From a virus: DNA of 64,000 bases. The stretch is taken from IMG/VR virus record IMGVR_UViG_3300028559_000025, positions 1 to 64,000 of that record; one strand, written 5' to 3'. The position numbers were made by a program, and so were the translations under genes. The notes under the pieces are model-generated. The model was not told where the DNA came from, made no database searches, and was given only the letters and a program-made list of their open reading frames with translations. This document shows positions 1 through 64,000 of the stretch, piece after piece (position 1 is the stretch's first letter; each line of letters starts with the position of its first letter).

Positions 1-74
1 CTCCCATAACCCCCCCATTTTAAATAAAGTGATAGTACTACTCATATTCTGATATAATAGCAGTGGAGGTCACA

Positions 75-413
75 ATGTCATTAATAGATGAATTAAATAA
101 CAAAACTGTATTTGAGCTAAGATCTTATGCAAAGAAAAACAATATTGACCTATTCGGGGTAAGCACAAAAAAAGATATATTAGAAGTAATTTTTAGTTTT
201 GTACCAAAAGAAACAAAAGAGCCAGTAGTTAAAAAAAAAACACCAACAGAAAAGGTTGCTATATATTCATTGCGTAACATGAGCTGGAATGGTGTTGGAG
301 AGTTGACTAAGGGCTATAACATAGTCACTGTAGAGGAGGCTGAAAAATGGGTAACAAACAAGTCCGTTCGTACAGCCACCCCAGAAGAAGTGAAGAGAGC
401 ATACGGTAAATAA
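75..413 (+). CDS. Small virion-region protein with N-terminal Rho_N/HeH-like helical motif
   Basis: ELNNKTVFELRSYAKKNNI...KKDILEVI resembles HeH/Rho_N; GGAGG at 65-69 before ATG 75; TGATATAAT at 50-58. Confidence 0.55.
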   Translation: MSLIDELNNKTVFELRSYAKKNNIDLFGVSTKKDILEVIFSFVPKETKEPVVKKKTPTEKVAIYSLRNMSWNGVGELTKGYNIVTVEEAEKWVTNKSVRTATPEEVKRAYGK

Positions 414-416
414 CCC

Positions 417-1379
417 ATGGAAGCTTTAAGAGTCCCACCATATCCTATTCTTATTACGTATACCGTCGCAGAACCAAATACGGAACATATAGTAGAAATC
501 ATGGATAAAGATAGAAATGATATTCTTGCAGAGTATGAGGTAGACTCTTCTGCAGATTCAAAGATTGCCATAGAGGTTTCTGGAGATCTTACTAAGTATG
601 ACGATAGCTACTACTTGGTTGTTTATCAGGAACTAAGAGAGCAAGACTCAATAGTGGTTGAAGATAACCTAGAAATTAAAAGACCTTACGTTAATCCTCA
701 AAAGCTTGGAACTACTGCATCAGAAATAGCTGAGTACGCACAGTATGAAAGAATAGCAAGAGCAATCATTGACTCTGTAACTGGTGGATTTTATTATAAA
801 GTAGAGTGGCTTGATACCACTGGACAAGCTACTGACTACCTACCTATCTGGGACAGAGTTTACAAAATTTTACAAGCTTATGAAAACTCATCTTTAGTTT
901 ATGATGCAAGTCTAGCAGAACCTGTTCTTGGTGAATGGTCATACGATCTAAGTAAAGATAAAACTGCCATTGTTAAAAATGCACAAACAACAGGTCTAAT
1001 TGAAAATAGGTCTCAGCAAAAAGGTTTAAATCTTCAAGTTGCTCCATCAGATTCATTTAATGTTTACGATACAGACTACAGCGAAAATGCATATACATTT
1101 TCTACTGGAGTAGCATTTCCAGAAGGTTGGGACTATTTGTTCTTACTTGAAATAGGATATAAGGTTGTTCCACACGACATTTATGAAGCAGCAATGATGT
1201 TAATTGAAGATATTAAATGTGGAAAAATAGATTATTACAAGAGATATGTAACTGCTTATAATACAGAACAGTTTAGAATTCAGTTTGATAAAACAGTTTT
1301 AGACGGTACTGGAAATATGCTAGTTGACAAGATCCTTGATAAATACAAGAAGAGTATAACAAGAATTGGTATTCTTTAA
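417..1379 (+). CDS. Head-tail adaptor (neck) protein
   Basis: Position before the tail genes; C-terminal VPHDIYEAAMMLI...VDKILDKY is typical of adaptors. Confidence 0.65.
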   Translation: MEALRVPPYPILITYTVAEPNTEHIVEIMDKDRNDILAEYEVDSSADSKIAIEVSGDLTKYDDSYYLVVYQELREQDSIVVEDNLEIKRPYVNPQKLGTTASEIAEYAQYERIARAIIDSVTGGFYYKVEWLDTTGQATDYLPIWDRVYKILQAYENSSLVYDASLAEPVLGEWSYDLSKDKTAIVKNAQTTGLIENRSQQKGLNLQVAPSDSFNVYDTDYSENAYTFSTGVAFPEGWDYLFLLEIGYKVVPHDIYEAAMMLIEDIKCGKIDYYKRYVTAYNTEQFRIQFDKTVLDGTGNMLVDKILDKYKKSITRIGIL

Positions 1380-1825
1380 TGCAATGCGAAGCAACAGACT
1401 TTATGTACCCAATGCTTGCAGACATCTATTACCCAATAGTTGATCAAGGAGCATACGGCAACTTAAAAAAACAATGGGTTCTTGATAGGTCCATAGCCTG
1501 TAATTTTGCTCCAACTGGGCAATCTGCTTCAGAAGAAGTAAAGCCAAATGTTAATATCAGCAAAGAAAATATTTTACTTGGTAGGACAAAGACTGACCTT
1601 CGTATAGCCTCTAATAATGCAAGAAACTCAATTACAAATGTTGTAGTTACAAATATTAGAACACAGCAGCAAAGCAATATATACATGGAAACCTCTGGAA
1701 CAAGAGATGGCAAGTCCACCCTTTATGAAATAGCATCAAGCGAAGCTATAGTGGGTCCATTTGGAAATGTTGAATACTATAAGGTTGTATTGCGAAGATC
1801 AGAGAATCAGGCAAGTGACCTCTAA
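1379..1825 (+). CDS. Head-closure (stopper) protein
   Basis: 148 aa, beta-rich, coupled to the adaptor gene; synteny. Confidence 0.55.
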   Translation: MQCEATDFMYPMLADIYYPIVDQGAYGNLKKQWVLDRSIACNFAPTGQSASEEVKPNVNISKENILLGRTKTDLRIASNNARNSITNVVVTNIRTQQQSNIYMETSGTRDGKSTLYEIASSEAIVGPFGNVEYYKVVLRRSENQASDL

Positions 1826-2496
1826 TGAAAGTTATAATGAATGACGTCATGTTCAAAAAAGAGATGAAAAATATTATTGATTACTCTGTTGGATTTTTAG
1901 ACGGTATCAAAGCAGGAAAAACAAAGTTTTTGAACAACATAGGAATAATGACAAAAGAATTACTAGAAGAATATATTGACACAAATGCCAGGGTAAATCC
2001 AAAAGCACTACACCATATATATGAATGGTCTAAAGTGGGAAGTCCTGATGCACGTCTATATGATATAAACTACACAATAAGCAACCTTGGCCTTTCGTTT
2101 GTGTCAACGATGAAGCAATCAACATCAATTAAGGATGGCTCATCAGTACCTTTTTATAACAAGGCTAAAATTATGGAACAAGGAACTCCAGTAACCATTA
2201 GACCAACAAGATCAAGCGTGTTGGTTTTTGAAGATGGTGGAGAAACATTCTTTACTAAAGGCGAGGTTGTAGTAGATTCACCTGGAGGAATAGAGACAAC
2301 AGGCTCTTTTCAAAAAGTTGTAGACACATTTTTTAATAGATATTTTACACAAGCATTTTTAAAAACAAGTGGTTTGCATGAATACTTAAGTAACCCACAA
2401 GTTTATAAAAGAAATTTAGCATCAGGAAAAACAATGGGCAGATCAAAAGGTTTGCAGGTTGGTTATAGATGGATAGCGAATGCGGGGATTAGATAA
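1825..2496 (+). CDS. Neck/tail-completion protein
   Basis: Synteny between stopper and terminator; overlapping stop/start. Confidence 0.5.
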   Translation: MKVIMNDVMFKKEMKNIIDYSVGFLDGIKAGKTKFLNNIGIMTKELLEEYIDTNARVNPKALHHIYEWSKVGSPDARLYDINYTISNLGLSFVSTMKQSTSIKDGSSVPFYNKAKIMEQGTPVTIRPTRSSVLVFEDGGETFFTKGEVVVDSPGGIETTGSFQKVVDTFFNRYFTQAFLKTSGLHEYLSNPQVYKRNLASGKTMGRSKGLQVGYRWIANAGIR

Positions 2497-3122
2497 TGGC
2501 TAATGATTCACTTTTAAATACACCCGTTCTCTGGGTTAATAAATATCTTGAAGATAAGATTCCTTTGCTAACCAACATTGAAGTTCCCCTATTTCCTTCA
2601 ACCCCCTCAATACTAGATGACCTAACTGGGTCATTTCCAGCAGCTGGTGTTATGGGCACATGGGATAGACTTGTAAAGATGAACCGTAAAACTCTGCCAC
2701 ACATTAAAAGTGAGCAAATATTATATTATTTTTATGCTACCGCAGAAAATACCATAGAAAATATGGTTCAAATACAAGAGGCTGTTCTTAGACTTATGGA
2801 TCGCCTAGATGAAACAGCAGAAGAAGTAAATAACTGGTGCTCAAATAGAGCCATAAATATAGGTACAGAAGCAATCCCAAATTTAATAGAAAATATGTTC
2901 TATTTTCATAACTTTAAGATATACCAGCTTGAAGAGACAAGAGATATCATAGACTTTGGAACTGCCCGTACTTATGGTGGAAATAAGATAATTATTGATT
3001 TTGAGTACCACCAGATGCCAGAACTAACCTCAAATAACTGGTCTCCAGAGACACCCCCTTCTAGTGGGCAGGGCTATGAGGTAGCATCAATAAACGGAAA
3101 GACTAAAAGAATAGTTATATAA
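2496..3122 (+). CDS. Tail terminator-like protein
   Basis: Directly upstream of the major tail protein; synteny. Confidence 0.5.
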   Translation: MANDSLLNTPVLWVNKYLEDKIPLLTNIEVPLFPSTPSILDDLTGSFPAAGVMGTWDRLVKMNRKTLPHIKSEQILYYFYATAENTIENMVQIQEAVLRLMDRLDETAEEVNNWCSNRAINIGTEAIPNLIENMFYFHNFKIYQLEETRDIIDFGTARTYGGNKIIIDFEYHQMPELTSNNWSPETPPSSGQGYEVASINGKTKRIVI

Positions 3123-3199
3123 AAGGCTGTTATAATTGTTTTGAGGAAACAAAACGCCGTACAACTTAATATATACCCTAATAGAAAGAGGTAAAATAA

Positions 3200-3835
3200 A
3201 TGGCATACAGTCGTGGAACTAATACCAACATTATTGTTGGTGCAGCTGCACTTTTTATTGCAGATGAAGTTCTGACTCCAAATACATTGGAGACAGCAGT
3301 ATCAAGTGAATCGTTTAGAGAGACTCTCGCAGATGATGCATTTTATACAAACGTAGGTTACACCATGAACGGTCTTGAATTGCAGTTCCAACCTGATTTC
3401 GGTGAAGTACAGGTTGACCAACTTCTTGACGTTGCTAAGCTTTACAAGCAAGGAATGCAAGTAAATCTTGCTACAGCATTTGCTGAAGCAACTCTAGAGA
3501 ACTTGCTTTATGCATTGGCATCAAATGATACACAAATTGAAGGAAACAAGTTATCATCAACAGGAAGAGCTCTTAACCTTTCTGCAGGTGAAATTGGAGA
3601 ATGTCCAGTTGAGCGTGGTATCGTTGCAGTAGGACCAGGAACTGGTGACTGCGAAGATTCAGCATACGTAGAGCGTGTTTACACAGCTTATCGTGCACTC
3701 TCAATTGAGAATGTAACAGTATCTGCAAAGCGTGATGAGGCTTCAATGTTTGAAGTTTCATTCCGTCTTCTTCCAGAGGATGGATCAGGATCATACGGTA
3801 AGATCGTTGATCGTACTTGGACCCTAGGTTCATAA
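3200..3835 (+). CDS. Major tail (tube) protein
   Basis: NIIVGAAALF..VGYTMNGLELQFQPDF..V.VDQ..LAEATLENL-like tube motifs; GAGG RBS; strongly biased codons; followed by a terminator. Confidence 0.8.
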   Translation: MAYSRGTNTNIIVGAAALFIADEVLTPNTLETAVSSESFRETLADDAFYTNVGYTMNGLELQFQPDFGEVQVDQLLDVAKLYKQGMQVNLATAFAEATLENLLYALASNDTQIEGNKLSSTGRALNLSAGEIGECPVERGIVAVGPGTGDCEDSAYVERVYTAYRALSIENVTVSAKRDEASMFEVSFRLLPEDGSGSYGKIVDRTWTLGS

Positions 3836-3854
3836 TAATTAAATAATACGACTT

Positions 3855-3890
3855 GGCCCACCTTGTAATGAGGTGGGCTTTGTTGTTTTT
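3855..3890 (+). terminator. Rho-independent terminator
   Basis: GCCCACCT(3856-63)/AGGTGGGC(3871-78) stem followed by a T-rich tail. Confidence 0.8.
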
Positions 3891-3909
3891 GTGGTAAACT
3901 TAATATACT

Positions 3910-4626
3910 ATGGCTACAGAGATATATAAAACAAAAAATATTTATTTATTTGACGGTACAGAGGTAGAGGCTATGCCGTTAAAAATTAAATATTTACGAG
4001 AATTTATGGATGCTTTTAAGCATATAAAAGAAACTAAGAATGACGATGAGGCAATGCGGGTTTTATTAGAGTGTACAAGAATTGCAATGAAACAATATTA
4101 TCCAAAGATATCTTCTAGTATAGAAGATTTAGAAGATAATATAGACATGCCAACTGTACACGAAATACTAGACATTGCTGGAAATATTAAAATAGGTGGT
4201 GATGAAGAATCTGATGTTAAAGAGCAGGCACAAAAAGGTGATCCAGGTCCATCATGGGAAGAGTTTGATTTAGCAAAGCTAGAATCAGAGGTATTTTTAC
4301 TGGGTATATGGAAAGACTACAAAGAGTTAGAAGCATCTTTATCTTTATCAGAAATAATGGCAATAATATCAAGTAAGAGAGAATTAGATTATCAAGAGAA
4401 AAAGTTCTTTGCAGCTATTCAAGGGGTAGATTTAGATGAAGCATCTGGGTCTGATCGTGGACAAAAAGAATGGGAAGATATGAAGGCTAGAATATTTAGT
4501 AATGGAGCAACAAGTGATAGTAACGATGTCTTAGCACTACAGGGACAGAATGCTAAAAAAGCAGGGTTTGGAATTGGATATGGCTTAGATTACAACGATG
4601 AAAGAGACCCAAATCTTTTAAAATAA
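3910..4626 (+). CDS. Tail assembly chaperone, long (GT-like) form
   Basis: Lies between tube and TMP; N-terminal ~95 aa is paralogous to 5253-5576; C-terminal half has LGIWKDYKELEASLSLSE, a T-like segment. Confidence 0.65.
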   Translation: MATEIYKTKNIYLFDGTEVEAMPLKIKYLREFMDAFKHIKETKNDDEAMRVLLECTRIAMKQYYPKISSSIEDLEDNIDMPTVHEILDIAGNIKIGGDEESDVKEQAQKGDPGPSWEEFDLAKLESEVFLLGIWKDYKELEASLSLSEIMAIISSKRELDYQEKKFFAAIQGVDLDEASGSDRGQKEWEDMKARIFSNGATSDSNDVLALQGQNAKKAGFGIGYGLDYNDERDPNLLK

Positions 4627-4667
4627 TTAATTGAAAATGGAATGGGAATGTGTGATATACTTATACA

Positions 4668-5210
4668 ATGAAAACATGTTCTTTTGATAGTTGCACAAAT
4701 AAATCAATATCGCTTGGGTATTGTGATAAGCACTATCGTAGATTTAAAAAATATGGAAGTGCTGATAAAGTACATACATTTATCCCCAAGGTATGCTATA
4801 TAGATAACTGTAATAAGCAGTCAAGATCAAAAGGTTTATGTGAGTTACATTATAGGAGGCTAATAAAGACTGGAACCACAGAATACGTAAAGGTAACAAA
4901 ATCATGTTCAGTTATAGGATGTGAGAGAAAACACGTAGCAAAGAGATTGTGTGGAATGCACTATGAAATGAAAACTCAAAAAATATCTATAGATGACAAC
5001 GCTATAAAAATTATTAATAATCATAGTGGTTTCTGTGATATTTGTGGCACTGATTCACCAGGGTTTGGACGTAAAAATTTTTGTATAGACCACAACCACT
5101 CCACTGGGTCTGTAAGAGGAATGCTTTGTCAAAAATGCAATATAGGTCTTGGTAATTTTAATGATGACCCAGAACTTCTAAAAAATGCAATAAACTACCT
5201 TAAAAACTAA
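4668..5210 (+). CDS. Free-standing homing-type endonuclease (EndoVII-like His-Me domain with three Cys/His repeats)
   Basis: Three C-x4-C...C-x2-HY repeats, then CDIC...IDHNHSTGSVRGMLCQKCNIGLG. Confidence 0.8.
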   Translation: MKTCSFDSCTNKSISLGYCDKHYRRFKKYGSADKVHTFIPKVCYIDNCNKQSRSKGLCELHYRRLIKTGTTEYVKVTKSCSVIGCERKHVAKRLCGMHYEMKTQKISIDDNAIKIINNHSGFCDICGTDSPGFGRKNFCIDHNHSTGSVRGMLCQKCNIGLGNFNDDPELLKNAINYLKN

Positions 5211-5252
5211 GCGTATATGGTATAATTGTTTAAACCTATGGGAGGGATCAAC

Positions 5253-5576
5253 ATGGCAACAACAGTGCACGAAGCACAGAAGATCAAGCTAATTGATGGT
5301 ACAGAAATAACTTTAAGACCGCTTAAAATTTCACTTTTGAGAAAGTTTATGGCAAAGTTTGAGGGTATAGCAGCAGTAGTAGATGACAACGAAAAGTCTA
5401 TTGACCTGCTAATGGAATGTGTTCTAATTGCAATGGAGCAGTACAAGCCAGAGCTAGCTACAGACATTTCAGTACTTGAAGATAACATTGATTTGCCTAC
5501 CGTTTATGAGATTGTTGAAGTAGCTTCAGGAATTAAGATTTCTGATGCAGCAACAATGTTCAGCGGTAATGAATAA
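5253..5576 (+). CDS. Tail assembly chaperone, short (G-like) form
   Basis: Immediately before TMP; GGAGG at 5241; paralog of the 3910 N-terminus. Confidence 0.65.
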   Translation: MATTVHEAQKIKLIDGTEITLRPLKISLLRKFMAKFEGIAAVVDDNEKSIDLLMECVLIAMEQYKPELATDISVLEDNIDLPTVYEIVEVASGIKISDAATMFSGNE

Positions 5577-5600
5577 TAACTAAATAAAGAGGTATAGTGA

Positions 5601-8600
5601 ATGGCTGATACTCAGTCCAATATTCAAGTAAACATTGATACTGCTCAAGCACTTGCTAGTATCAAAAACTTGCAGAGACAGATATCAGCCTTTCATTCCT
5701 CAATGGCTAAGGGTGGAGCTGCAGCTAATGCAGTTTCTACCCAGCTTCAGCAAACATTAATTAATTCAATAAACGCTACTGGTCAGTTTTCAGCAGGAAT
5801 AAGAACAATAAGGACTACCACTGAATCTTTTACTAATAGCCTAGAAAAAAATAAATTCTCACTAGGAGAATATTTTAGATACGCTGGTGGTGCAACAAAA
5901 ACTTTCGGCAGACTATTTAAGACTGAACATGACACCATAAATAAAGTAGCAAGAGAAAATGTAAAAGATTTACAAACACAGTATATTCGTCTAGGTCGTG
6001 ATGCTAGCGGAGCAATGAGGTCAATTGCTGTTAGACCTCTAGCTCTTGATATGACTGATCTTGGAACAAGAACACAGATAGCTGCTCAAAAGCAAGCAAT
6101 CTTAAATCAACTTTTAAAACAAGGATCAACCAACCTTCTTAACTTTGGTAAAAATACCCAATGGGCAGGACGCCAGCTTATGGTTGGTTTTACATTGCCA
6201 CTTATTGCAGTTGGATCTGCTGCTTCCAAAACATTCATGGATATGGAAACACAGGCTATTAGATTTAAGAAGGTCTATGGAGATTTATTTACACCCACTG
6301 GAGAATCACAGCAAGCATTAAAGGATATTCAAGAGCTGGGTAAAGAGTTTACTAAATATGGCATTGCAGTTTCAACAACCGTTGGTCTAGCAGCAGAAGC
6401 TGCAGCAGCAGGCTTTAAAGGTGTTGATCTACAAAGACAGACAGCAGCAGCAACCAGACTTTCTATTCTTGGTCAGGTAGAAAGCCAAAAAGCACTTGAA
6501 ACAACTATTGCATTACAAAATGCTTTCTCAATGTCTTCGGAAAATCTTTCGGAATCAATTGACTTTCTTAACGCAGTAGAAAACCAAACAGTACTTTCTC
6601 TTGATGACATTTCAACAGCTATTCCAAAAGCAGCTCCAGTTGTTCAACAACTTGGTGGTGATGTTAAAGATTTAGCTTTCCTTATGACTGCTATGAAGGA
6701 AGGTGGAATTAATGCATCAGAAGGTGCTAACGCACTTAAGTCAGGACTTGCATCTTTAATTAATCCAACTGGCAAAGCAAACGATATGCTTTTGAGTTTT
6801 GGAATTAATGCAAAAAAGATAGTTTTAGATAATAAGGGTGATCTTAAGAAAACTGTTGTTGAATTTGCAACAGCTTTAAACATGCTTGATCCACTTAATA
6901 GAGCTCAAGCCATTGAGCAAATGTTTGGAAAGTTTCAGTTTGCACGTCTTTCTACACTATTTGCAAACGTAACAAAAGAAGGAACTCAAGCATCTCGTGT
7001 TCTTGATTTAGCTGGAGCTTCAGTTCAAGAACTTGCAGGTTTGGCAGAAAAAGAATTAGGCATGACTTCAGAGTCTGCTATGAATAAATTTAAGGGTGCT
7101 GTTGAAAATCTAAAGCTATCTCTTATTCCGCTTGGAGAACAATTCTTAAAAGCAGTAACACCAATTGCTGAATTTATTACAAAAGTATTAGACAAGTTTA
7201 ATGGTTTTAGTGATAATACTAAAAAGATTATAGTTGTACTTACTGGAATAGTTGCAGGCCTTGGGCCAGTCTTGTTGATGACAGTTGGTTTGGTCATGAA
7301 CGGTCTTGCAAACATGATTAAACTTTTTTCATTTTTAAAGTCATCATTTAATAAAACTGGACAGGCAACTGCAATTCTAGGAACTGAAGTTCAGTATATG
7401 ACCACTGAACAAAGAAATGCAGCAGCAGTTGCAGCATCTCTTGATCAGGTTCACACTAAACTTGCACAAACATTTACCTCTGAAACAACAGCAGTTAATG
7501 CACTAACACGAGCATATCAAAGAGCAATTGCAGCTCAGTCACAATTTGTTCCAGTAGCTCCACCCATTACTCGTGGACCAATTAAAAAGTTTGCAGACGG
7601 AAGACCATTAACCGTTGGCGGTACAGGAAATCAAGATTCTGAACTAGCACTCTTGATGCCTGGAGAGACAGTAATACCAACAAAGATGAGTAAAAAGTAT
7701 GGTCCACTTATTAATGCAATGATTGCAGGAAACATACCTGGATATGAGTTTGGAAAAGAAGACGGAACCCCTGGAGCATTTTCTTTTGGCGGAAGAGAGT
7801 TTCCAGTAAGACAAGCCTCAATCCCTTCAGTAAGAAGATTTATAGCACAAATACAACAACTAGGCGGAGTAGTCTCTAACATTGATGATGTTATATTTAA
7901 AGTACTAGAAGATATGACATCGGAACTTGAAAAAGGTGCAAAGATTACCAAGTCAGGCCTTGAAAAAGCTATGGCAGCCAGTAATGTAACTGAATTAGCA
8001 AAAAGCACAAAGGCAGCACAAGGTGGTTTTGAAGGAAATGCTGGCGCAGTAATGGCGCATGGATTGCCTAAGATTACACTAACTCCAGAACAAGTAAAGG
8101 CATTTGAAGGTACAACAGTTGGAACAAGACTAGCAGACAGAGTTCCAGGTGCACCAGTAACTGGATTAAGTAATATGGTGTTTCCAATGCCAGCTGCATT
8201 TAATCAAGACAGAATGACTGGAGCAGAAGGTGCACAGTGGATAGGTCAAAATAGAACAAGGTTTACAACAGATTTTGCTGCACAGGCAGGCCTTAATCCA
8301 AATGATCCAGACTTACTTAGATTTGGAACTGCAGTTGGAAAGGCGCTAAAGTCTGCAGCATATAGAGGTGTAGTTGTAACTCAAGAAGATTTTGAAAGAA
8401 TAATTAGTCAGGCACTGGAAAAAGAAATATTTGATGTTGGAAAAAATACTTCTACTGCAGTTAAAACAGCTTTTGCAGATGCAAAAAAAGTTTCTACACT
8501 TATGTTCCCAACCGTATCCCAATCTGGAAGAACGGGTTATAGTAGAGTTCCTGTTGCAGAAGATATGCGAGGAACAACCGTAGATGGTATACCACTAGCA

Positions 8601-11600
8601 CAAGGGTCATCTTATAAAAATAGAGGCGTTACTGGCGCTCAGCATGAAGCAGCAGATAAGTTTACAATGAAAGCTGTTAGAGCAAGAGTCCGAAGATTCT
8701 TTACTAAAATGCCTAAAGAGGTAGAGCAAGAAGTTAAAGAAGTACTAGATATTAATTCACCATCAAGAGCTACCAAAAAGCTTGGTAATGATACAGCAAC
8801 TGGATTTGTTTCTGGTGTTAAGGAACTTAATGATGAGGCAAGGGCTGCTGGTAAACAGGTAGGCTCATCAGTAGTTTCTGGTGCTACACAAAGTGGAAGA
8901 GCACGCAGGGTAGCCACAAGACCTCAAGGACCTGCACCAATTGGAGCTACACCACAACCAGGCATGAGAATATTGCCAATCGTTCCTCCAAATCCTAAAG
9001 GACCAATTCCTCCAGATCCTAATGGGCCAACTCCAACAACTCAAACAAGAGGGCAGATGCTTGCTGATAGAGCAAGAGGTGTTGGTACAAGAATGAACTC
9101 TATGGGTGGAGGCATGGGTCTTTTGGGAGTCAACATGGGACTTTCAATGCTTCCAGATTTTGCTGGAAAAGGTGTTATACAAGGAGGTCTTGCAGGCGCC
9201 AATCTTGGCATGATGTTTGGTCCTTATGGAATGGCAGCTGGTGCAGCAATAGGATTAGTTACATCTGCTCTTGGCAATTTGATTGAAAAGCAAAAGCAAC
9301 ACAAAGCCATGACAGAGGCAATGTTTAAGTCAAGTTCATCTGTTGCAGAATTTTTTGGTAACGCTGTTGTAAATACAACAATGGAAGTGGGAAGACTTAG
9401 TAGCGCAACTCTGGCTGCTTCATCATCAACAGAAAATTTAGGAAAAAACTTTGGATATACAAATGAAGAACTACAAAGGTTTAGTGATCTAGTTAACTCT
9501 CTACCACAAGGTAATCCTCTAAAAGATATTTTGGTTGGACTAGAAGATGTAACTGATCCAGAAGAAATAAAGAAAATTATAGACAATTTTGTTACAACTC
9601 AAGTTGCTGTTGGCCAAACTCTTCCAGAACAAGCTCAAAAGATCTATGATTTAATTTTAGCTCAAAGTGGCAACCAATCTATGGTTGGGCAATCTTTCTA
9701 TAATTTTAAAACACAGTCTGAAGCTGTTTCTGCTACACTTAAAAATGCACGTAAAAATTCCGTAGATCTTGGTAATAGTTTAATTCAACTAACGGGTGCA
9801 GCATCTAATAGCTCATCTTTAATATTCATAAAATCAATTATTGACGGTATAGCCGCCTCTGGCATCAGCGCAGCAGAAGGTTTAAATGCTATGTACTATG
9901 CCTATATTAGAATAGGAAATCAGGGTGCAGCAGATTCATTACAAAACCTTAGAAGAATTCAGGGACTTACCCAAGCTGAGATAAATAGCCTTATGATATC
10001 TGGTACACAGGGATTTAGTTATCCAGTTGGACAAGATACAACACGTAAAGAAATACTAGAAGCCCAAGCAGAATTTAATAAAACCCTTAAAGAGGAAGGT
10101 CTTGTAAAATCAGGAATAAAGCCGTACAAAAATTTGGCTGATGAAAAAACAATTTCTATTAAAAAAGAAATTGACTTGTTAAAAAAGAGAAAAAAGATAA
10201 TTGATGATCAAATTAAAAAAGAAAAACAAATTACAGATGAATTAAAGAAGCAAAATGACTATAGAGATAAACAATTAAAGATTGACAAAGATATAGTTGA
10301 AGCAAAAATACGTGGAGACTATATTGGAGCTGCTATTCTTTTACAAGAAAAAACAAGCTTAACTGATGAATTTAATAAAGAAAATCAACTTTCAGCATTG
10401 CAGGCTCGTTCTGATGCTCTTCAACAACAGATAGAGGAAAGACAGTCTGTTAGTGATGATATGGTTGCAGCAATTCAATCCACAACAGATGCTGTTACAA
10501 CAGGTTCAGCAAACATTGTCACAGCTGTTAGAGAAGCAGGTGGATTTCCAAGTATAGACGGAGATGGAAGTTTTAAATCACCACTTACTATTGCTTCAGA
10601 TGCGGCATCAATAAAATCATATATAGAATCAGATAAACCATCAGCTGGAGTTTCAAACGAAGGGGTATCTGTAGGCACAGTAGCTCCTTCAGCAATTGAT
10701 GCAGCAAAAGCTTATAATGAAACTTTTGCAGAAAAAATTACTAGGCTGACTCAGCCAGGTCTTAAAACAGAAATGCAAATGCTTGAAGATTATATCAGAA
10801 CCCAGATTGTTTTTCCCCCAGACAAAAAACATATTTTTATTGAGATCAAAGGCAGTGATGGTTTATTTTATAAATTTAAGGTTGCTAAAGATAAAAATGC
10901 AAAAAATGGTTTTATTAGAGTTGGTGATCCAATTAAGAAAGCAGCTGGTGGATACATTGAAAACTTTATGGGTGGAGGAAATGTAAGAGGTGCTGGCACT
11001 GAGACTTCTGATTCTATAGCTGCATATCTTTCAAATGGCGAATATGTTATTAAAGCAAAATCTGTCAAGAAATATGGAACAGAAACTTTTGATGCTCTAA
11101 ATGCTGGAAGGTTTGCTAATGGTGGACTAATTAAAGGATATGATAATGGTGGATTAGTCTCAGGTACAGGTATGTACAGCGGAAGAATGTTTATCCCACC
11201 AAAGTATTCAACATCATATTCTGAACAATACGATCCACGCACCAAGCAACCTTTTAAATTCCCCGCTGAAGGTGAAACTGTTCATTTTATGGAAGACATG
11301 CTGCCACCTTCAATGCGTCCGCAAAAGAGTTTGTTCGGACAATTTAAGCGTCTGTTTACCCCTTCACTTTGGGGAATAGGAAAAGATGTACGGGGTAAAG
11401 ATGTAACAGGTGGAGTAGTAGATCTTCCTTATAATGTTGGATATAAAGGTATTTATAAGAATTTACTATTCCCAACTGCACTAATGCTAGACAGAGCTAC
11501 AAGGCTTGGCCCTAGTGGGCCGTCTGGTCTATATGGTAGCCCATTAGCTGGTACAAATAAAAAGAGAGAGGCTGAACTATTAGCTAGATCTAGAGCAGAA

Positions 11601-14162
11601 GGATTTGGCTCAGTCGCACCTGAAGTATTGCTCACCGCAGGACTTGATATGGCAAGTGTTTTTCCACTTACTGGAGTTGGTTCTAAAATAGGAAACATAG
11701 GATTCAGTCAAGCACAGATTGCAAAAATGGCTGCTGAAAAAGCTGCTCAAAAAGCTGCTACAAGATCAGCTTTAGAAAAAGCAGGTATTGGACTTCCAGG
11801 TATGATGCAGTCCATTCAATCTAGACTTAGTCCACAAGCTGCACTTAGAAAAAAGACCGCGTTTGCTAAAAATGCTGCAGTTGCAGCAATGATAGGTGCA
11901 TCAAAACCATTTGCTGAAAATAAACTTTCCTTAATGCTACCAGAGCTAAAGTCAAAAAATTCTGTTTCAACTTCTATTACAGCTAAGCCTGGTACTAAAA
12001 AACATGCTGGCACTCTTTCTGACTGGGTAGAGCACGATGGCTATAGAATACCAGTTTATCGTGGGGGCCCTTTTGGAGAAAACGAGTCAGTAATATTTCA
12101 AGGAATGGGAGAAGATTTTTCTCCAATTTTAAAACGCGGTCACGTTACAACAGTAATACCTACGTCACCATCAGGAATTTTAAAATATGCATTAGACCAA
12201 AAGCCAGGAGATAAAAATCTACAAGAATTACTAAATAGTTTTACTGCTGACCCAACAATACCTGGAGTAATAGGTAAAAAAGAAGAAGAATTTTTAATGC
12301 AAATGTTAGCAAGTTTAAATATAAATCTTGTAAAAAATACAACATTTGGTAGCAAAAGAACATTCTTTCCTAAGTTAGCGGATAGTCAGTCTACAGAAGG
12401 ATTAATGACATTTATTTCTTCTCTATTAGGAAATGAAAAAGCATCTTCTATTGTTAAATCTAAAACAAAAGCTATGAACCCTGAATTAAAAAAGATTGTA
12501 GATTCTTATGTAAAAGAAGCAGAGGAGCAACGATCAGCAATGGCTGCAAGAGCTGCTCAAGGGTATGATGTAGCACCAACAATAACATTAGACGAAGTTC
12601 CAATGATTAGGTCTTATAATCATGGAATAACATACAATAAAGACGGAGACATTGTTGAGCAAGCTGCTGGATTTCATATATTTAAAGATATATTCGGCCC
12701 ATCTGGTGGCACTCAAGGAGGAATTGCTAGATCAACAAAGCACTTCACAATAGGAGATTCAGTTCAGCAAAGAACTGGACATACTAGTGGATCAGTATGG
12801 AGTCCAAATCAACCAAAAGTAGTTACCACATTAAGAAATTTAATTGACAACAATGGTAATCCAGAAAATTTACATGAAGTAGACAGTTGGTGGATACAGC
12901 AATTTGGCAAAGAGTTTAAAATAGGAAGAAAAAACGCTAGCGTTATTCAACCCATTACTGGAAGAAAAGACTATATTGAAGAGCTAAAAAAGCTTGGGAT
13001 ATATAAAGAAGGAGAAGAATTTCCAATAATTGCAGAAAACGCTACAAATAAGTCTGTACACTATTTGCAAAAACCAAAATATTCTGAAAAAGAAATAGAG
13101 CAGATACTAAAAGAATTTAGTGATAATCGTTACGAGCTTCCATCAATATCAAGAATACCACAATCAAAAATGAACGGAAATCTAAAAAGAAAAGGCTTTC
13201 TATTTCAAGATTCACATGGAATAGCTTATACAGCCCATAGATTGTTAGAAATACTTGCCATACAACGTGCAAAAAAACAAATTGGTATAGATACACCATT
13301 TCAAAGACTTCAAGATCATAGCTCATCAAGCATAACTTTAAGTGATGACATAGCAGCGATAGCTCGCACTATTGGAGCAAAACCTAGTTCACGCCACAGC
13401 GATTCTAGTTTAAGCGATTTAGAAAGCGCTGGAACTAAAGGATTTTTTGATCAAGGCACTGAAGAAAATCCAGATTTTAGTAACCCATTTAAACTTCTAC
13501 AACGGGGTGGAACTTCAAGCACAGAGAATGCACTATCAGCAATGCTAATGCATCAATTTTTTGGAAAATATAGTAGCGGAAAAGTTAGATCAAATTCTAC
13601 TGACCCCGCGATAAGACTTTCTGAGGCAACAGGGCTGTATGTTCGTCAATTGATGGAATATAGGTCAGGTGCAACAACAACTCCCCCAAGCTGGGAAGAG
13701 TATGTTGCGTTAACAAAAAAAATACAAAAAGACTTGGAAGATAGCAGACTAGCCCTTTCTGCTGGTGGATATATCAATAACAGAAAAGTTAAACTTCCTA
13801 AGTTTGCTAATGGAGGTTCTATTAAGGGCTATGCAATGGGCGGACTTATAAAGGGACCAGGTACAGGAATATCAGATTCAATTCAAGCAGGCTTTGGATA
13901 TGCTGGTGGAGGATCAATTAGAGTTTCAAATGGAGAATATATTGTAAAGGCATCATCTGTTAGAGATTATGGCGTTAAGACAATGGATGCAATTAATAAC
14001 GGTACCGCAAGAGTTGGCACAGAATCTGGCGGTACAGTGTATAATATAAATATGCCTGTTACAAGTAATAATGCAAATCCAGAAATTGTTGCAAATGAAG
14101 TTATGAGAAAGCTAAAACTTGAAATAAGCAAGAATAATAAAACAAATAGAGTTGGTGGATAA
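5601..14162 (+). CDS. Tape measure protein with inserted cargo segments
   Basis: 2853 aa; TP901-like helical core (GGINASEGANALKSGL); three AxGG...GT..DS..A.L..GE.V motifs. Confidence 0.9.
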   Translation: MADTQSNIQVNIDTAQALASIKNLQRQISAFHSSMAKGGAAANAVSTQLQQTLINSINATGQFSAGIRTIRTTTESFTNSLEKNKFSLGEYFRYAGGATKTFGRLFKTEHDTINKVARENVKDLQTQYIRLGRDASGAMRSIAVRPLALDMTDLGTRTQIAAQKQAILNQLLKQGSTNLLNFGKNTQWAGRQLMVGFTLPLIAVGSAASKTFMDMETQAIRFKKVYGDLFTPTGESQQALKDIQELGKEFTKYGIAVSTTVGLAAEAAAAGFKGVDLQRQTAAATRLSILGQVESQKALETTIALQNAFSMSSENLSESIDFLNAVENQTVLSLDDISTAIPKAAPVVQQLGGDVKDLAFLMTAMKEGGINASEGANALKSGLASLINPTGKANDMLLSFGINAKKIVLDNKGDLKKTVVEFATALNMLDPLNRAQAIEQMFGKFQFARLSTLFANVTKEGTQASRVLDLAGASVQELAGLAEKELGMTSESAMNKFKGAVENLKLSLIPLGEQFLKAVTPIAEFITKVLDKFNGFSDNTKKIIVVLTGIVAGLGPVLLMTVGLVMNGLANMIKLFSFLKSSFNKTGQATAILGTEVQYMTTEQRNAAAVAASLDQVHTKLAQTFTSETTAVNALTRAYQRAIAAQSQFVPVAPPITRGPIKKFADGRPLTVGGTGNQDSELALLMPGETVIPTKMSKKYGPLINAMIAGNIPGYEFGKEDGTPGAFSFGGREFPVRQASIPSVRRFIAQIQQLGGVVSNIDDVIFKVLEDMTSELEKGAKITKSGLEKAMAASNVTELAKSTKAAQGGFEGNAGAVMAHGLPKITLTPEQVKAFEGTTVGTRLADRVPGAPVTGLSNMVFPMPAAFNQDRMTGAEGAQWIGQNRTRFTTDFAAQAGLNPNDPDLLRFGTAVGKALKSAAYRGVVVTQEDFERIISQALEKEIFDVGKNTSTAVKTAFADAKKVSTLMFPTVSQSGRTGYSRVPVAEDMRGTTVDGIPLAQGSSYKNRGVTGAQHEAADKFTMKAVRARVRRFFTKMPKEVEQEVKEVLDINSPSRATKKLGNDTATGFVSGVKELNDEARAAGKQVGSSVVSGATQSGRARRVATRPQGPAPIGATPQPGMRILPIVPPNPKGPIPPDPNGPTPTTQTRGQMLADRARGVGTRMNSMGGGMGLLGVNMGLSMLPDFAGKGVIQGGLAGANLGMMFGPYGMAAGAAIGLVTSALGNLIEKQKQHKAMTEAMFKSSSSVAEFFGNAVVNTTMEVGRLSSATLAASSSTENLGKNFGYTNEELQRFSDLVNSLPQGNPLKDILVGLEDVTDPEEIKKIIDNFVTTQVAVGQTLPEQAQKIYDLILAQSGNQSMVGQSFYNFKTQSEAVSATLKNARKNSVDLGNSLIQLTGAASNSSSLIFIKSIIDGIAASGISAAEGLNAMYYAYIRIGNQGAADSLQNLRRIQGLTQAEINSLMISGTQGFSYPVGQDTTRKEILEAQAEFNKTLKEEGLVKSGIKPYKNLADEKTISIKKEIDLLKKRKKIIDDQIKKEKQITDELKKQNDYRDKQLKIDKDIVEAKIRGDYIGAAILLQEKTSLTDEFNKENQLSALQARSDALQQQIEERQSVSDDMVAAIQSTTDAVTTGSANIVTAVREAGGFPSIDGDGSFKSPLTIASDAASIKSYIESDKPSAGVSNEGVSVGTVAPSAIDAAKAYNETFAEKITRLTQPGLKTEMQMLEDYIRTQIVFPPDKKHIFIEIKGSDGLFYKFKVAKDKNAKNGFIRVGDPIKKAAGGYIENFMGGGNVRGAGTETSDSIAAYLSNGEYVIKAKSVKKYGTETFDALNAGRFANGGLIKGYDNGGLVSGTGMYSGRMFIPPKYSTSYSEQYDPRTKQPFKFPAEGETVHFMEDMLPPSMRPQKSLFGQFKRLFTPSLWGIGKDVRGKDVTGGVVDLPYNVGYKGIYKNLLFPTALMLDRATRLGPSGPSGLYGSPLAGTNKKREAELLARSRAEGFGSVAPEVLLTAGLDMASVFPLTGVGSKIGNIGFSQAQIAKMAAEKAAQKAATRSALEKAGIGLPGMMQSIQSRLSPQAALRKKTAFAKNAAVAAMIGASKPFAENKLSLMLPELKSKNSVSTSITAKPGTKKHAGTLSDWVEHDGYRIPVYRGGPFGENESVIFQGMGEDFSPILKRGHVTTVIPTSPSGILKYALDQKPGDKNLQELLNSFTADPTIPGVIGKKEEEFLMQMLASLNINLVKNTTFGSKRTFFPKLADSQSTEGLMTFISSLLGNEKASSIVKSKTKAMNPELKKIVDSYVKEAEEQRSAMAARAAQGYDVAPTITLDEVPMIRSYNHGITYNKDGDIVEQAAGFHIFKDIFGPSGGTQGGIARSTKHFTIGDSVQQRTGHTSGSVWSPNQPKVVTTLRNLIDNNGNPENLHEVDSWWIQQFGKEFKIGRKNASVIQPITGRKDYIEELKKLGIYKEGEEFPIIAENATNKSVHYLQKPKYSEKEIEQILKEFSDNRYELPSISRIPQSKMNGNLKRKGFLFQDSHGIAYTAHRLLEILAIQRAKKQIGIDTPFQRLQDHSSSSITLSDDIAAIARTIGAKPSSRHSDSSLSDLESAGTKGFFDQGTEENPDFSNPFKLLQRGGTSSTENALSAMLMHQFFGKYSSGKVRSNSTDPAIRLSEATGLYVRQLMEYRSGATTTPPSWEEYVALTKKIQKDLEDSRLALSAGGYINNRKVKLPKFANGGSIKGYAMGGLIKGPGTGISDSIQAGFGYAGGGSIRVSNGEYIVKASSVRDYGVKTMDAINNGTARVGTESGGTVYNINMPVTSNNANPEIVANEVMRKLKLEISKNNKTNRVGG

Positions 14163-14611
14163 TGGCTTATTCAATTCAATCAGGTATACAGGTATCCCTA
14201 GATAATGTTAATTGGCAAAAAATTACAGATCATAATAGAGAGCCAATTTCAGTGTCTACAGAGCTTATTGAAACCCAGGCTAGAATGGCTAACGGTAGAA
14301 TGAAGAAGTATGTAGTTTCTCAGAAAAATACAATATCAGCATCATGGACATATGTCCCATCAAAAACATCTGAAACAGCAGACCTCAACCATGGTGCTGC
14401 TTGGCTTGAATCATTTTATAGATCTAATGTAGGGTCTCCAATTTATGTTAAGATAGTAGAGTCTGGACTAAATGGGTCTGAAGATTTTGTTACTGCACAA
14501 CATACCTCTAAGGTATATACTGTATTTATGACTAACTTTTCTAAAACCATTATTAACAGAACAAAGGTTTCAGATTACGTTAGTATGAGCATTGACTTTA
14601 CGGAGATCTAA
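14162..14611 (+). CDS. Distal tail (Dit-like) minor tail protein
   Basis: Coupled to the TMP end; RMANGRMKKY motif; 149 aa. Confidence 0.6.
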   Translation: MAYSIQSGIQVSLDNVNWQKITDHNREPISVSTELIETQARMANGRMKKYVVSQKNTISASWTYVPSKTSETADLNHGAAWLESFYRSNVGSPIYVKIVESGLNGSEDFVTAQHTSKVYTVFMTNFSKTIINRTKVSDYVSMSIDFTEI

Positions 14612-17600
14612 TGCTAGGTAATGTCAGCTCTTCAGTCTTCACAGGCTCAGACTCAATCACTTTGACACCAGTAGTTTCTGCAGAGTGGAATCATAATTTA
14701 TTTAATGCTCCATATATAACTACCGCTGGAATCGGAGAAGAGTTAACGGCAACTGCAATATCACCTTTGCCAACAGATGTAACACCTACGCTTAAGCCTA
14801 ACTTTGTAACTAAAAGCTTTGCTATGTTGCGACCAGTTAACGTTCAACCAATTACTACATCAACACCAAGCGCAAGTGACTTTGCTATAACAAATTCAGT
14901 TGTATCTTCATCTAGTATTAATGTTTCTTGGTCTAATCCACCAACTGGAACTGTATTTTATAGAGTTCAAACAACTGGTCAGTCAGACACAATTTCATCA
15001 GGAACAAGCTATACATTTTCTGGACTATCATCAGGCCAATCATATACTATAAGCATTGAGGCATGTAATTCTTCGTTTGGTGTTCTTGGTAGTATTAGTC
15101 AAATTTTTACAACTCAGTTATCTCCACAAGATATGGTTAGTCAAGGAAAAGTATCATATACTATATCTGGAGGATCTAGTTCTGCATATAAAGTAGTCAC
15201 ATATGTAAAGACTAGTAGTCCTATTCCAGTAATGATAAATGCATCAGGAAGAGGAACAGGCGTTCAGTACGGCTCTGAGTACGTTGAGGCAGACTCTTTA
15301 GGATGGACTAAGGTTGTTACCTACGTAGCCTCCCAAAGCTCTGATAACACCTTTGCAGGCTTTGTATACACTATCGCAGCCAACTCCATAAGTGGTGAAA
15401 CAAATAATCCAATAGTATATTTTACAGAACCTAAAGTATACGCTACCACTTATTTTGATTATCAAAACCACTCACTATTTCCAACAGAAATGCCATTTAC
15501 ATATTTTAGGCCAGGGGAGTCATATGTAGGATCAGGTAATACAAAGTCAAACTTCCCATCTGCATTTAGAAAGATTACCTCTCCAGTGCTTACTGGATAT
15601 ACTACTCCTACATATTTTCCAGTAACTCCAATTTTACAAAATCCAAAGTTTTGTCTTGCCTCTAAGCCTGTACCAATATTAAAAAATGCTTTACCAACAG
15701 ATACATCTGCATATAGATATTTTGTTTCAGATGAATCATCAAGAAGCATTACATCTATTTATGAAAAGCCAATTACAACAAACAAGTTAGTTATTAAATT
15801 TAATACATTAATGACTGTGCCAGTTGTTAACATAGCTATTGATGGAACTAACATTACAGTTGACGATAGTCAAAATATATCACCTTCAGCTAACTCAGAA
15901 GGTGGAAGAAGTACTGGAGTCCTAATTCTATACTGGAATGGTTCTGCTTGGACTAAAACAAAGTGGTCATCAATGCCACAATTCAGCTCTACTGGATCAT
16001 TATATTTGTCTACATCATTTAGCAAGATAACTATAACTCAGATAGATCAAAGAACTAATCCAGAATTTTTATCTTTGACAGGAGAAACACCACCACCTTC
16101 AGCAGGACCAACAATTACCTCATTTTCTGCTCAGTGTGCTAACCCTGATAATGGAAGATGTTTATCTTCATCAGTTGGTCAAACCCAATCTATTTGGGCA
16201 CTGTTTAGTTACGCTAACGCATCATCTTATAAAATAACAATGTCTCCCTCAACAACTGCTGGAAGCACAAAAACAAGCAATGCAAACTCAGACACAGATG
16301 CTTATCTTGGACTAGGATCTTGTGGAACAACTTATGCACTAACTTTAACGGTATACGCAGCAGACAACCAGCAAGGAGCTTCTTCATCTCAGACAATAAA
16401 CTATACAGTAAACTGCACTTCAACACCAACAGAAATTCCTTCAGCTTCATTAAATGTAGTATCTGATTTAAAAAGAATGCACGTAGTAGAAATTTCTCCA
16501 AGACTTGAGATTGATTTGACAGATTTTGTTCAGTCTGTATCTATTGATAAATCTTTAGATGCAAGCAATAGCCTACTTCCCATTTCTTCTCTAAATTCCA
16601 ACGATGCCCGAATTACTTTATCTGGAATACCAGCTATGATTGGATCAACAATAGTTCCAATTTTTTCTAGTCAAAGTGATCAGTCATCTACAATATTGGC
16701 AAACATGCTAAGAAAAAATATTAAGTTTTATATAAACTTTCATCTTAAAGAATACGCATCACCTAACTCAAAAATATCGTCAGACACCTATATTCCTGGC
16801 GGAGTTTTTTATTCAGACTCTTGGGCTGAAAATGATATTAAGGATATTACAGTTCAATGTTTTGACATTTCTAGGTACTTACAATCAATAGCAGTAGCAG
16901 ACTATGTTGTGAATTTAAAGAGGCCATTTGAAATTATAACAAATATTTTAGATTTATCTGGATTTACAGACTATGACTATGACTCTCTTTATAGAATATT
17001 TGACTCATCAGAAGCTCCAGTAAATCTTTATTATTATTATTGTAATTCTAAAGATTCAACCATTATGGAATGCTTAAATGAATTGTTTATAGCTTATCAA
17101 ATTGGCGCATATATTGATGAGTATGGAGTTATGAAGTTTTTAAGTTTACACAACATATTATCATCTTCAGGATCTAACCTTGCTTTGACAGATGGCAACA
17201 TTATGAAAGATGGATTTAATATATCAAATAATGCTAAACCAGGAAAAATTTCTTTAAAATATCAAACACCAAAAATTAAACAATCACCAACTGTTCAGAA
17301 TGTAAACAATGTTGATATAAAAAATTCCCCATCTTATATATACACAACTTCAAATGATGTTGTTTGGAGCCAGCAAACCGTTGACTCTGTTGGATTTAAT
17401 TATCTTAAATCAGATATGCTAGAAAATTCCAATATATTTGAGATTAACACTAGTGATTTACTAGATATTTTTTATACATTTGATATGAGTAATGATGGCT
17501 TTGCATTTATTGAAAATGAAATTGTTTCTTTTGCATATAAAGAATACAAGCTGTCAACTCTTAGTGGCAGCAAAGAAAAATTTATATCTATTAAAAATAA

Positions 17601-19602
17601 TCTTGATCTTACTTCATATATAGATACATTTATTAAAGAACAAGGTATTGGGCTTAGACTATCTAGTGCTAAAATTACCTCTGTCTCTGGTAATGGAACT
17701 GAGATTACTTATACATCAGCGAATACCTTTAAAGTTGGTGACAGAGTAATGATTGCTGGAGTTGTTCCATTTCTTTATAATATTCAAGGTATTATTAGTG
17801 AAAGAACAGCAACATCATTTAAGATATTAGGAAAACAAACAGGAACATATGTATCAGGTGGGGAAGCCTATATATCTGCAGACTATGACGTCCTCGTAGA
17901 ACTAACAGGAAAAATTACAAATGTAGAACGTGGTCTATTTGGAACCGTTCCTATGGAACATAAAAAAATAGAAGATTTAGCAAGCAAGGGTTTGTCAAAA
18001 ATAGCTATAACTCCAGGCTTTGAAATATCTAATACAGCACCTACAACATCAATTGTTAACAGTAAGGCAGAGTACCCTAAACTGCCAGAGGTAAAAAGCA
18101 TTTCTTTAAGTACAGCAGATTCTGATTCAACACTTATATTTCCAACATCTCAAGTAGACATTGGCTATAAAACATACTCTGTTAAATTTAAATTAGATGA
18201 AGAAGGTGGAGCAGCAGCAGGTTTATTTTTTAATATGACAAGTGCAACTGATCCTACAGGCACATACTTTGTAGAACTTGCAAGATATAATAAGATTAAT
18301 CCAAAAACACAGGAACTCTATGATGCACCAACATATAATTACACCCTAAGCATTTATGATCATACAGGAGCAACCCAGTCATGGGCAGATGTTACTGCTG
18401 AGTGTGTTAATATAATTGATAATTTTTCTAAAGTATTAAAGAAAGAAGGTACAGAAGATGCACCTATATATTCTTATGAAAGAGATCAGTGTTTCAATTT
18501 AAAGGTGGTTCATTATTTAACAGATGGTAAAGATGGAGAAGATGCAACAGTTGAAGATCCAAAAAACTGTTTGTTAGTGTTTATAAATAATGTTGAGATA
18601 ACTGGCTGGCAAATTCCAGGAACAGAGTATAATGGAACTACTGCTCCGTCAGCAACTGGATGGCAAGCATCAAAAGTTAATCAGCTTACGGGCCTGGGGC
18701 AAAAGCCAACGATACCAGATGACATTAAAATTGGTACAAAATTTGGGTTTTTTGCTTGTAGTATCCCACAGAGCATAACTAATCTTTTTCCACCACGTAT
18801 AAATTATCTTCCAGTCTCTAATATACCAGCGACACTGAGAGAAATACATTCTACTGTAAAACCATTAAAAGAAAGAAGTGTAAATTACTTCTATCAAGAT
18901 AGAGAATTTTTAAATGGACTAGTTCAAAAACAACCACTGTATACAAAGTCTCCCACATACCTTATGCAAACAACTCCAGAAGTATCTGGAATTAATTATT
19001 ATGATGTTGAGTATCAAACCCCAGCTGCTGTTTCTGTAGACGTTTTTCCAGTTAGCTATATGATGAAATATTTTCCAGGTAATAAGCCAATAGATAAACA
19101 ACAAGCTCAGAAGAAAATAGTTGATGAATATTCTCTAGCTTATTCAACACCAATAAATACTGGGTTCAGATTAAGAATGGCAATAGCCAATGGATCCCCA
19201 CATATGGTGTACCTTAAAAAAGACTCTGATGATGTAAACAATGCTACTGTATTTCTAAATCTATTTACACAGGAAATAATTGCACCTTCAGATCCAGAAA
19301 TTATTGAAAGCATTATAGATTATTCTAACTTGTCAGAAACAGTTCAGGTAGACTCAGAGTGGATACAGTCTAAGCAAGCAGCCTATAAAACACTAAAGGT
19401 TGTTCAAAGAGGTATTGAGGGTTTTTCTAAAAATGTATCTTTAAGTATATTTGGCAACCCTTTAATTCAGGTGGGAGATATCGTAACCCTGTCTTACTCC
19501 TTAAATGGCATTGTTGGTCAAAGATATCTAGTACACTCAGTATCTCACAGCTTTAGCCAAGGACTATCAACATCTCTAAATCTTAAAAGGATTCAAGAGT
19601 AG
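14611..19602 (+). CDS. Tail tip/baseplate hub protein with FN3/Ig insertions
   Basis: 1663 aa; FN3 motif (INVSW..P....YRV...YTFSGL..G.SY.I.I.A); C-terminal GNPLIQVGDIV hub motif. Confidence 0.75.
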   Translation: MLGNVSSSVFTGSDSITLTPVVSAEWNHNLFNAPYITTAGIGEELTATAISPLPTDVTPTLKPNFVTKSFAMLRPVNVQPITTSTPSASDFAITNSVVSSSSINVSWSNPPTGTVFYRVQTTGQSDTISSGTSYTFSGLSSGQSYTISIEACNSSFGVLGSISQIFTTQLSPQDMVSQGKVSYTISGGSSSAYKVVTYVKTSSPIPVMINASGRGTGVQYGSEYVEADSLGWTKVVTYVASQSSDNTFAGFVYTIAANSISGETNNPIVYFTEPKVYATTYFDYQNHSLFPTEMPFTYFRPGESYVGSGNTKSNFPSAFRKITSPVLTGYTTPTYFPVTPILQNPKFCLASKPVPILKNALPTDTSAYRYFVSDESSRSITSIYEKPITTNKLVIKFNTLMTVPVVNIAIDGTNITVDDSQNISPSANSEGGRSTGVLILYWNGSAWTKTKWSSMPQFSSTGSLYLSTSFSKITITQIDQRTNPEFLSLTGETPPPSAGPTITSFSAQCANPDNGRCLSSSVGQTQSIWALFSYANASSYKITMSPSTTAGSTKTSNANSDTDAYLGLGSCGTTYALTLTVYAADNQQGASSSQTINYTVNCTSTPTEIPSASLNVVSDLKRMHVVEISPRLEIDLTDFVQSVSIDKSLDASNSLLPISSLNSNDARITLSGIPAMIGSTIVPIFSSQSDQSSTILANMLRKNIKFYINFHLKEYASPNSKISSDTYIPGGVFYSDSWAENDIKDITVQCFDISRYLQSIAVADYVVNLKRPFEIITNILDLSGFTDYDYDSLYRIFDSSEAPVNLYYYYCNSKDSTIMECLNELFIAYQIGAYIDEYGVMKFLSLHNILSSSGSNLALTDGNIMKDGFNISNNAKPGKISLKYQTPKIKQSPTVQNVNNVDIKNSPSYIYTTSNDVVWSQQTVDSVGFNYLKSDMLENSNIFEINTSDLLDIFYTFDMSNDGFAFIENEIVSFAYKEYKLSTLSGSKEKFISIKNNLDLTSYIDTFIKEQGIGLRLSSAKITSVSGNGTEITYTSANTFKVGDRVMIAGVVPFLYNIQGIISERTATSFKILGKQTGTYVSGGEAYISADYDVLVELTGKITNVERGLFGTVPMEHKKIEDLASKGLSKIAITPGFEISNTAPTTSIVNSKAEYPKLPEVKSISLSTADSDSTLIFPTSQVDIGYKTYSVKFKLDEEGGAAAGLFFNMTSATDPTGTYFVELARYNKINPKTQELYDAPTYNYTLSIYDHTGATQSWADVTAECVNIIDNFSKVLKKEGTEDAPIYSYERDQCFNLKVVHYLTDGKDGEDATVEDPKNCLLVFINNVEITGWQIPGTEYNGTTAPSATGWQASKVNQLTGLGQKPTIPDDIKIGTKFGFFACSIPQSITNLFPPRINYLPVSNIPATLREIHSTVKPLKERSVNYFYQDREFLNGLVQKQPLYTKSPTYLMQTTPEVSGINYYDVEYQTPAAVSVDVFPVSYMMKYFPGNKPIDKQQAQKKIVDEYSLAYSTPINTGFRLRMAIANGSPHMVYLKKDSDDVNNATVFLNLFTQEIIAPSDPEIIESIIDYSNLSETVQVDSEWIQSKQAAYKTLKVVQRGIEGFSKNVSLSIFGNPLIQVGDIVTLSYSLNGIVGQRYLVHSVSHSFSQGLSTSLNLKRIQE

Positions 19603-19637
19603 TCCTTTGTGGTATAATTAATTGACAGGAGACAAAA

Positions 19638-20180
19638 ATGCCATATGTTAAAATATCAGACCCTAATATTATAGATCTTGCTGCTTGGCACCAAGTTATT
19701 AATGTTATTAATCAACACAGCGATACTCTTTCTGCTATCACAAATAATTTTGGTATTAAAGGAACTGCTGTTACAGACTGGAATGGCGAAACAGAAATTT
19801 ACGAAGAATTTAATTCTGGCTCACAAAAAATACTTTATGGAAAGATTGTGATTGATACTAGAGCAGGTTCTGCCCAAGATTTAAACGTAAATAATTATCG
19901 TATGTTTTATCAAACAATAGATTTTGATAACGCTCCAAGTGGAACAGCTAGCTTTAAAGCAAAACCAGTTATAACAACTTCAATATCCCTTCCTGGCTCA
20001 ACTGTTACATCAGATAGAAACGTTGGTCTTATCTGTACTGTAATTGCAGTAACTCAAACAAGTTTTACGGTTCGTGTTATTAAGGCAAGAGAATTAACTG
20101 CAGAGACAGGCACAACGATTGCTGATCCAAAGCCAATTCAAACTTTTCAAATAAACTGGATTGCTATAGGACCAAAGTAA
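19638..20180 (+). CDS. Minor tail protein with H-type-lectin/gp53-like C-terminus
   Basis: FKAKPVI...VTQTSFTV...INWIAIG motif. Confidence 0.6.
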
Positions 20181-23100
20181 TGGCTAAGGTACCACCTAAG
20201 TCTGTTTATAAAAGCCCCAAGTCTGTTGCTAGAAATCAACCCGTAACAATAAGTGTTGATGATCCAAGAGCAGCTTGGGATAAGATTGGACAGACTAGAG
20301 CAAGGTTAGGCTCTGAACTTGAACTTGTTGGATTAGATGACATCCCTTTAATTAGTGGAGGAAAAAGTTTAACAGCATCGGTTGGTCCACCAACATTGGG
20401 TATACCAAAAGATCTAGAAAAATTTGTAAGTCCTCCAAGTAATGGCCAAGAAGCTAAAATTGTATATGGATTTGGTGCTATAGTACCAACAGATATTACT
20501 AATGTTTCAACAGCCTGGTCAGGATCAAGTCTTGTAGTTACATTTGATTGGGACTATGCAGATCCTGCTAATGCAACCGTTACAGAATTTATTTTAGAAA
20601 TAACTTTATCTACAGGCACAGTTCGTCAAACTCCATACGGTTCTTTTCCAGTAAATAGAACACAAACAGGACAAACAACAACACTTACAAAATCTTTAAA
20701 TAGATCTACCCTTGGCGTATTTGGAACAAACATTACAAGTATTTGTGTTTATGCTATTGATGCATTTTATAATACAAGTGGTAAGGTTTGTGATGCAACA
20801 GTTCCTGCATACGTGGTTAACCTACCAGTACCAGTTATTACAGTTACTTCAGCAATGAGTGGATATAGCGTAGCTTGGACAATTCCAACATCTGTTCAAG
20901 ATCCAGATGAGGTGTTTGACGCTATTGATATTTATGAATATGAGTCTAGTGCTTCTACAGAACCAACAGATGTCACTTATTCAAGGGTATACTTTGATCA
21001 AGTTTCACCAGCAAATATTATTACAGTTAATAGTAATGATAGATGGGTAAAGGCAAGATTTTCTTCAGATGGAGGAACATACACAGCATTTTCTGCTGCA
21101 CAAAAAGTAACACCAACATCTCCAGTTACAGTAGACACCACTGGACCAGCCGCTCCAACTGGATCAGTAACTGGTGGATTAGAAACTTCTGGAACGATAG
21201 GCTTTAATGCTTTCTTAAATATATCTTGGACTGCAGTATCAGATACTACTTTACGAGGGTATAGAATTAGGTTTAGACCAGTAACTACTCCAGCATCTGC
21301 TTACTCTTATGTAGACTCCCCAGGAAATGGAACAACTTTTAGAATTACAGGTCTTGCTTCAGGCACAAGCTATGAAGTTCAAATTGCATCATATGATGAG
21401 TTTAATAACACTTCTTCATCATATCAAACATTAACTAATAGCCCAGTGTCAACTGCTGGATCTCCCTTTATAGGAACAAATGTTTCTACAACTGGATACT
21501 TTGAAGCTGGAGTTTCTGGAACAGATACAGGAGTTTTTAGATTTGGCTACGGGGTAGCTACTGGTAAAAGAGGCTTATCATTTAATACAAACAATTATTG
21601 GTATATAGATTCATCTCAGTCAGCGTCTTTAAAGGTTGGTGGAGCAGACAACTATGTTACTTGGGACGGCTCATCTCTTATAGTAGCTGGAGACCTACAG
21701 GCTAAAAAAGGATCGTTTAGCGGAAACGTAAACATTGCAAGTGGTGCATCTCTATATAGTGGTACTTTAACTGGAAATACCGTTACTGCTTCTGCTAATA
21801 CTGGTGGTTCATTGTCTAGTGCAGGATACATATTAAATGAAGATGGAATTACATTTTCTAATGGGCTATCAGGAAATGATTTAAGACAAACTACTATAGT
21901 TGGAGCAAGTGGATTACTCACAACAAATTCAGCAAATATAGGTGGATGGATTATAACTCCAGGCTCAATAACAAAAACTGCAAGGGGAGAAGGAAAGATT
22001 TCTTTAGACTCAGCAAATGGATACATCTATGTAACTAGAGACGATGTAGAGACAATTACTGCTGGTATTAATAGTCCAAAAGATGATAACGATAATGTTT
22101 TTTGGTCTGGCGGAAGTAATCCAACAGATGAAACAAGCCCATTTAGAGTTAGACTAAATGGAGATCTATTTGCAAGCAATGCAGAAATTAAAGGTGTTAT
22201 AAGGGCTACTAGTGGTGGTTTTGGAACATTTGATCCATCTACTAACCTTATTACAAACGGTTGGACTATTAGTACCAATGGAATAATTGCAAAGGGTGAG
22301 GGTAGCATTAAAATTGGAAACTATTCAATACAAACTCTTGAGCCAGACGGTTCTGATTTTTCAATAAAATATATTGCAGGTAATGAAAACCTAATAAGAA
22401 CAGATTCTTTTGCTAGCAATGTTGATGATCCAAAAAGAATATTTATAGGTGATAGTACAAGACAGGTTGAAGTTGCTAAATCAGCAAGCCTATCTGGAGC
22501 TGGTTCAATAGTAACTTTGCCAACAAGCAATGCTACAGCTCTAAGTGCTTATCGCTCAGGTGGTCTAAGAAATATATTTACTGTTTCAGAGTCCGCAAGA
22601 AGTGGTTCAACTGGAGACGGAGTAGATTTTAGTGGAAATGTGCTAGATTATCCATCAGCAATTAAGGGTGACATGCTGATTGTTTATAAAACTACAGGAA
22701 CCAATCCAGACCCTAAATGGAGAGAGGTAGTCGCAACATACGTAGCCATTACTGGTACAGCCCCTACTCCAACGCCAACACCTACTCCAACGCCAACGCC
22801 AACTCCAACGCCAACACCTACGCCAACACCTACACCAACTCCAACCCCTACTCCTACGCCAACACCTACGCCAACACCTACGCCAACACCTACTCCAGTA
22901 CAAAGCACCTATTACTTTGTTTGTGACGATACACAATGTGGTTCAGTACTTGCCTCATCCGCTCTTGAAGCAGTTGCACTTGGAAACGCATATTGTCAAG
23001 ATAATGCAGATCCAGGACTTACAAATAATGTAGCTGGAGGAGTATCACTAACACCAATTCCTGGTTGTGCTCCAACTCCAACACCTACTCCAACACCTAC

Positions 23101-23446
23101 GCCAACACCTACACCAACACCTACACCAACACCTACGCCAACTCCAACGCCAACACCTACGCCAACACCAGTAACAGAAACAAGTAGAACAGTTGGAACC
23201 TGTATATCATATGTTTATTGCCCAGAAGGTGGAGAGAGACTAGATACTGTTTATTATTCAAATGGAACTAGTAGTGAGCAATATGTTTGCTGTTCTTATA
23301 CAGCAACAGCAACTCCAACGCCAACTCCTGAACCAACACCAACCCCAACCCCTACACCAACTGAATGCCAAACATGCGGCATCTGCTGCCTGTACGGACC
23401 ATGTGAATATGGCTGTGGCCCATGCGACTTTTGGTGTGATGACTAG
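20180..23446 (+). CDS. Tail fibre/receptor-binding protein: FN3 domains, beta-helix-like region, (Pro-Thr)n linkers, Cys-rich tip
   Basis: FN3 (ISWT...GYRIRFRP...[18 protein letters not shown]); GGW.I repeats; three PT tracts; C-terminal [24 protein letters not shown]. Confidence 0.75.
22763..22897 (+). repeat. (Pro-Thr)n coding repeat, 45 codons
   Basis: CCN-ACN hexamers with varied third positions. Confidence 0.95.
23072..23170 (+). repeat. (Pro-Thr)n coding repeat, 33 codons
   Basis: CCN-ACN hexamers. Confidence 0.95.
23312..23362 (+). repeat. Short TP/EP coding repeat
   Basis: [17 protein letters not shown]. Confidence 0.9.
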
Positions 23447-23479
23447 TATGGTAGAATTTTATAATAAAAAGGAGAAAAA

Positions 23480-23875
23480 ATGAAAAGAAAAAATTTCTAT
23501 TTAAATGTAGAGGATGATAAAATCATCTTTTATTCAATAGAACTTAAAGATGATGGCTCTGTTTTAGATGATAATAAGCACAATAAAGATTATGCTTTAT
23601 CTAATAGTCCAGAAATATTAAATATTACACATTTGAATTATGTTCCAGCCAAACTTAGTGTTTGGGATGGATCAGAGTTTATTGCTCCAGAAGGGCTAGA
23701 GCACAGGCTGCCTTGTATAAGAGATTGCATAGATGGATGTATATCTTTTGCGTTTTTAAAAAATAATACGTATTATGGAATGAACGGATATTGTATTGGA
23801 GTGGCACATAATGATATGCTTATTGCTGCATTATCAAGCAATCCAACAATAACATTTGAGATTGTAGAATCTTAA
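23480..23875 (+). CDS. Fibre-associated protein (possible chaperone)
   Basis: AGGAG RBS; WDGSEFIAP motif; MLIAALSSNP; directly after the fibre gene. Confidence 0.5.
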   Translation: MKRKNFYLNVEDDKIIFYSIELKDDGSVLDDNKHNKDYALSNSPEILNITHLNYVPAKLSVWDGSEFIAPEGLEHRLPCIRDCIDGCISFAFLKNNTYYGMNGYCIGVAHNDMLIAALSSNPTITFEIVES

Positions 23876-23896
23876 TAATAGAATGGGTGGAATTTT

Positions 23897-24136
23897 ATGA
23901 AAGACGAATTAACTCCTTGGCAAAAGTATAAACAAAATCTTGGAGATACAAGACCTTGGGATTTATTAAATCCGAACACAGAATATGTTAGTGATGACTT
24001 ACATTCTGATAGACTTAATATATGCAAGGCTTGTCCAGAGTTTATATCTCTAACAACTCAATGTAAAAAATGTGGTTGTGTAATGAAATTTAAAACAAAG
24101 TTAGAAAAAGCAACTTGTCCAATAGGAAAATGGTAA
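23897..24136 (+). CDS. Small Cys-rich protein (DUF6171-like)
   Basis: RLNICKACP...QCKKCGC.M..KTKL..ATCPIGKW. Confidence 0.7.
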   Translation: MKDELTPWQKYKQNLGDTRPWDLLNPNTEYVSDDLHSDRLNICKACPEFISLTTQCKKCGCVMKFKTKLEKATCPIGKW

Positions 24137-24139
24137 AAA

Positions 24140-24739
24140 ATGATAAAAGAAGAAGTTGCACCAGGTATAGTTGTATATAATAATGTAATTCCAGATAGCG
24201 AAAATCTATACAAAGATATTGAAGAAGGTATAATTTCTGCGGGATTAAAATGGATAGAAGCAGAAGTAAAAGAATCTTCAGATCCAATGGTAAATACTAA
24301 AACAAGAGATACAAGCGCTATTGGTATTCCTTACATGGGTGGTCTTAAAGATATATCAACAGAAAGTAAGTCTGAGACCTTTCTTATAAACACTAATAAT
24401 ATGTTTTTTAAAAATTTTGATCCAATAGAAAAAGATTATATGCAAACATACGGGGTATATTCAGAGTGGCACGACACCTATGGCATTTTAAAATATGGAT
24501 CTGGTCAGTTTTTCAGTAACCATATAGATGACCACCCTACATATCATAGAAGAATTTCTACTCTATACTATTTAAATGATAACTATACAGGTGGAGAAAT
24601 TAATTTTCCTCGTTTTAATATTACTTTTAAACCAAAAGCTAATCAAATGATTTTATTTCCATCAACCTATGTCTATAACCACTCAGTGTCTCCAGTTATT
24701 GAAGGAGAAAGATATGCTGTGGTTTCATGGATGAAGTAG
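24140..24739 (+). CDS. 2OG-Fe(II) oxygenase, prolyl 4-hydroxylase-like
   Basis: LKY..GQFF..HID (HxD); YLNDNYTGGEI.F; FPS...H.V.PV..GERY. Confidence 0.85.
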   Translation: MIKEEVAPGIVVYNNVIPDSENLYKDIEEGIISAGLKWIEAEVKESSDPMVNTKTRDTSAIGIPYMGGLKDISTESKSETFLINTNNMFFKNFDPIEKDYMQTYGVYSEWHDTYGILKYGSGQFFSNHIDDHPTYHRRISTLYYLNDNYTGGEINFPRFNITFKPKANQMILFPSTYVYNHSVSPVIEGERYAVVSWMK

Positions 24740-24756
24740 TCTGATACAATATAAGT

Positions 24757-25686
24757 ATGGATAAAATTTTTGTAAGTCTTGCTGGGTATAGAGATCCAGA
24801 TTTAATTAATACAGTTAGAAGTTTTTACGAAAATGCAAAAAATAAAGATAATCTGTTTTTTTCTTTAGTCTCACATGAAGGACCAGAAACAAATTTTGAT
24901 TTTTCATTTATACCAAAAGAACAAATATCTTATCAAAAGATTGACTATAAATTAGCAGATGGAGCATGCTCTGGAAGACATTTAGCTAACTCCCTACTAT
25001 CTGATCAATATAAATATTTTTTGCATACAGACTCTCACTCAAGAGCAAAAGTAGAATGGGATAGAATGCTTATTGATGAATATACTAAGTGTTCTTCAAA
25101 ATGGGGAACAGATTATATATTTACTAAATACCCCCATGGATTTTTAAAAGAGTGGGATGAAAATGGAAACGGCACTGACAAAATAAATCTAAATAACGAA
25201 AGTTTACATAAGGTAGTTCCAGAGTGGGATGAAATAGAGAATGTTTATTTGTTAAGATGGAGAGACCTTGAGGACTTAGAGTTTGGCGATAAAGTTTATG
25301 GCTTTGCTGCTAACTTTGCTTTTGGTTCTGTAAAGGCATTTATGAAGGCCCCATATGATCCATATTTATATTTTCTAGGAGAAGAAATAAGCCTTGGAGT
25401 TCGTCTTTCAGTACAAGGGGTAAATCTAGTTGCCCCAGCAATCAATGCAATATATACAAATTACGATAGAGATAATGGAAAAAGGGGTGGGTTTCATTGG
25501 AATGATAATTCAAACTGGGGATTAAGAGATAAAAGCGCAAGAGAAAGACTGACAAAACTATTTACTCTACAAGATTTGGGAATGTATGGATTACAAGATC
25601 ACGTTGAAGAGTATAGAGCTTTGCAAACAGAAATGGGTCTTGACTTTGAATCAAAAGATTATATAAAGCCAATTTATAAAAACTAA
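24757..25686 (+). CDS. GT60-like GlcNAc transferase (Skp1-hydroxyproline/polypeptide GlcNAcT family)
   Basis: IFVSLAGYRDPDL..TV; DSH metal motif (HTDSHSR...WD); PYDPYLYFLGEEISLGVRL. Confidence 0.8.
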   Translation: MDKIFVSLAGYRDPDLINTVRSFYENAKNKDNLFFSLVSHEGPETNFDFSFIPKEQISYQKIDYKLADGACSGRHLANSLLSDQYKYFLHTDSHSRAKVEWDRMLIDEYTKCSSKWGTDYIFTKYPHGFLKEWDENGNGTDKINLNNESLHKVVPEWDEIENVYLLRWRDLEDLEFGDKVYGFAANFAFGSVKAFMKAPYDPYLYFLGEEISLGVRLSVQGVNLVAPAINAIYTNYDRDNGKRGGFHWNDNSNWGLRDKSARERLTKLFTLQDLGMYGLQDHVEEYRALQTEMGLDFESKDYIKPIYKN

Positions 25687-25741
25687 GCAATACTCGTATT
25701 GCAAGCGTGTGATATACTTATAATAAAGCAAAAGGGGAAAA

Positions 25742-25876
25742 ATGACTACAAAACATGATCTTGTGATAACTGCACTACAGCAAAGAATAGGCGAGCTAGT
25801 AACTCACTATGAAACACAAATGGCTATTCTTAGAGCAGATATTACAATGCTGGCTGGTGAAAAAGAAGAAGATTAG
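25742..25876 (+). CDS. 44-aa coiled-coil protein (not in the ORF track)
   Basis: MTTKHDLVITALQQRIGELVTHYETQMAILRADIT...; AGGGGA RBS; TGATATACT upstream. Confidence 0.65.
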   Translation: MTTKHDLVITALQQRIGELVTHYETQMAILRADITMLAGEKEED

Positions 25877-25884
25877 GATACTTA

Positions 25885-26076
25885 ATGTTAAAATGCAGCA
25901 AGTGTGATGGACGTGTATTTGTTGATAGACAATATACAAGTGTTGACCATATAGAAACATCTTGTCTTACATGTGGCAATAGAAAGTTTTATCACCCAGT
26001 AGGGGCGACAACAGAGGGACAATGGATACTTCAAAAGGAAAGATTCAGAGCCAAGCATACAATAACGAACCTGTAA
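25885..26076 (+). CDS. Zinc-ribbon protein
   Basis: CSKC...CLTC. Confidence 0.65.
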   Translation: MLKCSKCDGRVFVDRQYTSVDHIETSCLTCGNRKFYHPVGATTEGQWILQKERFRAKHTITNL

Positions 26077-26564
26077 TTAAGGGTAAAGTTAAAGTATGGT
26101 TTTTGAATGGTGATCTGGTCAGGGTATATCATAACTCCCGTTCAACTGGAATGGTTACGTTTTACAATATAACTAAAGATCGTTTAGAGACATGCTTACT
26201 TTCTGATTTCAAAAAAGGCAGAGAAAGAGCATACAGTGTAGCAGAGACTGCTAAGCTTGTCAATAGACATAGAAAGTATATGCCAAGTTTAATTAAACGA
26301 GGAGTTATTCCTCCGCCTATTGGTGCAAAGCTTAATGGTGAAAGAGGTTTTACAATTAGATCTTATTACTCTGAGTCACAGGTAAGAGAGATCCGTTCAA
26401 TTTTAGCAAGCATACATATTGGTCAACCAAGAAAAGATAAACTTATTACAAATAACATGACACCAACAACTCAAGAATTGACTCGCAGGATGGGAGATGG
26501 TATACTTACATATACGAAGACAGAAGATGGCAGGTTCATTCCTGTTTGGTCAGAAAATATTTAA
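26022..26564 (+). CDS. DNA-binding protein (MerR-like HTH)
   Basis: YSVAETAKLVNRH...GVIPPP...RSYYSESQV. Confidence 0.55.
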   Translation: MDTSKGKIQSQAYNNEPVIKGKVKVWFLNGDLVRVYHNSRSTGMVTFYNITKDRLETCLLSDFKKGRERAYSVAETAKLVNRHRKYMPSLIKRGVIPPPIGAKLNGERGFTIRSYYSESQVREIRSILASIHIGQPRKDKLITNNMTPTTQELTRRMGDGILTYTKTEDGRFIPVWSENI

Positions 26565-26584
26565 AACTATGAAATGGGTGGATA

Positions 26585-26791
26585 ATGGAAAACAATACAA
26601 CAAAGATTAATGTAACACTTGGTTATACCCTTAATCTAGGTAACTTTCAATCACTTAGACTTGATCTAGGTATCGTAGATAGCAAGCGTGATGGAGAGAC
26701 TACAAACGAAGCTTTTGAGCGTGTATATAAGTTTGTAGAAGATAAGCTAACTGAGAAGATTCAAGAAGCAAAGTCTGAAATCTCAGAGTAA
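26585..26791 (+). CDS. Small hypothetical phage protein
   Basis: LGYTLNLGNFQSLRLD motif; lies in the replication operon. Confidence 0.6.
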   Translation: MENNTTKINVTLGYTLNLGNFQSLRLDLGIVDSKRDGETTNEAFERVYKFVEDKLTEKIQEAKSEISE

Positions 26792-27099
26792 TGGCTGAGC
26801 GCAAAGACCGAATGGCTTTGCTTAGCAGATACTCAAAATTGCATACTGCAAGATATGAACAAAAGCCATCTCTAAATTTAAATGTTGAACAGTGGGCCTC
26901 AGATGGTCTTATTGAGTCATACGGTATTTCTCAATGCTATGACTTACTTGAGTATTACTTTTCTGTTGCACAAGATCCAACTTGGAACTACTTTGCATAT
27001 AACGCAGAAAAAATTCTTAATGGTAAACTAGATGTAGAACAAGATATAAAAGAGAGACAACAACGCAGGGCTAAAGCAAGGGAGTGGCTAAATGAATAA
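26791..27099 (+). CDS. Hypothetical protein upstream of the helicase (possible loader)
   Basis: Coupled to dnaB; function inferred from position only. Confidence 0.45.
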   Translation: MAERKDRMALLSRYSKLHTARYEQKPSLNLNVEQWASDGLIESYGISQCYDLLEYYFSVAQDPTWNYFAYNAEKILNGKLDVEQDIKERQQRRAKAREWLNE

Positions 27100-28315
27100 C
27101 ACTGAGGCTAAAGTAATTTCAGCGGTATTGCAAGATAAACAACTCCATGTACTACTGCAAGCCAATGTAGAGACACTGCTAAGAACACATAATGATGTAT
27201 GGAACTTTATTCGTCTGTATGCTGAAAATAATGGAACAGTGCCACCTTCATCTCTTGTGGTAGAAAAGTTTAGAGACTTTGATATTGTCAAGGATGTTGG
27301 TGCAACCAAGCACCACCTTGAAGAGCTAAAGGTTGAGTATGTTAATGATAGTATGAAGGACATATTAAGGTCTGCTGCAACTGAAGTTCAAAGTGGTCAA
27401 GGTGCACAAGCACTTGAAGAGCTAATCACTAAGACATCTGCACTAAAGAAAAATACATCTTCTATTCGTGATATTGATGCAACAGATATTGATTCTGCAA
27501 TTGCATACTTTGAAAATGTTAAAGAACAGCAAGCACTAGGTCAGCGTGGAATTAAAACAGGCTTGCCAGGATTTGATAATTACCTGCCATCTGGAATTAT
27601 GCCAGGACAGCTTGGGGTATTCCTTGCCTATCCTGGAATTGGTAAGTCATGGATGGCATTGTACTTTGCTGTGCAGGCATGGAAGCAAGGCAAGACACCA
27701 CTAATTATTTCTCTTGAAATGAGTGAGACAGAAGTTCGTAACCGTGTATTTACAATTATGGGCGAAGGTCTTTGGTCACATAGAAAACTATCAAATGGTG
27801 AAGTAGAAATTGATATGATGAAGAAGTGGCACACCAGTAAGATTGAAGGTCGTCCACCATTCCATATTATATCTAACGACTCTGGTGGAGAGGTTACACC
27901 ATCTGTTATTCGTGGAAAGCTAGATCAGTATAAACCAGACTTTGTTGTGGTTGATTATCTTCAACTTATGAGTCCAAACCAGAAGGCTGATAATGAAACG
28001 GTAAAGATGAAAAATCTATCAAGAGAGCTTAAGCTAATGGCTATTAGTGAAGAAGTTCCTATTATTGCTATCTCATCTGCTACACCTGATGATGTCAAGG
28101 ATATGTCCACTGTACCTACCCTTGCACAGACAGCATGGTCAAGACAGATTGCCTACGATGCTGACTGGGTTATGGCACTTGGTCGTTCTAGCAATAGTGA
28201 CATTATTGAGTGTGCATTCAGAAAAAACCGTAATGGTTTTATGGGAGACTTCCTAGTTCAATGTGACTTTGACAAGGGGTATTATCGTTATAAGGATTTT
28301 GAAGATGGCAAGTAA
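27092..28315 (+). CDS. dnaB: DnaB-like replicative helicase
   Basis: AYPGIGKS Walker A; ISLEMS; VVVDYLQLM; KNRNG. Confidence 0.92.
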   Translation: MNNTEAKVISAVLQDKQLHVLLQANVETLLRTHNDVWNFIRLYAENNGTVPPSSLVVEKFRDFDIVKDVGATKHHLEELKVEYVNDSMKDILRSAATEVQSGQGAQALEELITKTSALKKNTSSIRDIDATDIDSAIAYFENVKEQQALGQRGIKTGLPGFDNYLPSGIMPGQLGVFLAYPGIGKSWMALYFAVQAWKQGKTPLIISLEMSETEVRNRVFTIMGEGLWSHRKLSNGEVEIDMMKKWHTSKIEGRPPFHIISNDSGGEVTPSVIRGKLDQYKPDFVVVDYLQLMSPNQKADNETVKMKNLSRELKLMAISEEVPIIAISSATPDDVKDMSTVPTLAQTAWSRQIAYDADWVMALGRSSNSDIIECAFRKNRNGFMGDFLVQCDFDKGYYRYKDFEDGK

Positions 28316-29231
28316 AGAGATTTATACAGAAGAGCAGATACGTCGTGTTCTTAATGGTGCAGGCTTAGACATTGAGGCTGAGTTTGGAAATGACTTTATT
28401 ATATACTGTCCTTATCACAATAACACTAGAACACCAGCTGGAGAAGTAGCTAAAGATAGTGGCTTGTTCTTTTGCTTTGGATGCCAAACAACAAAAAATA
28501 TTGTTGAGCTAATTATGTTTACTTCTAGCAGATCATATTTTGAAACTGTTCGCTATATTAAAAGTAAAGAGCAGCAATCAGATATTCAAGAGATAGTTGG
28601 AAAAGCATTGTACGCACCACCTGATTTTGTTCAATATGATGAGCTTCTTATTAAAAGATTAAATAAGCAAGCACTTGATGCGCCAAAAGCAATGAACTAC
28701 TTCAATGGTCGTAGAATCAACAAGGATTCTGTTATTAAGTTTGATCTAGGATATTCTGAAAAGCAGGGGTCTGTAACTATACCAGTTCATTCTCCTGACG
28801 GAATGTGCATAGGGTTTGTTGCAAGAACTATTGAAGGTAAAGATTTTAAAAATACTCCAGGGCTTCCAAAAAGTAAGGTGCTATTTAACTTACATAGAGT
28901 CAAGAGTTCTAGTATAGTATATGTAGTGGAATCATCATTTGATGCAATCCGCTTAGATCAAGTAGGTTTTCCAGCAGTTGCAACGCTGGGTGCTAATGTG
29001 TCTGTATCTCAGATCAGACTATTAGAAAAGTACTTCAATAATGTTGTACTAATTGCAGATAACGATGAAGCTGGTAGCATTATGAAAGATAAGTTAGTTG
29101 AAAAACTAGGTCATCTTGTAACTGTTATTAGCCTAGACAAAAAATATAAAGACATAGGAGACATGGAAGATGATGACATTAAAAAGCTGGAGTTCCAGTT
29201 TGATAATTCAATCATTTCTATGCTAAAATAA
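28305..29231 (+). CDS. dnaG: DnaG-like primase
   Basis: CPYH...CFGC zinc finger; TOPRIM VVESSFDA and ADNDEAG; ATG at 28305 is the likely start. Confidence 0.9.
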   Translation: MASKEIYTEEQIRRVLNGAGLDIEAEFGNDFIIYCPYHNNTRTPAGEVAKDSGLFFCFGCQTTKNIVELIMFTSSRSYFETVRYIKSKEQQSDIQEIVGKALYAPPDFVQYDELLIKRLNKQALDAPKAMNYFNGRRINKDSVIKFDLGYSEKQGSVTIPVHSPDGMCIGFVARTIEGKDFKNTPGLPKSKVLFNLHRVKSSSIVYVVESSFDAIRLDQVGFPAVATLGANVSVSQIRLLEKYFNNVVLIADNDEAGSIMKDKLVEKLGHLVTVISLDKKYKDIGDMEDDDIKKLEFQFDNSIISMLK

Positions 29232-29257
29232 AAACAATAAACAAGGAGAAATAAAAA

Positions 29258-29914
29258 ATGGCAATTGTAAAAGGACTAAAAAACATTAACGCACTAGTAG
29301 ATAAGCCAAAGTTTGAAGGAACTGGAACTAAGGTTCGTTGGTTTAAGATCGCTGACGGACAAGCAGTTAAGATCCGCTTTATTGAGGAACTTGATGAAGA
29401 CTCAGCCAACTACAATGTAGATCGTGGACTGGCTCTAGTAGTATCAGAACACACAAATCCAAAGGACTATAAGCGCAAGGCTGTAGATACAATGGAATCA
29501 GAAGGACGTGACTGGGCAGAAGAGATGCATCGTAAGGACCCAAAGGCTGGCTGGAGAGCTCGTCTTCGCTTCTACTGCAACGTTCTTGTTGACGATGGAA
29601 TTGAAGCACCATATGTTGCAATTTGGAACATGGGTGTTAGCAAGCAGTCAGCATTTAATACTATCCGTGAATATGCACTTGAGACAGGTAGCATTTCAAA
29701 TCTTACTTGGAAGGTAAAGCGTAATGGCCAGGGAACTGAGACAAGCTATACACTTATTCCAAGTACCCCAGATTCTGCACCATTTGATTGGTCAGGAATT
29801 GAACCTTATCCATTGGAGAAGGCTCTAAACAAGGTTCCATATGCGGAACAAGAAGCCTTTTATCTAGGCTTTGATACTCCTTCATCTTCTTCATCATCAA
29901 ATATTGACTGGTAA
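29258..29914 (+). CDS. Single-stranded DNA-binding protein (gp32-like)
   Basis: KVKRNGQGTETSY motif; Ser/acidic tail ending in DW; located between primase and polymerase. Confidence 0.7.
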   Translation: MAIVKGLKNINALVDKPKFEGTGTKVRWFKIADGQAVKIRFIEELDEDSANYNVDRGLALVVSEHTNPKDYKRKAVDTMESEGRDWAEEMHRKDPKAGWRARLRFYCNVLVDDGIEAPYVAIWNMGVSKQSAFNTIREYALETGSISNLTWKVKRNGQGTETSYTLIPSTPDSAPFDWSGIEPYPLEKALNKVPYAEQEAFYLGFDTPSSSSSSNIDW

Positions 29915-29918
29915 TTAG

Positions 29919-32900
29919 ATGAATTACGTTGGCTTACATGTCCATACTCACTACTCCTTAATGGATGGTGTTGCTACTCCAGAAGAATACGTGAACCGTG
30001 CAGTTGAGTTGGGGATGCCAGCATTGGCAATTACTGACCACGGTACTTTATCTGGGCATAGGGAACTGCACCGTATTGCAAAAGCAAATGGAATTAAGCC
30101 AATACTTGGTGTAGAAGGCTATATGACGACAAGTATGGAAGACAAGAGGGCGAAGGCAGATCGCACAGACCCTCTTGACCAAAACTATCATCATATAGTC
30201 CTTCTCGCTAAGAACCAAATTGGTCTTGAAAACTTAAACAAGATCAATGAGATTGCATGGACAGAAGGATTCTTTAGCAAGCCAAGATTTGATTTTGAAA
30301 CACTTGCTAAGTATAAAGAAGGAATTATTGTTACATCTGCATGTTTAAGTGGATGGATAGCAAAAGCTGTTGAACTAGGAGAACTAGCAACAGCAAAGAA
30401 GCACATTCAGTGGTTTAAAAAAGAATTTGGTGATGATTACTACATTGAAGTAATGCCACACAACCCACCTGAAGTTAACAAGGGAATTATTGATCTGGCT
30501 GATGCAGCTAAGGTTAAGATTGTTGTAACTCCAGACTGCCATCACTCAGACACAAGTCAAAAAGAAGTTCAAGAACTAATGCTTCTTCTGAACACACATG
30601 CTAAGTTGCAGAAAGATGTAACCTATGATAAGTCTAAGAAGCACGAATCATTTATGGATCGTCTTGACTATCTATACGGTGCAGACCGTATGATGAGTTT
30701 TAATAAGTTTGATATACACTTGCTTTCATATGAAGAAATGAAAGACGCAATGCTCAAGCAGGGCATTGATCGTGAAGATATGTTTACGTCAACTATAGAG
30801 ATTGCTAATAAGGTAGAAGACTATGACATTAAAGAACACCTAGACTTGCTTCCAGTTCAATACAAAAAGCCAATGGATGAACTTAAGAATCTTGCAATTG
30901 AAGGATTAAAAGAAAGAAATCTAGAAAAGAATGAAGAGTATTTATCACGACTTGATGAAGAGTTAGAGATTATTGGTCAGAAAAACTTTGGACCATACTT
31001 TCTAGTAGTTCGTAACATGCTTAACTGGGCAAAGAGTGAAGGCATTATGGTAGGTCCAGGTCGTGGATCTGCTGCAGGCTCTTTGCTTTGTTACGCACTT
31101 GGAATTACTGACATTGATCCAATCAAGCATGGTCTTCTGTTTTTCCGTTTTATTAATCCAGATCGTAATGACTTCCCTGATATTGACTCAGATATTCAGG
31201 ATACTCGTCGTGATGAAGTCAAAGATTATCTAGTTCGTCAGTATCGCCATGTTGCTTCTATTGCTACATTCTTACAGTTTAAAGATAAGGGTGTGGTGCG
31301 AGATGTTGCAAGATGCCTAAATATTCCTTTGCCTGATGTAAACAAGGTACTAAAGGTTGTTGATACATGGGATGACTTCTGTAATTCAAAGAATACTTAT
31401 TGGTTTAGAGAGAAGTACCCAGAAGTAGAGCGCTATGGAGATCAGCTTCGTGGAAGAATTCGTGGTACTGGAATCCACGCAGCAGGAGTTGTAACAAGCA
31501 AGGACCCAATCTTTAGATATGCTCCATTAGAAACACGTTCAGTAACTGGACAAGATGAACGCATTCCTGTGGTAGCAGTAGATATGGGTGAGGCAGAAAA
31601 CATTGGTTTGATTAAGATTGATGCTCTTGGTCTAAAGACACTTAGTGTTCTTAAAGACTGCATTGATATAATTAAAGAGCGTGAAGGAACAAAGATTGAC
31701 CTTCTCAAAATTGATATGGATGATGCAAATGTTTACACTATGTTGTCTGATGGTTATACTAAAGGTGTCTTTCAGTGTGAAGCAGCACCATACACGAACC
31801 TTCTAGTTAAGATGCGTGTAAAAAACCTTGCAGAACTTGCAGCTTCAAATGCTCTGGTTCGTCCAGGTGCCATGAATACAATTGGTAAATCTTATATTGC
31901 TCGTAAGCATGGTCGTGAAAATATTGATTATAAACATCAGGTTATGAAATCATTTACGGAGGAAACATATGGTTGTATTCTTTACCAAGAACAAGTTATG
32001 CAAGCATGCGTACAGCTTGGCGGTATGTCCATGTCGGAAGCGGATAAAGTTAGAAAGATCATTGGAAAGAAAAAGGATGCTAAAGAGTTTGATGTCTTCA
32101 AGGATCAATTTGTTAAGGGTGCTTCTCAATACCTTTCGCCGAATGATGCGCTAGACCTATGGCATGACTTTGAGGCTCACGCAGGGTACTCATTTAATAA
32201 GTCTCACGCAGTAGCATACTCAACACTATCCTACTGGACAGCATGGTTAAAGTACCACTATCCACTAGAATTTATGTTTGCACTATTGAAGAATGAAAAA
32301 GACAAAGATGGAAGAACGGAGTATTTGATTGAAGCAAAACGTATGGGTATCCCTGTTAAACTTCCGCATCTTAATGATTCGGAAATTGATTTTAAGATTG
32401 AAGGTAAGGGAATTAGATTTGGGCTTACGGGTATTAAATATATCTCTGACAAAATTGCAGAAAAATATATCGCAGGCCGTCCGTTCACATCATATAAGCA
32501 AGTAGAAGAGTTTACTTTTACCAAGGGTAATGGAGTTAATAGTCGTGCACTACAGGCAATGAGATGCGTAGGAGCACTTACATTTCCAGATAATCCAGCA
32601 AATCCGCAGGAAGTTAAAGAAAATCTGTATGAGTATCTAAACCTTCCTGAGTTTAATACTTCTATTCCACAACATTACTATGCATACATAAATGATATTG
32701 AGGAATATGAAGAGACTGGATCATTTGTATTGCTTGGCATGGTAAAATCAATTAAAAGAGGAACAGGATGGTCAAGAGTTGAAGTTTTGGACAAGACTGG
32801 CAGTGTTGGTATATTTGATGAGGAGTCTCCGTCTATTGAGAGTGGTCGTACTTATCTCATTCTTGCAAGTGACAATAGGATTGTTTCTGCAGTACCTGCT

Positions 32901-33194
32901 GATGAGATAAAAGGGTCTAAAAGCTCTTTAGTAAAGTTTTTAAACTATAAGATGCTTCCATATAAAGAGGGTGAACACTTTGTTGTTTCTTTTAAACCTA
33001 GAGTAACGAAGGCTGGGAAAAAGATGGCGTCATTAGTATTGGCAGATGCTGGCAGAGAAATGCATTCAGTTGTTGTATTTCCAATGCAATTTGCAAAAGC
33101 TTATATGAAGATTGAAGAAGGAAATGTTTATAAGTTTGATTTTGGAAAAACAAAAGATGGTACCGTGACTATGAATGAGGTGGAAAGTGTTTGA
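29919..33194 (+). CDS. dnaE: DNA polymerase III alpha subunit
   Basis: PHP domain LHVHTHYSLMDG; GRGSAAGS; PDIDSD; FNKSHAVAY. Confidence 0.96.
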   Translation: MNYVGLHVHTHYSLMDGVATPEEYVNRAVELGMPALAITDHGTLSGHRELHRIAKANGIKPILGVEGYMTTSMEDKRAKADRTDPLDQNYHHIVLLAKNQIGLENLNKINEIAWTEGFFSKPRFDFETLAKYKEGIIVTSACLSGWIAKAVELGELATAKKHIQWFKKEFGDDYYIEVMPHNPPEVNKGIIDLADAAKVKIVVTPDCHHSDTSQKEVQELMLLLNTHAKLQKDVTYDKSKKHESFMDRLDYLYGADRMMSFNKFDIHLLSYEEMKDAMLKQGIDREDMFTSTIEIANKVEDYDIKEHLDLLPVQYKKPMDELKNLAIEGLKERNLEKNEEYLSRLDEELEIIGQKNFGPYFLVVRNMLNWAKSEGIMVGPGRGSAAGSLLCYALGITDIDPIKHGLLFFRFINPDRNDFPDIDSDIQDTRRDEVKDYLVRQYRHVASIATFLQFKDKGVVRDVARCLNIPLPDVNKVLKVVDTWDDFCNSKNTYWFREKYPEVERYGDQLRGRIRGTGIHAAGVVTSKDPIFRYAPLETRSVTGQDERIPVVAVDMGEAENIGLIKIDALGLKTLSVLKDCIDIIKEREGTKIDLLKIDMDDANVYTMLSDGYTKGVFQCEAAPYTNLLVKMRVKNLAELAASNALVRPGAMNTIGKSYIARKHGRENIDYKHQVMKSFTEETYGCILYQEQVMQACVQLGGMSMSEADKVRKIIGKKKDAKEFDVFKDQFVKGASQYLSPNDALDLWHDFEAHAGYSFNKSHAVAYSTLSYWTAWLKYHYPLEFMFALLKNEKDKDGRTEYLIEAKRMGIPVKLPHLNDSEIDFKIEGKGIRFGLTGIKYISDKIAEKYIAGRPFTSYKQVEEFTFTKGNGVNSRALQAMRCVGALTFPDNPANPQEVKENLYEYLNLPEFNTSIPQHYYAYINDIEEYEETGSFVLLGMVKSIKRGTGWSRVEVLDKTGSVGIFDEESPSIESGRTYLILASDNRIVSAVPADEIKGSKSSLVKFLNYKMLPYKEGEHFVVSFKPRVTKAGKKMASLVLADAGREMHSVVVFPMQFAKAYMKIEEGNVYKFDFGKTKDGTVTMNEVESV

Positions 33195-33504
33195 TGATTT
33201 AGCAATTGCATTACATGAAGTAGCAGTAGAAAAAGGTTTTTGGCCTGAAGATGTTGATGACATTTTTATTGCTAAGCAATGTATGATGATCGTATCTGAA
33301 GTAACTGAGGTTATGGAAGCAGTACGCAAAGATAAAGGCGAAGAAGAAATTGCTAAGGAAGTTGCAGACATTTTGATTCGTACACTAGATCTCTATGCAG
33401 GAATGGTTGAAGCAGGGTATACTAAGATGTCACTAGATTATGCAATGGAAGAAAAAACTAACTTTAATAAAACTAGACCAGAAAAACACGGGGTACGATT
33501 TTAA
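33175..33504 (+). CDS. MazG-like nucleotide pyrophosphohydrolase
   Basis: SEVTEVMEA...EVADILIRTLD; start may be GTG at 33187. Confidence 0.8.
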   Translation: MRWKVFDDLAIALHEVAVEKGFWPEDVDDIFIAKQCMMIVSEVTEVMEAVRKDKGEEEIAKEVADILIRTLDLYAGMVEAGYTKMSLDYAMEEKTNFNKTRPEKHGVRF

Positions 33505-34517
33505 TGATAACGGTAGAAGAAGTATTGGCTCAGCTTAGCCCAAAGCTAAGAAAGACTGTAATGGCTGGAGACACTATTCCAGCAACAGAATATGCAGCAA
33601 CACCTAGCTTCGGTTTAAACCGTGCTCTGAATGGTGGCTTGCCATATGGAAGACAAGTACTAGTTTGGGGCTCAAAGTCCTCTGCAAAGTCCTCTCTATG
33701 CCTTCAGATGATAGGTCTAGCACAGAAGGAAGGCAAGGTTTGTGCATGGATTGATGCTGAAATGTCATACGATAAGAAGTGGGCCGAAAGTCTTGGGGTT
33801 GACTCATCAAAGCTTATTGTTTCTCAGTGTCGTACAATTAATGAGATGGTTGACGTTGGCACAAACCTAATGCAGGCTGGAGTTGATATAATAGTTATTG
33901 ACTCTATTACGTCATTGCTGCCAGCAATATACTTTGAAAAGGATTCTGATGAACTTAAGCAACTTGAAAATACCAAGCAAATTGGTGCAGAGTCTAGAGA
34001 CTTTAGCAATGCATGGAAGATGCTTAATTACGCTAATAATAAAGTTAAGCCTACTATGCTTGTGCTTATTAGCCAGTCTCGCAATAATATTAGTGCTATG
34101 TATACTAGTCAGCAGCCTACTGGTGGTCAAGCTACTAAGTTTTATTCCTCAACAGTTATTAAGTTATTTTCGTCAGAGTCAGACAATCAAGCGATTAAGG
34201 GCAAGATTCATGTTGGAGATAAACTTATTGAAGAAAAGATTGGTCGCAAAATTCGTTGGGAACTACAGTTCTCTAAGACTTCTCCTGGCTTTCAGTCTGG
34301 CGAGTATGACTTTTATTTCAGGGGAGATAATGTTGGTATTGATAGCATTGGTGATCTTGTTGATACGGCTGAAATGATGGGTATTGTTGAGCGCACAGGA
34401 GCATGGTATGTATTACCTGACGGTACTAAGGTACAAGGAAGAGAAGGGTTTGTTAATAGGGTTAGAGAAGATTTAGATCTACAAGACTCTATTAAGAATA
34501 AAATACTAAATGTCTGA
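33504..34517 (+). CDS. recA: RecA/UvsX recombinase
   Basis: LNRALNGGLPYGR; WIDAE; VIDSI; TGGQATKFYSS; GAWY. Confidence 0.92.
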   Translation: MITVEEVLAQLSPKLRKTVMAGDTIPATEYAATPSFGLNRALNGGLPYGRQVLVWGSKSSAKSSLCLQMIGLAQKEGKVCAWIDAEMSYDKKWAESLGVDSSKLIVSQCRTINEMVDVGTNLMQAGVDIIVIDSITSLLPAIYFEKDSDELKQLENTKQIGAESRDFSNAWKMLNYANNKVKPTMLVLISQSRNNISAMYTSQQPTGGQATKFYSSTVIKLFSSESDNQAIKGKIHVGDKLIEEKIGRKIRWELQFSKTSPGFQSGEYDFYFRGDNVGIDSIGDLVDTAEMMGIVERTGAWYVLPDGTKVQGREGFVNRVREDLDLQDSIKNKILNV

Positions 34518-34686
34518 AAAGTTTAAGATTTTTCCAGGAAAGTTTGCATGCAAAAAATGCAATGAAGAAGTTAATGCTTTAAGACTATGGCTTGAGACTG
34601 CAGACGTAACATGGATGTGTAGTCAAAAACACATATCAAGGGTCCCACTAATACTTACAAGGAAAGATTATGAGCGAAAGAGCTGA
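34510..34686 (+). CDS. 58-aa zinc-binding protein (not in the ORF track)
   Basis: CKKC...CSQKH; overlaps the recA stop and the next start. Confidence 0.6.
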   Translation: MSEKFKIFPGKFACKKCNEEVNALRLWLETADVTWMCSQKHISRVPLILTRKDYERKS

Positions 34687-34960
34687 GAGCAAAAGAATAG
34701 GTGCTAAGCAGCATAAAAATTCTGGACGTAACACTCATAAAGGTGATGCTACTTGGAAAAATTTTACTGTAGATTTTAAAGAATGCTCAAAATCTTTTAC
34801 CTTAAATAAAGATGTTTGGGCTAAAGCAGTAACAGATGCAATCAGAAATGGCAATGATCCAGCAATCCTAGTAGTCCTTGGTGACGGCAATTCAAAGGTA
34901 CGGCTAATGATAACTGAATTTGAAATAATGGAACAGATAATAGGAGAAGATGATGAGTGA
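34670..34960 (+). CDS. Hjc-like PD-(D/E)XK Holliday junction resolvase
   Basis: SG...KGDA...VDFKE motif. Confidence 0.6.
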   Translation: MSERAESKRIGAKQHKNSGRNTHKGDATWKNFTVDFKECSKSFTLNKDVWAKAVTDAIRNGNDPAILVVLGDGNSKVRLMITEFEIMEQIIGEDDE

Positions 34961-35255
34961 ACAAACAACGCTAGATATGGTAAACGGTCTGTCTGAAATA
35001 GCAGACTATATGCAAGATGAAGAGCTAACACAAGCTTTAACATTCATAGCCAAGGTAATTATTAAGCCAGATATTCCAGCACAAGTAGCCAGTATTGAGA
35101 TTGTAAGGCTGCAGGCTATTGCTGCAAAGATGGCTTTCAAGGCAACATGGATGGCCAATGTTGACAAAAATGACAGGGCAAAGAAGAACATATACTACAC
35201 AGCAGCAGAATCAATCAACAATTTAGTGTCAGCACTCAAATATATCATGCGCTAA
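34950..35255 (+). CDS. Hypothetical helical protein
   Basis: GGAG RBS; in operon. Confidence 0.6.
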   Translation: MMSEQTTLDMVNGLSEIADYMQDEELTQALTFIAKVIIKPDIPAQVASIEIVRLQAIAAKMAFKATWMANVDKNDRAKKNIYYTAAESINNLVSALKYIMR

Positions 35256-35287
35256 CATGCTATACTTATATAAAGAAAAGAGATAAC

Positions 35288-36073
35288 ATGACAAAAAATT
35301 TACTAAAGCAGATTATGATAAAAGATGTTGAGACCAGCGCACAGATTGATGCTAAAGAACTTGTAAAGGCTATTGAGGCTGGATATCTTGTTGGGCGTGA
35401 GCCTAAGCATACACAGAAGAAGACGTTTGGACCTTCTACTATTGCCTATGGACATGGAGAATGCCCAAGATACTGGTACCTTGCATTTGAAGGAGCAGTG
35501 TTTGAAGATAACTCTGACCCATACGCAGTAGCAAATATGACTAATGGAACACTTGCTCATGGAAGAATTGAGACAGCGTTTAAGAACTCTGGAATTTCAA
35601 TTGATTCAGAGTTTAAGATTTTCAATGATGATCCTCCAATTTTTGGTTATGTAGATAACTTTATTAATTGGAATGGTGAAGAAGTAGTTGTTGAAGTAAA
35701 GACAACCAATAACGAAGTGTTTGAGTATCGTAAGCGCACAGGCAAGCCTAAGATGGGTCACGTTGTGCAGATACTTATCTACATGAAGATTCTTAAGAAA
35801 GCTAAGGGTGTTCTTATTTATGAGAATAAGAATAACCACGAACTTCTTGTTATTCCAGTAGAGGTAAATGATCATTATCGTAAATGGATTGATGAAGCTT
35901 TTGAGTGGATGAGGGTTGTTCGTAAGTCTTGGGAAGTTAAAGAGCTTCCAACCAAGAACTACAGATCAAACTCTAAGGTTTGTAAAAACTGTCCAATCAG
36001 AAAAGCATGTGATGAGGCAGGAACAGGCGTTGTTAAGATAGCATCGCTGGAGGAACTGAGTGAAGCTTTGTAG
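35288..36073 (+). CDS. Cas4-like PD-(D/E)XK exonuclease
   Basis: CPRYWY; GTLAH; GYVD...EVKT; Q..IY; CKNCP...C Fe-S ligands. Confidence 0.8.
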   Translation: MTKNLLKQIMIKDVETSAQIDAKELVKAIEAGYLVGREPKHTQKKTFGPSTIAYGHGECPRYWYLAFEGAVFEDNSDPYAVANMTNGTLAHGRIETAFKNSGISIDSEFKIFNDDPPIFGYVDNFINWNGEEVVVEVKTTNNEVFEYRKRTGKPKMGHVVQILIYMKILKKAKGVLIYENKNNHELLVIPVEVNDHYRKWIDEAFEWMRVVRKSWEVKELPTKNYRSNSKVCKNCPIRKACDEAGTGVVKIASLEELSEAL

Positions 36074-36350
36074 CAGATGTGATATCAGGTTTAGCCCAAA
36101 GGTCAGTTATCAAATTTACTGTAGCCTTGAGTGCAGAGACCTTGCTACAAAAGATAAAATTCAGGAAAGATATCAGATAAATCGTAGACAAAAAAGAAAG
36201 GGGAAGGACCGTAGATGCTTAGGTGGATGCGGAACTTCTCTTTCTATCTATAATGATTCTGGTTTTTGTGCAAATTGTAATGTAAGTGAAAAAGCAGTTA
36301 ATAAAATGTTAAAAGAGTTAAAAGGATTTATTGAGTATGAGCAAGAATAA
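36060..36350 (+). CDS. Zinc-finger protein
   Basis: CSRC..YCSLEC...CLGGC...CANC. Confidence 0.65.
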   Translation: MKLCSRCDIRFSPKVSYQIYCSLECRDLATKDKIQERYQINRRQKRKGKDRRCLGGCGTSLSIYNDSGFCANCNVSEKAVNKMLKELKGFIEYEQE

Positions 36351-36933
36351 ATGGGGATTGGAACTTATTCCAAAAAGAATATGTGCTATTGATGCCAGCA
36401 CTAATAGTCTTGCCTTTGCTATTTTTGATACCTTTACAAAAGACATTGTTAGTGTAGGTAAAATTAATTTTGAAGGCAAAGATACTTATGAAAAAGTTAT
36501 GGATGCTGGTAAAAAAGTAAAGGCTTTCCTAGATATTTACGATGGATTTGAAGTAATAGTAATTGAGCATACAGTATTTATGAATAGCCCAAAGACCGCT
36601 GCAGATCTTGCTCTTGTGCAAGGAGCAATTCTTGGTTCTGCAGGTCAGACTGGAACAAAGGTTATTGGCAAGGTATCTCCAATTACTTGGCAAAACTATA
36701 TAGGCAATAAAAAGATATCTAAAGAAGAAAAGGCAATCATTGTTGCAAGAAATCCTGGCAAATCTGAGTCATGGTATAAAACTTATGAGCGTAATCTAAG
36801 AAAGCAAAGAACAATTGATTTTATTGAGTTTCAGTACAATAGAAAAATAGATGATAATGATGTAGCTGATGCCTGCGGTATTGGTCATTGGGCTATAAAA
36901 AATTGGGGAAAGGCGATAGGAGTTGATAAATAA
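36331..36933 (+). CDS. ruvC: RuvC-like resolvase
   Basis: AIDAS; IVIE; DNDVADACGIG. Confidence 0.8.
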   Translation: MSMSKNKWGLELIPKRICAIDASTNSLAFAIFDTFTKDIVSVGKINFEGKDTYEKVMDAGKKVKAFLDIYDGFEVIVIEHTVFMNSPKTAADLALVQGAILGSAGQTGTKVIGKVSPITWQNYIGNKKISKEEKAIIVARNPGKSESWYKTYERNLRKQRTIDFIEFQYNRKIDDNDVADACGIGHWAIKNWGKAIGVDK

Positions 36934-37577
36934 TGCCTGAGTTAAATGCAAATATTCCACCAATAGAATGCTATGTGCGTGGAAATTTTTTAAGAGATCA
37001 ACTAGATAGTCATGATCAGTATTTTCCATGTGTAATATTTGGTGTTTCAAGTATTAAAGCAAGAAGCCCATTGTTTCACTTTATGATGGAGGATGGTGGG
37101 ATTTGGTGGAGAATGCCAATTAATGCATTTTGTACTAAGCCAGGAGTTCCAGAAGAGCCAATTCACAACCTTGTCTTGTGGAACTCTTTTAGCTCTCATG
37201 TTTCTGTTACAAAGTTTCAAGCATTAAGCAATATGAGAATGTCATACATGGATAGAACTCATACAACGGTGCCAGGTACATACTTGTTTACACTTGATTG
37301 GCATAGTCCAGAAACCAATATTTTAGATGATGGATACTCTGAAAATCCAGGTCAGCATAAGTGCGGTCATGTAATTCAAAGAGATGATGGAAATTTTGCG
37401 GTACAGCCAAATAACAGGGTAAGAATAAAAGAACCATCCTTTGTAACAAAGAAAGATCTACTAATACAAAGACTTATTAATACAAATAAATGGGATGTTG
37501 AAAGCTATGACAAGTGGATTCTTGAGGACTCAGATGCCTATAATTATGATGTGTTGGAATCTAATGGTGAATTATGA
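36933..37577 (+). CDS. Phage hypothetical protein
   Basis: YLFTLDW...HKCGH...GNFAVQPNNR motif; function unknown. Confidence 0.65.
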   Translation: MPELNANIPPIECYVRGNFLRDQLDSHDQYFPCVIFGVSSIKARSPLFHFMMEDGGIWWRMPINAFCTKPGVPEEPIHNLVLWNSFSSHVSVTKFQALSNMRMSYMDRTHTTVPGTYLFTLDWHSPETNILDDGYSENPGQHKCGHVIQRDDGNFAVQPNNRVRIKEPSFVTKKDLLIQRLINTNKWDVESYDKWILEDSDAYNYDVLESNGEL

Positions 37578-37756
37578 GCGATAGAGATATTTTTTTATTT
37601 AAAGAAGAAGAGTCTGATGTTACACTAACTGTAAGAACTCTTGCTCCAACAAAATGGCTATTGATGGACCGTGAAACTGGTCAAATGTATCAGGGTAGCC
37701 CAAAAGGATACTGGGATAGACTTGATCCTATTATAAAGGTTGACAAAGAGGTATGA
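37574..37756 (+). CDS. Hypothetical protein
   Basis: Coupled ORF; PTKWLLMDRETGQMY. Confidence 0.55.
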   Translation: MSDRDIFLFKEEESDVTLTVRTLAPTKWLLMDRETGQMYQGSPKGYWDRLDPIIKVDKEV

Positions 37757-37911
37757 TGTCTGCTAAACTATATACTTCAGAGGTATGGCTAAAAAAGAGA
37801 TTTCTTATTGATAGGAAGTCTCCAGAAGAAATTGCAAAAGAGTGTGGGGCAAGCGTAGAGACTATCTATGTTTACTTAGCTAAATTTAATTTGAGAAAGA
37901 GTAAAAGATGA
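37756..37911 (+). CDS. 51-aa HTH protein (not in the ORF track)
   Basis: WLKKRF...SPEEIAKECGASVETIYVYLAKF. Confidence 0.7.
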   Translation: MSAKLYTSEVWLKKRFLIDRKSPEEIAKECGASVETIYVYLAKFNLRKSKR

Positions 37912-38033
37912 ATAAAACACAAAAAGTTCTTATTGGTTTAGGGGTTGCTGGTGCAGTAGGATTAACCTATGTAATAACAGCACTAAAGGGATTGCCAGAA
38001 GCTTTTGAGTGGGAAGAAGATGAATATGAGTGA
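37908..38033 (+). CDS. 41-aa single-TM protein (not in the ORF track)
   Basis: MNKTQKVLIGLGVAGAVGLTYVITAL...; ATGA overlap. Confidence 0.55.
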   Translation: MNKTQKVLIGLGVAGAVGLTYVITALKGLPEAFEWEEDEYE

Positions 38034-38268
38034 AAACCTAAATATCACGGTTGATCAAGTTAACCATCCCAAACATTATACAACAGACCCTTCTGGCGTT
38101 GAGTGTATAGAAATTACTCGTCATCGTAACTTTAATATTGGTAATGCATTTAAGTATCTTTGGAGAGCAGGACTTAAAGATGAGTCAAAAACAATTCAAG
38201 ATTTAAAAAAAGCAATTTTTTATATCAAGGATGAAATTAATAGACTAGAAGGAAAGTATGTCAACTGA
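38026..38268 (+). CDS. DUF3310-like protein
   Basis: DQVNHPKHY...ECIEI...GNAFKYLWRAG.K....DL.KA.FY. Confidence 0.8.
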   Translation: MSENLNITVDQVNHPKHYTTDPSGVECIEITRHRNFNIGNAFKYLWRAGLKDESKTIQDLKKAIFYIKDEINRLEGKYVN

Positions 38269-38791
38269 AGAAGATTTAGTTAAGCATCTTGACCAAGTAA
38301 ATAATGTTGTCAGTGAATACTTAAAAGGCAATGATCCTACAGTCATCTCAAAAGAGTTAGATATCCCACGTACACGTGTTGTCTCTCTTATTAATGAGTG
38401 GAAGACAATGGCTTCCGACAATGCTGCAATTCGTGCCCGTGCAAAAGAGGCATTGGTTGGTGCTGACACACACTACAGCAAGCTGATTTCTAAATCTTAT
38501 GAAGTTATTGATGAAGCCTCACTAACTAATAACCTTAGTGCAAAAACTGCTGCCATTAAGCTTGTAATGGACATTGAGTCTAAGCGTATTGACATGCTAC
38601 AAAAGGCTGGCCTTCTTGAGAATAAAGAACTTGCAGAAGAAATGGTTGAGATTGAGCGTAGACAAGAAGTACTTGTAGGAATTCTTAGAGATATTGCATC
38701 AGAGCATCCAGATATTAGAGATCTTATTATGCAAAGACTATCGTCTATTGCTAAAGAAGGAGAAGTGATTACAGTTGTCCACGACGTTTAA
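38258..38791 (+). CDS. Probable terminase small subunit
   Basis: N-terminal HTH plus helical body; overlaps the terL start. Confidence 0.5.
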   Translation: MSTEEDLVKHLDQVNNVVSEYLKGNDPTVISKELDIPRTRVVSLINEWKTMASDNAAIRARAKEALVGADTHYSKLISKSYEVIDEASLTNNLSAKTAAIKLVMDIESKRIDMLQKAGLLENKELAEEMVEIERRQEVLVGILRDIASEHPDIRDLIMQRLSSIAKEGEVITVVHDV

Positions 38792-40556
38792 TGATTTCTT
38801 AGAAGTTCTAAAAGAAAATCATTTTGTTGAAAAGCCTGTTGACGCAAAGACATTTGTTGAGTCCCCAGACTATCTTGGACAACCACCATTATCTGATATT
38901 CAATATACAATTGTAGAAGCAATGAGCCAGATTTATCGCAAAGAAGATGTTGTTGATATCATGGGAGATGCAGGTGAAGAATATTATAAAAAATATACAA
39001 AGAATGAGCTTATCCTGCAACTTGGCAAGGGATCTGGAAAAGACTTTGTATCAACAGTATCATGTGCATATGTAGTATATAAGATGCTATGCCTTAAAGA
39101 CCCAGCAATATATTATGGAAAACCAGCAGGAGATGCTATTGATATTATTAACGTAGCTGTAAATGCTCAACAGGCAAAGAATGTTTTCTTTAAAGGGTTT
39201 AAGTCAAAGATTGAAAGATCACCATGGTTTGCAGGAAAGTATAATCCAAAGGCAGACTCAATTGAATTTGATAAATCAATTACTGTTTACTCTGGTCACT
39301 CTGAGCGTGAGTCACATGAAGGCTTGAACTTATTTATGGCAGTACTTGATGAAATTTCTGGTTTTGCATCAGAGGTAGCAACAGGAAACGAACAAGGAAA
39401 GACCGCTGATAATATTTATAAAGCTTTCCGTGGTACTGTAGATTCTCGCTTCCCTGACCTTGGAAAAGTTGTTCTTCTTTCATTCCCTCGTTATCAAGGT
39501 GACTTTATTTCTCAACGGTATGATTCAGTAATAGCTGATAAAGAAGTAGTAGAAAGAACACACAAGTTTATTATTAATGAAGACCTTCCTCATGACAATC
39601 CAGACAATACTTTTGATATCTCATGGGATGAAGATCATATACTTTCATACAAGATACCTAGAATATTTGCACTTAAGCGACCAACTTGGGAAGTAAACCC
39701 TACTCGCAATATTGATGATTTTAAGATTGCATTCTTAACAGATCTAGGAGATGCGATGATGCGTTTCCTATGTACACCAACATACTCATCAGATGCTTTC
39801 TTCAAGCAAAAAGATAAACTTATTAGCTGCATGACACTAAGTAATCCTGTGGATAGCTTTAGAAGGTTTGCAGAAAATTTTAAGCCAGACCCAGACAAGA
39901 TTTATTATGTACATGCTGACCTTGCACAAAAGCATGATAAGTGTGCTGTTGCAATTGCACATGTAGACAAGTGGGTAAATATCCAGGTAATTAAAGATTA
40001 TGAACAGGTAGCACCTATCGTTATAGTAGATGCAGTAGCATGGTGGGAACCAAAAGCAGAGGGGCCAGTTAATCTATCTGAGGTAAAACAGTGGATTCAA
40101 AACCTAAGAAGACAAGGTTTTAATATAGGATTAGTATCTTTTGACCGTTGGCAGTCATTTGATATTCAGCAAGAGCTTAAGGCTGTTGGAATAAGAACTG
40201 ATACTGTTTCTGTTGCCAAAAAACACTACGAAGATTTAGCAATGATGGTCTACGAAGAGCGCATTGCTATGCCAATGATTCCATTGCTTCTTGAAGAAAT
40301 GTCTGAGTTGAAGATCATGAAGGGTAATCGTGTTGATCACCCTAGAAAGAAGTCTAAAGACTTAGCAGATGCTGTTTGTGGTGCCGTTTTTGGTGCTATT
40401 TCTCATACTCCAAAAGAAATGAATATTGAAATAGAGATTCATACATGGGGAACAAGTGATAAACTTGCAAGACAGCAGAGAGCTATGGTAGAATTGGAAG
40501 ACAGGCAAATGCCTGAAGATGTCAAGAGTTTTCTTGATAATTTAAAACTAATATAA
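38775..40556 (+). CDS. terL: Terminase large subunit
   Basis: GKGSGKD Walker A; AVLDE Walker B; nuclease HADLA..HD; DHP....KDLADA. Confidence 0.9.
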   Translation: MSTTFNDFLEVLKENHFVEKPVDAKTFVESPDYLGQPPLSDIQYTIVEAMSQIYRKEDVVDIMGDAGEEYYKKYTKNELILQLGKGSGKDFVSTVSCAYVVYKMLCLKDPAIYYGKPAGDAIDIINVAVNAQQAKNVFFKGFKSKIERSPWFAGKYNPKADSIEFDKSITVYSGHSERESHEGLNLFMAVLDEISGFASEVATGNEQGKTADNIYKAFRGTVDSRFPDLGKVVLLSFPRYQGDFISQRYDSVIADKEVVERTHKFIINEDLPHDNPDNTFDISWDEDHILSYKIPRIFALKRPTWEVNPTRNIDDFKIAFLTDLGDAMMRFLCTPTYSSDAFFKQKDKLISCMTLSNPVDSFRRFAENFKPDPDKIYYVHADLAQKHDKCAVAIAHVDKWVNIQVIKDYEQVAPIVIVDAVAWWEPKAEGPVNLSEVKQWIQNLRRQGFNIGLVSFDRWQSFDIQQELKAVGIRTDTVSVAKKHYEDLAMMVYEERIAMPMIPLLLEEMSELKIMKGNRVDHPRKKSKDLADAVCGAVFGAISHTPKEMNIEIEIHTWGTSDKLARQQRAMVELEDRQMPEDVKSFLDNLKLI

Positions 40557-40569
40557 TAAGGAGAAGTAA

Positions 40570-42276
40570 GTGAATTCATTTAAGAAAATCGCTTTGGGAC
40601 TAGCTGCAGCAATGTCTTTTGGCGTACTATCAGCACTTCCGACAAGTGCTGCTGTAAACGCACCAACTCTAGCCATTGACTCAGCAACAGACGCTGTGAC
40701 ATCTGGAGAGTCTGCTACAGCAGTCGTAACATTGTCATTTATTTCAGAAACATCAGCAGATACAGCAACAATTATTTCTGCTATGTTTTCTCAGCCAGCA
40801 GGGGCAGCAAAATCTGCAACCCTATCACTTCTAGAAACATCAACATCCTCAGTAGTTATTGCAGGAAATAATGTTTCAGCAAACATTAACTCAACAGTTA
40901 ACACACCAACATATGTAACGGCAAAGTTCTTGGTAACTTTGAATGCACCAACAGTTGCAGGTACATATGATGCAAAGATTCTAACAACAAGCCCAATCAA
41001 TGGCCCATCAGTTTCATGGACAGTAACAGTTAAGGCAGCGGATCTAACTCCATCTGCTTCAACTACTACATCTATCCTCAATGCTGGTGAAGTAACAACT
41101 GCAACAGCAGATGCTACAGTTTATGCTCCAAAGGCTACTTCAACAGATGCAGCAGCAGTAATTGTTGTTACACCTAAGAATGCAGCAGGTGGATCAGCAA
41201 CTGAGTCAATCCTTGCAACAGTTTCAGGTTCAGGAATGATTGGTAGTGGATCAAACGCTACATCAATTTCAGCACAGGGTCGCTCATTGGTAATTCCTTC
41301 AGGAAACCACATTGGTGTATTTGCTGACGGTACAGCAGGAGTATCAACAATTACTCTTACAACACTTACAGGTGTAGTTCTTGCAACTGAGAAGGTAACA
41401 TTCTACGGAGATATCGCATCTATCGTAGCAACAACAGTTAAGCCTGTTATCCCAGTAGGATCAAATGTTTCAACAATTAAGGCAGTGGCCTACGATGCTG
41501 CTGGAGTAACAGTTGGAGCAGGAACAATTAACGCTTTCTCAAGCGATGTTTCAGTGGTATCCGATTCAGGAACTGCAGCAACAATCGTAAACGGTGAAGC
41601 AGTGTTTACTCTTACAGGAGTTAAGACAGGCGGAGTCGCTGTAACTGTTAAGTCAGGTACAGTATCATCTGCTCCAGTTGCTACTCGTGTAGAAGGTGCA
41701 GCAGCAACAGTTAAGTTGTCTTTTGATAAGGCTCAGTACCTTCCAGGAGAAGCAGCAACTATTACAGTTCAGGTTCTAGATGCAGCAGGTCTTCCAGTAT
41801 CTGGTAAGACACACGCTAATCTATTTGCTACAGGTGGAATTGTTTCTAACTATGCATTTGGATCAGCATCTGATGTATTAACAGCGACTTCTGTAACAAC
41901 AGACACAGCAACCGTTAAGACATATAAGGTCTTTATGCCACTTGTACAAAATACAGTCAAGATCACAGCAACTGGTGGATCATCTCTTCCAGTAGCAGGT
42001 CAGGTTGTAGTTTCTGCAGAGGCACTTGTTGAAGATTCTGCACAGAAAGCAGCAACAGATGCAGCTAACGAGGCAACAGATGCAGCAAATGCAGCAACAG
42101 ATGCAGCTCTTGCTGCAGCTGAGGCAGCAGATGCTGCTACAACAGCAGCTCAGGAAGCATCTGATGCAGTTGCAGCTCTTTCAGAGTCTGTAACCAAGTT
42201 GATCGCAGGCCTACAGGCTCAGATCAAGTCACTTGCAGCAGTAGTTGCAAAGATTGCTAAGAAGGTAAAGGCTTAA
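40570..42276 (+). CDS. Secreted Ig-like surface (S-layer-like) protein
   Basis: Signal peptide; Ala/Thr/Val-rich Ig repeats; C-terminal ATDAAN repeats and coiled coil ending KIAKKVKA. Confidence 0.7.
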   Translation: MNSFKKIALGLAAAMSFGVLSALPTSAAVNAPTLAIDSATDAVTSGESATAVVTLSFISETSADTATIISAMFSQPAGAAKSATLSLLETSTSSVVIAGNNVSANINSTVNTPTYVTAKFLVTLNAPTVAGTYDAKILTTSPINGPSVSWTVTVKAADLTPSASTTTSILNAGEVTTATADATVYAPKATSTDAAAVIVVTPKNAAGGSATESILATVSGSGMIGSGSNATSISAQGRSLVIPSGNHIGVFADGTAGVSTITLTTLTGVVLATEKVTFYGDIASIVATTVKPVIPVGSNVSTIKAVAYDAAGVTVGAGTINAFSSDVSVVSDSGTAATIVNGEAVFTLTGVKTGGVAVTVKSGTVSSAPVATRVEGAAATVKLSFDKAQYLPGEAATITVQVLDAAGLPVSGKTHANLFATGGIVSNYAFGSASDVLTATSVTTDTATVKTYKVFMPLVQNTVKITATGGSSLPVAGQVVVSAEALVEDSAQKAATDAANEATDAANAATDAALAAAEAADAATTAAQEASDAVAALSESVTKLIAGLQAQIKSLAAVVAKIAKKVKA

Positions 42277-42290
42277 TAAGCAAAACAATT

Positions 42291-42320
42291 AGGGGAGTCA
42301 GGCAACTGGCTCCCTTTTTT
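42291..42320 (+). terminator. Rho-independent terminator
   Basis: GGGAGTCAG-GCAA-CTGGCTCCC followed by a T run. Confidence 0.85.
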
Positions 42321-42357
42321 GTTGCATAAAATGGTATAATAAGGCTATTAAACATCT

Positions 42358-44637
42358 TTGAAAGGATGGCCCTCTATCAGAAACTTCCTACTAAAAAGTT
42401 GTTTGGTGGGATTTTTTGTATTGCTTTGGCTATTCTTTGCATCTGGAGAACCTGCACATGCAGATGAGGTTTTAACTGTACAGGTAGATACAGCAACAGC
42501 AACTTCTACTGGGACAATACAGTTAACAGAGTCTGCAACAGTAACAATTGAAAGCGCAACAGCCATTATTGAGTCAGCAACTGCTGTAATTACTCAGGCC
42601 GAAACTGTCACGGCAGTCATACAAACCCAAGCAACAGCCATTACAAGCCCTACAGAGACTATTACAGCCACCATCACACAGGCTCAGAACTTTATTACCC
42701 AGGCTCAGACAGTAGTAGATAGTGCTACTGTGGCTATTGCACAAGTTGATTCTGCTACCGTTTTAGTTGAAGAGGCTGAAGAAGATGTTGAGATTGCAGA
42801 GATAGCAGTAGAGGCACAGATAGCAGTTGTTGAAGATAAAACTCAGGTAGTTGAATCTGCTACAGCAGTAGTAAATGAAAACACAAGCCCTGGATTAACT
42901 ACAACAGTTTACCAAAATATTGGATACAACAATGCACCACCATTGGGTGCAGGTCAGGTAGTTTCTACGACTACTGATACAAATGGAATTAATGAGCAAT
43001 GGGGCGGATCAGGCCCAGCAAATACGTACCCTGAAGACTTTCAGGTTAAGTGGGAAGGGATTTGGACACCAACCCATACAGGTACAACATATCTTCATGC
43101 TCCAGCCGATGATGGAGTTCAACTATACTTAGATAATCAACTTGTGATTAATGACTGGTACGACAAAGGTGGCGGAGGATCTGTTGTAGGTGTTCAAACT
43201 ACAGCAGGAACAGGGAAAGACTTTATATTGTGGTTTTATGAAAATGGTGGCGGTGCAGGTGTTTCTTTATATAAAAATACAGGCAATGGCTGGGAATTAA
43301 TTCCAGGATCTGAATTTAGCACATCTAGTGCATCACAAGAACAAATTCAAACACTTCAAGCAGCACAAACAAATCTTGAGGTTGCAGAAGAAACTCTAGA
43401 GATACTTAATAGCGATTTAGAAACCTCACAAGAAAACCTAACAACTGCTCAGTCAAACCTAACAAGTGCTCAGGAAAACCTAACAAATGCTGTTGTTGCA
43501 GTTCAGGTTGCAGTAGAAGTAATGAACAATAATGTTGCAGCAGCACAAAATATTGTTGTATCAACACTCGCTGCTGAAGAGGCAGAGCGAGCAAGAATTG
43601 CTGAGGAAGCAAGACAAGCAGAAATTGCTAGGCAAGCAGCACTAGCAGCAGAAGCAGCAAGGGTTGCTGCACAACAAGCATATGAAGCAGAGCAGTCTAG
43701 AATTGCAGCAGAAGCAGCACGAGCAAAGGCAGAGGCAGAGGCGAAGGCAGCAGAAGAAGCAAGAATTAAAGCAGAAGAAGAAGCAAAAGCGGCTGCGGAG
43801 GCAGTAGCAAAGGCTGAAGCAGATCGTATAGCAGCAGAAGAGGCTGCAAAGAAAGCAGAACAAGAAAGAATTGCTGCAGAAGAAGCAGCAGCCAAAGCCA
43901 AGGCGGAAGAAGAAAAGGCTGAGTCTGATAGATTAGAAGCAGAGGCAAAAGCCAAAGCAGAAAAAGAAGCGAAAGCAAAGGCTGAGTTAGATGCAAAGAT
44001 TAAGGCTGAAGAAGAAGCCAAAAGATTAGCGGAAGAAAAAGCAGCAGAGGAAGCAAAGGCTAAAGCAGAATCAGATAGATTAAAGGCAGAAGCAGATGCT
44101 AAAAAGGCTGAAGAAGAAAGATTAGCAAAGATTGCAGAAGATGCTAAAAAAGGAATAGAGTTATCTAAAGAAGAAGTTGCAGCAGTTGTAACAGCATTGG
44201 TAGAAAATTTAAAACCAGGAGAGTCAATTTCAGCAGAACAAGTACAAGCATCTGGAGTCTCTTATGCAGACCTTCCACCATCTACACCAATTGAAGTTAG
44301 AGCAGATAAAAATGGAAATGCTCTTGTAATTACAGCAGAATTAGCAGCAAATGTTGAACTTGTACAAGATCCAGGTGCGCTACTTGAAGCAGTATTCAGT
44401 GATCCAGGAGCAGCGCTAGCAGCCTTTGGAAGCATAGGTGCAGACATGACTGAAGGCGAAAGAGAAGAAGCAACAGACATGGTTATAGCAACAGTAGTAG
44501 CAGCAGGAGCAGCAATTAATGCAGCAGCCGTAGCCACAGGCGGAGCTGCAGGTGGAAGCACAGGTGGAGGAAGTTCTGGTGGAGGTGGTGCTTCAGGTGC
44601 TAATTCACCAGGTTCAAGAGGAGGAAGAAAATGGTAA
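42358..44637 (+). CDS. Exported PA14-domain protein with long Ala/Glu/Lys coiled coil
   Basis: Signal/TM; PA14 motif (F.VKW.G...ADDGVQLYLD...INDW...FYENGGGA); EAKA repeats; hydrophobic plus Gly-rich C-terminus. Confidence 0.75.
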   Translation: MKGWPSIRNFLLKSCLVGFFVLLWLFFASGEPAHADEVLTVQVDTATATSTGTIQLTESATVTIESATAIIESATAVITQAETVTAVIQTQATAITSPTETITATITQAQNFITQAQTVVDSATVAIAQVDSATVLVEEAEEDVEIAEIAVEAQIAVVEDKTQVVESATAVVNENTSPGLTTTVYQNIGYNNAPPLGAGQVVSTTTDTNGINEQWGGSGPANTYPEDFQVKWEGIWTPTHTGTTYLHAPADDGVQLYLDNQLVINDWYDKGGGGSVVGVQTTAGTGKDFILWFYENGGGAGVSLYKNTGNGWELIPGSEFSTSSASQEQIQTLQAAQTNLEVAEETLEILNSDLETSQENLTTAQSNLTSAQENLTNAVVAVQVAVEVMNNNVAAAQNIVVSTLAAEEAERARIAEEARQAEIARQAALAAEAARVAAQQAYEAEQSRIAAEAARAKAEAEAKAAEEARIKAEEEAKAAAEAVAKAEADRIAAEEAAKKAEQERIAAEEAAAKAKAEEEKAESDRLEAEAKAKAEKEAKAKAELDAKIKAEEEAKRLAEEKAAEEAKAKAESDRLKAEADAKKAEEERLAKIAEDAKKGIELSKEEVAAVVTALVENLKPGESISAEQVQASGVSYADLPPSTPIEVRADKNGNALVITAELAANVELVQDPGALLEAVFSDPGAALAAFGSIGADMTEGEREEATDMVIATVVAAGAAINAAAVATGGAAGGSTGGGSSGGGGASGANSPGSRGGRKW

Positions 44638-44810
44638 GAATACTAAAAAATATAATCAAAGACCTAATAGATCAGGCATGGACTCTTCTTGGAATGTTTA
44701 TTGCTTGGGTGGTTTTAGATGGTAGTGCAAAAACAATAGTTGGCTATGGAATTATAGCAACCACAGCACTATGGATATTAACTAGTCCTGCTAGAAATAA
44801 AGAAGAGTAG
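44631..44810 (+). CDS. 59-aa two-TM membrane protein (not in the ORF track)
   Basis: DQAWTLLGMFIAWVVLDGSAKTIVGYGI...; GGAGG RBS. Confidence 0.65.
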   Translation: MVRILKNIIKDLIDQAWTLLGMFIAWVVLDGSAKTIVGYGIIATTALWILTSPARNKEE

Positions 44811-44823
44811 TATAATACTAAAT

Positions 44824-45033
44824 ATGAGAAAAATATTATCCACCATATCTGTATTAATACTATCTGTCTCTTTGACTTCTTGCGGTATGCTAGAAAACAG
44901 ATACCGTTATGAGTGCCATGACCCAGAGAACTGGTATAATAAAGAGTGCACTGTTCCAGTCTGCTTAGCAGATGGATTATGTACAAAAGATATACTTGGT
45001 TTTGATCCTGCGGAGGGTGGAGTAAATGAGTAG
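44824..45033 (+). CDS. Small Cys-rich lipoprotein
   Basis: Lipobox LTSC; four further Cys. Confidence 0.65.
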   Translation: MRKILSTISVLILSVSLTSCGMLENRYRYECHDPENWYNKECTVPVCLADGLCTKDILGFDPAEGGVNE

Positions 45034-45382
45034 AAAAAGATATTCATCAGATGAATTAGATGCAAGACTAAAGTTTTTCCTTGGAATGACACTAGGAACA
45101 ATTTTATTGTTTACAACAATGGGTATTCTTTATGCCCTTGTTTTTGTAACACAGCCAATAGGTGAGCAGTCAGAAAATGATAAGATGTTCTTTAATGTCT
45201 TGTCATCTGTGGCAACATTTATCACAGGTACACTGGCTGGTATTTTGATTGGTAAAAATGGTGGAAGCTCAGAAGTTACACAAACTTCTCAGCCATATGA
45301 GCAACAGTCTATTCAGACATCTAAGCCTACTGCAACACAAGCAGTAGATGAACTTGATGATCTTGATGATTTTATTGAATAA
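45026..45382 (+). CDS. Two-TM membrane protein
   Basis: Two hydrophobic helices and an acidic tail. Confidence 0.7.
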   Translation: MSRKRYSSDELDARLKFFLGMTLGTILLFTTMGILYALVFVTQPIGEQSENDKMFFNVLSSVATFITGTLAGILIGKNGGSSEVTQTSQPYEQQSIQTSKPTATQAVDELDDLDDFIE

Positions 45383-45393
45383 ATAATCAATTC

Positions 45394-45422
45394 TTGACAC
45401 CATCTAGGGCAGATGGTATACT
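45394..45422 (+). promoter_or_regulatory. Sigma70-type promoter with palindromic spacer
   Basis: TTGACA-17-TATACT with TG extension; ACCATCT-agggc-AGATGGT inverted repeat. Confidence 0.8.
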
Positions 45423-45451
45423 TTAATATACACATCTAAAGGGGTTGGGGC

Positions 45452-45976
45452 ATGACTTGTATTGCAGTGGTAAAACATGAAGATAAAATCTACATGGCTG
45501 GAGATCGTGGTGCTTCAGATGATGGAACAATTCTAGCACTTGATGCACCAAAGGTTTGGAAGATAGGTCCATACCTTATTGGATATGCAGGTGCAATGGA
45601 TGGAGAAAGAATCCGTTACAACTTTAAACCAACACCTCCAAACATTAAAGATACTGATAAGTTTATGCAAACTAGATTTATCAAAGAGCTTCGTGAATTC
45701 TATAATGAGTTCTGGGTTGATACATCTAAAGATGGTGATCTTGGTTTAATAGTGTGTGTGCGTGGTGAAATTTATGAACATAGTTCTGCCGATATGTCTT
45801 TATCTAAGTATACCCTTCCATATTTAGCTATGGGATCTGGAGCTGAGTATGCTTATGGAGTTCTCTATGCAACAGATAAACAAAAAAATGCAAGAAATAG
45901 AGTGATGTCTGCAGTATCTGCTGCAATTAAATTTAGCCCATCATGCATGGGACCAGTTGACATCGTTAGCCTTTAA
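45452..45976 (+). CDS. Proteasome-beta/HslV-like Ntn hydrolase
   Basis: N-terminal (M)TCI; AGD...K; GSG motif. Confidence 0.75.
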   Translation: MTCIAVVKHEDKIYMAGDRGASDDGTILALDAPKVWKIGPYLIGYAGAMDGERIRYNFKPTPPNIKDTDKFMQTRFIKELREFYNEFWVDTSKDGDLGLIVCVRGEIYEHSSADMSLSKYTLPYLAMGSGAEYAYGVLYATDKQKNARNRVMSAVSAAIKFSPSCMGPVDIVSL

Positions 45977-45985
45977 GGGTATACT
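45957..45985 (+). promoter_or_regulatory. Sigma70-type promoter for a leaderless gene
   Basis: TTGACA-17-TATACT, with ATG 6 nt downstream. Confidence 0.8.
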
Positions 45986-45991
45986 TAATAT

Positions 45992-46213
45992 ATGGAAGAA
46001 GAGTTTGAAGAAGTATTAAATCAAATGCAAAACAATGACTCAGACTACAAAGAGTTTGAGATTTGGTTAAATAACGGTATTGATAGAGGCTGGATTACAG
46101 AGCCTTTCTGCAATACTCATGATGGAGATCCATACATGACAGAAGAAGAAATGCAAGAGTGGTCAGATGGTGGAGATCCATGCCAAGTAGTATTTAAAAT
46201 AAAAGAATCATAA
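45992..46213 (+). CDS. Hypothetical acidic protein
   Basis: W...GI.RGW...PFCNTHDG...GGDPC. Confidence 0.65.
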   Translation: MEEEFEEVLNQMQNNDSDYKEFEIWLNNGIDRGWITEPFCNTHDGDPYMTEEEMQEWSDGGDPCQVVFKIKES

Positions 46214-46236
46214 CAACAAAAACAAGGGGTAATAAA

Positions 46237-47103
46237 ATGAAGAAAGTAATCGTAGTTCTAGTATCAGTAGTAATGTCATTTATGGCAATTCAGCCAGCAC
46301 ATGCAGAAGATCAAAAGGTCTTGGCTATCATTGACACAGCAATTGACTCATCAAGAATGACAAATGTAATCCATGAAGTATGTTTTACATACAATAATAC
46401 ATGCAACAATAAAGCTGGGTATGATGAGGGTCCAGGATCTGCAAGAATTAATAACTGGAAGATTAAGGGTGCTCTTCACGGATTTAGTATGGCACAGGTT
46501 GCAGTCCAAGCAAATCCAAATGTAAAGATTGTCTTTATCAGAATTTCTGATGAAAAGGTATACGATACATTTTCAATGATTCGTAATGATGGTGGATCAA
46601 TCGCACGTGCTATTGACTGGGTATCTAATAATGCATCACGATTTAACATCAAGGCTGTATCTATTAGTCAGTCAAGAAGCAACTTTGCTGCTGGAACATG
46701 CCCATCTGATACGCTTTTTGAGGAATCTGTAAAGAAGCTAAAAGTACAGAATGTTCCTACATTTGTAGCAACTGGCAATGATAGTAAAAAGAATCAAATT
46801 GGATTCCCAGCATGTGTTTCTGGAGTATACTCAGTTGCAGGTACAGATGCTAAGAATAATATTGTTAGATCAAGCAATGTCAATGCAACAACAAGCCTGC
46901 TTGCCTCTACATGCTTTAGTTTTAATAAAGATGCATGCGTAGAAACAAGAGACTACTTTGGGGTTATGCGCCCAATCGTTGGAACATCTACGGCTACAGT
47001 GCTTGCTGCAACACTATCTATTAGCAAGAATAGTCTGTCAAACTTTGATCAGTTCTTGGCAACATTGCCTAAGTCAGGCAACTATCCATACCTATCAAAG
47101 TAA
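46237..47103 (+). CDS. Secreted subtilisin-like (S8) peptidase
   Basis: Signal peptide; IIDT (Asp), HG..MA (His), ATGND (oxyanion), GTS (Ser). Confidence 0.8.
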   Translation: MKKVIVVLVSVVMSFMAIQPAHAEDQKVLAIIDTAIDSSRMTNVIHEVCFTYNNTCNNKAGYDEGPGSARINNWKIKGALHGFSMAQVAVQANPNVKIVFIRISDEKVYDTFSMIRNDGGSIARAIDWVSNNASRFNIKAVSISQSRSNFAAGTCPSDTLFEESVKKLKVQNVPTFVATGNDSKKNQIGFPACVSGVYSVAGTDAKNNIVRSSNVNATTSLLASTCFSFNKDACVETRDYFGVMRPIVGTSTATVLAATLSISKNSLSNFDQFLATLPKSGNYPYLSK

Positions 47104-47110
47104 GAGGTTT

Positions 47111-47131
47111 TGGTCTGTAGATTCAGACCAA
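47111..47131 (+). other. tRNA acceptor-stem minihelix/remnant
   Basis: TGGTCTG-TAGATT-CAGACCA-A directly before tRNA-Asn. Confidence 0.45.
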
Positions 47132-47203
47132 TGGGGTATAGTGAAATGGCTATCACGGAACGCTGTTAACGTTCAATACTTGGATCGTAACCAGGTACCC
47201 CAG
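47132..47203 (+). tRNA. tRNA-Asn(GUU)
   Basis: Cloverleaf: acceptor TGGGGTA/TACCCCA; anticodon arm GAACG-CTGTTAA-CGTTC; T-loop ATCGTAA; CCA not encoded. Confidence 0.85.
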
Positions 47204-47207
47204 CAAT

Positions 47208-47281
47208 GCGGATATTGCATAGTGATAGTGCGTAACCTTGCCAAGGTTAATGTGCGGGTTTGATTCCCGCTATCCGCTCCA
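47208..47281 (+). tRNA. tRNA-Gly(GCC)
   Basis: Acceptor GCGGATA/TATCCGC-T-CCA; anticodon arm TAACC-TTGCCAA-GGTTA. Confidence 0.9.
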
Positions 47282-47352
47282 AAAAGTTTGATATAATAGT
47301 ATTGTATTGCCTACGGGGATACATTAACTTATTCGCTTGAAAGGGGAATAAC

Positions 47353-47769
47353 ATGGTAACAAAGTACGCTATGGATCTATTCAATGATCCTTTTTTTATT
47401 GGCTTTGGCAGGGAGCTAAGTCGCCTTAATGGTGCATATAAAACAAATTCACAGTCATATCCTCCATATGATCTTATTAAGCTAGATGAAGATACATATA
47501 GACTATCACTTGCAGTTGCAGGTTTTACAAAAGAAGATATTGATGTATCAGTAGATAATGGTACATTAATTATTAAGGGTGAGATTGTTGAAGTAACAGA
47601 TGCTGAAGTTGTTCACAAAGGTATCGCAGCTCGTAAATTTGTAAGATCATTTGCACTTGGAGAATACATGGAAGTAACAGGGGCTGATCTAAAGGATGGT
47701 ATGCTACATATTAATGTTGATCGTATCGTTCCTGAAGAAAAGAAACCCAAGACAATTAAAATCAAGTAG
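47353..47769 (+). CDS. Small heat-shock protein (Hsp20/IbpA-like)
   Basis: YPPYD...LAVAGF...HKGIAARKF.RSF.L...DGML...PKTIKI. Confidence 0.92.
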   Translation: MVTKYAMDLFNDPFFIGFGRELSRLNGAYKTNSQSYPPYDLIKLDEDTYRLSLAVAGFTKEDIDVSVDNGTLIIKGEIVEVTDAEVVHKGIAARKFVRSFALGEYMEVTGADLKDGMLHINVDRIVPEEKKPKTIKIK

Positions 47770-47780
47770 TACAATATAGA

Positions 47781-47868
47781 AGTCCCCACACAGGACCTTA
47801 GAGATGGATTAGTTACCCATTTATATATAACCTGGCCTTCGTGCCTGAATTACCTGTGTGGGGCTTTT
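47781..47868 (+). ncRNA. Candidate structured small RNA (family unknown)
   Basis: TACAAT at 47770-75; 11-bp closing stem CCCCACACAGG/CCTGTGTGGGG; internal hairpins; TTTT end. Confidence 0.6.
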
Positions 47869-47894
47869 AACATTAGGTGTATAATTATAAAACC

Positions 47895-48170
47895 ATGTCA
47901 GAAAAAGAATTGGCAGTTTATAATAAACAGCAATTCAAGATGCGCCTTAAGGCAATTAAGGAGGCAAGTGGATGTGTTGACTGTGGAGAATGTAATCATA
48001 TAGTTTTAGACTTTGATCACATTAGAGATAAAAAATATAATATTTCAAGAATGATCCACGATGGGTTTTCTTGGGCAGCAATAAAAAAAGAAATAGCAAA
48101 ATGTGAAGTAGTCTGTGCCAACTGTCATAGAATAAGAACTCATAATCGTTTGACAGAAAAAGCTTCATAG
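47895..48170 (+). CDS. Small HNH endonuclease
   Basis: CVDCG...LDFDH...KCEVVCANCHRIRT. Confidence 0.85.
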   Translation: MSEKELAVYNKQQFKMRLKAIKEASGCVDCGECNHIVLDFDHIRDKKYNISRMIHDGFSWAAIKKEIAKCEVVCANCHRIRTHNRLTEKAS

Positions 48171-48207
48171 TGATATACTAGAATGTCGTACTTAACAGGA
48201 GGAACAA

Positions 48208-48999
48208 ATGGCGGTAAAAGGTAGTTTAGAAGCAATCATTGAGGTTGCAAAGAAAGAAGTAGGAACCATTGAAGGTCCTAAAGATAATGAAACAAAGTAT
48301 GGAAAGTGGAGTGGTGCAAACTTCCTTCCATGGTGCCAGTCATTTGTTTCTTGGTCAGCATTTACAGCAGGATTAAATCCAAATAAATACCCAAAGACTG
48401 CTTCAACAGTTGCAGCAGCAGATTGGTTTAAGAAAAATAATCGTTGGGCAGATGCTCGTAATGATGATCCAACACCAGGTGATTGGATTTATTTTGATTT
48501 CCCAGATGATGGTGTAAATAGAATTTCACATGTTGGTATATGCATCAAGAACAATGGCGATGGAACAATTCAAGTTATTGAAGGAAATACTTCAGGAACT
48601 GCAAAGGGAGACCAGCGTAATGGCGGAATGTGCGTAGAAAAGACTCGTGCATACGTAAAGAATAAAAAGGGAATTATAAATGCAGTAGTTGGTTGGGGTC
48701 GTCCAGTTTATGCTGGTGAAGAGAATGTCCCACTTCTGTCAAAGGGTGGATCAGTATCACAGCCTGCAACAACTACATCTCAGCCTGCAGCACCTGCAGC
48801 AAAGAAAGAGTTTAAGCCATTTAAGGTTGGCTCAAAAGGAGAAGCAGTAAAGAAAGTTCAAGAGCTTCTTAGTCTAAATGCAGATGGTGATTTTGGTCCA
48901 GGAACTGAAAAGGCAGTCAAGGCATTTCAGAAGAAGTCTGGTCTTCCAGTAACAGGAATAGTAGATCAGGCAACTCTAAAAGCATTAAGAGGAAAGTAA
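48208..48999 (+). CDS. Endolysin (CHAP domain plus peptidoglycan-binding domain)
   Basis: PWCQSFVSW...HVGI...IEGN; C-terminal DGDFGPGTEKAVKAFQ...L..TGIVD. Confidence 0.9.
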   Translation: MAVKGSLEAIIEVAKKEVGTIEGPKDNETKYGKWSGANFLPWCQSFVSWSAFTAGLNPNKYPKTASTVAAADWFKKNNRWADARNDDPTPGDWIYFDFPDDGVNRISHVGICIKNNGDGTIQVIEGNTSGTAKGDQRNGGMCVEKTRAYVKNKKGIINAVVGWGRPVYAGEENVPLLSKGGSVSQPATTTSQPAAPAAKKEFKPFKVGSKGEAVKKVQELLSLNADGDFGPGTEKAVKAFQKKSGLPVTGIVDQATLKALRGK

Positions 49000-49000
49000 T

Positions 49001-49201
49001 ATGGAATCAACAAAGAAAACACTTCTCAAAACATTAAGCTGGGAGACATTCCATCTTGTTGGTGTTGCTGGAGTTATTTATTTGTTTACTGGTGAATGGG
49101 AATACGCCAGCCTTGGCGCATTGTTATACATTGGTTGGGAAGCTATTGGATATTTTCTTCACGAAAGAGTATGGGCTAAATTTGGAAAGAAAATAAAGTA
49201 A
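49001..49201 (+). CDS. DUF2061-like membrane protein
   Basis: ES...TLLKTLSW...YFLHERVW. Confidence 0.75.
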   Translation: MESTKKTLLKTLSWETFHLVGVAGVIYLFTGEWEYASLGALLYIGWEAIGYFLHERVWAKFGKKIK

Positions 49202-49202
49202 T

Positions 49203-49385
49203 ATGGCTTTATACGAATATGATTGTATGCCCTGTGGTGTCAGAGTTGTTAAGGAAAGATCAATTAATGATTCTGACCCAGGGTATGCATGTGAGACTTG
49301 TAATCATACGTTAGTTCGTGTATACTCTAATGTAGGAGTTGTATTCAATGGCTCTGGCTACTATTCTACAGATAACAGAAAGTAA
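49203..49385 (+). CDS. FmdB-family zinc ribbon
   Basis: YEYDC..C...C..C...RVY..VGVVF.GSGYYSTD. Confidence 0.85.
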   Translation: MALYEYDCMPCGVRVVKERSINDSDPGYACETCNHTLVRVYSNVGVVFNGSGYYSTDNRK

Positions 49386-49394
49386 AGGTATACT

Positions 49395-49649
49395 ATGAGT
49401 ACAATGATTACAGACGAAGTTGTAGAAAAAGAGTGGATACTTAAAGCAACAGATCGCTGTGATTCGTGTGCAGCAGAAGCCCTAGTTAAGGTCACTGGCC
49501 TTAATGGTGATCTTATGTTCTGCGGTCATCACTATAATAAGATTATGGATAATCCAGAAGGATACAATAAGATGATGTCCTTTATGATTAGCGTAGTTGA
49601 TGAACGTGATAAATTAATTGAAAATAAAGCAAAAGGTAAAGACTACTAA
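49395..49649 (+). CDS. Small actinobacterial-type Cys/His protein
   Basis: DRCDSCAA.A.V.....G.L.FCGHH. Confidence 0.7.
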   Translation: MSTMITDEVVEKEWILKATDRCDSCAAEALVKVTGLNGDLMFCGHHYNKIMDNPEGYNKMMSFMISVVDERDKLIENKAKGKDY

Positions 49650-49683
49650 TGCAAAATAATAAAATTAAGAAAGATATTTGTGT

Positions 49684-50475
49684 ATGAGATTTCACTGGAT
49701 GGAAAGGGGTAAAGATACTAGTACCCGTCATCTAAAAACAATTTCTGCAGTAGTTGATGAGTTTGGTTACGAATCTATTCTTCTTGTCTATCATTCTAAA
49801 ATAGATGATAATTGGATTAAGGCAGCACGTGTTTTAGATACTAACCATAAATTTAAATATATGCCAGCTATTAGAACATACGCAATAAGTCCTGAATACT
49901 GTGCTATGATGGCTAAATCTTTTCATGATATATCACCTAGTAGGCTTATGCTAAATATTGTTTCTGGTGATATACATCAAGAAGAAACATCAATAGATGA
50001 TTTGGTATGGATTAATGACAAACTAGATACTGCAGAAAAAAGGCTTGAGTATACAGATGAATGGCTAAATAAATTTATTAAGATGTCTAATGGCACAGTA
50101 TCTCAAATAGTCATGGGCGGTCATTCTAGCAAGACCAAGGCTATGGCTGAAAAATATGGGGCTACTCACCTTTCTATGCTTAATATGCACAAACAGATGT
50201 ACAACAAACCTGATTTTATAAAAAACTCTAAACAGATGCTGTCCTTAAGTGTTATTATAAATAATTCTAAAAAAGAAATTGATAGACTTTTACATACCAA
50301 CAAAGGGTCAGAGCAGTGGACAATATTTGGAAACAAAGAAAGCGTTAAAGAGCAAATCAATAGCTTAACAGATTTGGGTGCAACTGATGTATTGATCAGC
50401 TCACATCCAGAAGACAAAGATGTCTCATCAATACATTATTTAATAAAAGAAATGGTAGAGGAACAAAATGTATGA
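49684..50475 (+). CDS. Luciferase-like (LLM, SsuD-like) flavin monooxygenase
   Basis: MRFHW; GYESILL; A.R....SP.Y.A; RLMLNIVSG; GG.S. Confidence 0.7.
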   Translation: MRFHWMERGKDTSTRHLKTISAVVDEFGYESILLVYHSKIDDNWIKAARVLDTNHKFKYMPAIRTYAISPEYCAMMAKSFHDISPSRLMLNIVSGDIHQEETSIDDLVWINDKLDTAEKRLEYTDEWLNKFIKMSNGTVSQIVMGGHSSKTKAMAEKYGATHLSMLNMHKQMYNKPDFIKNSKQMLSLSVIINNSKKEIDRLLHTNKGSEQWTIFGNKESVKEQINSLTDLGATDVLISSHPEDKDVSSIHYLIKEMVEEQNV

Positions 50476-50875
50476 ATACTATGTAAGAAAAGTAGAAAAT
50501 GTAGTAGATGGAGATACCATTGATGTTCTTATTGATTTAGGGTTTGATATTTTGTTTCAATCCCGTGTGAGATTGGCTGGTATTGATACCCCTGAGTCTC
50601 GTACAAAAGATTTAATGGAAAAGGCTCTTGGAATTGAGTCTAAAGAATACCTAAAGAAGGCTCTAAAAGATGCCAAGTCAGTTGTAATTAAGACTGAGAA
50701 GATGAACTCATCTGAAAAGTATGGTCGCATTTTAGGCTGGGTATATATTAATGGAGACACAGTATCTCTTAATGACATGATGATTAATGATGGATATGCG
50801 TGGGGCTATATGGGTGATACTAAGGTAAAGGATTTTGATGTACTTGCTAAGGCAAGAAAGAAGTCTGGTAAGTGA
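50468..50875 (+). CDS. Thermonuclease (SNase family)
   Basis: VVDGDTID; RLAGIDTPE; KYGRILG; GYAW.Y. Confidence 0.9.
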   Translation: MYEYYVRKVENVVDGDTIDVLIDLGFDILFQSRVRLAGIDTPESRTKDLMEKALGIESKEYLKKALKDAKSVVIKTEKMNSSEKYGRILGWVYINGDTVSLNDMMINDGYAWGYMGDTKVKDFDVLAKARKKSGK

Positions 50876-51123
50876 GTCACGTACTTTACTTTACTGCTGA
50901 ATGGTGTAAACCATGTGAAAGAACTATGCCAGTAGCAGAAGAATTAAAGAGGGGTGGACTTATAGATTTTATATTTGTTGATGCAGACTACGAAAGAGAG
51001 CTTTTTGAAACATTTGGTGTTAAGTCTGTTCCTACATATATACTTCTTAAAGATGGTCTAGAGGTTAAACGTATGACTGGTGCAAAAACTCGTGAAGAAT
51101 TCTTGGACTTCGTAAATGCTTAA
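50872..51123 (+). CDS. Thioredoxin
   Basis: FTAEWCKPC; VKSVPT. Confidence 0.88.
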   Translation: MSHVLYFTAEWCKPCERTMPVAEELKRGGLIDFIFVDADYERELFETFGVKSVPTYILLKDGLEVKRMTGAKTREEFLDFVNA

Positions 51124-51460
51124 TGATGAAGAAATAAGTAAAATAGTAGACAGCCTAATACTTGAAGGTGGCATAGAGTTTGCTGGTGTTGATCCAGAGA
51201 GTGGAGAAATACTATACTCTCTTACCCCAAAAATAAAAGAAATAATGCCAGAGCTGTATGAGGAGCATATAAACTTCATAAACAATGACTTGATGGCTCT
51301 TTGGGAAAAAGGGTTTGTAAATATAGATTTTTTTAATGATGATCCATTAATATATATTAGTGATAAATCTTATGATAAATCTGAGGTTATGAAGCTTTCC
51401 AGAGAAGAGCGATGGTCTTTGCAAGAGCTAAAAAGAACCATAGACTCTCAAGAACTCTGA
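51116..51460 (+). CDS. Hypothetical protein
   Basis: Coupled ORF; L...G.IE..G.D...GE.LY motif. Confidence 0.65.
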   Translation: MLNDEEISKIVDSLILEGGIEFAGVDPESGEILYSLTPKIKEIMPELYEEHINFINNDLMALWEKGFVNIDFFNDDPLIYISDKSYDKSEVMKLSREERWSLQELKRTIDSQEL

Positions 51461-51472
51461 TATAATGATTAT

Positions 51473-52615
51473 ATGTTGAACATACAAGAAGGCAATTTTG
51501 TCATGGGCATGACCAAAGAAGGCATAATCCATGGAATGGTTGAGCACATAATGGTAGAGGGTGGAACACTTGGCACACCTGGATCAGAATATTCTCTTGT
51601 CTCTATGCCACCAGATAACCCAGCAATGTCTGTAAGAATTTATGAAGAAGAAGATGGCGGTTGGGAAGAAACCGCATATAGTATTGGCATGATGTATAGT
51701 GATGCTACAAAATTAGAAACCTTGGATGGTCACACAATGAACTCAAATAATAACACTGACGCCTATGATAACTCAGTTGGTAAAGCAGAAAAACCTAACT
51801 ATGCAGAAATAATTGATGAGCGTGAAGGTGGTAGTGAGCCATCCAACAGAGAGCTTTATAATAGAATTATTGCTGAAGCAAAAGCAAAGTTTGATGTTTA
51901 TCCTTCAGCAGTAGCAAATGCGTGGGTATCACAAGAATATAAAAAACGTGGTGGAACATATAAATCTTATGATGAAGACGATAAAGTTAAAAAAGAATAT
52001 GAAGGTTGTGGATGTCCTACGTGTAAAGAATTAAATGTTAACTGTGATAACTGTCCAATGTGTCAGGCTGGAGAAATGAAGTCAGATTGCTGTGGCAATG
52101 TAAGCAAGCAAGCACCTTGTTGGGATGGATATGTACAAAGAGGAATGAAGCCTGGAAAAAATGGCAAAATGGTTCCTAATTGTGTGCCTGCTGCAAAAGC
52201 AGATGACTTATGGGAAGATGATGACACAGTTGAATACGATACAGATTCAGTATCAAAGGCTGAAGGTTACTCACCACCAGAAGGAGCAAGATCAGCTGCT
52301 CGTAAAGCAATTAAGTTTAAAGAAGATGGCAAGGCCACTGGTGCAGGAACTGCAGTTGGCTGGACTCGTGCAGGGCAGTTAGCAAGAGGAGAAACTATAT
52401 CTCTTAGTACTGTTAAAAGAATGTACTCATACTTCTCACGCCATGAAGTAGATAAGAAGGGTAAGGATTGGGGAAACCAATCAAACCCTTCTAATGGATA
52501 TATCATGTGGTTGGCATGGGGCGGAGACGCAGGATTCTCTTGGTCACGAGGTATTGTTGAGCGTGAAAAGAAAAAGACAGTATGGGTTGGAAGCGCATTT
52601 AGTTTTAGAGGTTAA
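51473..52615 (+). CDS. Mosaic head-associated protein
   Basis: Tudor-like N-terminus; PSA.AN.W...EYKKRGG module; CWDGY...VPNCV module; RM.SYFSRHEVDK...WGGDAG module. Confidence 0.55.
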   Translation: MLNIQEGNFVMGMTKEGIIHGMVEHIMVEGGTLGTPGSEYSLVSMPPDNPAMSVRIYEEEDGGWEETAYSIGMMYSDATKLETLDGHTMNSNNNTDAYDNSVGKAEKPNYAEIIDEREGGSEPSNRELYNRIIAEAKAKFDVYPSAVANAWVSQEYKKRGGTYKSYDEDDKVKKEYEGCGCPTCKELNVNCDNCPMCQAGEMKSDCCGNVSKQAPCWDGYVQRGMKPGKNGKMVPNCVPAAKADDLWEDDDTVEYDTDSVSKAEGYSPPEGARSAARKAIKFKEDGKATGAGTAVGWTRAGQLARGETISLSTVKRMYSYFSRHEVDKKGKDWGNQSNPSNGYIMWLAWGGDAGFSWSRGIVEREKKKTVWVGSAFSFRG

Positions 52616-52617
52616 AA

Positions 52618-53037
52618 ATGGTATCAACCTTGCTTATTGGCTTGACATCTATAGTCCTTTGCTCTATAATTATAAGAGTAGTACAAAAGCGTAAGAAGTA
52701 TTTTGCTAAAATTGTTTATACTCAAAGCAGTATTCATCAAATAGTAAAAAACATTTTACCAAAAGATCTTTTTGAGGTACCTAAAATACTTTCTCAATCA
52801 AGAAAGCATGTCAGTAATAATACTGTCAAGGTACTGATAATAGAAGATAACGCATATTGGGTACACAACAATATGTTTTATGTGGCAGATGCAGTTGATG
52901 GATCAGTAGATTCAGAAACTGTTAGGCCAGTAGACACAAACAATATGTCAAAGCGAGATATTGATAAGATGCTATTCATACTGGATAGCTTAAAGAATGG
53001 GAATTCTGATGATAGTAGCAGTGCATGGAACGAATGA
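52618..53037 (+). CDS. Membrane-anchored hypothetical protein
   Basis: N-terminal TM; GAGG RBS. Confidence 0.65.
   Translation: MVSTLLIGLTSIVLCSIIIRVVQKRKKYFAKIVYTQSSIHQIVKNILPKDLFEVPKILSQSRKHVSNNTVKVLIIEDNAYWVHNNMFYVADAVDGSVDSETVRPVDTNNMSKRDIDKMLFILDSLKNGNSDDSSSAWNE
52642..52670 (+). promoter_or_regulatory. Consensus sigma70 promoter inside a CDS
   Basis: TTGACA-17-TATAAT exact match. Confidence 0.75.
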
Positions 53038-53359
53038 CTTTAATGATTATAAAGTCTTTCTTCGTGCTATGAGCGTTGCCCTTTCTGGAATGCAAGATGG
53101 AGATACAGAGTTTATAGTTTATTCTGCTGGACCAGCTTCAATAAACTCATTTGTATCTGAGTTTTGTAATTTATCAGAAAGAGGAATGAAGTCTCGTGGA
53201 AGAAAGATTAAGTTTTACAATGTTCCTTCTTCCTGGATTGAAGAAAACATGCTTAGTGTAAACTATCTTGCTTTCTTGAGCAGACCACATCAGTCTGTAT
53301 CAAAACTTGTTAAAACTGCAGAAAAAAACAACATTGAAGTAGGAATTTTCCGATACTAA
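53009..53359 (+). CDS. SLOG/YspA-like protein
   Basis: IVAVHGTNDFNDY Rossmannoid start; ends with A.K.NI.V. Confidence 0.55.
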   Translation: MIVAVHGTNDFNDYKVFLRAMSVALSGMQDGDTEFIVYSAGPASINSFVSEFCNLSERGMKSRGRKIKFYNVPSSWIEENMLSVNYLAFLSRPHQSVSKLVKTAEKNNIEVGIFRY

Positions 53360-53369
53360 AGGGGTAAAA

Positions 53370-53579
53370 ATGATTGTAAAAGATTTAAAAACAATGGAAA
53401 AGATTGTTGCAAAGAACAACAACTTGCATTGGGATGGTTGGACAGTTGTAGAAACAAAGCAGTCTGATATTGCCAAGACTGCTATTAATGGAATTCGTCG
53501 TAATGGTAAATGGTTTTTGGCAAAGACTTTCGTACCTGATCGTAATGGCTGGGATATTCCAAATAAATACAAGGAGTAA
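53370..53579 (+). CDS. Hypothetical protein
   Basis: AGGGG RBS; L.WDGW.V motif. Confidence 0.65.
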   Translation: MIVKDLKTMEKIVAKNNNLHWDGWTVVETKQSDIAKTAINGIRRNGKWFLAKTFVPDRNGWDIPNKYKE

Positions 53580-53581
53580 CC

Positions 53582-53869
53582 ATGAAGCAACACTTATGGA
53601 AAGACGAAAGTGCTTGCTTTGGTACAGATACCAATTTATTCTTTGAAAGATATGAAGATGATGAGCTTATTAGACCAATAATAGACAACCTGTGTCAATC
53701 GTGCCCAGTGCAAAAAATATGTTTTGCTAACGGTGTATCTGGCAAAGAGTGGGGTGTATGGGGTGGTATATACTTAGAGAATGGTGAAATATCAAGAGAG
53801 TTTAGTAAGCATAGAACAAAAGAAAAATGGGGTGAGATGTGGAAATCTCTAACAATGGAGAAGATGTAA
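53582..53869 (+). CDS. whiB: WhiB-family transcription factor
   Basis: C...FF...CQSCPV...C...EWGVWGG. Confidence 0.9.
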   Translation: MKQHLWKDESACFGTDTNLFFERYEDDELIRPIIDNLCQSCPVQKICFANGVSGKEWGVWGGIYLENGEISREFSKHRTKEKWGEMWKSLTMEKM

Positions 53870-54141
53870 CCAGCTTTGATTCAATATGTGCCATCCTTGG
53901 AGAACTGTGGATGGACTATAAGTCTGATAAATACTTTAAAGACTTTATTGAATACAACGATATTGGTCTTCCAATTGCATTTTTAATTGATAATGAACTT
54001 GTTGAGCCAACGGTATTGGCAAGACAGTATGTTTATGAAACATGGGATATTTTTCTTGGAGCACTAGAAGTTAAAGAAGATTTAGGCTGGGAATCATTAG
54101 AAGATTTATTTCATTATGTAGATAAGAAAGATAAGCAGTAA
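53839..54141 (+). CDS. Hypothetical protein
   Basis: F.DF.EYNDIGLP.A motif; in operon. Confidence 0.6.
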   Translation: MEISNNGEDVTSFDSICAILGELWMDYKSDKYFKDFIEYNDIGLPIAFLIDNELVEPTVLARQYVYETWDIFLGALEVKEDLGWESLEDLFHYVDKKDKQ

Positions 54142-54371
54142 TGTATACAGATTCAATGCGTAGAGCTTTTCATGCCGTTCAAGCACCAAAAGGTTTTGGT
54201 GTGCAACTTATTGACAACGAGCACTTTCTTACGATAAAATTAGATGAAAGACACTTTGTAGGATTATCGCATGATGAAAAGATTGCAGCATTACAATATG
54301 TTGTTCAACTTAAAAATGCTTTAGAGATGGAAGGTGCTATAGTGTTAGTTACAAGAGAGGCTTTAAATTAA
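54141..54371 (+). CDS. Hypothetical protein
   Basis: Coupled ORF starting MYTDSMRRAFH. Confidence 0.65.
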   Translation: MYTDSMRRAFHAVQAPKGFGVQLIDNEHFLTIKLDERHFVGLSHDEKIAALQYVVQLKNALEMEGAIVLVTREALN

Positions 54372-54781
54372 TGAATATCCTAGAAGTTACAGTGATTGTT
54401 GGCTCTTTGCTTTTTGCTTCCTTGCTTTCAGTATTAGTTTTATCAATTAAGTTTTTAAGACTAAAGAACGATATTAAAAAGATGGCTACTGCCTATTCTA
54501 AAGTTACTCAGCTAATGCTATCTAATGATAAGCTAGATAACAATGTGCATCAAGAAAGCTTTATTAAGTTTCTTTCTGATTCTCGTGATTCCGCATTTGA
54601 TTATATTGAAGAGGTTCAATCAGGTATATCTAAGTTTGTTGAGCAGGTTGATCCAGAAATATCATACTTTAAAGAGTACGGAGACATAATAGCGATGGCA
54701 CCTAATTACAACTCTATGAATAAAATTGCTACTGCCTATGAAGATCTTATTAAACTATTACCAAAAGAGGAAGTTGAATGA
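54371..54781 (+). CDS. Membrane-anchored coiled-coil protein
   Basis: N-terminal TM; FIKFLSDSRD.AF.YIEEVQ. Confidence 0.65.
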   Translation: MNILEVTVIVGSLLFASLLSVLVLSIKFLRLKNDIKKMATAYSKVTQLMLSNDKLDNNVHQESFIKFLSDSRDSAFDYIEEVQSGISKFVEQVDPEISYFKEYGDIIAMAPNYNSMNKIATAYEDLIKLLPKEEVE

Positions 54782-54936
54782 AAGACATTATTCTATCAAC
54801 ATTAACAGGTTTTGGATGCGGTGTCGTGTTCGCAGCATTCAAATTGCCAGTACCAGCACCACCAGTTTTTGCGGGAGTCGCAGGAATTATTGGTCTATGG
54901 ATTGGCTTTACATTACTAACACGAGTTATATCCTAG
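54778..54936 (+). CDS. XapX/DUF1427-like small membrane protein (not in the ORF track)
   Basis: G..F...KLPVPAPPVFAGVAGIIG. Confidence 0.75.
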   Translation: MKDIILSTLTGFGCGVVFAAFKLPVPAPPVFAGVAGIIGLWIGFTLLTRVIS

Positions 54937-54946
54937 GAGGAAAACA

Positions 54947-55222
54947 ATGAATACAGAACAACTAAAGGCACTACTGGCATCATATGGTCGCTCAGTACTT
55001 GCATCAGGTCTAGCACTCTATATGGCTGGCGTAACAGATCCAAAGGATCTATGGACAGCACTAGTTGCTGCAATTGCACCAGTAGCAATCAGAGCAATCA
55101 ACCCTAATGACAAGGCGTTTGGCGTATTGCCAGATGCTAAGGAAGTAGAGAAGGCTCTAAAGACTGCTAAGGCACCTGTAAAGAAGGCAGCAGCTAAGAA
55201 GGCTGCTCCAAAGGCTAAGTAA
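54947..55222 (+). CDS. Holin-like protein
   Basis: Two hydrophobic segments; NPND.AFG; basic AKK tail; strong RBS. Confidence 0.55.
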   Translation: MNTEQLKALLASYGRSVLASGLALYMAGVTDPKDLWTALVAAIAPVAIRAINPNDKAFGVLPDAKEVEKALKTAKAPVKKAAAKKAAPKAK

Positions 55223-55237
55223 ATAGTAAAAATAGTT

Positions 55238-55266
55238 AGGGCCAGTCCATTTGGGCTGGCTCTTTC
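55238..55266 (+). terminator. Hairpin terminator
   Basis: GGGCCAGTCC-ATTT-GGGCTGGCTC followed by TTT. Confidence 0.65.
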
Positions 55267-55285
55267 TATGCTATGATAGGATTAT

Positions 55286-55972
55286 ATGTCAAATACAGCT
55301 TTAATTATGTGCACTTATATAAGGTTTGAAAACCTTAAAAAAACTTTGGGTTGCATAGAAAGACAAACCAATAAAGATTTTGATTTTTATATTGTTGATA
55401 ACTCTAATAGACATGAAAAGTTGTTGGGGTACCTTGATAAATTTGGCAAAGGTATTGATATAACTGTACACAACTATCATAATGAATTTAAACAGTTCGC
55501 TAGATTCTTATTGGCAAGAGATCTTGCTGAGCAAGGATATGAAAAAATTATATTTATTGATGATGATGAAATTATTCCAGACACATTTATACAGGAATGC
55601 CACGAACAATATGAAGAAGGCTCTATAAAATCTTTTTGGGCACATATGGTTGAAGAAAGATATAACAGAAAAATAAAATTAGAAAAAAATGAAATAGGTA
55701 ACTACGCTGGAACAGGTGGACTTATATGTAGCTCTAAGCTATTTTTAAATGACGACTTTTTTGATTGCCCTGAAGAATATTGGATCATTGATGATCTTTG
55801 GTTATCTTATTATGTATTAAGTTTTACAGACTATAAGATTAAAGAACTTAAAACAAATATTCAATTTATAAAAGATATGAAGGCAACATTCATGACATTA
55901 GGAAACTTAAAACAAAAATTTTCAAATGATTTTATTATCCCAGTATCTAAAAAGCTTGATTTAAAGCTGTAG
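55286..55972 (+). CDS. GT2-family glycosyltransferase
   Basis: IMCTY.R; IVDN; FIDDD; DDLWLS. Confidence 0.8.
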   Translation: MSNTALIMCTYIRFENLKKTLGCIERQTNKDFDFYIVDNSNRHEKLLGYLDKFGKGIDITVHNYHNEFKQFARFLLARDLAEQGYEKIIFIDDDEIIPDTFIQECHEQYEEGSIKSFWAHMVEERYNRKIKLEKNEIGNYAGTGGLICSSKLFLNDDFFDCPEEYWIIDDLWLSYYVLSFTDYKIKELKTNIQFIKDMKATFMTLGNLKQKFSNDFIIPVSKKLDLKL

Positions 55973-56995
55973 CAATTCTCTATATCCTGCTATTAAACTA
56001 TTGGCTGAAAAGTTTGTTAATCCTATTTGATATGCCTGATCCTTATAAATACTCATATCACTTTCATAATAATTATCAACTATTTTAGCTAACATTTTAG
56101 CATCTCCCCCATAAACATCAAGCATTATACGAGTCATTAGCCTATCAATCTTTTTAGAGTCTGTAAGCCATTCCTGCGGAAGTATCTTGTTGTTAGGGGA
56201 TATATTGGTCATAAAAACGGGTAGAGCGCTCATTAGAGCCTCGTTCATAGGTAGACATAGGCCTGCATACCGCCTTGGCATTACCATAGCGTCATAGCCT
56301 TCGTAGAGGCTTTCTCTGGTATCTGGACTAGAGGTATCAATGACCAGTCTTGGATCATCACATTCTGTATCTAGGGGGGTTTGACTCTTGATTACAAGTT
56401 GATAATCACTCTTAGAATACTTAAGCATTTCAATTACCGTACTTGTGCCGTTTCTATCTTTTACAGCAGCCTTGCCACCAATGTGTAATATTTTTTTGTG
56501 AGTCTTGCTTGTATTAATATTTTTTGCACCAGCAAATAAATCTATGCTTGTTGGAGGTGGAAGATAAACTACTTTGGTTTTGTCACCAAACTTTTCAACA
56601 ACATCGGTAAAGTTCCATAGGCTTGGAGCAACTAAAATGTCTGGTAGTTGAAGGTCTGGGTTGGCTAAATAGTCCAAGAATTCATAGTTGTATTGAAGAA
56701 CAGTTTTAACTTTTCTTTTCTTTGCTATAGAAATAAATGAGTTGTTGTAGAATATTTCACAACTAAGTACTACATCTAGTCCGTCTATGAACTCATATAC
56801 CTCTTCTTTAGAGGCCATTCCTCGTTTAGTAGTCAAGCAATTGTACCCTTGATACCATTCTGGATGCTGCGTGTTGTCATTAAATTGCGAGGAATCAATA
56901 AGAAGAACCTTATCAGGATTAAGCATTTTAACAAGCTCTTTAGTCTGATTACCTAGTCCAGTGTTGTCAGACCTTGCAATGATTCCTAATCTCAT
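55961..56995 (-). CDS. GT-B (GT4-like) glycosyltransferase
   Basis: GLGNQT; YD..V.P....GL.LP.NEA...LPV. Confidence 0.8.
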   Translation of the reverse strand: MRLGIIARSDNTGLGNQTKELVKMLNPDKVLLIDSSQFNDNTQHPEWYQGYNCLTTKRGMASKEEVYEFIDGLDVVLSCEIFYNNSFISIAKKRKVKTVLQYNYEFLDYLANPDLQLPDILVAPSLWNFTDVVEKFGDKTKVVYLPPPTSIDLFAGAKNINTSKTHKKILHIGGKAAVKDRNGTSTVIEMLKYSKSDYQLVIKSQTPLDTECDDPRLVIDTSSPDTRESLYEGYDAMVMPRRYAGLCLPMNEALMSALPVFMTNISPNNKILPQEWLTDSKKIDRLMTRIMLDVYGGDAKMLAKIVDNYYESDMSIYKDQAYQIGLTNFSANSLIAGYRELLQL

Positions 56996-57657
56996 AAATC
57001 CATTTCTTTATATAATTGTTTTAGTCCTCTTAATGTTCCGATATCCATATACTTTCCACCAGGTTTTACCGCTGATATATTAGCACCATCAGATATCCAA
57101 TCTTTTAATTGTTTACCAGGATGATCCAGGGTTGGATCTAAATATCTAATCATGTTTTTTCTAAACATCATGGTTCCCCACATATCTGGGTAATTACAAT
57201 CTTCTACTTTGTCTTCAGACTTAATTACTTTATCTCCAGATAACAATACCTGCCCTACACGACCTTTTAACTCATCACCACATTCCCAAACACCCAAAAC
57301 TATATCAGCATTGGTTTCTTTAATCATTTCTTTATAAATGTTTACAGGTGCATTTAATATATAAGTATCTGGCATTCCAACAAGCACGGTATCGTTATAT
57401 TCACCAATCATAAACTTTACTGCATCAGACATTGTTGATGGCTCACGAATAATCAGCTTAATGTTCATGTCCATATTTTGTATAATATTTACCCACTCAG
57501 GTCTAGTTGATACACGAACCTCATCACATACTTCTAGCATTTGTTCTACATGCCACTGAAGCAAACATCTTTCATCAGAAATAGGTAGGCAAAACTTTGG
57601 TATTCCTCCAATTCTGGAGGCCTTTCCAGATGCTGGTAAAACTCCTATTGTTTGCAT
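56992..57657 (-). CDS. Sugar-phosphate nucleotidyltransferase
   Basis: LPASGKASRIGGIPK; GMPDT; DIGT. Confidence 0.8.
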   Translation of the reverse strand: MQTIGVLPASGKASRIGGIPKFCLPISDERCLLQWHVEQMLEVCDEVRVSTRPEWVNIIQNMDMNIKLIIREPSTMSDAVKFMIGEYNDTVLVGMPDTYILNAPVNIYKEMIKETNADIVLGVWECGDELKGRVGQVLLSGDKVIKSEDKVEDCNYPDMWGTMMFRKNMIRYLDPTLDHPGKQLKDWISDGANISAVKPGGKYMDIGTLRGLKQLYKEMDL

Positions 57658-58451
57658 TATTTTAACCCATAGTTTTTCTTTAATGTCGCTATATCATTTA
57701 CTGGCCAATAGTCTAAAGATTTTGTAGGATCGTTAAATGGATATTTATATTCTCCCCAACCTTCTCTTGTTCTATCTCCGCCCCATTTAGCCTTAAAGTA
57801 ATCATGAAGAGGTTCAATGTTAATTCTTAGTCCGTCTATTGTTGCACCGCCGTCTATTTGACATGATACATCAACTTCTGCAGCAGGTGCGTTTATTCTC
57901 ATTACATAACTTATAGGTGTATTAGAATGTACAAACTGACTACGCCAAGAAACTGCAACATCCGAATCAGGGTTTATTATAACTTGTTCTTCAAGTATTC
58001 TGCACCTTTGATCCCAGTCACAGTCATCAAAATTATATGGATAAAAATTTTCATCAAAATATCCAATTGCTGAAACTAATTTTTTATTGATTCCACAAAG
58101 ATGCCACCCATGCTGTGTTCTAAACATTAAACCATTGAAGTCTTTAAGCATATCAATGATATGTGAAAAAGGCTGATTAAACAACATTGAAGATGAAACA
58201 ACAAATGTCCAATCATGATTCTTTTTTAATGCTACATTCCATGCTCTTGCTAACCCAATGTTCTCTGACTGATACTCTACCTGAAATCCATACTTTTTTT
58301 CAAATACTTCACACTCTCTGTTTCCACTATTATCTATAAGTAAAACATTTTTATCTCTTATAGATTCCATACATTTATATATTCTTTCTGTTACTCTATA
58401 AACAGGGATACAAATTAGATAATCAATCTCAGTATCTGTTTGCATAAACAT
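57657..58451 (-). CDS. GT2-family glycosyltransferase
   Basis: IDNS; NIGLARAWN; IGYFDENF...DD.D; the DxD position reads SSS. Confidence 0.7.
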   Translation of the reverse strand: MFMQTDTEIDYLICIPVYRVTERIYKCMESIRDKNVLLIDNSGNRECEVFEKKYGFQVEYQSENIGLARAWNVALKKNHDWTFVVSSSMLFNQPFSHIIDMLKDFNGLMFRTQHGWHLCGINKKLVSAIGYFDENFYPYNFDDCDWDQRCRILEEQVIINPDSDVAVSWRSQFVHSNTPISYVMRINAPAAEVDVSCQIDGGATIDGLRINIEPLHDYFKAKWGGDRTREGWGEYKYPFNDPTKSLDYWPVNDIATLKKNYGLK

Positions 58452-59127
58452 ATCCTCCTCTTTCGGGACTACCTAAAATTTCAATGCCAAACTGTTTTGA
58501 AAGCTTTTCAATCATGATGCCAAACCTTCCGTCAAAAGATTTATCAAACTCAAGTGTTAAATATCTAATCTTTGAAAGTATTTCTGGGGGGGTATTAATT
58601 ATAAGATCAAATTCAGCACCTTCAATATCAATCTTCATAACATCTATCTCATCAATACCGTAACGTTCAACAAGGTCTTGAATTGTAATTGCTAAAACCT
58701 CAACAGATTCAGTTAATCCTCCATCAACAATGCTGCTATTACCACCTCTATTTGTAATAAAAACATTTTTTTGTTCATACCAAATAGCATTATTGACTAC
58801 TGTAATATTTTCAGTTGGATTATTTTTAATATTTTCTTTTAACAAGAAGAAATTGTGTGGCTCAGGTTCAATTGAATAAACTTTTATCTTGTTTGCATCT
58901 TCTCTAAACTTATTAAAGCTATCTACATACAGACTAACAGACCCAATGTTTGCACCAATATCAATAAATACTGCATTTTCTTTAAACTGATATTCATGTA
59001 GTCTATAAACATTTTCATTCCATGTTTCATCAACTACTTTATAGTCTAAATTATGATCATCACTTGGATCATCTAGCAACTCTCTAATTTTAAAGGAGTA
59101 GTTTGTATCTATAGTATTGTAATTCAT
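58429..59127 (-). CDS. FkbM-family methyltransferase
   Basis: IDIGANIG; EPEP.N; KIDIEGAE. Confidence 0.9.
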   Translation of the reverse strand: MNYNTIDTNYSFKIRELLDDPSDDHNLDYKVVDETWNENVYRLHEYQFKENAVFIDIGANIGSVSLYVDSFNKFREDANKIKVYSIEPEPHNFFLLKENIKNNPTENITVVNNAIWYEQKNVFITNRGGNSSIVDGGLTESVEVLAITIQDLVERYGIDEIDVMKIDIEGAEFDLIINTPPEILSKIRYLTLEFDKSFDGRFGIMIEKLSKQFGIEILGSPERGGYVYANRY

Positions 59128-60065
59128 AGTCCCAGCTCTTCAAGTATATGCTTCCATCTATGTTTGTAGGTATAGTTATTCTTCACTAACTCATGCCCTG
59201 CAATTCTTATTTGCTCACGTTCTTCTTCATGTTCTACATAATAGTCAATTAATTCCTTCAGTTGTTCAAAATTTCCATACTCATAAAAAACTAAATGCTT
59301 TCTATCTTCAAATTCTTTTTCCATCCCTTGAACATATGGATGTATAAGAAAACCACCACGACCAAGAGTTTCATAAACACGATCAGACCAATAGTCAGGG
59401 TAGTTAAAGTTTAGACATAACGTATCTCCAACAACTACCTTAGTAGTCCAGTATATTTTATTTAAAGAAATTCCACGAACACTTTTGATACCACCGCTAC
59501 CATAGTGCTCAAATCTATTTTTGTATGTATCTTCAAGCCATTCAACTAACTTTGTTCTATATTGCCACTCTGGATGATATTTTTTACTACCAACAAACAA
59601 CACCTTACGATTAGTTATGCTTGGCCTATAAATACATTCTTCTCCAAATACTCCTGCAGGAAGATAGTGACCCTTAACGTTGGTCTTTTCATTAAACCAT
59701 TGAGCCATTTGGCTATCAACGGTAAAGAAGTGATCAATTAATTTGTATACAGGAAATGATTCAAGGTCTTTCTGTCTTTGAAGGCCAAACCATAAGTCAA
59801 GGTGGTATGTCATACTTGGGATAGATAACGTTTTTAATCTTTCAAGTAGCTTTTCCATAGTTATTTTTCCTGAAGTCTGCCAACCATGTGTATGTATCCA
59901 AATAAAAAGATCACTATTTACACAAGCAGCCAAGATATCTTCTGACCTAGCGTCAGACTCTTGCATCCTAACAACTTTATGTCCAAGTGCCTCTAAAGAC
60001 TTGGCATGGTGAGATTCGCTGGTATAGTCAACACGAAAGTTACCTAAAAAAACTATATTAGCCAA
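59124..60065 (-). CDS. GT-B glycosyltransferase (CgeB-like)
   Basis: LFVGS...R; YWSDRVYETLGRGGFLI; R..I...G...V...TY.HR. Confidence 0.8.
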   Translation of the reverse strand: MANIVFLGNFRVDYTSESHHAKSLEALGHKVVRMQESDARSEDILAACVNSDLFIWIHTHGWQTSGKITMEKLLERLKTLSIPSMTYHLDLWFGLQRQKDLESFPVYKLIDHFFTVDSQMAQWFNEKTNVKGHYLPAGVFGEECIYRPSITNRKVLFVGSKKYHPEWQYRTKLVEWLEDTYKNRFEHYGSGGIKSVRGISLNKIYWTTKVVVGDTLCLNFNYPDYWSDRVYETLGRGGFLIHPYVQGMEKEFEDRKHLVFYEYGNFEQLKELIDYYVEHEEEREQIRIAGHELVKNNYTYKHRWKHILEELGL

Positions 60066-60101
60066 GACTACCCCTTTGTTTTAACCATTATACCAGAATA
60101 G

Positions 60102-60173
60102 CACCCCTGATTGGATTTGAACCAACGACCTGCGGATTAGAAGTCCGTCGCTCTTCCGCTGAGCTACAGGGGT
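60102..60173 (-). tRNA. tRNA-Arg(UCU)
   Basis: Acceptor ACCCCTG/CAGGGGT; anticodon loop CTTCTAA; T arm GTTGG-TTCAAAT-CCAAT. Confidence 0.9.
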
Positions 60174-60174
60174 A

Positions 60175-60251
60175 TGGTAGAGCAGGTGAGAATTGAACTC
60201 ACGATCTTCAGTATATAAGACTGGTGCCTTTACCAACTTGGCTACTGGTGT
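60175..60251 (-). tRNA. tRNA-Ile(UAU) with mismatched acceptor stem (possibly pseudo)
   Basis: Anticodon loop CTTATAT; intact D and T arms; CCA encoded; acceptor ACACCAG/CTGCTCT has two C-C mismatches. Confidence 0.7.
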
Positions 60252-60255
60252 TTAG

Positions 60256-60330
60256 TAGGGCAAGTGGGACTTGAACCCACACCTTCCAATTTATGAGATT
60301 GAAGCTACTAACCAATTAAGCTATTGCCCC
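60256..60330 (-). tRNA. tRNA(CAU): elongator Met or Ile2
   Basis: Acceptor GGGGCAA/TTGCCCT; anticodon loop CTCATAA; T arm GTGGG-TTCAAGT-CCCAC. Confidence 0.85.
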
Positions 60331-60337
60331 AATGACG

Positions 60338-60436
60338 TTATTCTTTATTCTGATTAACTCCAACAGTCATTACTAGGTATGAAACTAGATACCCAGAAAA
60401 AAATGATACTGCAGTTAAAACAATTAGCTTAAGCAT
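60338..60436 (-). CDS. 32-aa membrane peptide
   Basis: MLKLIVLTAVSFFSGYLVSYLVMTVGVNQNKE; GGAG RBS; paralog at 62389-62478. Confidence 0.55.
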   Translation of the reverse strand: MLKLIVLTAVSFFSGYLVSYLVMTVGVNQNKE

Positions 60437-60659
60437 TTGCCACTCCTTCCTTTTCATCTTTCTTCCAATGTATATAAGACTTAATATAAACTGCTGCATA
60501 TGCTATTGCCATAGCTATGAAGCCATACTGATCTGTAGCAAGTGCATAAGCAATCCATAAGCACTCATTAACACAAAGTATTAGCCAACCCCAAATAGTC
60601 TTACGACCTACCAAAAATATACCAGTTACACCAATTGCTGCTAATATCCAAGACCACAT
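60429..60659 (-). CDS. PnuC-like three-TM small membrane protein
   Basis: SW...GVTGI.L......GW......LW..Y....QYG.........Y..W. Confidence 0.6.
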   Translation of the reverse strand: MWSWILAAIGVTGIFLVGRKTIWGWLILCVNECLWIAYALATDQYGFIAMAIAYAAVYIKSYIHWKKDEKEGVANA

Positions 60660-60791
60660 TTATTTAGTAGCTGGCATGATTTTGTCACATGGACAAATTA
60701 TTGATTCTGCCAAATCGCCTTTTGTTTTAATAGTAATTGTTGTTCCACACTCTTTATCCTCACATACATATGTACGTTTATTCATTGCCAT
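60660..60791 (-). CDS. 43-aa zinc-ribbon peptide
   Basis: YVCEDKEC...CPC; coupled to both neighbours. Confidence 0.55.
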   Translation of the reverse strand: MAMNKRTYVCEDKECGTTITIKTKGDLAESIICPCDKIMPATK

Positions 60792-61014
60792 GATGTAACC
60801 TTTCGTTTTGTCCTCTTGCAATTGCAGCACATACCTTAAAAGCTGCCTTTGTCCTACGACTTTTCATAAAGCCTAACCTCTGCCATACTGGAACAGTAGC
60901 CTCAATATCAAGTGCAATCTGTTCCCTAATCTCTTTTACCGTTGTGATGATTAAATCCATCACGTATGCTTTTTGATCATCATCAAGATCTTTAGTCCAC
61001 CCAGTTGTTTCCAT
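60778..61014 (-). CDS. Hypothetical protein (REQIA..IEA family)
   Basis: Leaderless: TTGCAA-17-TATGAT-6-ATG; paralog of 61903-62085. Confidence 0.65.
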   Translation of the reverse strand: METTGWTKDLDDDQKAYVMDLIITTVKEIREQIALDIEATVPVWQRLGFMKSRRTKAAFKVCAAIARGQNERLHHGNE

Positions 61015-61067
61015 GGATCAATCATATCAGAAAATCAGCGGTATTGCAACTATGGTATGATTAGTAT

Positions 61068-61232
61068 ATGTATGAATGCGATCATCACCTAATACCTATA
61101 GTATATGGCTACATGCATGGAGACGTAATTGATAAAATAAACAATTATGAAATAATATACGGTGGAATAAAGAGATCTAGTGATTCAGCAGACTGGTTCT
61201 GCACTAGATGTCTTGAAGATGTTTATATTTAA
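61068..61232 (+). CDS. 54-aa zinc-binding peptide
   Basis: C.H...PIVYG...GG......W.C..C; TGGTATGAT promoter just upstream. Confidence 0.6.
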   Translation: MYECDHHLIPIVYGYMHGDVIDKINNYEIIYGGIKRSSDSADWFCTRCLEDVYI

Positions 61233-61237
61233 TTAAA

Positions 61238-61903
61238 TTAATCAACTGCTAAAAAACTTAATTTATCTGAAAATAATTTCCAGATCTTTTCCATATGCTC
61301 AGGTTTTAATCCGTCTACTGGATGTGGAGCATCTGTATGTGTCATAGATGGAGTTAGCTCAGGTACACCAAGAGCATCTAGGATATCCTGCTGAGTAATT
61401 ACTATTTCAAATCTCGCTTCTTTTGCATACTTATGTAGTGCAGCTAGAAACTCACGATTCTGATCAATTCTCTGCTCATGCGTGTAGTATGGACTAATTC
61501 CTTCATGCTTTAGCAACATCTCAGTAAATTGAGGTAATGGCTCTATCACTACAACACTAGAATTTATAAAGTTATTATTTATATTGTCAATAAATTTCTT
61601 TACTGTCTCATCTGCATTCTTGTACCTAGGTAAAAATGTTCTAGTGTCTACATATCCAAGCCATAAAACCAAAACTCCATCATCTTTAATAACTGAAAAT
61701 GGTTGTGGCATATGGTTAACAGTTCTAGCAATTTCTACTCCAGAAGACATTTCATCTTCTTCACGCATTTGCTCAACACTAAATCCATGCATTTTCTTAG
61801 CAGCTTTAGACCAAGGAATAAAAACTACATCATGTTTTTCTGGATAATAATGCTCTATTGCTCTAGATAAATGGCAATCACCAATCATATAAATTTTTTT
61901 CAT
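61238..61903 (-). CDS. SGNH/GDSL-like protein with atypical catalytic residues
   Basis: IGDCH (block I); LGYVD.R; DGLKP where DxxH is expected. Confidence 0.5.
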   Translation of the reverse strand: MKKIYMIGDCHLSRAIEHYYPEKHDVVFIPWSKAAKKMHGFSVEQMREEDEMSSGVEIARTVNHMPQPFSVIKDDGVLVLWLGYVDTRTFLPRYKNADETVKKFIDNINNNFINSSVVVIEPLPQFTEMLLKHEGISPYYTHEQRIDQNREFLAALHKYAKEARFEIVITQQDILDALGVPELTPSMTHTDAPHPVDGLKPEHMEKIWKLFSDKLSFLAVD

Positions 61904-62085
61904 TACTCAAAATCTACCTGCGTTTCAAACTTTTTAGCCCATTCTGTCATATAGTTATCTTCTCCCCTTGCAATATTAGCAGCAGCAATACGCATACCCA
62001 AAGCATTTGTTACTCCTGGAACAATTGGAATAGCCTCTATCTCTGCTGCAATTTCTATTCTTAGCATCATTTCATCCATACTCAT
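61903..62085 (-). CDS. Hypothetical protein (REQIA..IEA family)
   Basis: LRIEIAAEIEA...AANIARG; GGAGG RBS. Confidence 0.65.
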   Translation of the reverse strand: MSMDEMMLRIEIAAEIEAIPIVPGVTNALGMRIAAANIARGEDNYMTEWAKKFETQVDFE

Positions 62086-62086
62086 T

Positions 62087-62329
62087 TTATTCCTCCATGT
62101 TTAATTCGTAATAGGTTCCCCACCAATGATAGGGCTTGTACAAAAAGGTTGACATATATGCGTGGTACCTACAAGCAAGACCAAGATCATCATGATCTCT
62201 ATAATGTAAAAACATATTTAGGTGATAGTGAGCATATTTTTCACAAAAATTACCCATCCATCTAAGTGGAAGTATCCTAGTCTTCTCTATCTTCTTTGAT
62301 CTGCTGAGGAATCCATCGTAATCTTCCAT
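62087..62329 (-). CDS. Hypothetical protein
   Basis: ILPLRW.GN...YKPY..WGTYY. Confidence 0.55.
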   Translation of the reverse strand: MEDYDGFLSRSKKIEKTRILPLRWMGNFCEKYAHYHLNMFLHYRDHDDLGLACRYHAYMSTFLYKPYHWWGTYYELNMEE

Positions 62330-62388
62330 CTACATATACCCTTTCATATCCTAAAGCTTTCCAGTCCATCTTCATAATACTTGGCTCT

Positions 62389-62478
62389 TTAATTTTGATC
62401 CACCTTGTATGTCATAACAAAATAGCATGTCACATAGCCAATAAAAAATGCTGTAATAAGAAATAATATGTTTATCAT
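62389..62478 (-). CDS. 29-aa membrane peptide
   Basis: MINILFLITAFFIGYVTCYFVMTYKVDQN; promoter TTGACT-17-TATACT-7-ATG. Confidence 0.55.
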   Translation of the reverse strand: MINILFLITAFFIGYVTCYFVMTYKVDQN

Positions 62479-62533
62479 ATATATCAGTATATCACTTACC
62501 AGTAAATAAGTCAAGATAAGGTATAATGAATAT

Positions 62534-63109
62534 ATGAAAAATAATAATTATTTAGATTTTTTATACCATAAAATTCCAGACTTAACAATGCTTACTTATC
62601 CTAGATCTGGCAAACATTGGTTATATTGGAACATATTAACAAATACAGACCTAAAAGTAAACTTTTTTCACGCAATAGGTAAAGAATATTATAAAAATAA
62701 TCTTTGTGTCCCAATAATAACAGTAGTCAGAAGCCCAGAAGAATGCTTAGCTTCTATAAATACAATGGAACAAAATACAAAAATTGATAACAGACTAAAT
62801 GAGTATATAAATCATTATGAATTTATTCTAGAGCATGCAGATTTATTTTTTGCATATGAAGACTTAAAGGAAAAAACTCCACAGATAATAGAAGCTATAT
62901 GTAATAGGTTTGGTGGTACGGTATTAGGGTCAAACCATAACTTTCAAGAATATGAAAGATGGTATAAAGAAACACAGAACCCAATTAAACTTATAACATC
63001 AAAAGAGTCTGTTTTGTATCAAGATGTACTTAAACAAACTAAATCTCTTGATTTATCTAAACACAAAAAATTGTATTTTGCTGCAAAAAGCAAAGCAATC
63101 AATCTTTAA
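62534..63109 (+). CDS. Sulfotransferase-like P-loop protein
   Basis: TYPRSG..W (5'-PSB); VRSPEECLAS (3'-PB); YEDL. Confidence 0.65.
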   Translation: MKNNNYLDFLYHKIPDLTMLTYPRSGKHWLYWNILTNTDLKVNFFHAIGKEYYKNNLCVPIITVVRSPEECLASINTMEQNTKIDNRLNEYINHYEFILEHADLFFAYEDLKEKTPQIIEAICNRFGGTVLGSNHNFQEYERWYKETQNPIKLITSKESVLYQDVLKQTKSLDLSKHKKLYFAAKSKAINL

Positions 63110-63209
63110 TTTTATCTTTAATGCACCATATGTGTTTATCTGACATAGTTTGATGAGTATCCCAGTATTCAATGTTTTCTTTGTCCATACCGCAGGCTTT
63201 ACAGTTCAT
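63099..63209 (-). CDS. 36-aa Cys/His peptide
   Basis: MNCKACG...H...C; promoter TTGACT-17-TATTAT-6-ATG. Confidence 0.55.
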   Translation of the reverse strand: MNCKACGMDKENIEYWDTHQTMSDKHIWCIKDKIKD

Positions 63210-63251
63210 ACATACATAATACCTTATTTAGAAAATAAAGTCAAACATGGA

Positions 63252-63377
63252 TTATGATACAAGGCCCATTGATAGATGATTTAAGCACACATCTGCAACC
63301 ACATATTCGTGGTGATTTACTACAACATCGTAATGTGTTGCATCTTTATCGCAGAAGAAGCACTTATCTTTTTTCAT
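63252..63377 (-). CDS. 41-aa zinc-finger peptide
   Basis: CFFC...VC..H; promoter TGATACAAT-6-ATG. Confidence 0.55.
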   Translation of the reverse strand: MKKDKCFFCDKDATHYDVVVNHHEYVVADVCLNHLSMGLVS

Positions 63378-63399
63378 ACACTTATTGTATCATGCCAAG

Positions 63400-63591
63400 C
63401 TATAGGCTATAAGTCTTCAAAGCGCCATTTGCTGCAATCTCAGCCTCTTCCTCTGTATGGCAATATCCATATCTTACAACCTTCAACCCATCATATAGGG
63501 TCCACTTCCAAGGGATAGATGGCATGTAGAATCCAACACGTTTTTTTTCTACATACTCCTCAACGACTACTTTCAACATATCTCCAAGCAT
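63400..63591 (-). CDS. Hypothetical protein
   Basis: PWKW.LYDG......GY..TEEEA. Confidence 0.55.
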   Translation of the reverse strand: MLGDMLKVVVEEYVEKKRVGFYMPSIPWKWTLYDGLKVVRYGYCHTEEEAEIAANGALKTYSL

Positions 63592-63667
63592 CGCCTGTTA
63601 ATGGATCAATATGCCATCCAAACTCTTCCTGAAACTTTTCATTTCTTTCAATCATATTCATGTATTT

Positions 63668-63696
63668 ATTGTAGCAAATTTGTGGGGATAAGTCAA
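63668..63696 (-). promoter_or_regulatory. Sigma70-type promoter
   Basis: TTGACT-17-TACAAT with TG extension; ATG 6 nt downstream at 63661. Confidence 0.75.
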
Positions 63697-63702
63697 ATAT
63701 AT

Positions 63703-63936
63703 TTAAACGTATTCGCCATCCCATACTATTTCCCAAGATGTTGTATTGTATAGTCCTGCATCTACAGAAGCAGATTCTTCATTATATAAGCCACCATCAA
63801 TGTATGGCACTGGAGGTGGGAAGTATGTATCATCATATACAGTAATAGTTGGGATCTTGTTTCTTAATGTTATTGTTTCTCTACCAAGGTAAATATTGGC
63901 TTTAGGGTTTTTTTGACGAACCAATATTTGTGGCAC
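63703..63936 (-). CDS. Small possibly structural protein
   Basis: Repeated DGG/DAG-LYN motifs; GTG start overlaps the upstream stop. Confidence 0.5.
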   Translation of the reverse strand: MPQILVRQKNPKANIYLGRETITLRNKIPTITVYDDTYFPPPVPYIDGGLYNEESASVDAGLYNTTSWEIVWDGEYV

Positions 63937-64000
63937 TATGATGCTCCAGTTATATCGTTCACTACTGTCATAATTCCAGTCAATACTGTATATATAGTGT
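63936..64000 (-). CDS. 3' end of a truncated gene (beta-sandwich virion-type C-terminus)
   Basis: ...TIYTVLTGIMTVVNDITGAS-stop. Confidence 0.45.
   Translation of the reverse strand, partial: TIYTVLTGIMTVVNDITGAS

Follow-up and report, generated by a model that had tools for sequence, protein, structure and literature searches.

A candidate prolyl hydroxylase and glycosyltransferase cassette behind a mucin-like tail fiber gene in a lake-water phage and its relatives

The window analyzed here is a stretch of 64,000 nucleotides from the 76.7-kb viral record IMGVR_UViG_3300028559_000025. In this window, a tape measure gene (positions 5601 to 14162) and a gene for a 1,663-aa minor tail protein precede a tail fiber gene (20180 to 23446, plus strand; 1,088 aa), whose product matches fn3 (E = 3.5e−6) and phrog_11445, a "minor tail protein" family (E = 5e−15). 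The fn3 match falls in the N-terminal shaft, and the C-terminal third is mucin-like, with three (PT)n tracts split by Cys-rich knots. The first tract, (PT)22 (22763 to 22894; residues 862 to 905), spans 44 aa, or 47 with its flanks, and shows a 12-nt period with 85% matches and varying codons. The second, (PT)16 (23072 to 23167; residues 965 to 996), spans 32 to 34 aa, and the third, interrupted by one PE (23315 to 23362; residues 1046 to 1061), spans 16 aa. These lengths are close to the 45, 33, and about 17 residues given by the first-pass annotation, and all the open reading frames (ORFs) it named lie where it had placed them. The first knot (22895 to 23071) has four Cys and is homologous to modules present three times in the fiber of a relative, L022 (BLASTP, 42% identity, E = 8e−8). 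The second (23168 to 23314) also has four Cys, at residues 1008, 1014, 1037, and 1038. The fiber ends in a Cys-rich tip (23363 to 23446) with eight Cys within 26 residues, and its last 175 residues hold 16 Cys in total. Similar tips terminate the fibers of five relatives (L028, L088, L089, L141, and L156). This fiber is the sole protein with P/T tracts encoded in the record, in which no collagen-like gene was found. The Pro residues of the tracts are encoded by CCA (29) and CCT (17) and the Thr residues by ACA (18), ACG (13), ACT (11), and ACC (3). Hence, 13 of the 45 Thr codons of the tracts are ACG, versus 1 of 117 in the rest of the gene. The synonymous variation, which had been read as a sign of selection on the protein, is thus present, but the tracts also show a clear 12-nt period with 85 to 91% matches, suggesting that they probably grew by unit duplication.

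The genes behind the fiber lie on the same strand. Two of them, both placed between the fiber and the oxygenase, had not been named in the first reading. The first (23480 to 23875) encodes a 131-aa protein that had no match in Pfam or PHROG and for which the protein atlas gave no lead; it is carried by a minority of the cassettes, with homologs in the same slot in L045, L048 to L050, and L068. The second (23897 to 24136) encodes a 79-aa DUF6171 protein (PF19668, E = 4e−7; phrog_13558, E = 9e−17). This small, zinc-ribbon-like protein has six invariant Cys, arranged as CxxC...CxxCGC...CP.GKW (invariant columns of 46 sequences). DUF6171 is the steadiest partner of the glycosyltransferase described below among the relatives and is fused to it in three loci (L032, L039, and L207). 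It also stands alone behind fibers devoid of mucin-like tracts in at least eight loci.

The next two genes encode the enzymes. The 2OG-Fe(II) oxygenase (24140 to 24739; 199 aa) starts 694 bp past the fiber stop and is the only PF13640 gene of the record (E = 2e−18). Its HxD...H...R set, reported as intact by the first-pass annotation, is indeed so: H128, D130, and H181 do not vary among 20 relatives, and the conservation of R191 in them is at least 90%. The family profile matched best the P4H of Bacillus anthracis (8e−15), followed by P3H1, the Chlamydomonas P4H, and vCPH of PBCV-1; its top matches were exclusively protein prolyl hydroxylases, in agreement with the proposed P4H-type family. 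In other cassettes, the place of the P4H-type gene can be taken by a member of a second, Pfam-less family ("alt") with a 2OG-oxygenase fold; two members of this family matched Asp_Arg_Hydrox weakly (E = 0.0055 and 0.064). The glycosyltransferase (24757 to 25686; 309 aa) starts 1,311 bp past the fiber stop, such that both enzymes begin within the 1.5 kb initially indicated. It is a GT-A enzyme of family GT60 (PF11397 "GlcNAc," E = 2e−36), as had been deduced from its motifs: Y11-R12-D13, D92-x-H94, and G208-E209-E210 are kept in 17 homologs, down to 28% identity. The nearest solved folds of its AF2 model (pLDDT of 94.5) are the GT27 enzymes ppGalNAc-T2/T1/T12/T10/T4 (E = 3e−9), a family that starts mucin O-glycosylation on Pro/Thr repeats. 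Neither a signal peptide nor a membrane anchor was found in the two enzyme sequences, and the GT60 ORF opens straight into the catalytic domain; both enzymes are predicted to be soluble.

The linkage between these enzymes and mucin-like fibers recurs in other phages. Among the IMG/VR relatives with down to about 33% GT identity, a DUF6171 gene beside GT60, and a visible upstream gene, the latter encoded in every case a fiber with Pro/Thr-rich linkers between Cys knots, the linkers being (PT)n, (VTPP)n, poly-Thr, or similar. We also analyzed those relatives of the 1,663-aa tail protein for which 6 kb or more of downstream sequence was available, in counts that ignore kinship. GT60 was found behind 6 of 10 mucin-like fibers and 1 of 31 others (P = 3e−4), and any hydroxylase or GT60 was found behind 9 of 10 and 3 of 31, respectively (P = 6e−6). 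The single exception was L156, whose (YYAPPV)n linker and Cys tip were overlooked by the P+T measure. This co-occurrence supports a functional link between the enzymes and fibers with Pro/Thr linkers. In the relatives with the nearest backbones (94 to 95% identity), linker type and enzyme set both differ. Moreover, five cassette-bearing genomes (G006, G007, G008, G016, and G017) lack a true homolog of the tail protein of the window; across these unrelated tail modules, the fiber N termini are unrelated (E = 0.33) and the Cys knot is common to both. The fiber-enzyme linkage is thus conserved and mobile, extending to tail modules that are unrelated. A single group of low-GC lake phages contributes many of the surveyed loci, and the statistics are blind to kinship, so part of the linkage may reflect co-inheritance within a variable fiber region.

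The (PT)n repeat by itself is a poor predictor of the enzymes, since in-frame (PT) tracts of eight or more units occurred in 113 viral loci, only 15 of which had any cassette enzyme nearby. These were concentrated in loci whose (PT)n proteins have Cys-rich tails (11 of 16, versus 4 of 97 others); the enzymes go with PT or T-rich linkers that are combined with Cys knots rather than with (PT)n alone. The more distant GT60 genes of viruses (L051 to L055 and L073 to L087) are solitary, with neither DUF6171 nor a P/T protein beside them. The P4H-like genes are numerous in this phage group (8 to 13 per complete genome), which makes the presence of one beside any given gene less surprising. In complete relatives lacking the cassette, a collagen-like gene and the gene of an (FFP)n-repeat protein are immediately followed by arrays of P4H-like genes, which again adjoin Pro-repeat proteins.

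The enzyme set follows linker chemistry. Among cassette loci, 42 of the 49 whose linkers are Pro-rich had a hydroxylase (P4H-type or "alt"), versus none of the 23 with Pro-poor ones, in counts that ignore kinship; by cluster, the difference was 17 of 24 versus 0 of 7 (P = 0.0013). GT60 is also found behind Thr-rich, Pro-poor linkers with no hydroxylase nearby, and hydroxylases with no GT60 in view occur as well, on contigs that are fragments. The adjacency extends to the chromosomes of several bacterial phyla: proteins with P/T/S linkers made up 18 of 93 neighbors of bacterial GT60 genes versus 19 of 943 background ORFs (odds ratio, 11.7; P = 1e−10), with examples in Pseudoduganella, Sphingomonas, and Actinomycetota.

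Taken together, these data lead us to favor, with some confidence, that the cassette modifies the tail fiber of the phage itself. The modification would take place in the host cytoplasm, ahead of tail assembly: the P4H-type oxygenase would hydroxylate prolines of the fiber linkers, and GT60, a soluble enzyme related to the polypeptide HexNAc transferases of the mucin type, would add a sugar, expected from its family to be GlcNAc, to linker Thr/Ser and possibly to Hyp, with DUF6171 as an accessory factor. Such changes could affect the stiffness, protease resistance, and host recognition of the fiber and might, as the first-pass annotation proposed, follow O2 or Fe availability. The first-pass annotation had proposed that the phage carries these enzymes next to their substrate, and both the families and the linkage to Pro/Thr-linker fibers agree with it. 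The obligatory series from Pro to Hyp to Hyp-GlcNAc is disfavored, and so is (PT)n alone as a predictor. Because GT60 accompanies Pro-poor linkers in loci that lack a hydroxylase, parallel action of the two enzymes (Pro to Hyp and Thr/Ser-O-HexNAc) is more probable than action in series.

The enzymes could instead be host-directed accessory genes ("morons") that act, during infection, on a protein or an envelope component of the host, their position reflecting only a hot spot at the end of the tail module where fiber tips and accessory genes are exchanged jointly. The abundance of P4H-like oxygenases in these phages, which PHROGs classes as auxiliary or host-takeover genes, would fit this, as would the solitary distant GT60 genes and the absence of cassette enzymes near most (PT)n phage proteins. 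However, a hot spot does not predict that hydroxylases follow linker chemistry, and the repeated adjacency in bacterial chromosomes and the joint occurrence of cassette and mucin-like fiber end in unrelated tail modules also argue against it, rendering this explanation rather unlikely. Alternatively, the fiber could be the substrate with the Cys-rich knots, not the linkers, as the modified part. In animals, EGF-like modules undergo Asp/Asn beta-hydroxylation and O-glycosylation, and the knots could be the conserved target here because the enzymes concentrate in (PT)n loci with Cys-rich tails; the Cys-rich nature of DUF6171 and the Asp_Arg_Hydrox matches of the two "alt" oxygenases point the same way. 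We regard this as still less probable, since hydroxylase presence tracks the Pro content of the linker, P4H-type genes also lie behind Pro-repeat proteins lacking Cys-rich tails (L164, with poly-Pro, L239, and the (FFP)n proteins), the profile matches are prolyl and not Asp/Asn hydroxylases, and the GT fold is nearest to mucin-type enzymes, whose acceptors are unstructured Pro/Thr repeats. Finally, TET/JBP-type oxygenases and DNA glycosyltransferases hypermodify bases in some phages, and the pair does sit at the border of the tail and replication modules, with helicase, primase, and DnaE genes beginning about 1.4 kb downstream, but the building of a hydroxylated and then glycosylated DNA base is very improbable here, as the oxygenase is P4H-type (PF13640) and not Tet_JBP, both GT60 and the folds nearest to it transfer to polypeptides, the scanned proteins of the window included no methyltransferase, hydroxymethylase, or other base modification enzyme, and in relatives the cassette moves with the fiber and not with the replication genes.

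Modification of the fiber linkers would have several close parallels. One is the Skp1 pathway of Dictyostelium and Toxoplasma, in which PhyA is followed by Gnt1, a GT60 enzyme that depends on it (PMC6939170). Both systems pair a soluble cytoplasmic P4H-type 2OG oxygenase with a soluble GT60, as predicted for the phage. In contrast, the phage system lacks the Skp1 target, its candidate substrate is a long repeat instead of a single Pro, its oxygenase profile is nearer to collagen and cell wall P4Hs (B. anthracis, Chlamydomonas, and PBCV-1) than to the PHD type, and none of the extension enzymes PgtA, AgtA, Glt1, and Gat1 was identified in it. A Hyp acceptor also seems not to be obligatory, since phage-type GT60 occurs behind Thr-rich linkers with no hydroxylase. 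With mucin-type O-glycosylation (GT27 ppGalNAc-Ts and the GT60 pp-alpha-GlcNAc transferases of Trypanosoma cruzi and Dictyostelium), the phage enzyme shares the GT-A fold and the DxH metal motif, and its candidate acceptor, a Pro/Thr tandem repeat between Cys-rich modules, has the plan of a mucin domain. In eukaryotes, these enzymes are type II membrane proteins of the Golgi, and many have a lectin domain, whereas the 309-aa phage enzyme appears soluble, lacks this domain, and has DUF6171 as a neighbor or fusion partner.

PBCV-1 (Paramecium bursaria Chlorella virus 1) vCPH and the B. anthracis P4H belong to the same P4H clade as the phage oxygenase. The substrates of the chlorovirus enzyme are Pro-rich repeats of the virus's own proteins, and the enzyme of B. 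anthracis is linked to BclA, a collagen-like, Thr-glycosylated exosporium protein. Their owners, however, are an algal giant virus and a bacterium, neither with a GT60 partner, and we know of no tailed phage in which virion hydroxylation has been demonstrated. In plant and algal hydroxyproline-rich glycoproteins (extensins), P4H and glycosyltransferases also act on Pro-rich repeats; the Chlamydomonas match and the (YYAPPV)n linker of L156 recall them. Extensins are modified by Hyp-arabinosyl and Ser-galactosyl transferases in the secretory pathway, and the resemblance is only in composition and logic. In mycobacteriophages, phage-encoded GTs near structural genes glycosylate capsid and tail tube subunits in the cytoplasm. 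This virion glycosylation, mentioned secondhand in PMC11256854, likewise combines a GT near structural genes with virion proteins as targets (candidate targets in our case), but it involves other GT families, capsid and tail tube instead of fiber linkers, and neither a hydroxylase nor DUF6171. As in the first reading, which knew of no phage system with such a layout, our literature search found no earlier description of a phage cassette for fiber hydroxylation and glycosylation. If the fiber is indeed the substrate, this lake-water phage and many of its relatives would decorate their own receptor-binding fibers much like eukaryotic mucins.

The cassette region marks the end of a siphovirus-type tail module in a lake phage record of 76.7 kb that is estimated to be about 72% complete, the window being its first 64 kb. 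The tape measure gene (5601-14162) is followed by a 149-aa gene, the 1663-aa minor tail protein, a 180-aa gene, and the 1088-aa tail fibre (20180-23446, + strand), and genes for a helicase, a primase, and DnaE are found from about 27 kb on. The fibre has an fn3 domain and a match to the PHROG "minor tail protein" and is the only P/T-tract protein of the record. In its final 230 residues, three tracts, namely (PT)22, (PT)16, and a short (PT)n, are separated by two knots of four Cys each, the first of them 59 aa long, and a C-terminal tip packs 8 Cys into 26 residues. On the same strand follow a 131-aa ORF without family, for which the protein atlas gave no lead, a DUF6171 gene (79 aa), a 2OG-FeII_Oxy_3 oxygenase (24140-24739; E = 2e-18), and a PF11397 "GlcNAc" transferase of family GT60 (24757-25686), so that all the ORFs, tracts, and downstream enzymes described in the first-pass annotation are present. 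Another gene of the window (42358-44637) encodes a 759-aa protein with a PA14 domain of glycan-binding type (E = 1.5e-11). The nucleotide search of the cultured-phage collection gave no close match, and the GT60-like genes in that collection were only distant ones from Xanthomonas and Stenotrophomonas jumbo phages (24 to 25% identity). A public run search identified 12 lake-water metagenome runs that each contain at least 83% of the sampled words of the stretch, several of which may be its source, and no RNA run with the stretch among those searched.

The first-pass annotation had taken the variation of synonymous codons in the PT tracts as a sign of selection on the protein. Pro and Thr codons do vary inside the tracts, but the argument from this single gene is weakened by a 12-nt period in the tract DNA (85 to 91% matches) and by the Thr codon ACG, used in 13 of 45 cases in the tracts (22763-23362) versus 1 of 117 in the rest of the gene. 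Because of this period and this bias, the tracts look like expanded 12-nt units. Selection on the protein is argued more by the persistence of such tracts across many divergent relatives than by this gene. The Pro codon CCT is also enriched in the tracts (17/46 versus 7/50 in the rest of the gene).

The transferase belongs to CAZy GT60: it matched PF11397 with 126.7 bits (cut-off 21; E = 1.9e-36) over profile positions 2 to 37 and 95 to 316 of 352, corresponding to the catalytic domain. The YRD, DxH, and GEE motifs are invariant or nearly so in 17 homologues, down to 28% identity, and D92-S-H94, the metal-binding DxH motif shared with GT27, is invariant in all of them. The AF2 model (pLDDT 94.5) has a GT-A fold whose top PDB matches are GT27 polypeptide GalNAc transferases (E = 3e-9; TM of about 0.6), the enzymes that start mucin O-glycosylation; no solved GT60 chain was detected by single-sequence or profile searches. 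GT60 enzymes transfer alpha-GlcNAc from UDP-GlcNAc to Thr/Ser or hydroxyproline (Hyp) of polypeptides, and the family includes a polypeptide alpha-GlcNAc transferase of Trypanosoma cruzi as well as Gnt1, which acts on the Hyp of Skp1 and depends on the hydroxylase PhyA (PMC6939170).

The assignment of the oxygenase to the prolyl 4-hydroxylase (P4H) type, with an intact HxD...H...R set, was borne out as well. Across 20 sequences, the iron triad (H128, D130, and H181) does not vary, and R191, the basic residue of the set for the C5 carboxylate of 2OG, shows at least 90% conservation. The family profile retrieved from the PDB, as its nearest characterised relatives, the prolyl hydroxylases B. anthracis P4H (Bacillus anthracis; 8e-15), P3H1 (1e-7), Chlamydomonas P4H (7e-7), and vCPH of chlorovirus PBCV-1 (2e-6); PKHD-type enzymes and PHD2 ranked below these. 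In many cassettes, the place of this gene is taken by a second family of about 190 aa, here called "alt," which has no Pfam match but an invariant HxD...HxR (e.g., L009:9428-9997 and L009:10962-11525 in a viral relative). Its model (pLDDT 92) shows a 2OG-Fe(II) oxygenase fold, the nearest folds being those of PHD2, a Pseudomonas P4H, and vCPH; AlkB is only slightly more distant. Both the oxygenase and the transferase of the window begin directly at the catalytic domain, without signal peptide or anchor, and should therefore act in the cytoplasm.

The association of these enzymes with mucin-like fibres was analyzed from both sides. A profile search of IMG/VR for GT60 returned at least 587 GT60-like genes, and 85 loci were examined with purpose-built HMMs. 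Most loci, down to a transferase identity of about 33%, have DUF6171 directly before GT60, often with an oxygenase (P4H-type or alt) between the two, and more distant GT60 genes (about 30 to 34% identity) stand alone. Wherever the gene upstream of a DUF6171-linked cassette was visible, its product was a fibre in which Pro/Thr-rich linkers join small Cys knots, usually with a Cys-rich tip, the linkers being (PT)n, (PTPPS)n, (VTPP)n, poly-Thr, or (AAPGTT)n. The second survey started from 78 relatives of the 1663-aa tail protein (46 to 95% identity); those with 6 kb or more of downstream sequence were scored over the next 10 kb. GT60 was found in 6 of the 10 loci whose fibre has a mucin-like tract (window included) and in 1 of the 31 without, and any hydroxylase or GT60 in 9/10 and 3/31, respectively (Fisher test; P = 3e-4 and P = 6e-6, with loci counted without correction for shared descent). 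The test of co-occurrence proposed in the first-pass annotation supports a link between the fibre and the enzymes. The P+T measure missed the (YYAPPV)n linker and the Cys tip of L156, the sole GT60-positive locus of the low class; L115, the sole enzyme-less locus of the high class, has poly-Pro linkers devoid of Thr and lacks a Cys tip. In the L156 fibre (L156:17443-19410), about 11 copies of YYAPPV, of extensin-like composition, precede the Cys-rich tip; DUF6171 and GT60 genes come next downstream.

The nearest backbone relatives (94 to 95% identity) combine other linker types with other enzyme sets: (VTPP)n with DUF6171, alt, and GT60 in L088 and L095, and poly-Thr with DUF6171 and a DUF7164-GT60 fusion in L089 and L092. 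Five phage genomes (G006, G007, G008, G016, and G017) have the cassette but no real homologue of the tail protein of the window. Over its first 860 residues, the fibre of the window shows no relationship to that of L003, another viral relative (E = 0.33), while the Cys knot that separates its PT tracts shares 42% identity with a module present three times in the fibre of L022. Taken together, these data indicate that the mucin-like end of the fibre and the enzymes move between tail modules as one unit.

The enzyme content of the cassettes follows the chemistry of the linkers. The comparison covered 72 loci in which a P/T/S-rich protein is followed within 4.5 kb by DUF6171 and/or GT60. A hydroxylase was part of the cassette in 42 of the 49 with Pro-rich linkers versus none of the 23 with Pro-poor ones, and the difference persisted when the anchor proteins were clustered at 70% identity (17/24 versus 0/7; P = 0.0013). 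This confinement is indirect evidence for the hydroxylation of peptidyl-Pro at C4 predicted for the oxygenase. GT60 is present in both classes. Some Pro-repeat proteins are followed by a P4H-type gene but by no visible GT60 (L164, L239, and L141, all contig fragments), and the remainder of these hydroxylase-only contigs, 8 to 31% complete, gave no GT60 match. Conversely, seven clusters with Thr-rich, Pro-poor linkers have GT60 without a nearby hydroxylase. This speaks against an obligatory series in which Pro is converted to Hyp and then to Hyp-GlcNAc, as the first-pass annotation described for Skp1, and membership in the Skp1-type HyPro pathway was rejected on the same ground and because there is no Skp1. 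The simplest reading of these gene contents is that the two enzymes would act in parallel, the hydroxylase on the Pro and GT60 on the Thr/Ser of the linkers, with Hyp as a possible acceptor of GT60 in the Pro-rich cases.

A similar adjacency is found in bacteria. Among the neighbours of 76 chromosomal GT60 homologues (23 to 40% identity), 18 of 93 same-strand ORFs within 600 bp had P/T/S-rich linkers; in the background of 943 ORFs of 250 aa or more, drawn from the same loci, the number was 19 (odds ratio 11.7; P = 1e-10), spurious open frames in high-GC DNA being a concern. Proteins of 1,200 to 1,800 aa that bear (PTETPA)n, (TPPPS)n, or a PT-rich tract end just before GT60 in Pseudoduganella, Noviherbaspirillum, Sphingomonas, and Actinomycetota; P/T-linker proteins in this position, from Pseudoduganella, Sphingomonas, and Actinomycetota MAGs, include L293:3715-7917, L295:6253-7959, L306:2622-7970, L315:4375-7995, and L325:2146-6819, among others. 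Several Gammaproteobacteria have instead a protein of about 1,200 aa with a P4H-like domain upstream of GT60. DUF6171 was found in only one bacterial locus, a pond MAG contig (40% identity) that may be a phage. The bacterial adjacency and the tracking of linker chemistry by the hydroxylase are both left without account if the enzymes are directed at the host and were merely co-transferred with the fibre at a hot spot, which we consider unlikely.

In a reverse search, IMG/VR was scanned for DNA that encodes 10 or more PT units, and at least 120 loci were recovered. Among the matches listed, most (PT)n proteins had none of the enzymes nearby, and the enzymes were concentrated with the Cys-rich-tailed (PT)n proteins (11/16 versus 4/97 of the others; P = 9e-9). 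Therefore, (PT)n alone is not diagnostic, and the result shows that much of the co-occurrence signal comes from one fibre family of low-GC freshwater phages. The concentration with Cys-rich tails also keeps alive a variant of the fibre-substrate idea in which the enzymes modify the Cys knots, an option to which we give little credence. Hypermodification of DNA by the oxygenase and the transferase is very improbable, since the oxygenase matches only PF13640 and PF13661, not Tet_JBP, the transferase is a relative of polypeptide transferases, and the scanned window proteins include no base-modifying companion such as a methyltransferase or hydroxymethylase (ten further proteins yielded as functions only RecA, a Cas4-like nuclease, RuvC, and endolysin). 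That the fibre is the substrate of the cassette enzymes is, in our assessment, probable.

P4H-like genes have other settings in the relatives. The record of the window has a single PF13640 gene; three complete relatives of 108 to 114 kb (G009, G010, and G011) have 8 to 13 each and no close GT60, G009 carrying one distant GT60-like gene at 92.6 kb without an adjoining P/T protein. Most of these PF13640 genes form one tandem array of about 8 to 10 paralogues (L365:275-11729, which is G009:57275-68729, - strand; G010:91460-99992; G011:55764-65459), directly downstream of a collagen-like gene and of an fn3 protein that ends in about 60 to 130 residues of (FFP)n, e.g., PFFPPFFPFFP. Such abundance makes a P4H beside any given gene less surprising, and P4H-like genes behind Pro-repeat proteins are a recurring theme. 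An (FFP)n motif also occurs within the PT/Cys-knot fibre L022:5410-7074, beside a DUF6171-alt-GT60 cassette. Collagen-like proteins are plausible P4H substrates in the relatives; as a universal substrate they were rejected for this phage, whose 76.7-kb record has no run of at least five GXY repeats.

The window also contains a six-gene glycan cluster (55286-60065), with two GT2, two GT1-like, an NTP transferase, and an FkbM methyltransferase gene, and nearby a weak sulfotransferase-like ORF (62534-63109). Extension of the fibre glycan by this cluster found no support, because its transferase at 59124-60065 has counterparts in the cassette-less genomes G010, G013, and G015 and is absent from the cassette-bearing G006, G007, and G008; cluster and cassette do not co-vary among relatives. 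For the L035, L037, and L164 fibres, a Hint/intein-like nature of the C-terminal domains was considered and discarded, as the two that were scanned (L035 and L164) had no Pfam support.

DUF6171, for which the protein atlas gave viral clusters only, is fused to GT60 in one open frame in three viral loci (L032:350-1444, L039:1215-2300, and L207:915-2129). The predicted complex of the two separate proteins scored 0.06, which lends an interaction no support but does not count against one. The DUF7164 fusion is a 594-aa GT60 with N-terminal DUF7164 (L089:12382-14163; also in L092) behind a poly-Thr fibre, and the L089 tail protein is 94% identical to that of the window. A second, divergent DUF6171 copy is found on the opposite strand, about 6 to 7 kb upstream of the main cassette and near collagen-like genes, in L003:2611-2823 (-), L006:963-2143 (-), and L012:2038-3218 (-), the latter two paired with a second P4H-like gene.

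Taken more broadly, we tentatively propose, as a possibility short of a firm expectation, that prokaryotes and phages have a cytoplasmic, GT60-based mucin-type O-glycosylation of Pro/Thr-rich linkers, in phage tail fibres and in large bacterial surface proteins, accompanied in phages often by DUF6171 and prolyl hydroxylases. Mycobacteriophages are known to encode enzymes that glycosylate their virions, and a chlorovirus is known to encode a P4H. Tail fibres determine host range; to our knowledge, the enzymatic modification of these fibres by the phage's own enzymes is almost unexplored. In the literature, we found no paper that connects phage fibres with GT60, DUF6171, or prolyl hydroxylation, in agreement with the first-pass annotation, which knew of no described phage system with this layout. 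The pairs of enzyme and substrate are adjoining, small, and soluble and thus easy to express. If confirmed, this would be the first prolyl hydroxylation and the first GT60-type mucin-like O-glycosylation of a phage virion, and both the GT60 enzymes of prokaryotes and DUF6171 would gain their first function. Since P4H requires O2, Fe(II), and 2-oxoglutarate, fibre maturation could, speculatively, track the physiological state of the host. The genomes of aquatic phages abound in 2OG-Fe(II) oxygenase genes for which, as far as we know, there is no known substrate; confirmation would provide a testable role for at least some of them. If the proposal is true, some P4H-like oxygenases of aquatic phages would be virion-maturation enzymes that make hydroxyproline in Pro-repeat fibres, be these (PT)n, (VTPP)n, collagen-like, or (FFP)n.

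Follow-up and report, generated by a model that had tools for sequence, protein, structure and literature searches.

Antisense RNAs that present a loop to their target are familiar from plasmids, as in CopA/CopT of R1, RNA I/RNA II of ColE1 and Sok/hok. Phages carry small RNAs of their own: species 1 and 2 of T4 (rnaC/rnaD) are stable RNAs without known role, longer than the element described here, and the tRNA islands of phages may help to withstand defences that cut tRNAs. To our knowledge, the tools with which phages reach ribosomes are proteins, the small RNAs described from bacteria and phages target mRNAs, and bacteria are not known to possess the proteins that partner C/D and H/ACA guide RNAs. 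Here we analyse a phage element whose unpaired segments are complementary to helix 69-70 of 23S rRNA and which may act on the host ribosome as an RNA.

The element lies in a window of 64,000 nucleotides (the whole stretch of DNA analysed), which belongs to a 76.7-kb IMG/VR record of a siphovirus-like phage with 36.6% G+C. The phage encodes a 2853-aa tape measure protein and a lysin with CHAP and PG-binding domains, and the phages with the most similar terminases (53%) are those of Streptomyces and Gordonia. The element sits in a tRNA island (five tRNAs in the window), and its parts and immediate neighbours, all on the + strand, are listed below.

47353-47769, +: hsp20 gene (Pfam HSP20, 4.9e-19), with its TAG stop codon at 47767-47769 abutting the -10 box
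47770-47775, +: putative -10 promoter hexamer TACAAT, assigned from sequence, with the start predicted at about 47782 (G)
47784-47794, +: 5' arm of stem P1, CCCCACACAGG, 11 nt, 8 bases after TACAAT
47795-47801, +: junction J1/2, ACCUUAG, unpaired and near-invariant, complement of 23S CUAAGGU (about 1925-1931 in E. coli numbering)
47803-47807, +: 5' strand of P2, GAUGG, also a complement of the helix 69 3' strand (5/5 with the CCAUC type, 4/5 with the CGGUC type)
47808-47816, +: P2 loop, AUUAGUUAC (DNA ATTAGTTAC), 9 nt
47810-47816, +: UAGUUAC within the P2 loop, invariant, complement of helix 69 GUAACUA
47817-47821, +: 3' strand of P2, CCAUU
47822-47833, +: linker J2/3, variable in sequence and length
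47834-47845, +: P3 hairpin GGC-CUUCGU-GCC, strands 47834-47836 and 47843-47845
47846-47852, +: junction J3/1, UGAAUUA, in which GAAUU is the complement of 23S AAUUC (about 1937-1941), a weaker and partly conserved third contact
47853-47863, +: 3' arm of P1, CCTGTGTGGGG (RNA CCUGUGUGGGG), perfect complement of the 5' arm
47864-47868, +: U-rich tail CUUUU, probable 3' end or terminator tail
47880-47885, +: second -10 box, TATAAT, 9 nt 5' of the ATG of the next gene
47895-48170, +: small HNH endonuclease gene, 91 aa (PHROG HNH endonuclease, 2.9e-22)

Fold, conservation and promoter-like boxes of the element

The P1 arms enclose 58 nt, and the whole element, stem to stem, spans 47784-47863. It is predicted to fold into a three-way junction with an energy of -30.1 kcal/mol (z = -3.76), matched by none of 200 shuffles, in which both ACCUUAG and UAGUUAC are unpaired. 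The P1 arm sequence occurs at just these two places in the window, and two matches are also found in 4 of 100 shuffles. Nearly all of the architecture described in the initial annotation was recovered: TACAAT directly follows the hsp20 stop codon, the 11-bp stem is perfect and runs into CTTTT, the interior of about 58 nt contains the hairpins GATGG/CCATT and GGC/GCC at the positions given for them, and the multi-way junction is the one seen in the predicted fold. The internal pseudoknot that was also suggested, between the P2 loop and TAAC or AATTA, had to be abandoned, as its partners fall in the variable linker and in variable positions of the loop.

The element does not correspond to any of the RNA classes with which it was compared. 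At the gathering threshold, Rfam 15 returned five tRNAs alone for the whole window and nothing at the element, and a permissive scan of 47650-48000 was headed by rli43 with 16.6 bits against a cut-off of 100; the Infernal search that had been proposed as a check thus finds no Rfam 15 family for the element. On the related loci Rfam reported tRNAs and one chance HEARO match, and no other family. ARAGORN and the Rfam tRNA model recovered the five true tRNAs of the window and found no tRNA or tmRNA at 47784-47863, and the element contains no ORF of 30 aa or more, both as had been stated earlier. It was likewise correct that the enclosed region is too large for the loop of a simple intrinsic terminator: the 58-nt "loop", where 3-8 nt would be expected, holds two conserved hairpins, and a terminator scan of the + strand makes no call there, although P1 may still act as a terminator. 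HEARO, the omega RNA of IscB, is about 200-300 nt long and lies beside a large HNH/RuvC protein of the IscB type, whereas here there is no RF02033 match and the adjacent HNH protein has just 91 aa. PeSL cassettes are recognized by many dispersed copies, and we found one copy in the window and one in each related locus. No ribozyme family matched the element, and none of the roles initially guessed (decoy, ribozyme, antitoxin mimic, protein-binding scaffold) gained evidence.

Relatives were collected in three sets. The first came from an IMG/VR scan with the two arms placed 50-70 nt apart, which gave at least 117 contigs; the second comprised 80 loci taken via the Hsp20 protein alone, avoiding the bias of the arm query, and searched with a covariance model derived from set one; the third was obtained by an IMG/VR scan with the interior motif. 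The resulting family has at least 173 copies with 57 distinct sequences in freshwater phage contigs of IMG/VR, always one per locus; a relative of Hsp20 is present in more than 582 contigs. Cultured phages gave no blastn match to the element, and genome contigs scanned with a 14-base interior motif contained chance matches only (at most 24 bits with the covariance model, against 106 for the element).

The homologue and covariation check proposed for the element could be run on the 57 distinct sequences, and its outcome was positive. P1 is paired in 99.5% of the cells of the alignment, and six of its 11 base pairs have changed on both sides, from C-G to U-A at four positions and from AC/GU to GU/AC at two. 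P2 is paired in 97.9% of the cells and shows one compensatory exchange from A-U to G-C. None of 500 shuffles reaches the observed counts, and the slid controls collapse. P3 is always a hairpin, but its stems and loops differ by subtype (a GCAA tetraloop type and a CCGU/ACGG type), and the J2/3 linker and P3 loop vary freely. Positions 12-34, on the other hand, are invariant or nearly so, bar three positions. Compared with the window, the nucleotide identity has a median of 85 for the RNA, 80 for the 3' end of hsp20 and 79 for the HNH gene, and the stem stays letter-identical in loci where the Hsp20 protein identity is as low as 41%. This pattern of compensation and conservation argues that the element is a real, selected RNA gene family and not a chance hairpin.

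The upstream neighbour is hsp20 in 107 of the 118 listed loci (41-100% amino acid identity), and the downstream neighbour is HNH in 99 of them (73-100%), more conserved than hsp20; 19 listed loci have the element without HNH. In relatives that lack the element, its place is taken by other terminator-like pseudoknots. Homing genes often settle beside conserved genes, and the simplest account of the linkage between the RNA and HNH is that a free-standing homing gene settled next to a very conserved gene.

A -10 hexamer lies 8 +/- 1 nt 5' of the stem (-14 to -9) in 96 non-redundant flanks, as TACAAT in 49 of them and in TATAAT-like forms in the rest. The hexamer is kept, often as a TGn-extended -10, in upstream contexts without hsp20, which include another small RNA, a peroxidase-like gene, a tRNA and others. 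If transcription from it begins with the G that lies two bases 5' of the stem, the RNA would be about 88 nt long. The tail 3' of the stem is moderately U-rich, with 4.6 T on average among its first 9 nt (96 flanks), and in 87 of the 96 flanks a second -10-like hexamer lies 14-17 nt past the stem and 6-9 nt before the next ATG. The promoter, start and 3' end are assigned from sequence and should be read as predictions.

Sequences of the commonest subtype are present in at least 15 metatranscriptome runs from freshwater, lakes and estuaries, belonging to many studies. This transcript evidence consists of assembled Logan contigs, from which neither strands nor RNA ends can be read. One such contig covers hsp20, the RNA and HNH; another, from a relative, begins in hsp20 and stops 3 nt short of the end of the stem, which hints, at most weakly, that hsp20 transcripts too may end at P1. 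The initial proposal of an independently promoted structured small RNA of no described class is upheld as far as the promoter-like box, the fold, the compensatory changes and the lack of an Rfam 15 match are concerned, and falls short in the roles that it attached to them.

Complementarity to helix 69-70 of 23S rRNA

The 23S rRNAs of three phyla, represented by one Corynebacterium, one Acidimicrobiia MAG and one Cyclobacteriaceae genome, contain GUAACUA-N8-CUAAGGU followed by AGCGAAAUUCC, where GUAACUA is the loop of helix 69 and CUAAGGU the strand after this helix. The ACCUUAG-N8-UAGUUAC of the element is the reverse complement of this arrangement, colinear and antiparallel and with equal 8-nt spacing; according to an analytic estimate, two exact 7-mers at a fixed spacing would occur in 4.4 kb of rRNA with a chance of about 1e-4. 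A third segment, GAAUU of J3/1 (GGAAU in other members), complements AAUUC/AUUCC slightly downstream, with 5 nt and not universally. In the consensus structure of mature 23S rRNA given by Rfam the three target segments are all unpaired, so that for ACCUUAG and UAGUUAC both partners are single-stranded, as in loop-presenting antisense pairs. The phage record contains no rRNA gene and the motif is found nowhere in the window outside the element; therefore, the element would act in trans rather than as a cis-antisense RNA.

How far the complementarity extends between the two 7-mers depends on the variety of helix 69. In the Corynebacterium type its stem is GGUGG/CCAUC, and the 5' strand of P2, GAUGG, complements CCAUC. 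With this type, each of the 20 conserved positions in block 12-34 has its complement in the target, and the three variable ones are those that would be bulged or mismatched; the antisense score exceeds those of all 1000 shuffles, and the duplex of -28 kcal/mol is the best site across the entire 23S and 16S rRNAs. With the CGGUC type the middle block pairs at 4/5 positions, and a local-alignment test does not stand out. The region was present in 86 of 201 sampled genomes of Actinomycetota, most of which have CGGUC, including all those of 1.3-1.7 Mb, while CCAUC was found in about 17 of the 86, mostly large genomes (the tally includes two unpublished genomes, G053 and G093, on which no claim depends). 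The sample suggests that genomes like those of Corynebacterium glutamicum and Mycobacterium smegmatis have the fully complementary CCAUC type. The extent of pairing in the middle block would hence depend on the helix 69 type of the host, for which GAUGG of the RNA predicts CCAUC.

Two lines of published work indicate that this part of 23S rRNA can be reached. MazF-mt6 and MazF-mt3 cut the helix/loop 70 strand (UU^CCU) in the 50S subunit and not in the 70S ribosome in Actinobacteria (PMC5408214), and it follows from the cutting by MazF-mt6 that the target region is reachable on free 50S subunits; the AAUUC target of GAAUU spans the MazF-mt6 site. An antisense PNA directed against helix 69 is reported to stop E. 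coli from translating and growing (Kulik 2017, cited in PMC12828698), which, as far as that citation goes, implies that helix 69 is reachable by a complementary strand.

The same signature recurs on other scaffolds. We scanned for the pattern ACCTTAG-N{6,10}-TAGTTAC and regarded matches not recognised by the covariance model of the element as unrelated scaffolds. With this pattern, 56 of 115 loci fall into multi-member clusters and the gaps peak at 8-9 nt, whereas the control, the pattern reversed without complementing, gave 117 matches in 114 clusters with a flat distribution of gap lengths. The unrelated scaffolds are complementary to 23S rRNA in the middle 8 nt too, and their departures from perfect complementarity are mostly G-U-compatible.

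One of these scaffolds is a hairpin in the 3'UTR of a head gene, present in at least 12 contigs, which lies between the double stop of the major head protein gene, a few bases upstream, and a strong terminator; counting G-U pairs, a 22-nt stretch of it is fully complementary to helix 69-70, and the family has no HNH neighbour. A family of 5'-region RNAs contains ACCUUAGGACCG...UAGUUAC together with a separate GAUUCGCUACC, the complement of GGUAGCGA. In cultured Vibrio phages (PWH3a-P1, qdvp001, R16F and others) 22 of 24 positions match, and both differences are G-U-compatible; the match lies inside an invariant block of about 105 nt with diverging flanks, which also carries UCGCUACC, and the RNA is co-oriented with the genes and, in R16F, also with two tRNAs and a NUMOD4-HNH gene. 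In PWH3a-P1 it lies between genes on the minus strand, near 80.8-80.95 kb of the record. Finally, a divergent homologue in two contigs is an RNA of about 115 nt directly after tRNA-Ile(UAU), whose 12-bp closing stem is wholly different and covarying; a U tail and a -10 box follow it as they do the element, and it retains ACCUUAG, UAUAGUUAC and, beside the closing stem, CUGGAAUAC. In all four of these cases the orientation can be read, and all are antisense to 23S rRNA. Another group of pattern matches turned out to be HEARO RNA with a chance match and was set aside. A blastn search with a 37-mer of the Corynebacterium-type helix 69-70 found no cultured actinophage, and full-text literature searches returned no phage RNAs pairing with helix 69 or 23S rRNA.

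On this sequence evidence, we put the probability that the RNA of the element pairs with the helix 69-70 segments of the host 23S rRNA at roughly 0.6. More tentatively, and with somewhat less than even expectation, we suggest that phages of several bacterial phyla, among them freshwater actinophages and marine Vibrio phages, have repeatedly evolved small RNAs or UTR hairpins that dock on helix 69-70 of the 50S subunit. A virus would thereby control, silence or shield bacterial ribosomes by RNA alone, and these would be the first natural trans-acting antisense RNAs known to be aimed at bacterial rRNA.

Possible action on the ribosome and alternative explanations

From the observed fold, conservation, promoter-like arrangement and complementarity we infer transcription, binding to rRNA and an effect on the ribosome along the following lines. 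Host RNA polymerase would transcribe the RNA of about 88 nt early, from its own -10 promoter, to an end at the U-rich tail. P1 would seal and stabilise both ends and perhaps terminate transcription, and P3 would be a structural hairpin. The P2 loop would kiss the loop of helix 69, the J1/2 strand would pair with the strand behind this helix, and GAAUU would probably add a third short contact with the helix/loop 70 strand. The helix 69-70 region is accessible only while the 50S subunit is free or immature. Helix 69 forms the intersubunit bridge B2a, and hence a 50S subunit with the RNA bound should fail to join the 30S subunit or to mature. That the element is a trans-acting antisense RNA on the universally conserved subunit-interface region of 23S rRNA, blocking either the joining of 50S to 30S or assembly, is in our judgement an evenly balanced proposition.

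The weakest step of this mechanism is the pay-off for the phage. Halting the assembly of new ribosomes, freeing subunits, feeding the turnover of rRNA and shielding from MazF-type ribotoxins may all be considered. The phage needs working ribosomes, and therefore a plain inhibitor requires an extra rationale; taken alone, the inhibitor reading has at most an even chance and perhaps a poorer one. Several points also count against the pairing as such. The contacts are short (7 + 7 + 5 nt), and helix 69 is buried in the 70S ribosome and carries modified bases. RNAcofold with the 23S fragment gives a ddG of 0, i.e. no net gain, for the CGGUC type and of -4.9 for the CCAUC type, though nested folding cannot hold P1 together with the pairing of the junction and loop.

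It is conceivable, if improbable, that the RNA protects the ribosome instead, making the strands of helix 69-70 double-stranded on free 50S subunits and so guarding them against putative host ribotoxins of abortive infection, RNases like MazF-mt6 and MazF-mt3 to which UU^CCU is a substrate only when single-stranded. GAAUU, or GGAAU in other members and in the divergent homologue, covers AAUUC/AUUCC, where both toxins cut, and they do so in 50S and not in 70S in Actinobacteria (PMC5408214). The closest cultured relatives of the terminase are actinophages, and the location of the RNA in a tRNA island would suit a counter-defence. However, the J3/1 contact has only 5 nt and is not kept by all members, the 5'-region family covers GGUAGCGA with its GAUUCGCUACC and not UUCCU, and a bound shield would itself obstruct the joining of the subunits.

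We hold it to be similarly improbable that the element serves hsp20 as a structured 3' end or terminator, or is a small RNA that binds a protein, and that its short motifs match 23S rRNA by coincidence. The GC-rich stem with its U-rich tail does stand right after the hsp20 stop, one metatranscriptome contig runs from inside hsp20 to the 3' end of the element, the relatives without the element have terminator-like pseudoknots in its place, and chance alone should produce one matching 7-mer in 4.4 kb of rRNA. Yet there are two 7-mers in the same order and spacing, at the odds of about 1e-4 estimated above, and the positions that vary are the non-complementary ones. Moreover, the -10 box is kept where the neighbour is not hsp20, and the signature is shared by independent scaffolds and not by matches to the reversed pattern.

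Still less probable, in our view, is a feature at the level of DNA, i.e. a recognition or homing site of the HNH enzyme that resembles the I-CeuI target in 23S rDNA and is not a functional RNA. The I-CeuI site does lie in the same stretch of 23S rDNA (PMC7104398, PMC2790883), the frequent and well-conserved HNH neighbour described above would fit such a site, and the related RNA of Vibrio phage R16F is near a NUMOD4-HNH gene. On the other hand, HNH is missing from 19 listed loci and from the neighbourhood of the head-gene 3'UTR family, the compensatory changes preserve pairing and not sequence, and a cleavage site leaves the promoter at a fixed distance unexplained.

The weakest candidate, that the P2 hairpin is a mimic of the 790 loop in helix 24 of 16S rRNA and would decoy a binder of this loop such as IF3 or KsgA, is very unlikely in spite of the 12/13 identity between GGAUUAGUUACCC and 16S GGAUUAGAUACCC and the 9-nt loop closed by GG/CC in both: about 10% of shuffled elements score equally against one 16S rRNA, the sole difference from 16S (A to U) is what completes the complementarity of the loop to helix 69, ACCUUAG and GAAUU are left unexplained, the other scaffolds bear no likeness to the 790 loop, and the match, covering just part of the conserved block, is weaker than the complement to helix 69.

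Comparison with described RNAs

If the pairing of the element with helix 69-70 is real, it would constitute a new layer of phage takeover, with an abundant, early-promoted RNA aimed at the most conserved intersubunit bridge. It would also provide a natural counterpart to the man-made antisense antibacterials against helix 69 and mark a site of the ribosome that is open to short RNAs. Since it occurs very commonly in lake metagenomes, the family may matter for the reprogramming by phages of the dominant small-celled freshwater bacteria, and the presence of a related RNA in cultured Vibrio phages (e.g. PWH3a-P1 on Vibrio natriegens) makes the idea testable at the bench. An RNA-based grip of a phage on the host ribosome, as suggested by these sequences, has probably not been described before.

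Several known systems share part of the layout of the element. Like the PeSL (promoter-early stem-loop) cassettes of T4-type phages, it presents the order promoter, stem-loop, promoter in a variable region, with small, mobile early genes alongside; PeSLs, however, are short recombination repeats present many times per genome, whereas the element is single-copy, with a conserved 58-nt interior and compensatory changes. With the T4 species 1 and 2 RNAs (rnaC/rnaD) of the tRNA region it has in common that a phage RNA lies in a tRNA island beside homing endonuclease genes. It also resembles small RNAs derived from 3'UTRs by an internal promoter, of the DapZ/MicL type, in having a predicted promoter that overlaps the end of the upstream coding region and a terminator that may be shared with the upstream mRNA. 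These RNAs depend on Hfq and have mRNA targets, whereas the element is found away from hsp20 as well and its seeds match rRNA.

Other systems share its predicted target or its mode of pairing. The synthetic PNA of Kulik et al. 2017 (known here through PMC12828698) is directed at the same hairpin, and differs, to the extent that it is described there, from a natural structured phage RNA that would add a second and possibly a third contact. As in the archaeal and eukaryotic C/D and H/ACA guides, unpaired strands that flank helices of the RNA itself would pair with rRNA. Unlike these guides, the element is without box motifs, the order of its strands around the helix is the reverse of that in the H/ACA pocket, and no role in modification is indicated. 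The resemblance to the plasmid antisense RNAs is seen in a small untranslated RNA with a putative promoter of its own and a terminal stem, in which a conserved loop and single strand complement the target; in both, complementarity of the loop allows pairing to begin by kissing and then to extend further. The plasmid RNAs are encoded opposite the mRNA or primer that they control, whereas the phage element would act in trans, and its predicted target is the subunit interface of 23S rRNA.

RNAs beside hsp20 and tRNA-Ile in other phages

The region downstream of hsp20 looks like a variable island of small RNAs. Among the related phage loci L243-L311, those devoid of the window's RNA carry other promoter-led structured RNAs, including larger, multi-hairpin forms, directly 3' of the hsp20 stop codon, and for none of these did Rfam contain a family. 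Elsewhere, an RNA of ~115 nt located immediately 3' of tRNA-Ile(UAU) has the architecture of the window's RNA; compared with the latter, its 12-bp closing stem is wholly different and its interior is larger, and the covariance model built from copies of the window's RNA did not detect it in either locus. A third structure, an H-type mini-pseudoknot with covariation in both helices, recurs at gene ends, and in L012-type loci it also precedes the window's type of RNA. It is built from a stem of 4-5 bp and a CUGAGCA-like loop strand, which pairs with UGCUCA located 3' of an A-rich UAUAAAC linker.

Structured RNAs in phage loci (coordinates within each locus)
L248:2917-3030; L262:955-1100; L256:2917-3080: examples of alternative RNAs directly after the hsp20 stop
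L340:11848-11994 (+); L357:2070-2218 (-): ~115-nt RNA after tRNA-Ile(UAU)
L243:2945-2990; L249:2505-2550; L251; many others: H-type mini-pseudoknot

Complements of 23S helix 69-70 in other phages

In a different phage group, the major head protein gene has a hairpin in its 3'UTR, a few bases past a double stop codon, with 22 nt complementary to 23S rRNA helix 69-70 if G-U pairs are counted; a strong terminator follows on its 3' side. The cultured Vibrio phages PWH3a-P1, qdvp001 and R16F share an intergenic block of ~105 nt, which contains a 22/24 complement to helix 69-70 as well as UCGCUACC. This block is found near an Hsp20 gene in PWH3a-P1, and in R16F it adjoins tRNA-Arg, tRNA-Met and a NUMOD4-HNH gene (the tRNA strands and names in the R16F record conflict with those from ARAGORN).

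Loci with helix 69-70 complements
L341:5281-5350; also L356, L347, L372, L380, L408, L417, L433, others: head-gene 3'UTR hairpin
L464:1112-1240 (-), PWH3a-P1 (NC_020863.1, about 80.8-80.95 kb); L465, qdvp001; L466, R16F: Vibrio phage block

A HEARO (IscB omega) RNA is present in viral contigs of 90-150 kb, and it came up only because it happens to match the search pattern (ACCTTAG-N{6,10}-TAGTTAC):
L350:2072-2281 (-); also L363, L365, L382, L388: HEARO RNA (Rfam RF02033, 83 bits)

About 20 short records filed as phages in the phage collection hold a perfect stretch of bacterial 23S rRNA (e.g. Klebsiella phage Kpn_R1, Listeria phage WIL-3 and several Escherichia and Staphylococcus "phage" contigs), and look like host rRNA contamination.

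Surroundings of the RNA in the window

Window features
45980-45994: -10 box close to ATG
47132-47281: tRNA-Asn(GUU) and tRNA-Gly(GCC), just upstream of hsp20
47880-47897: -10 box close to ATG, before the HNH gene

At both start sites the -10 box lies only 6-9 nt upstream of the ATG, with no Shine-Dalgarno sequence, a layout that suggests leaderless or near-leaderless mRNAs. At the HNH gene this layout is conserved in 87 of the 96 non-redundant related flanks. Together, the two tRNA genes, the RNA and the HNH gene resemble the islands of tRNAs, small RNAs and homing endonucleases of large phages.
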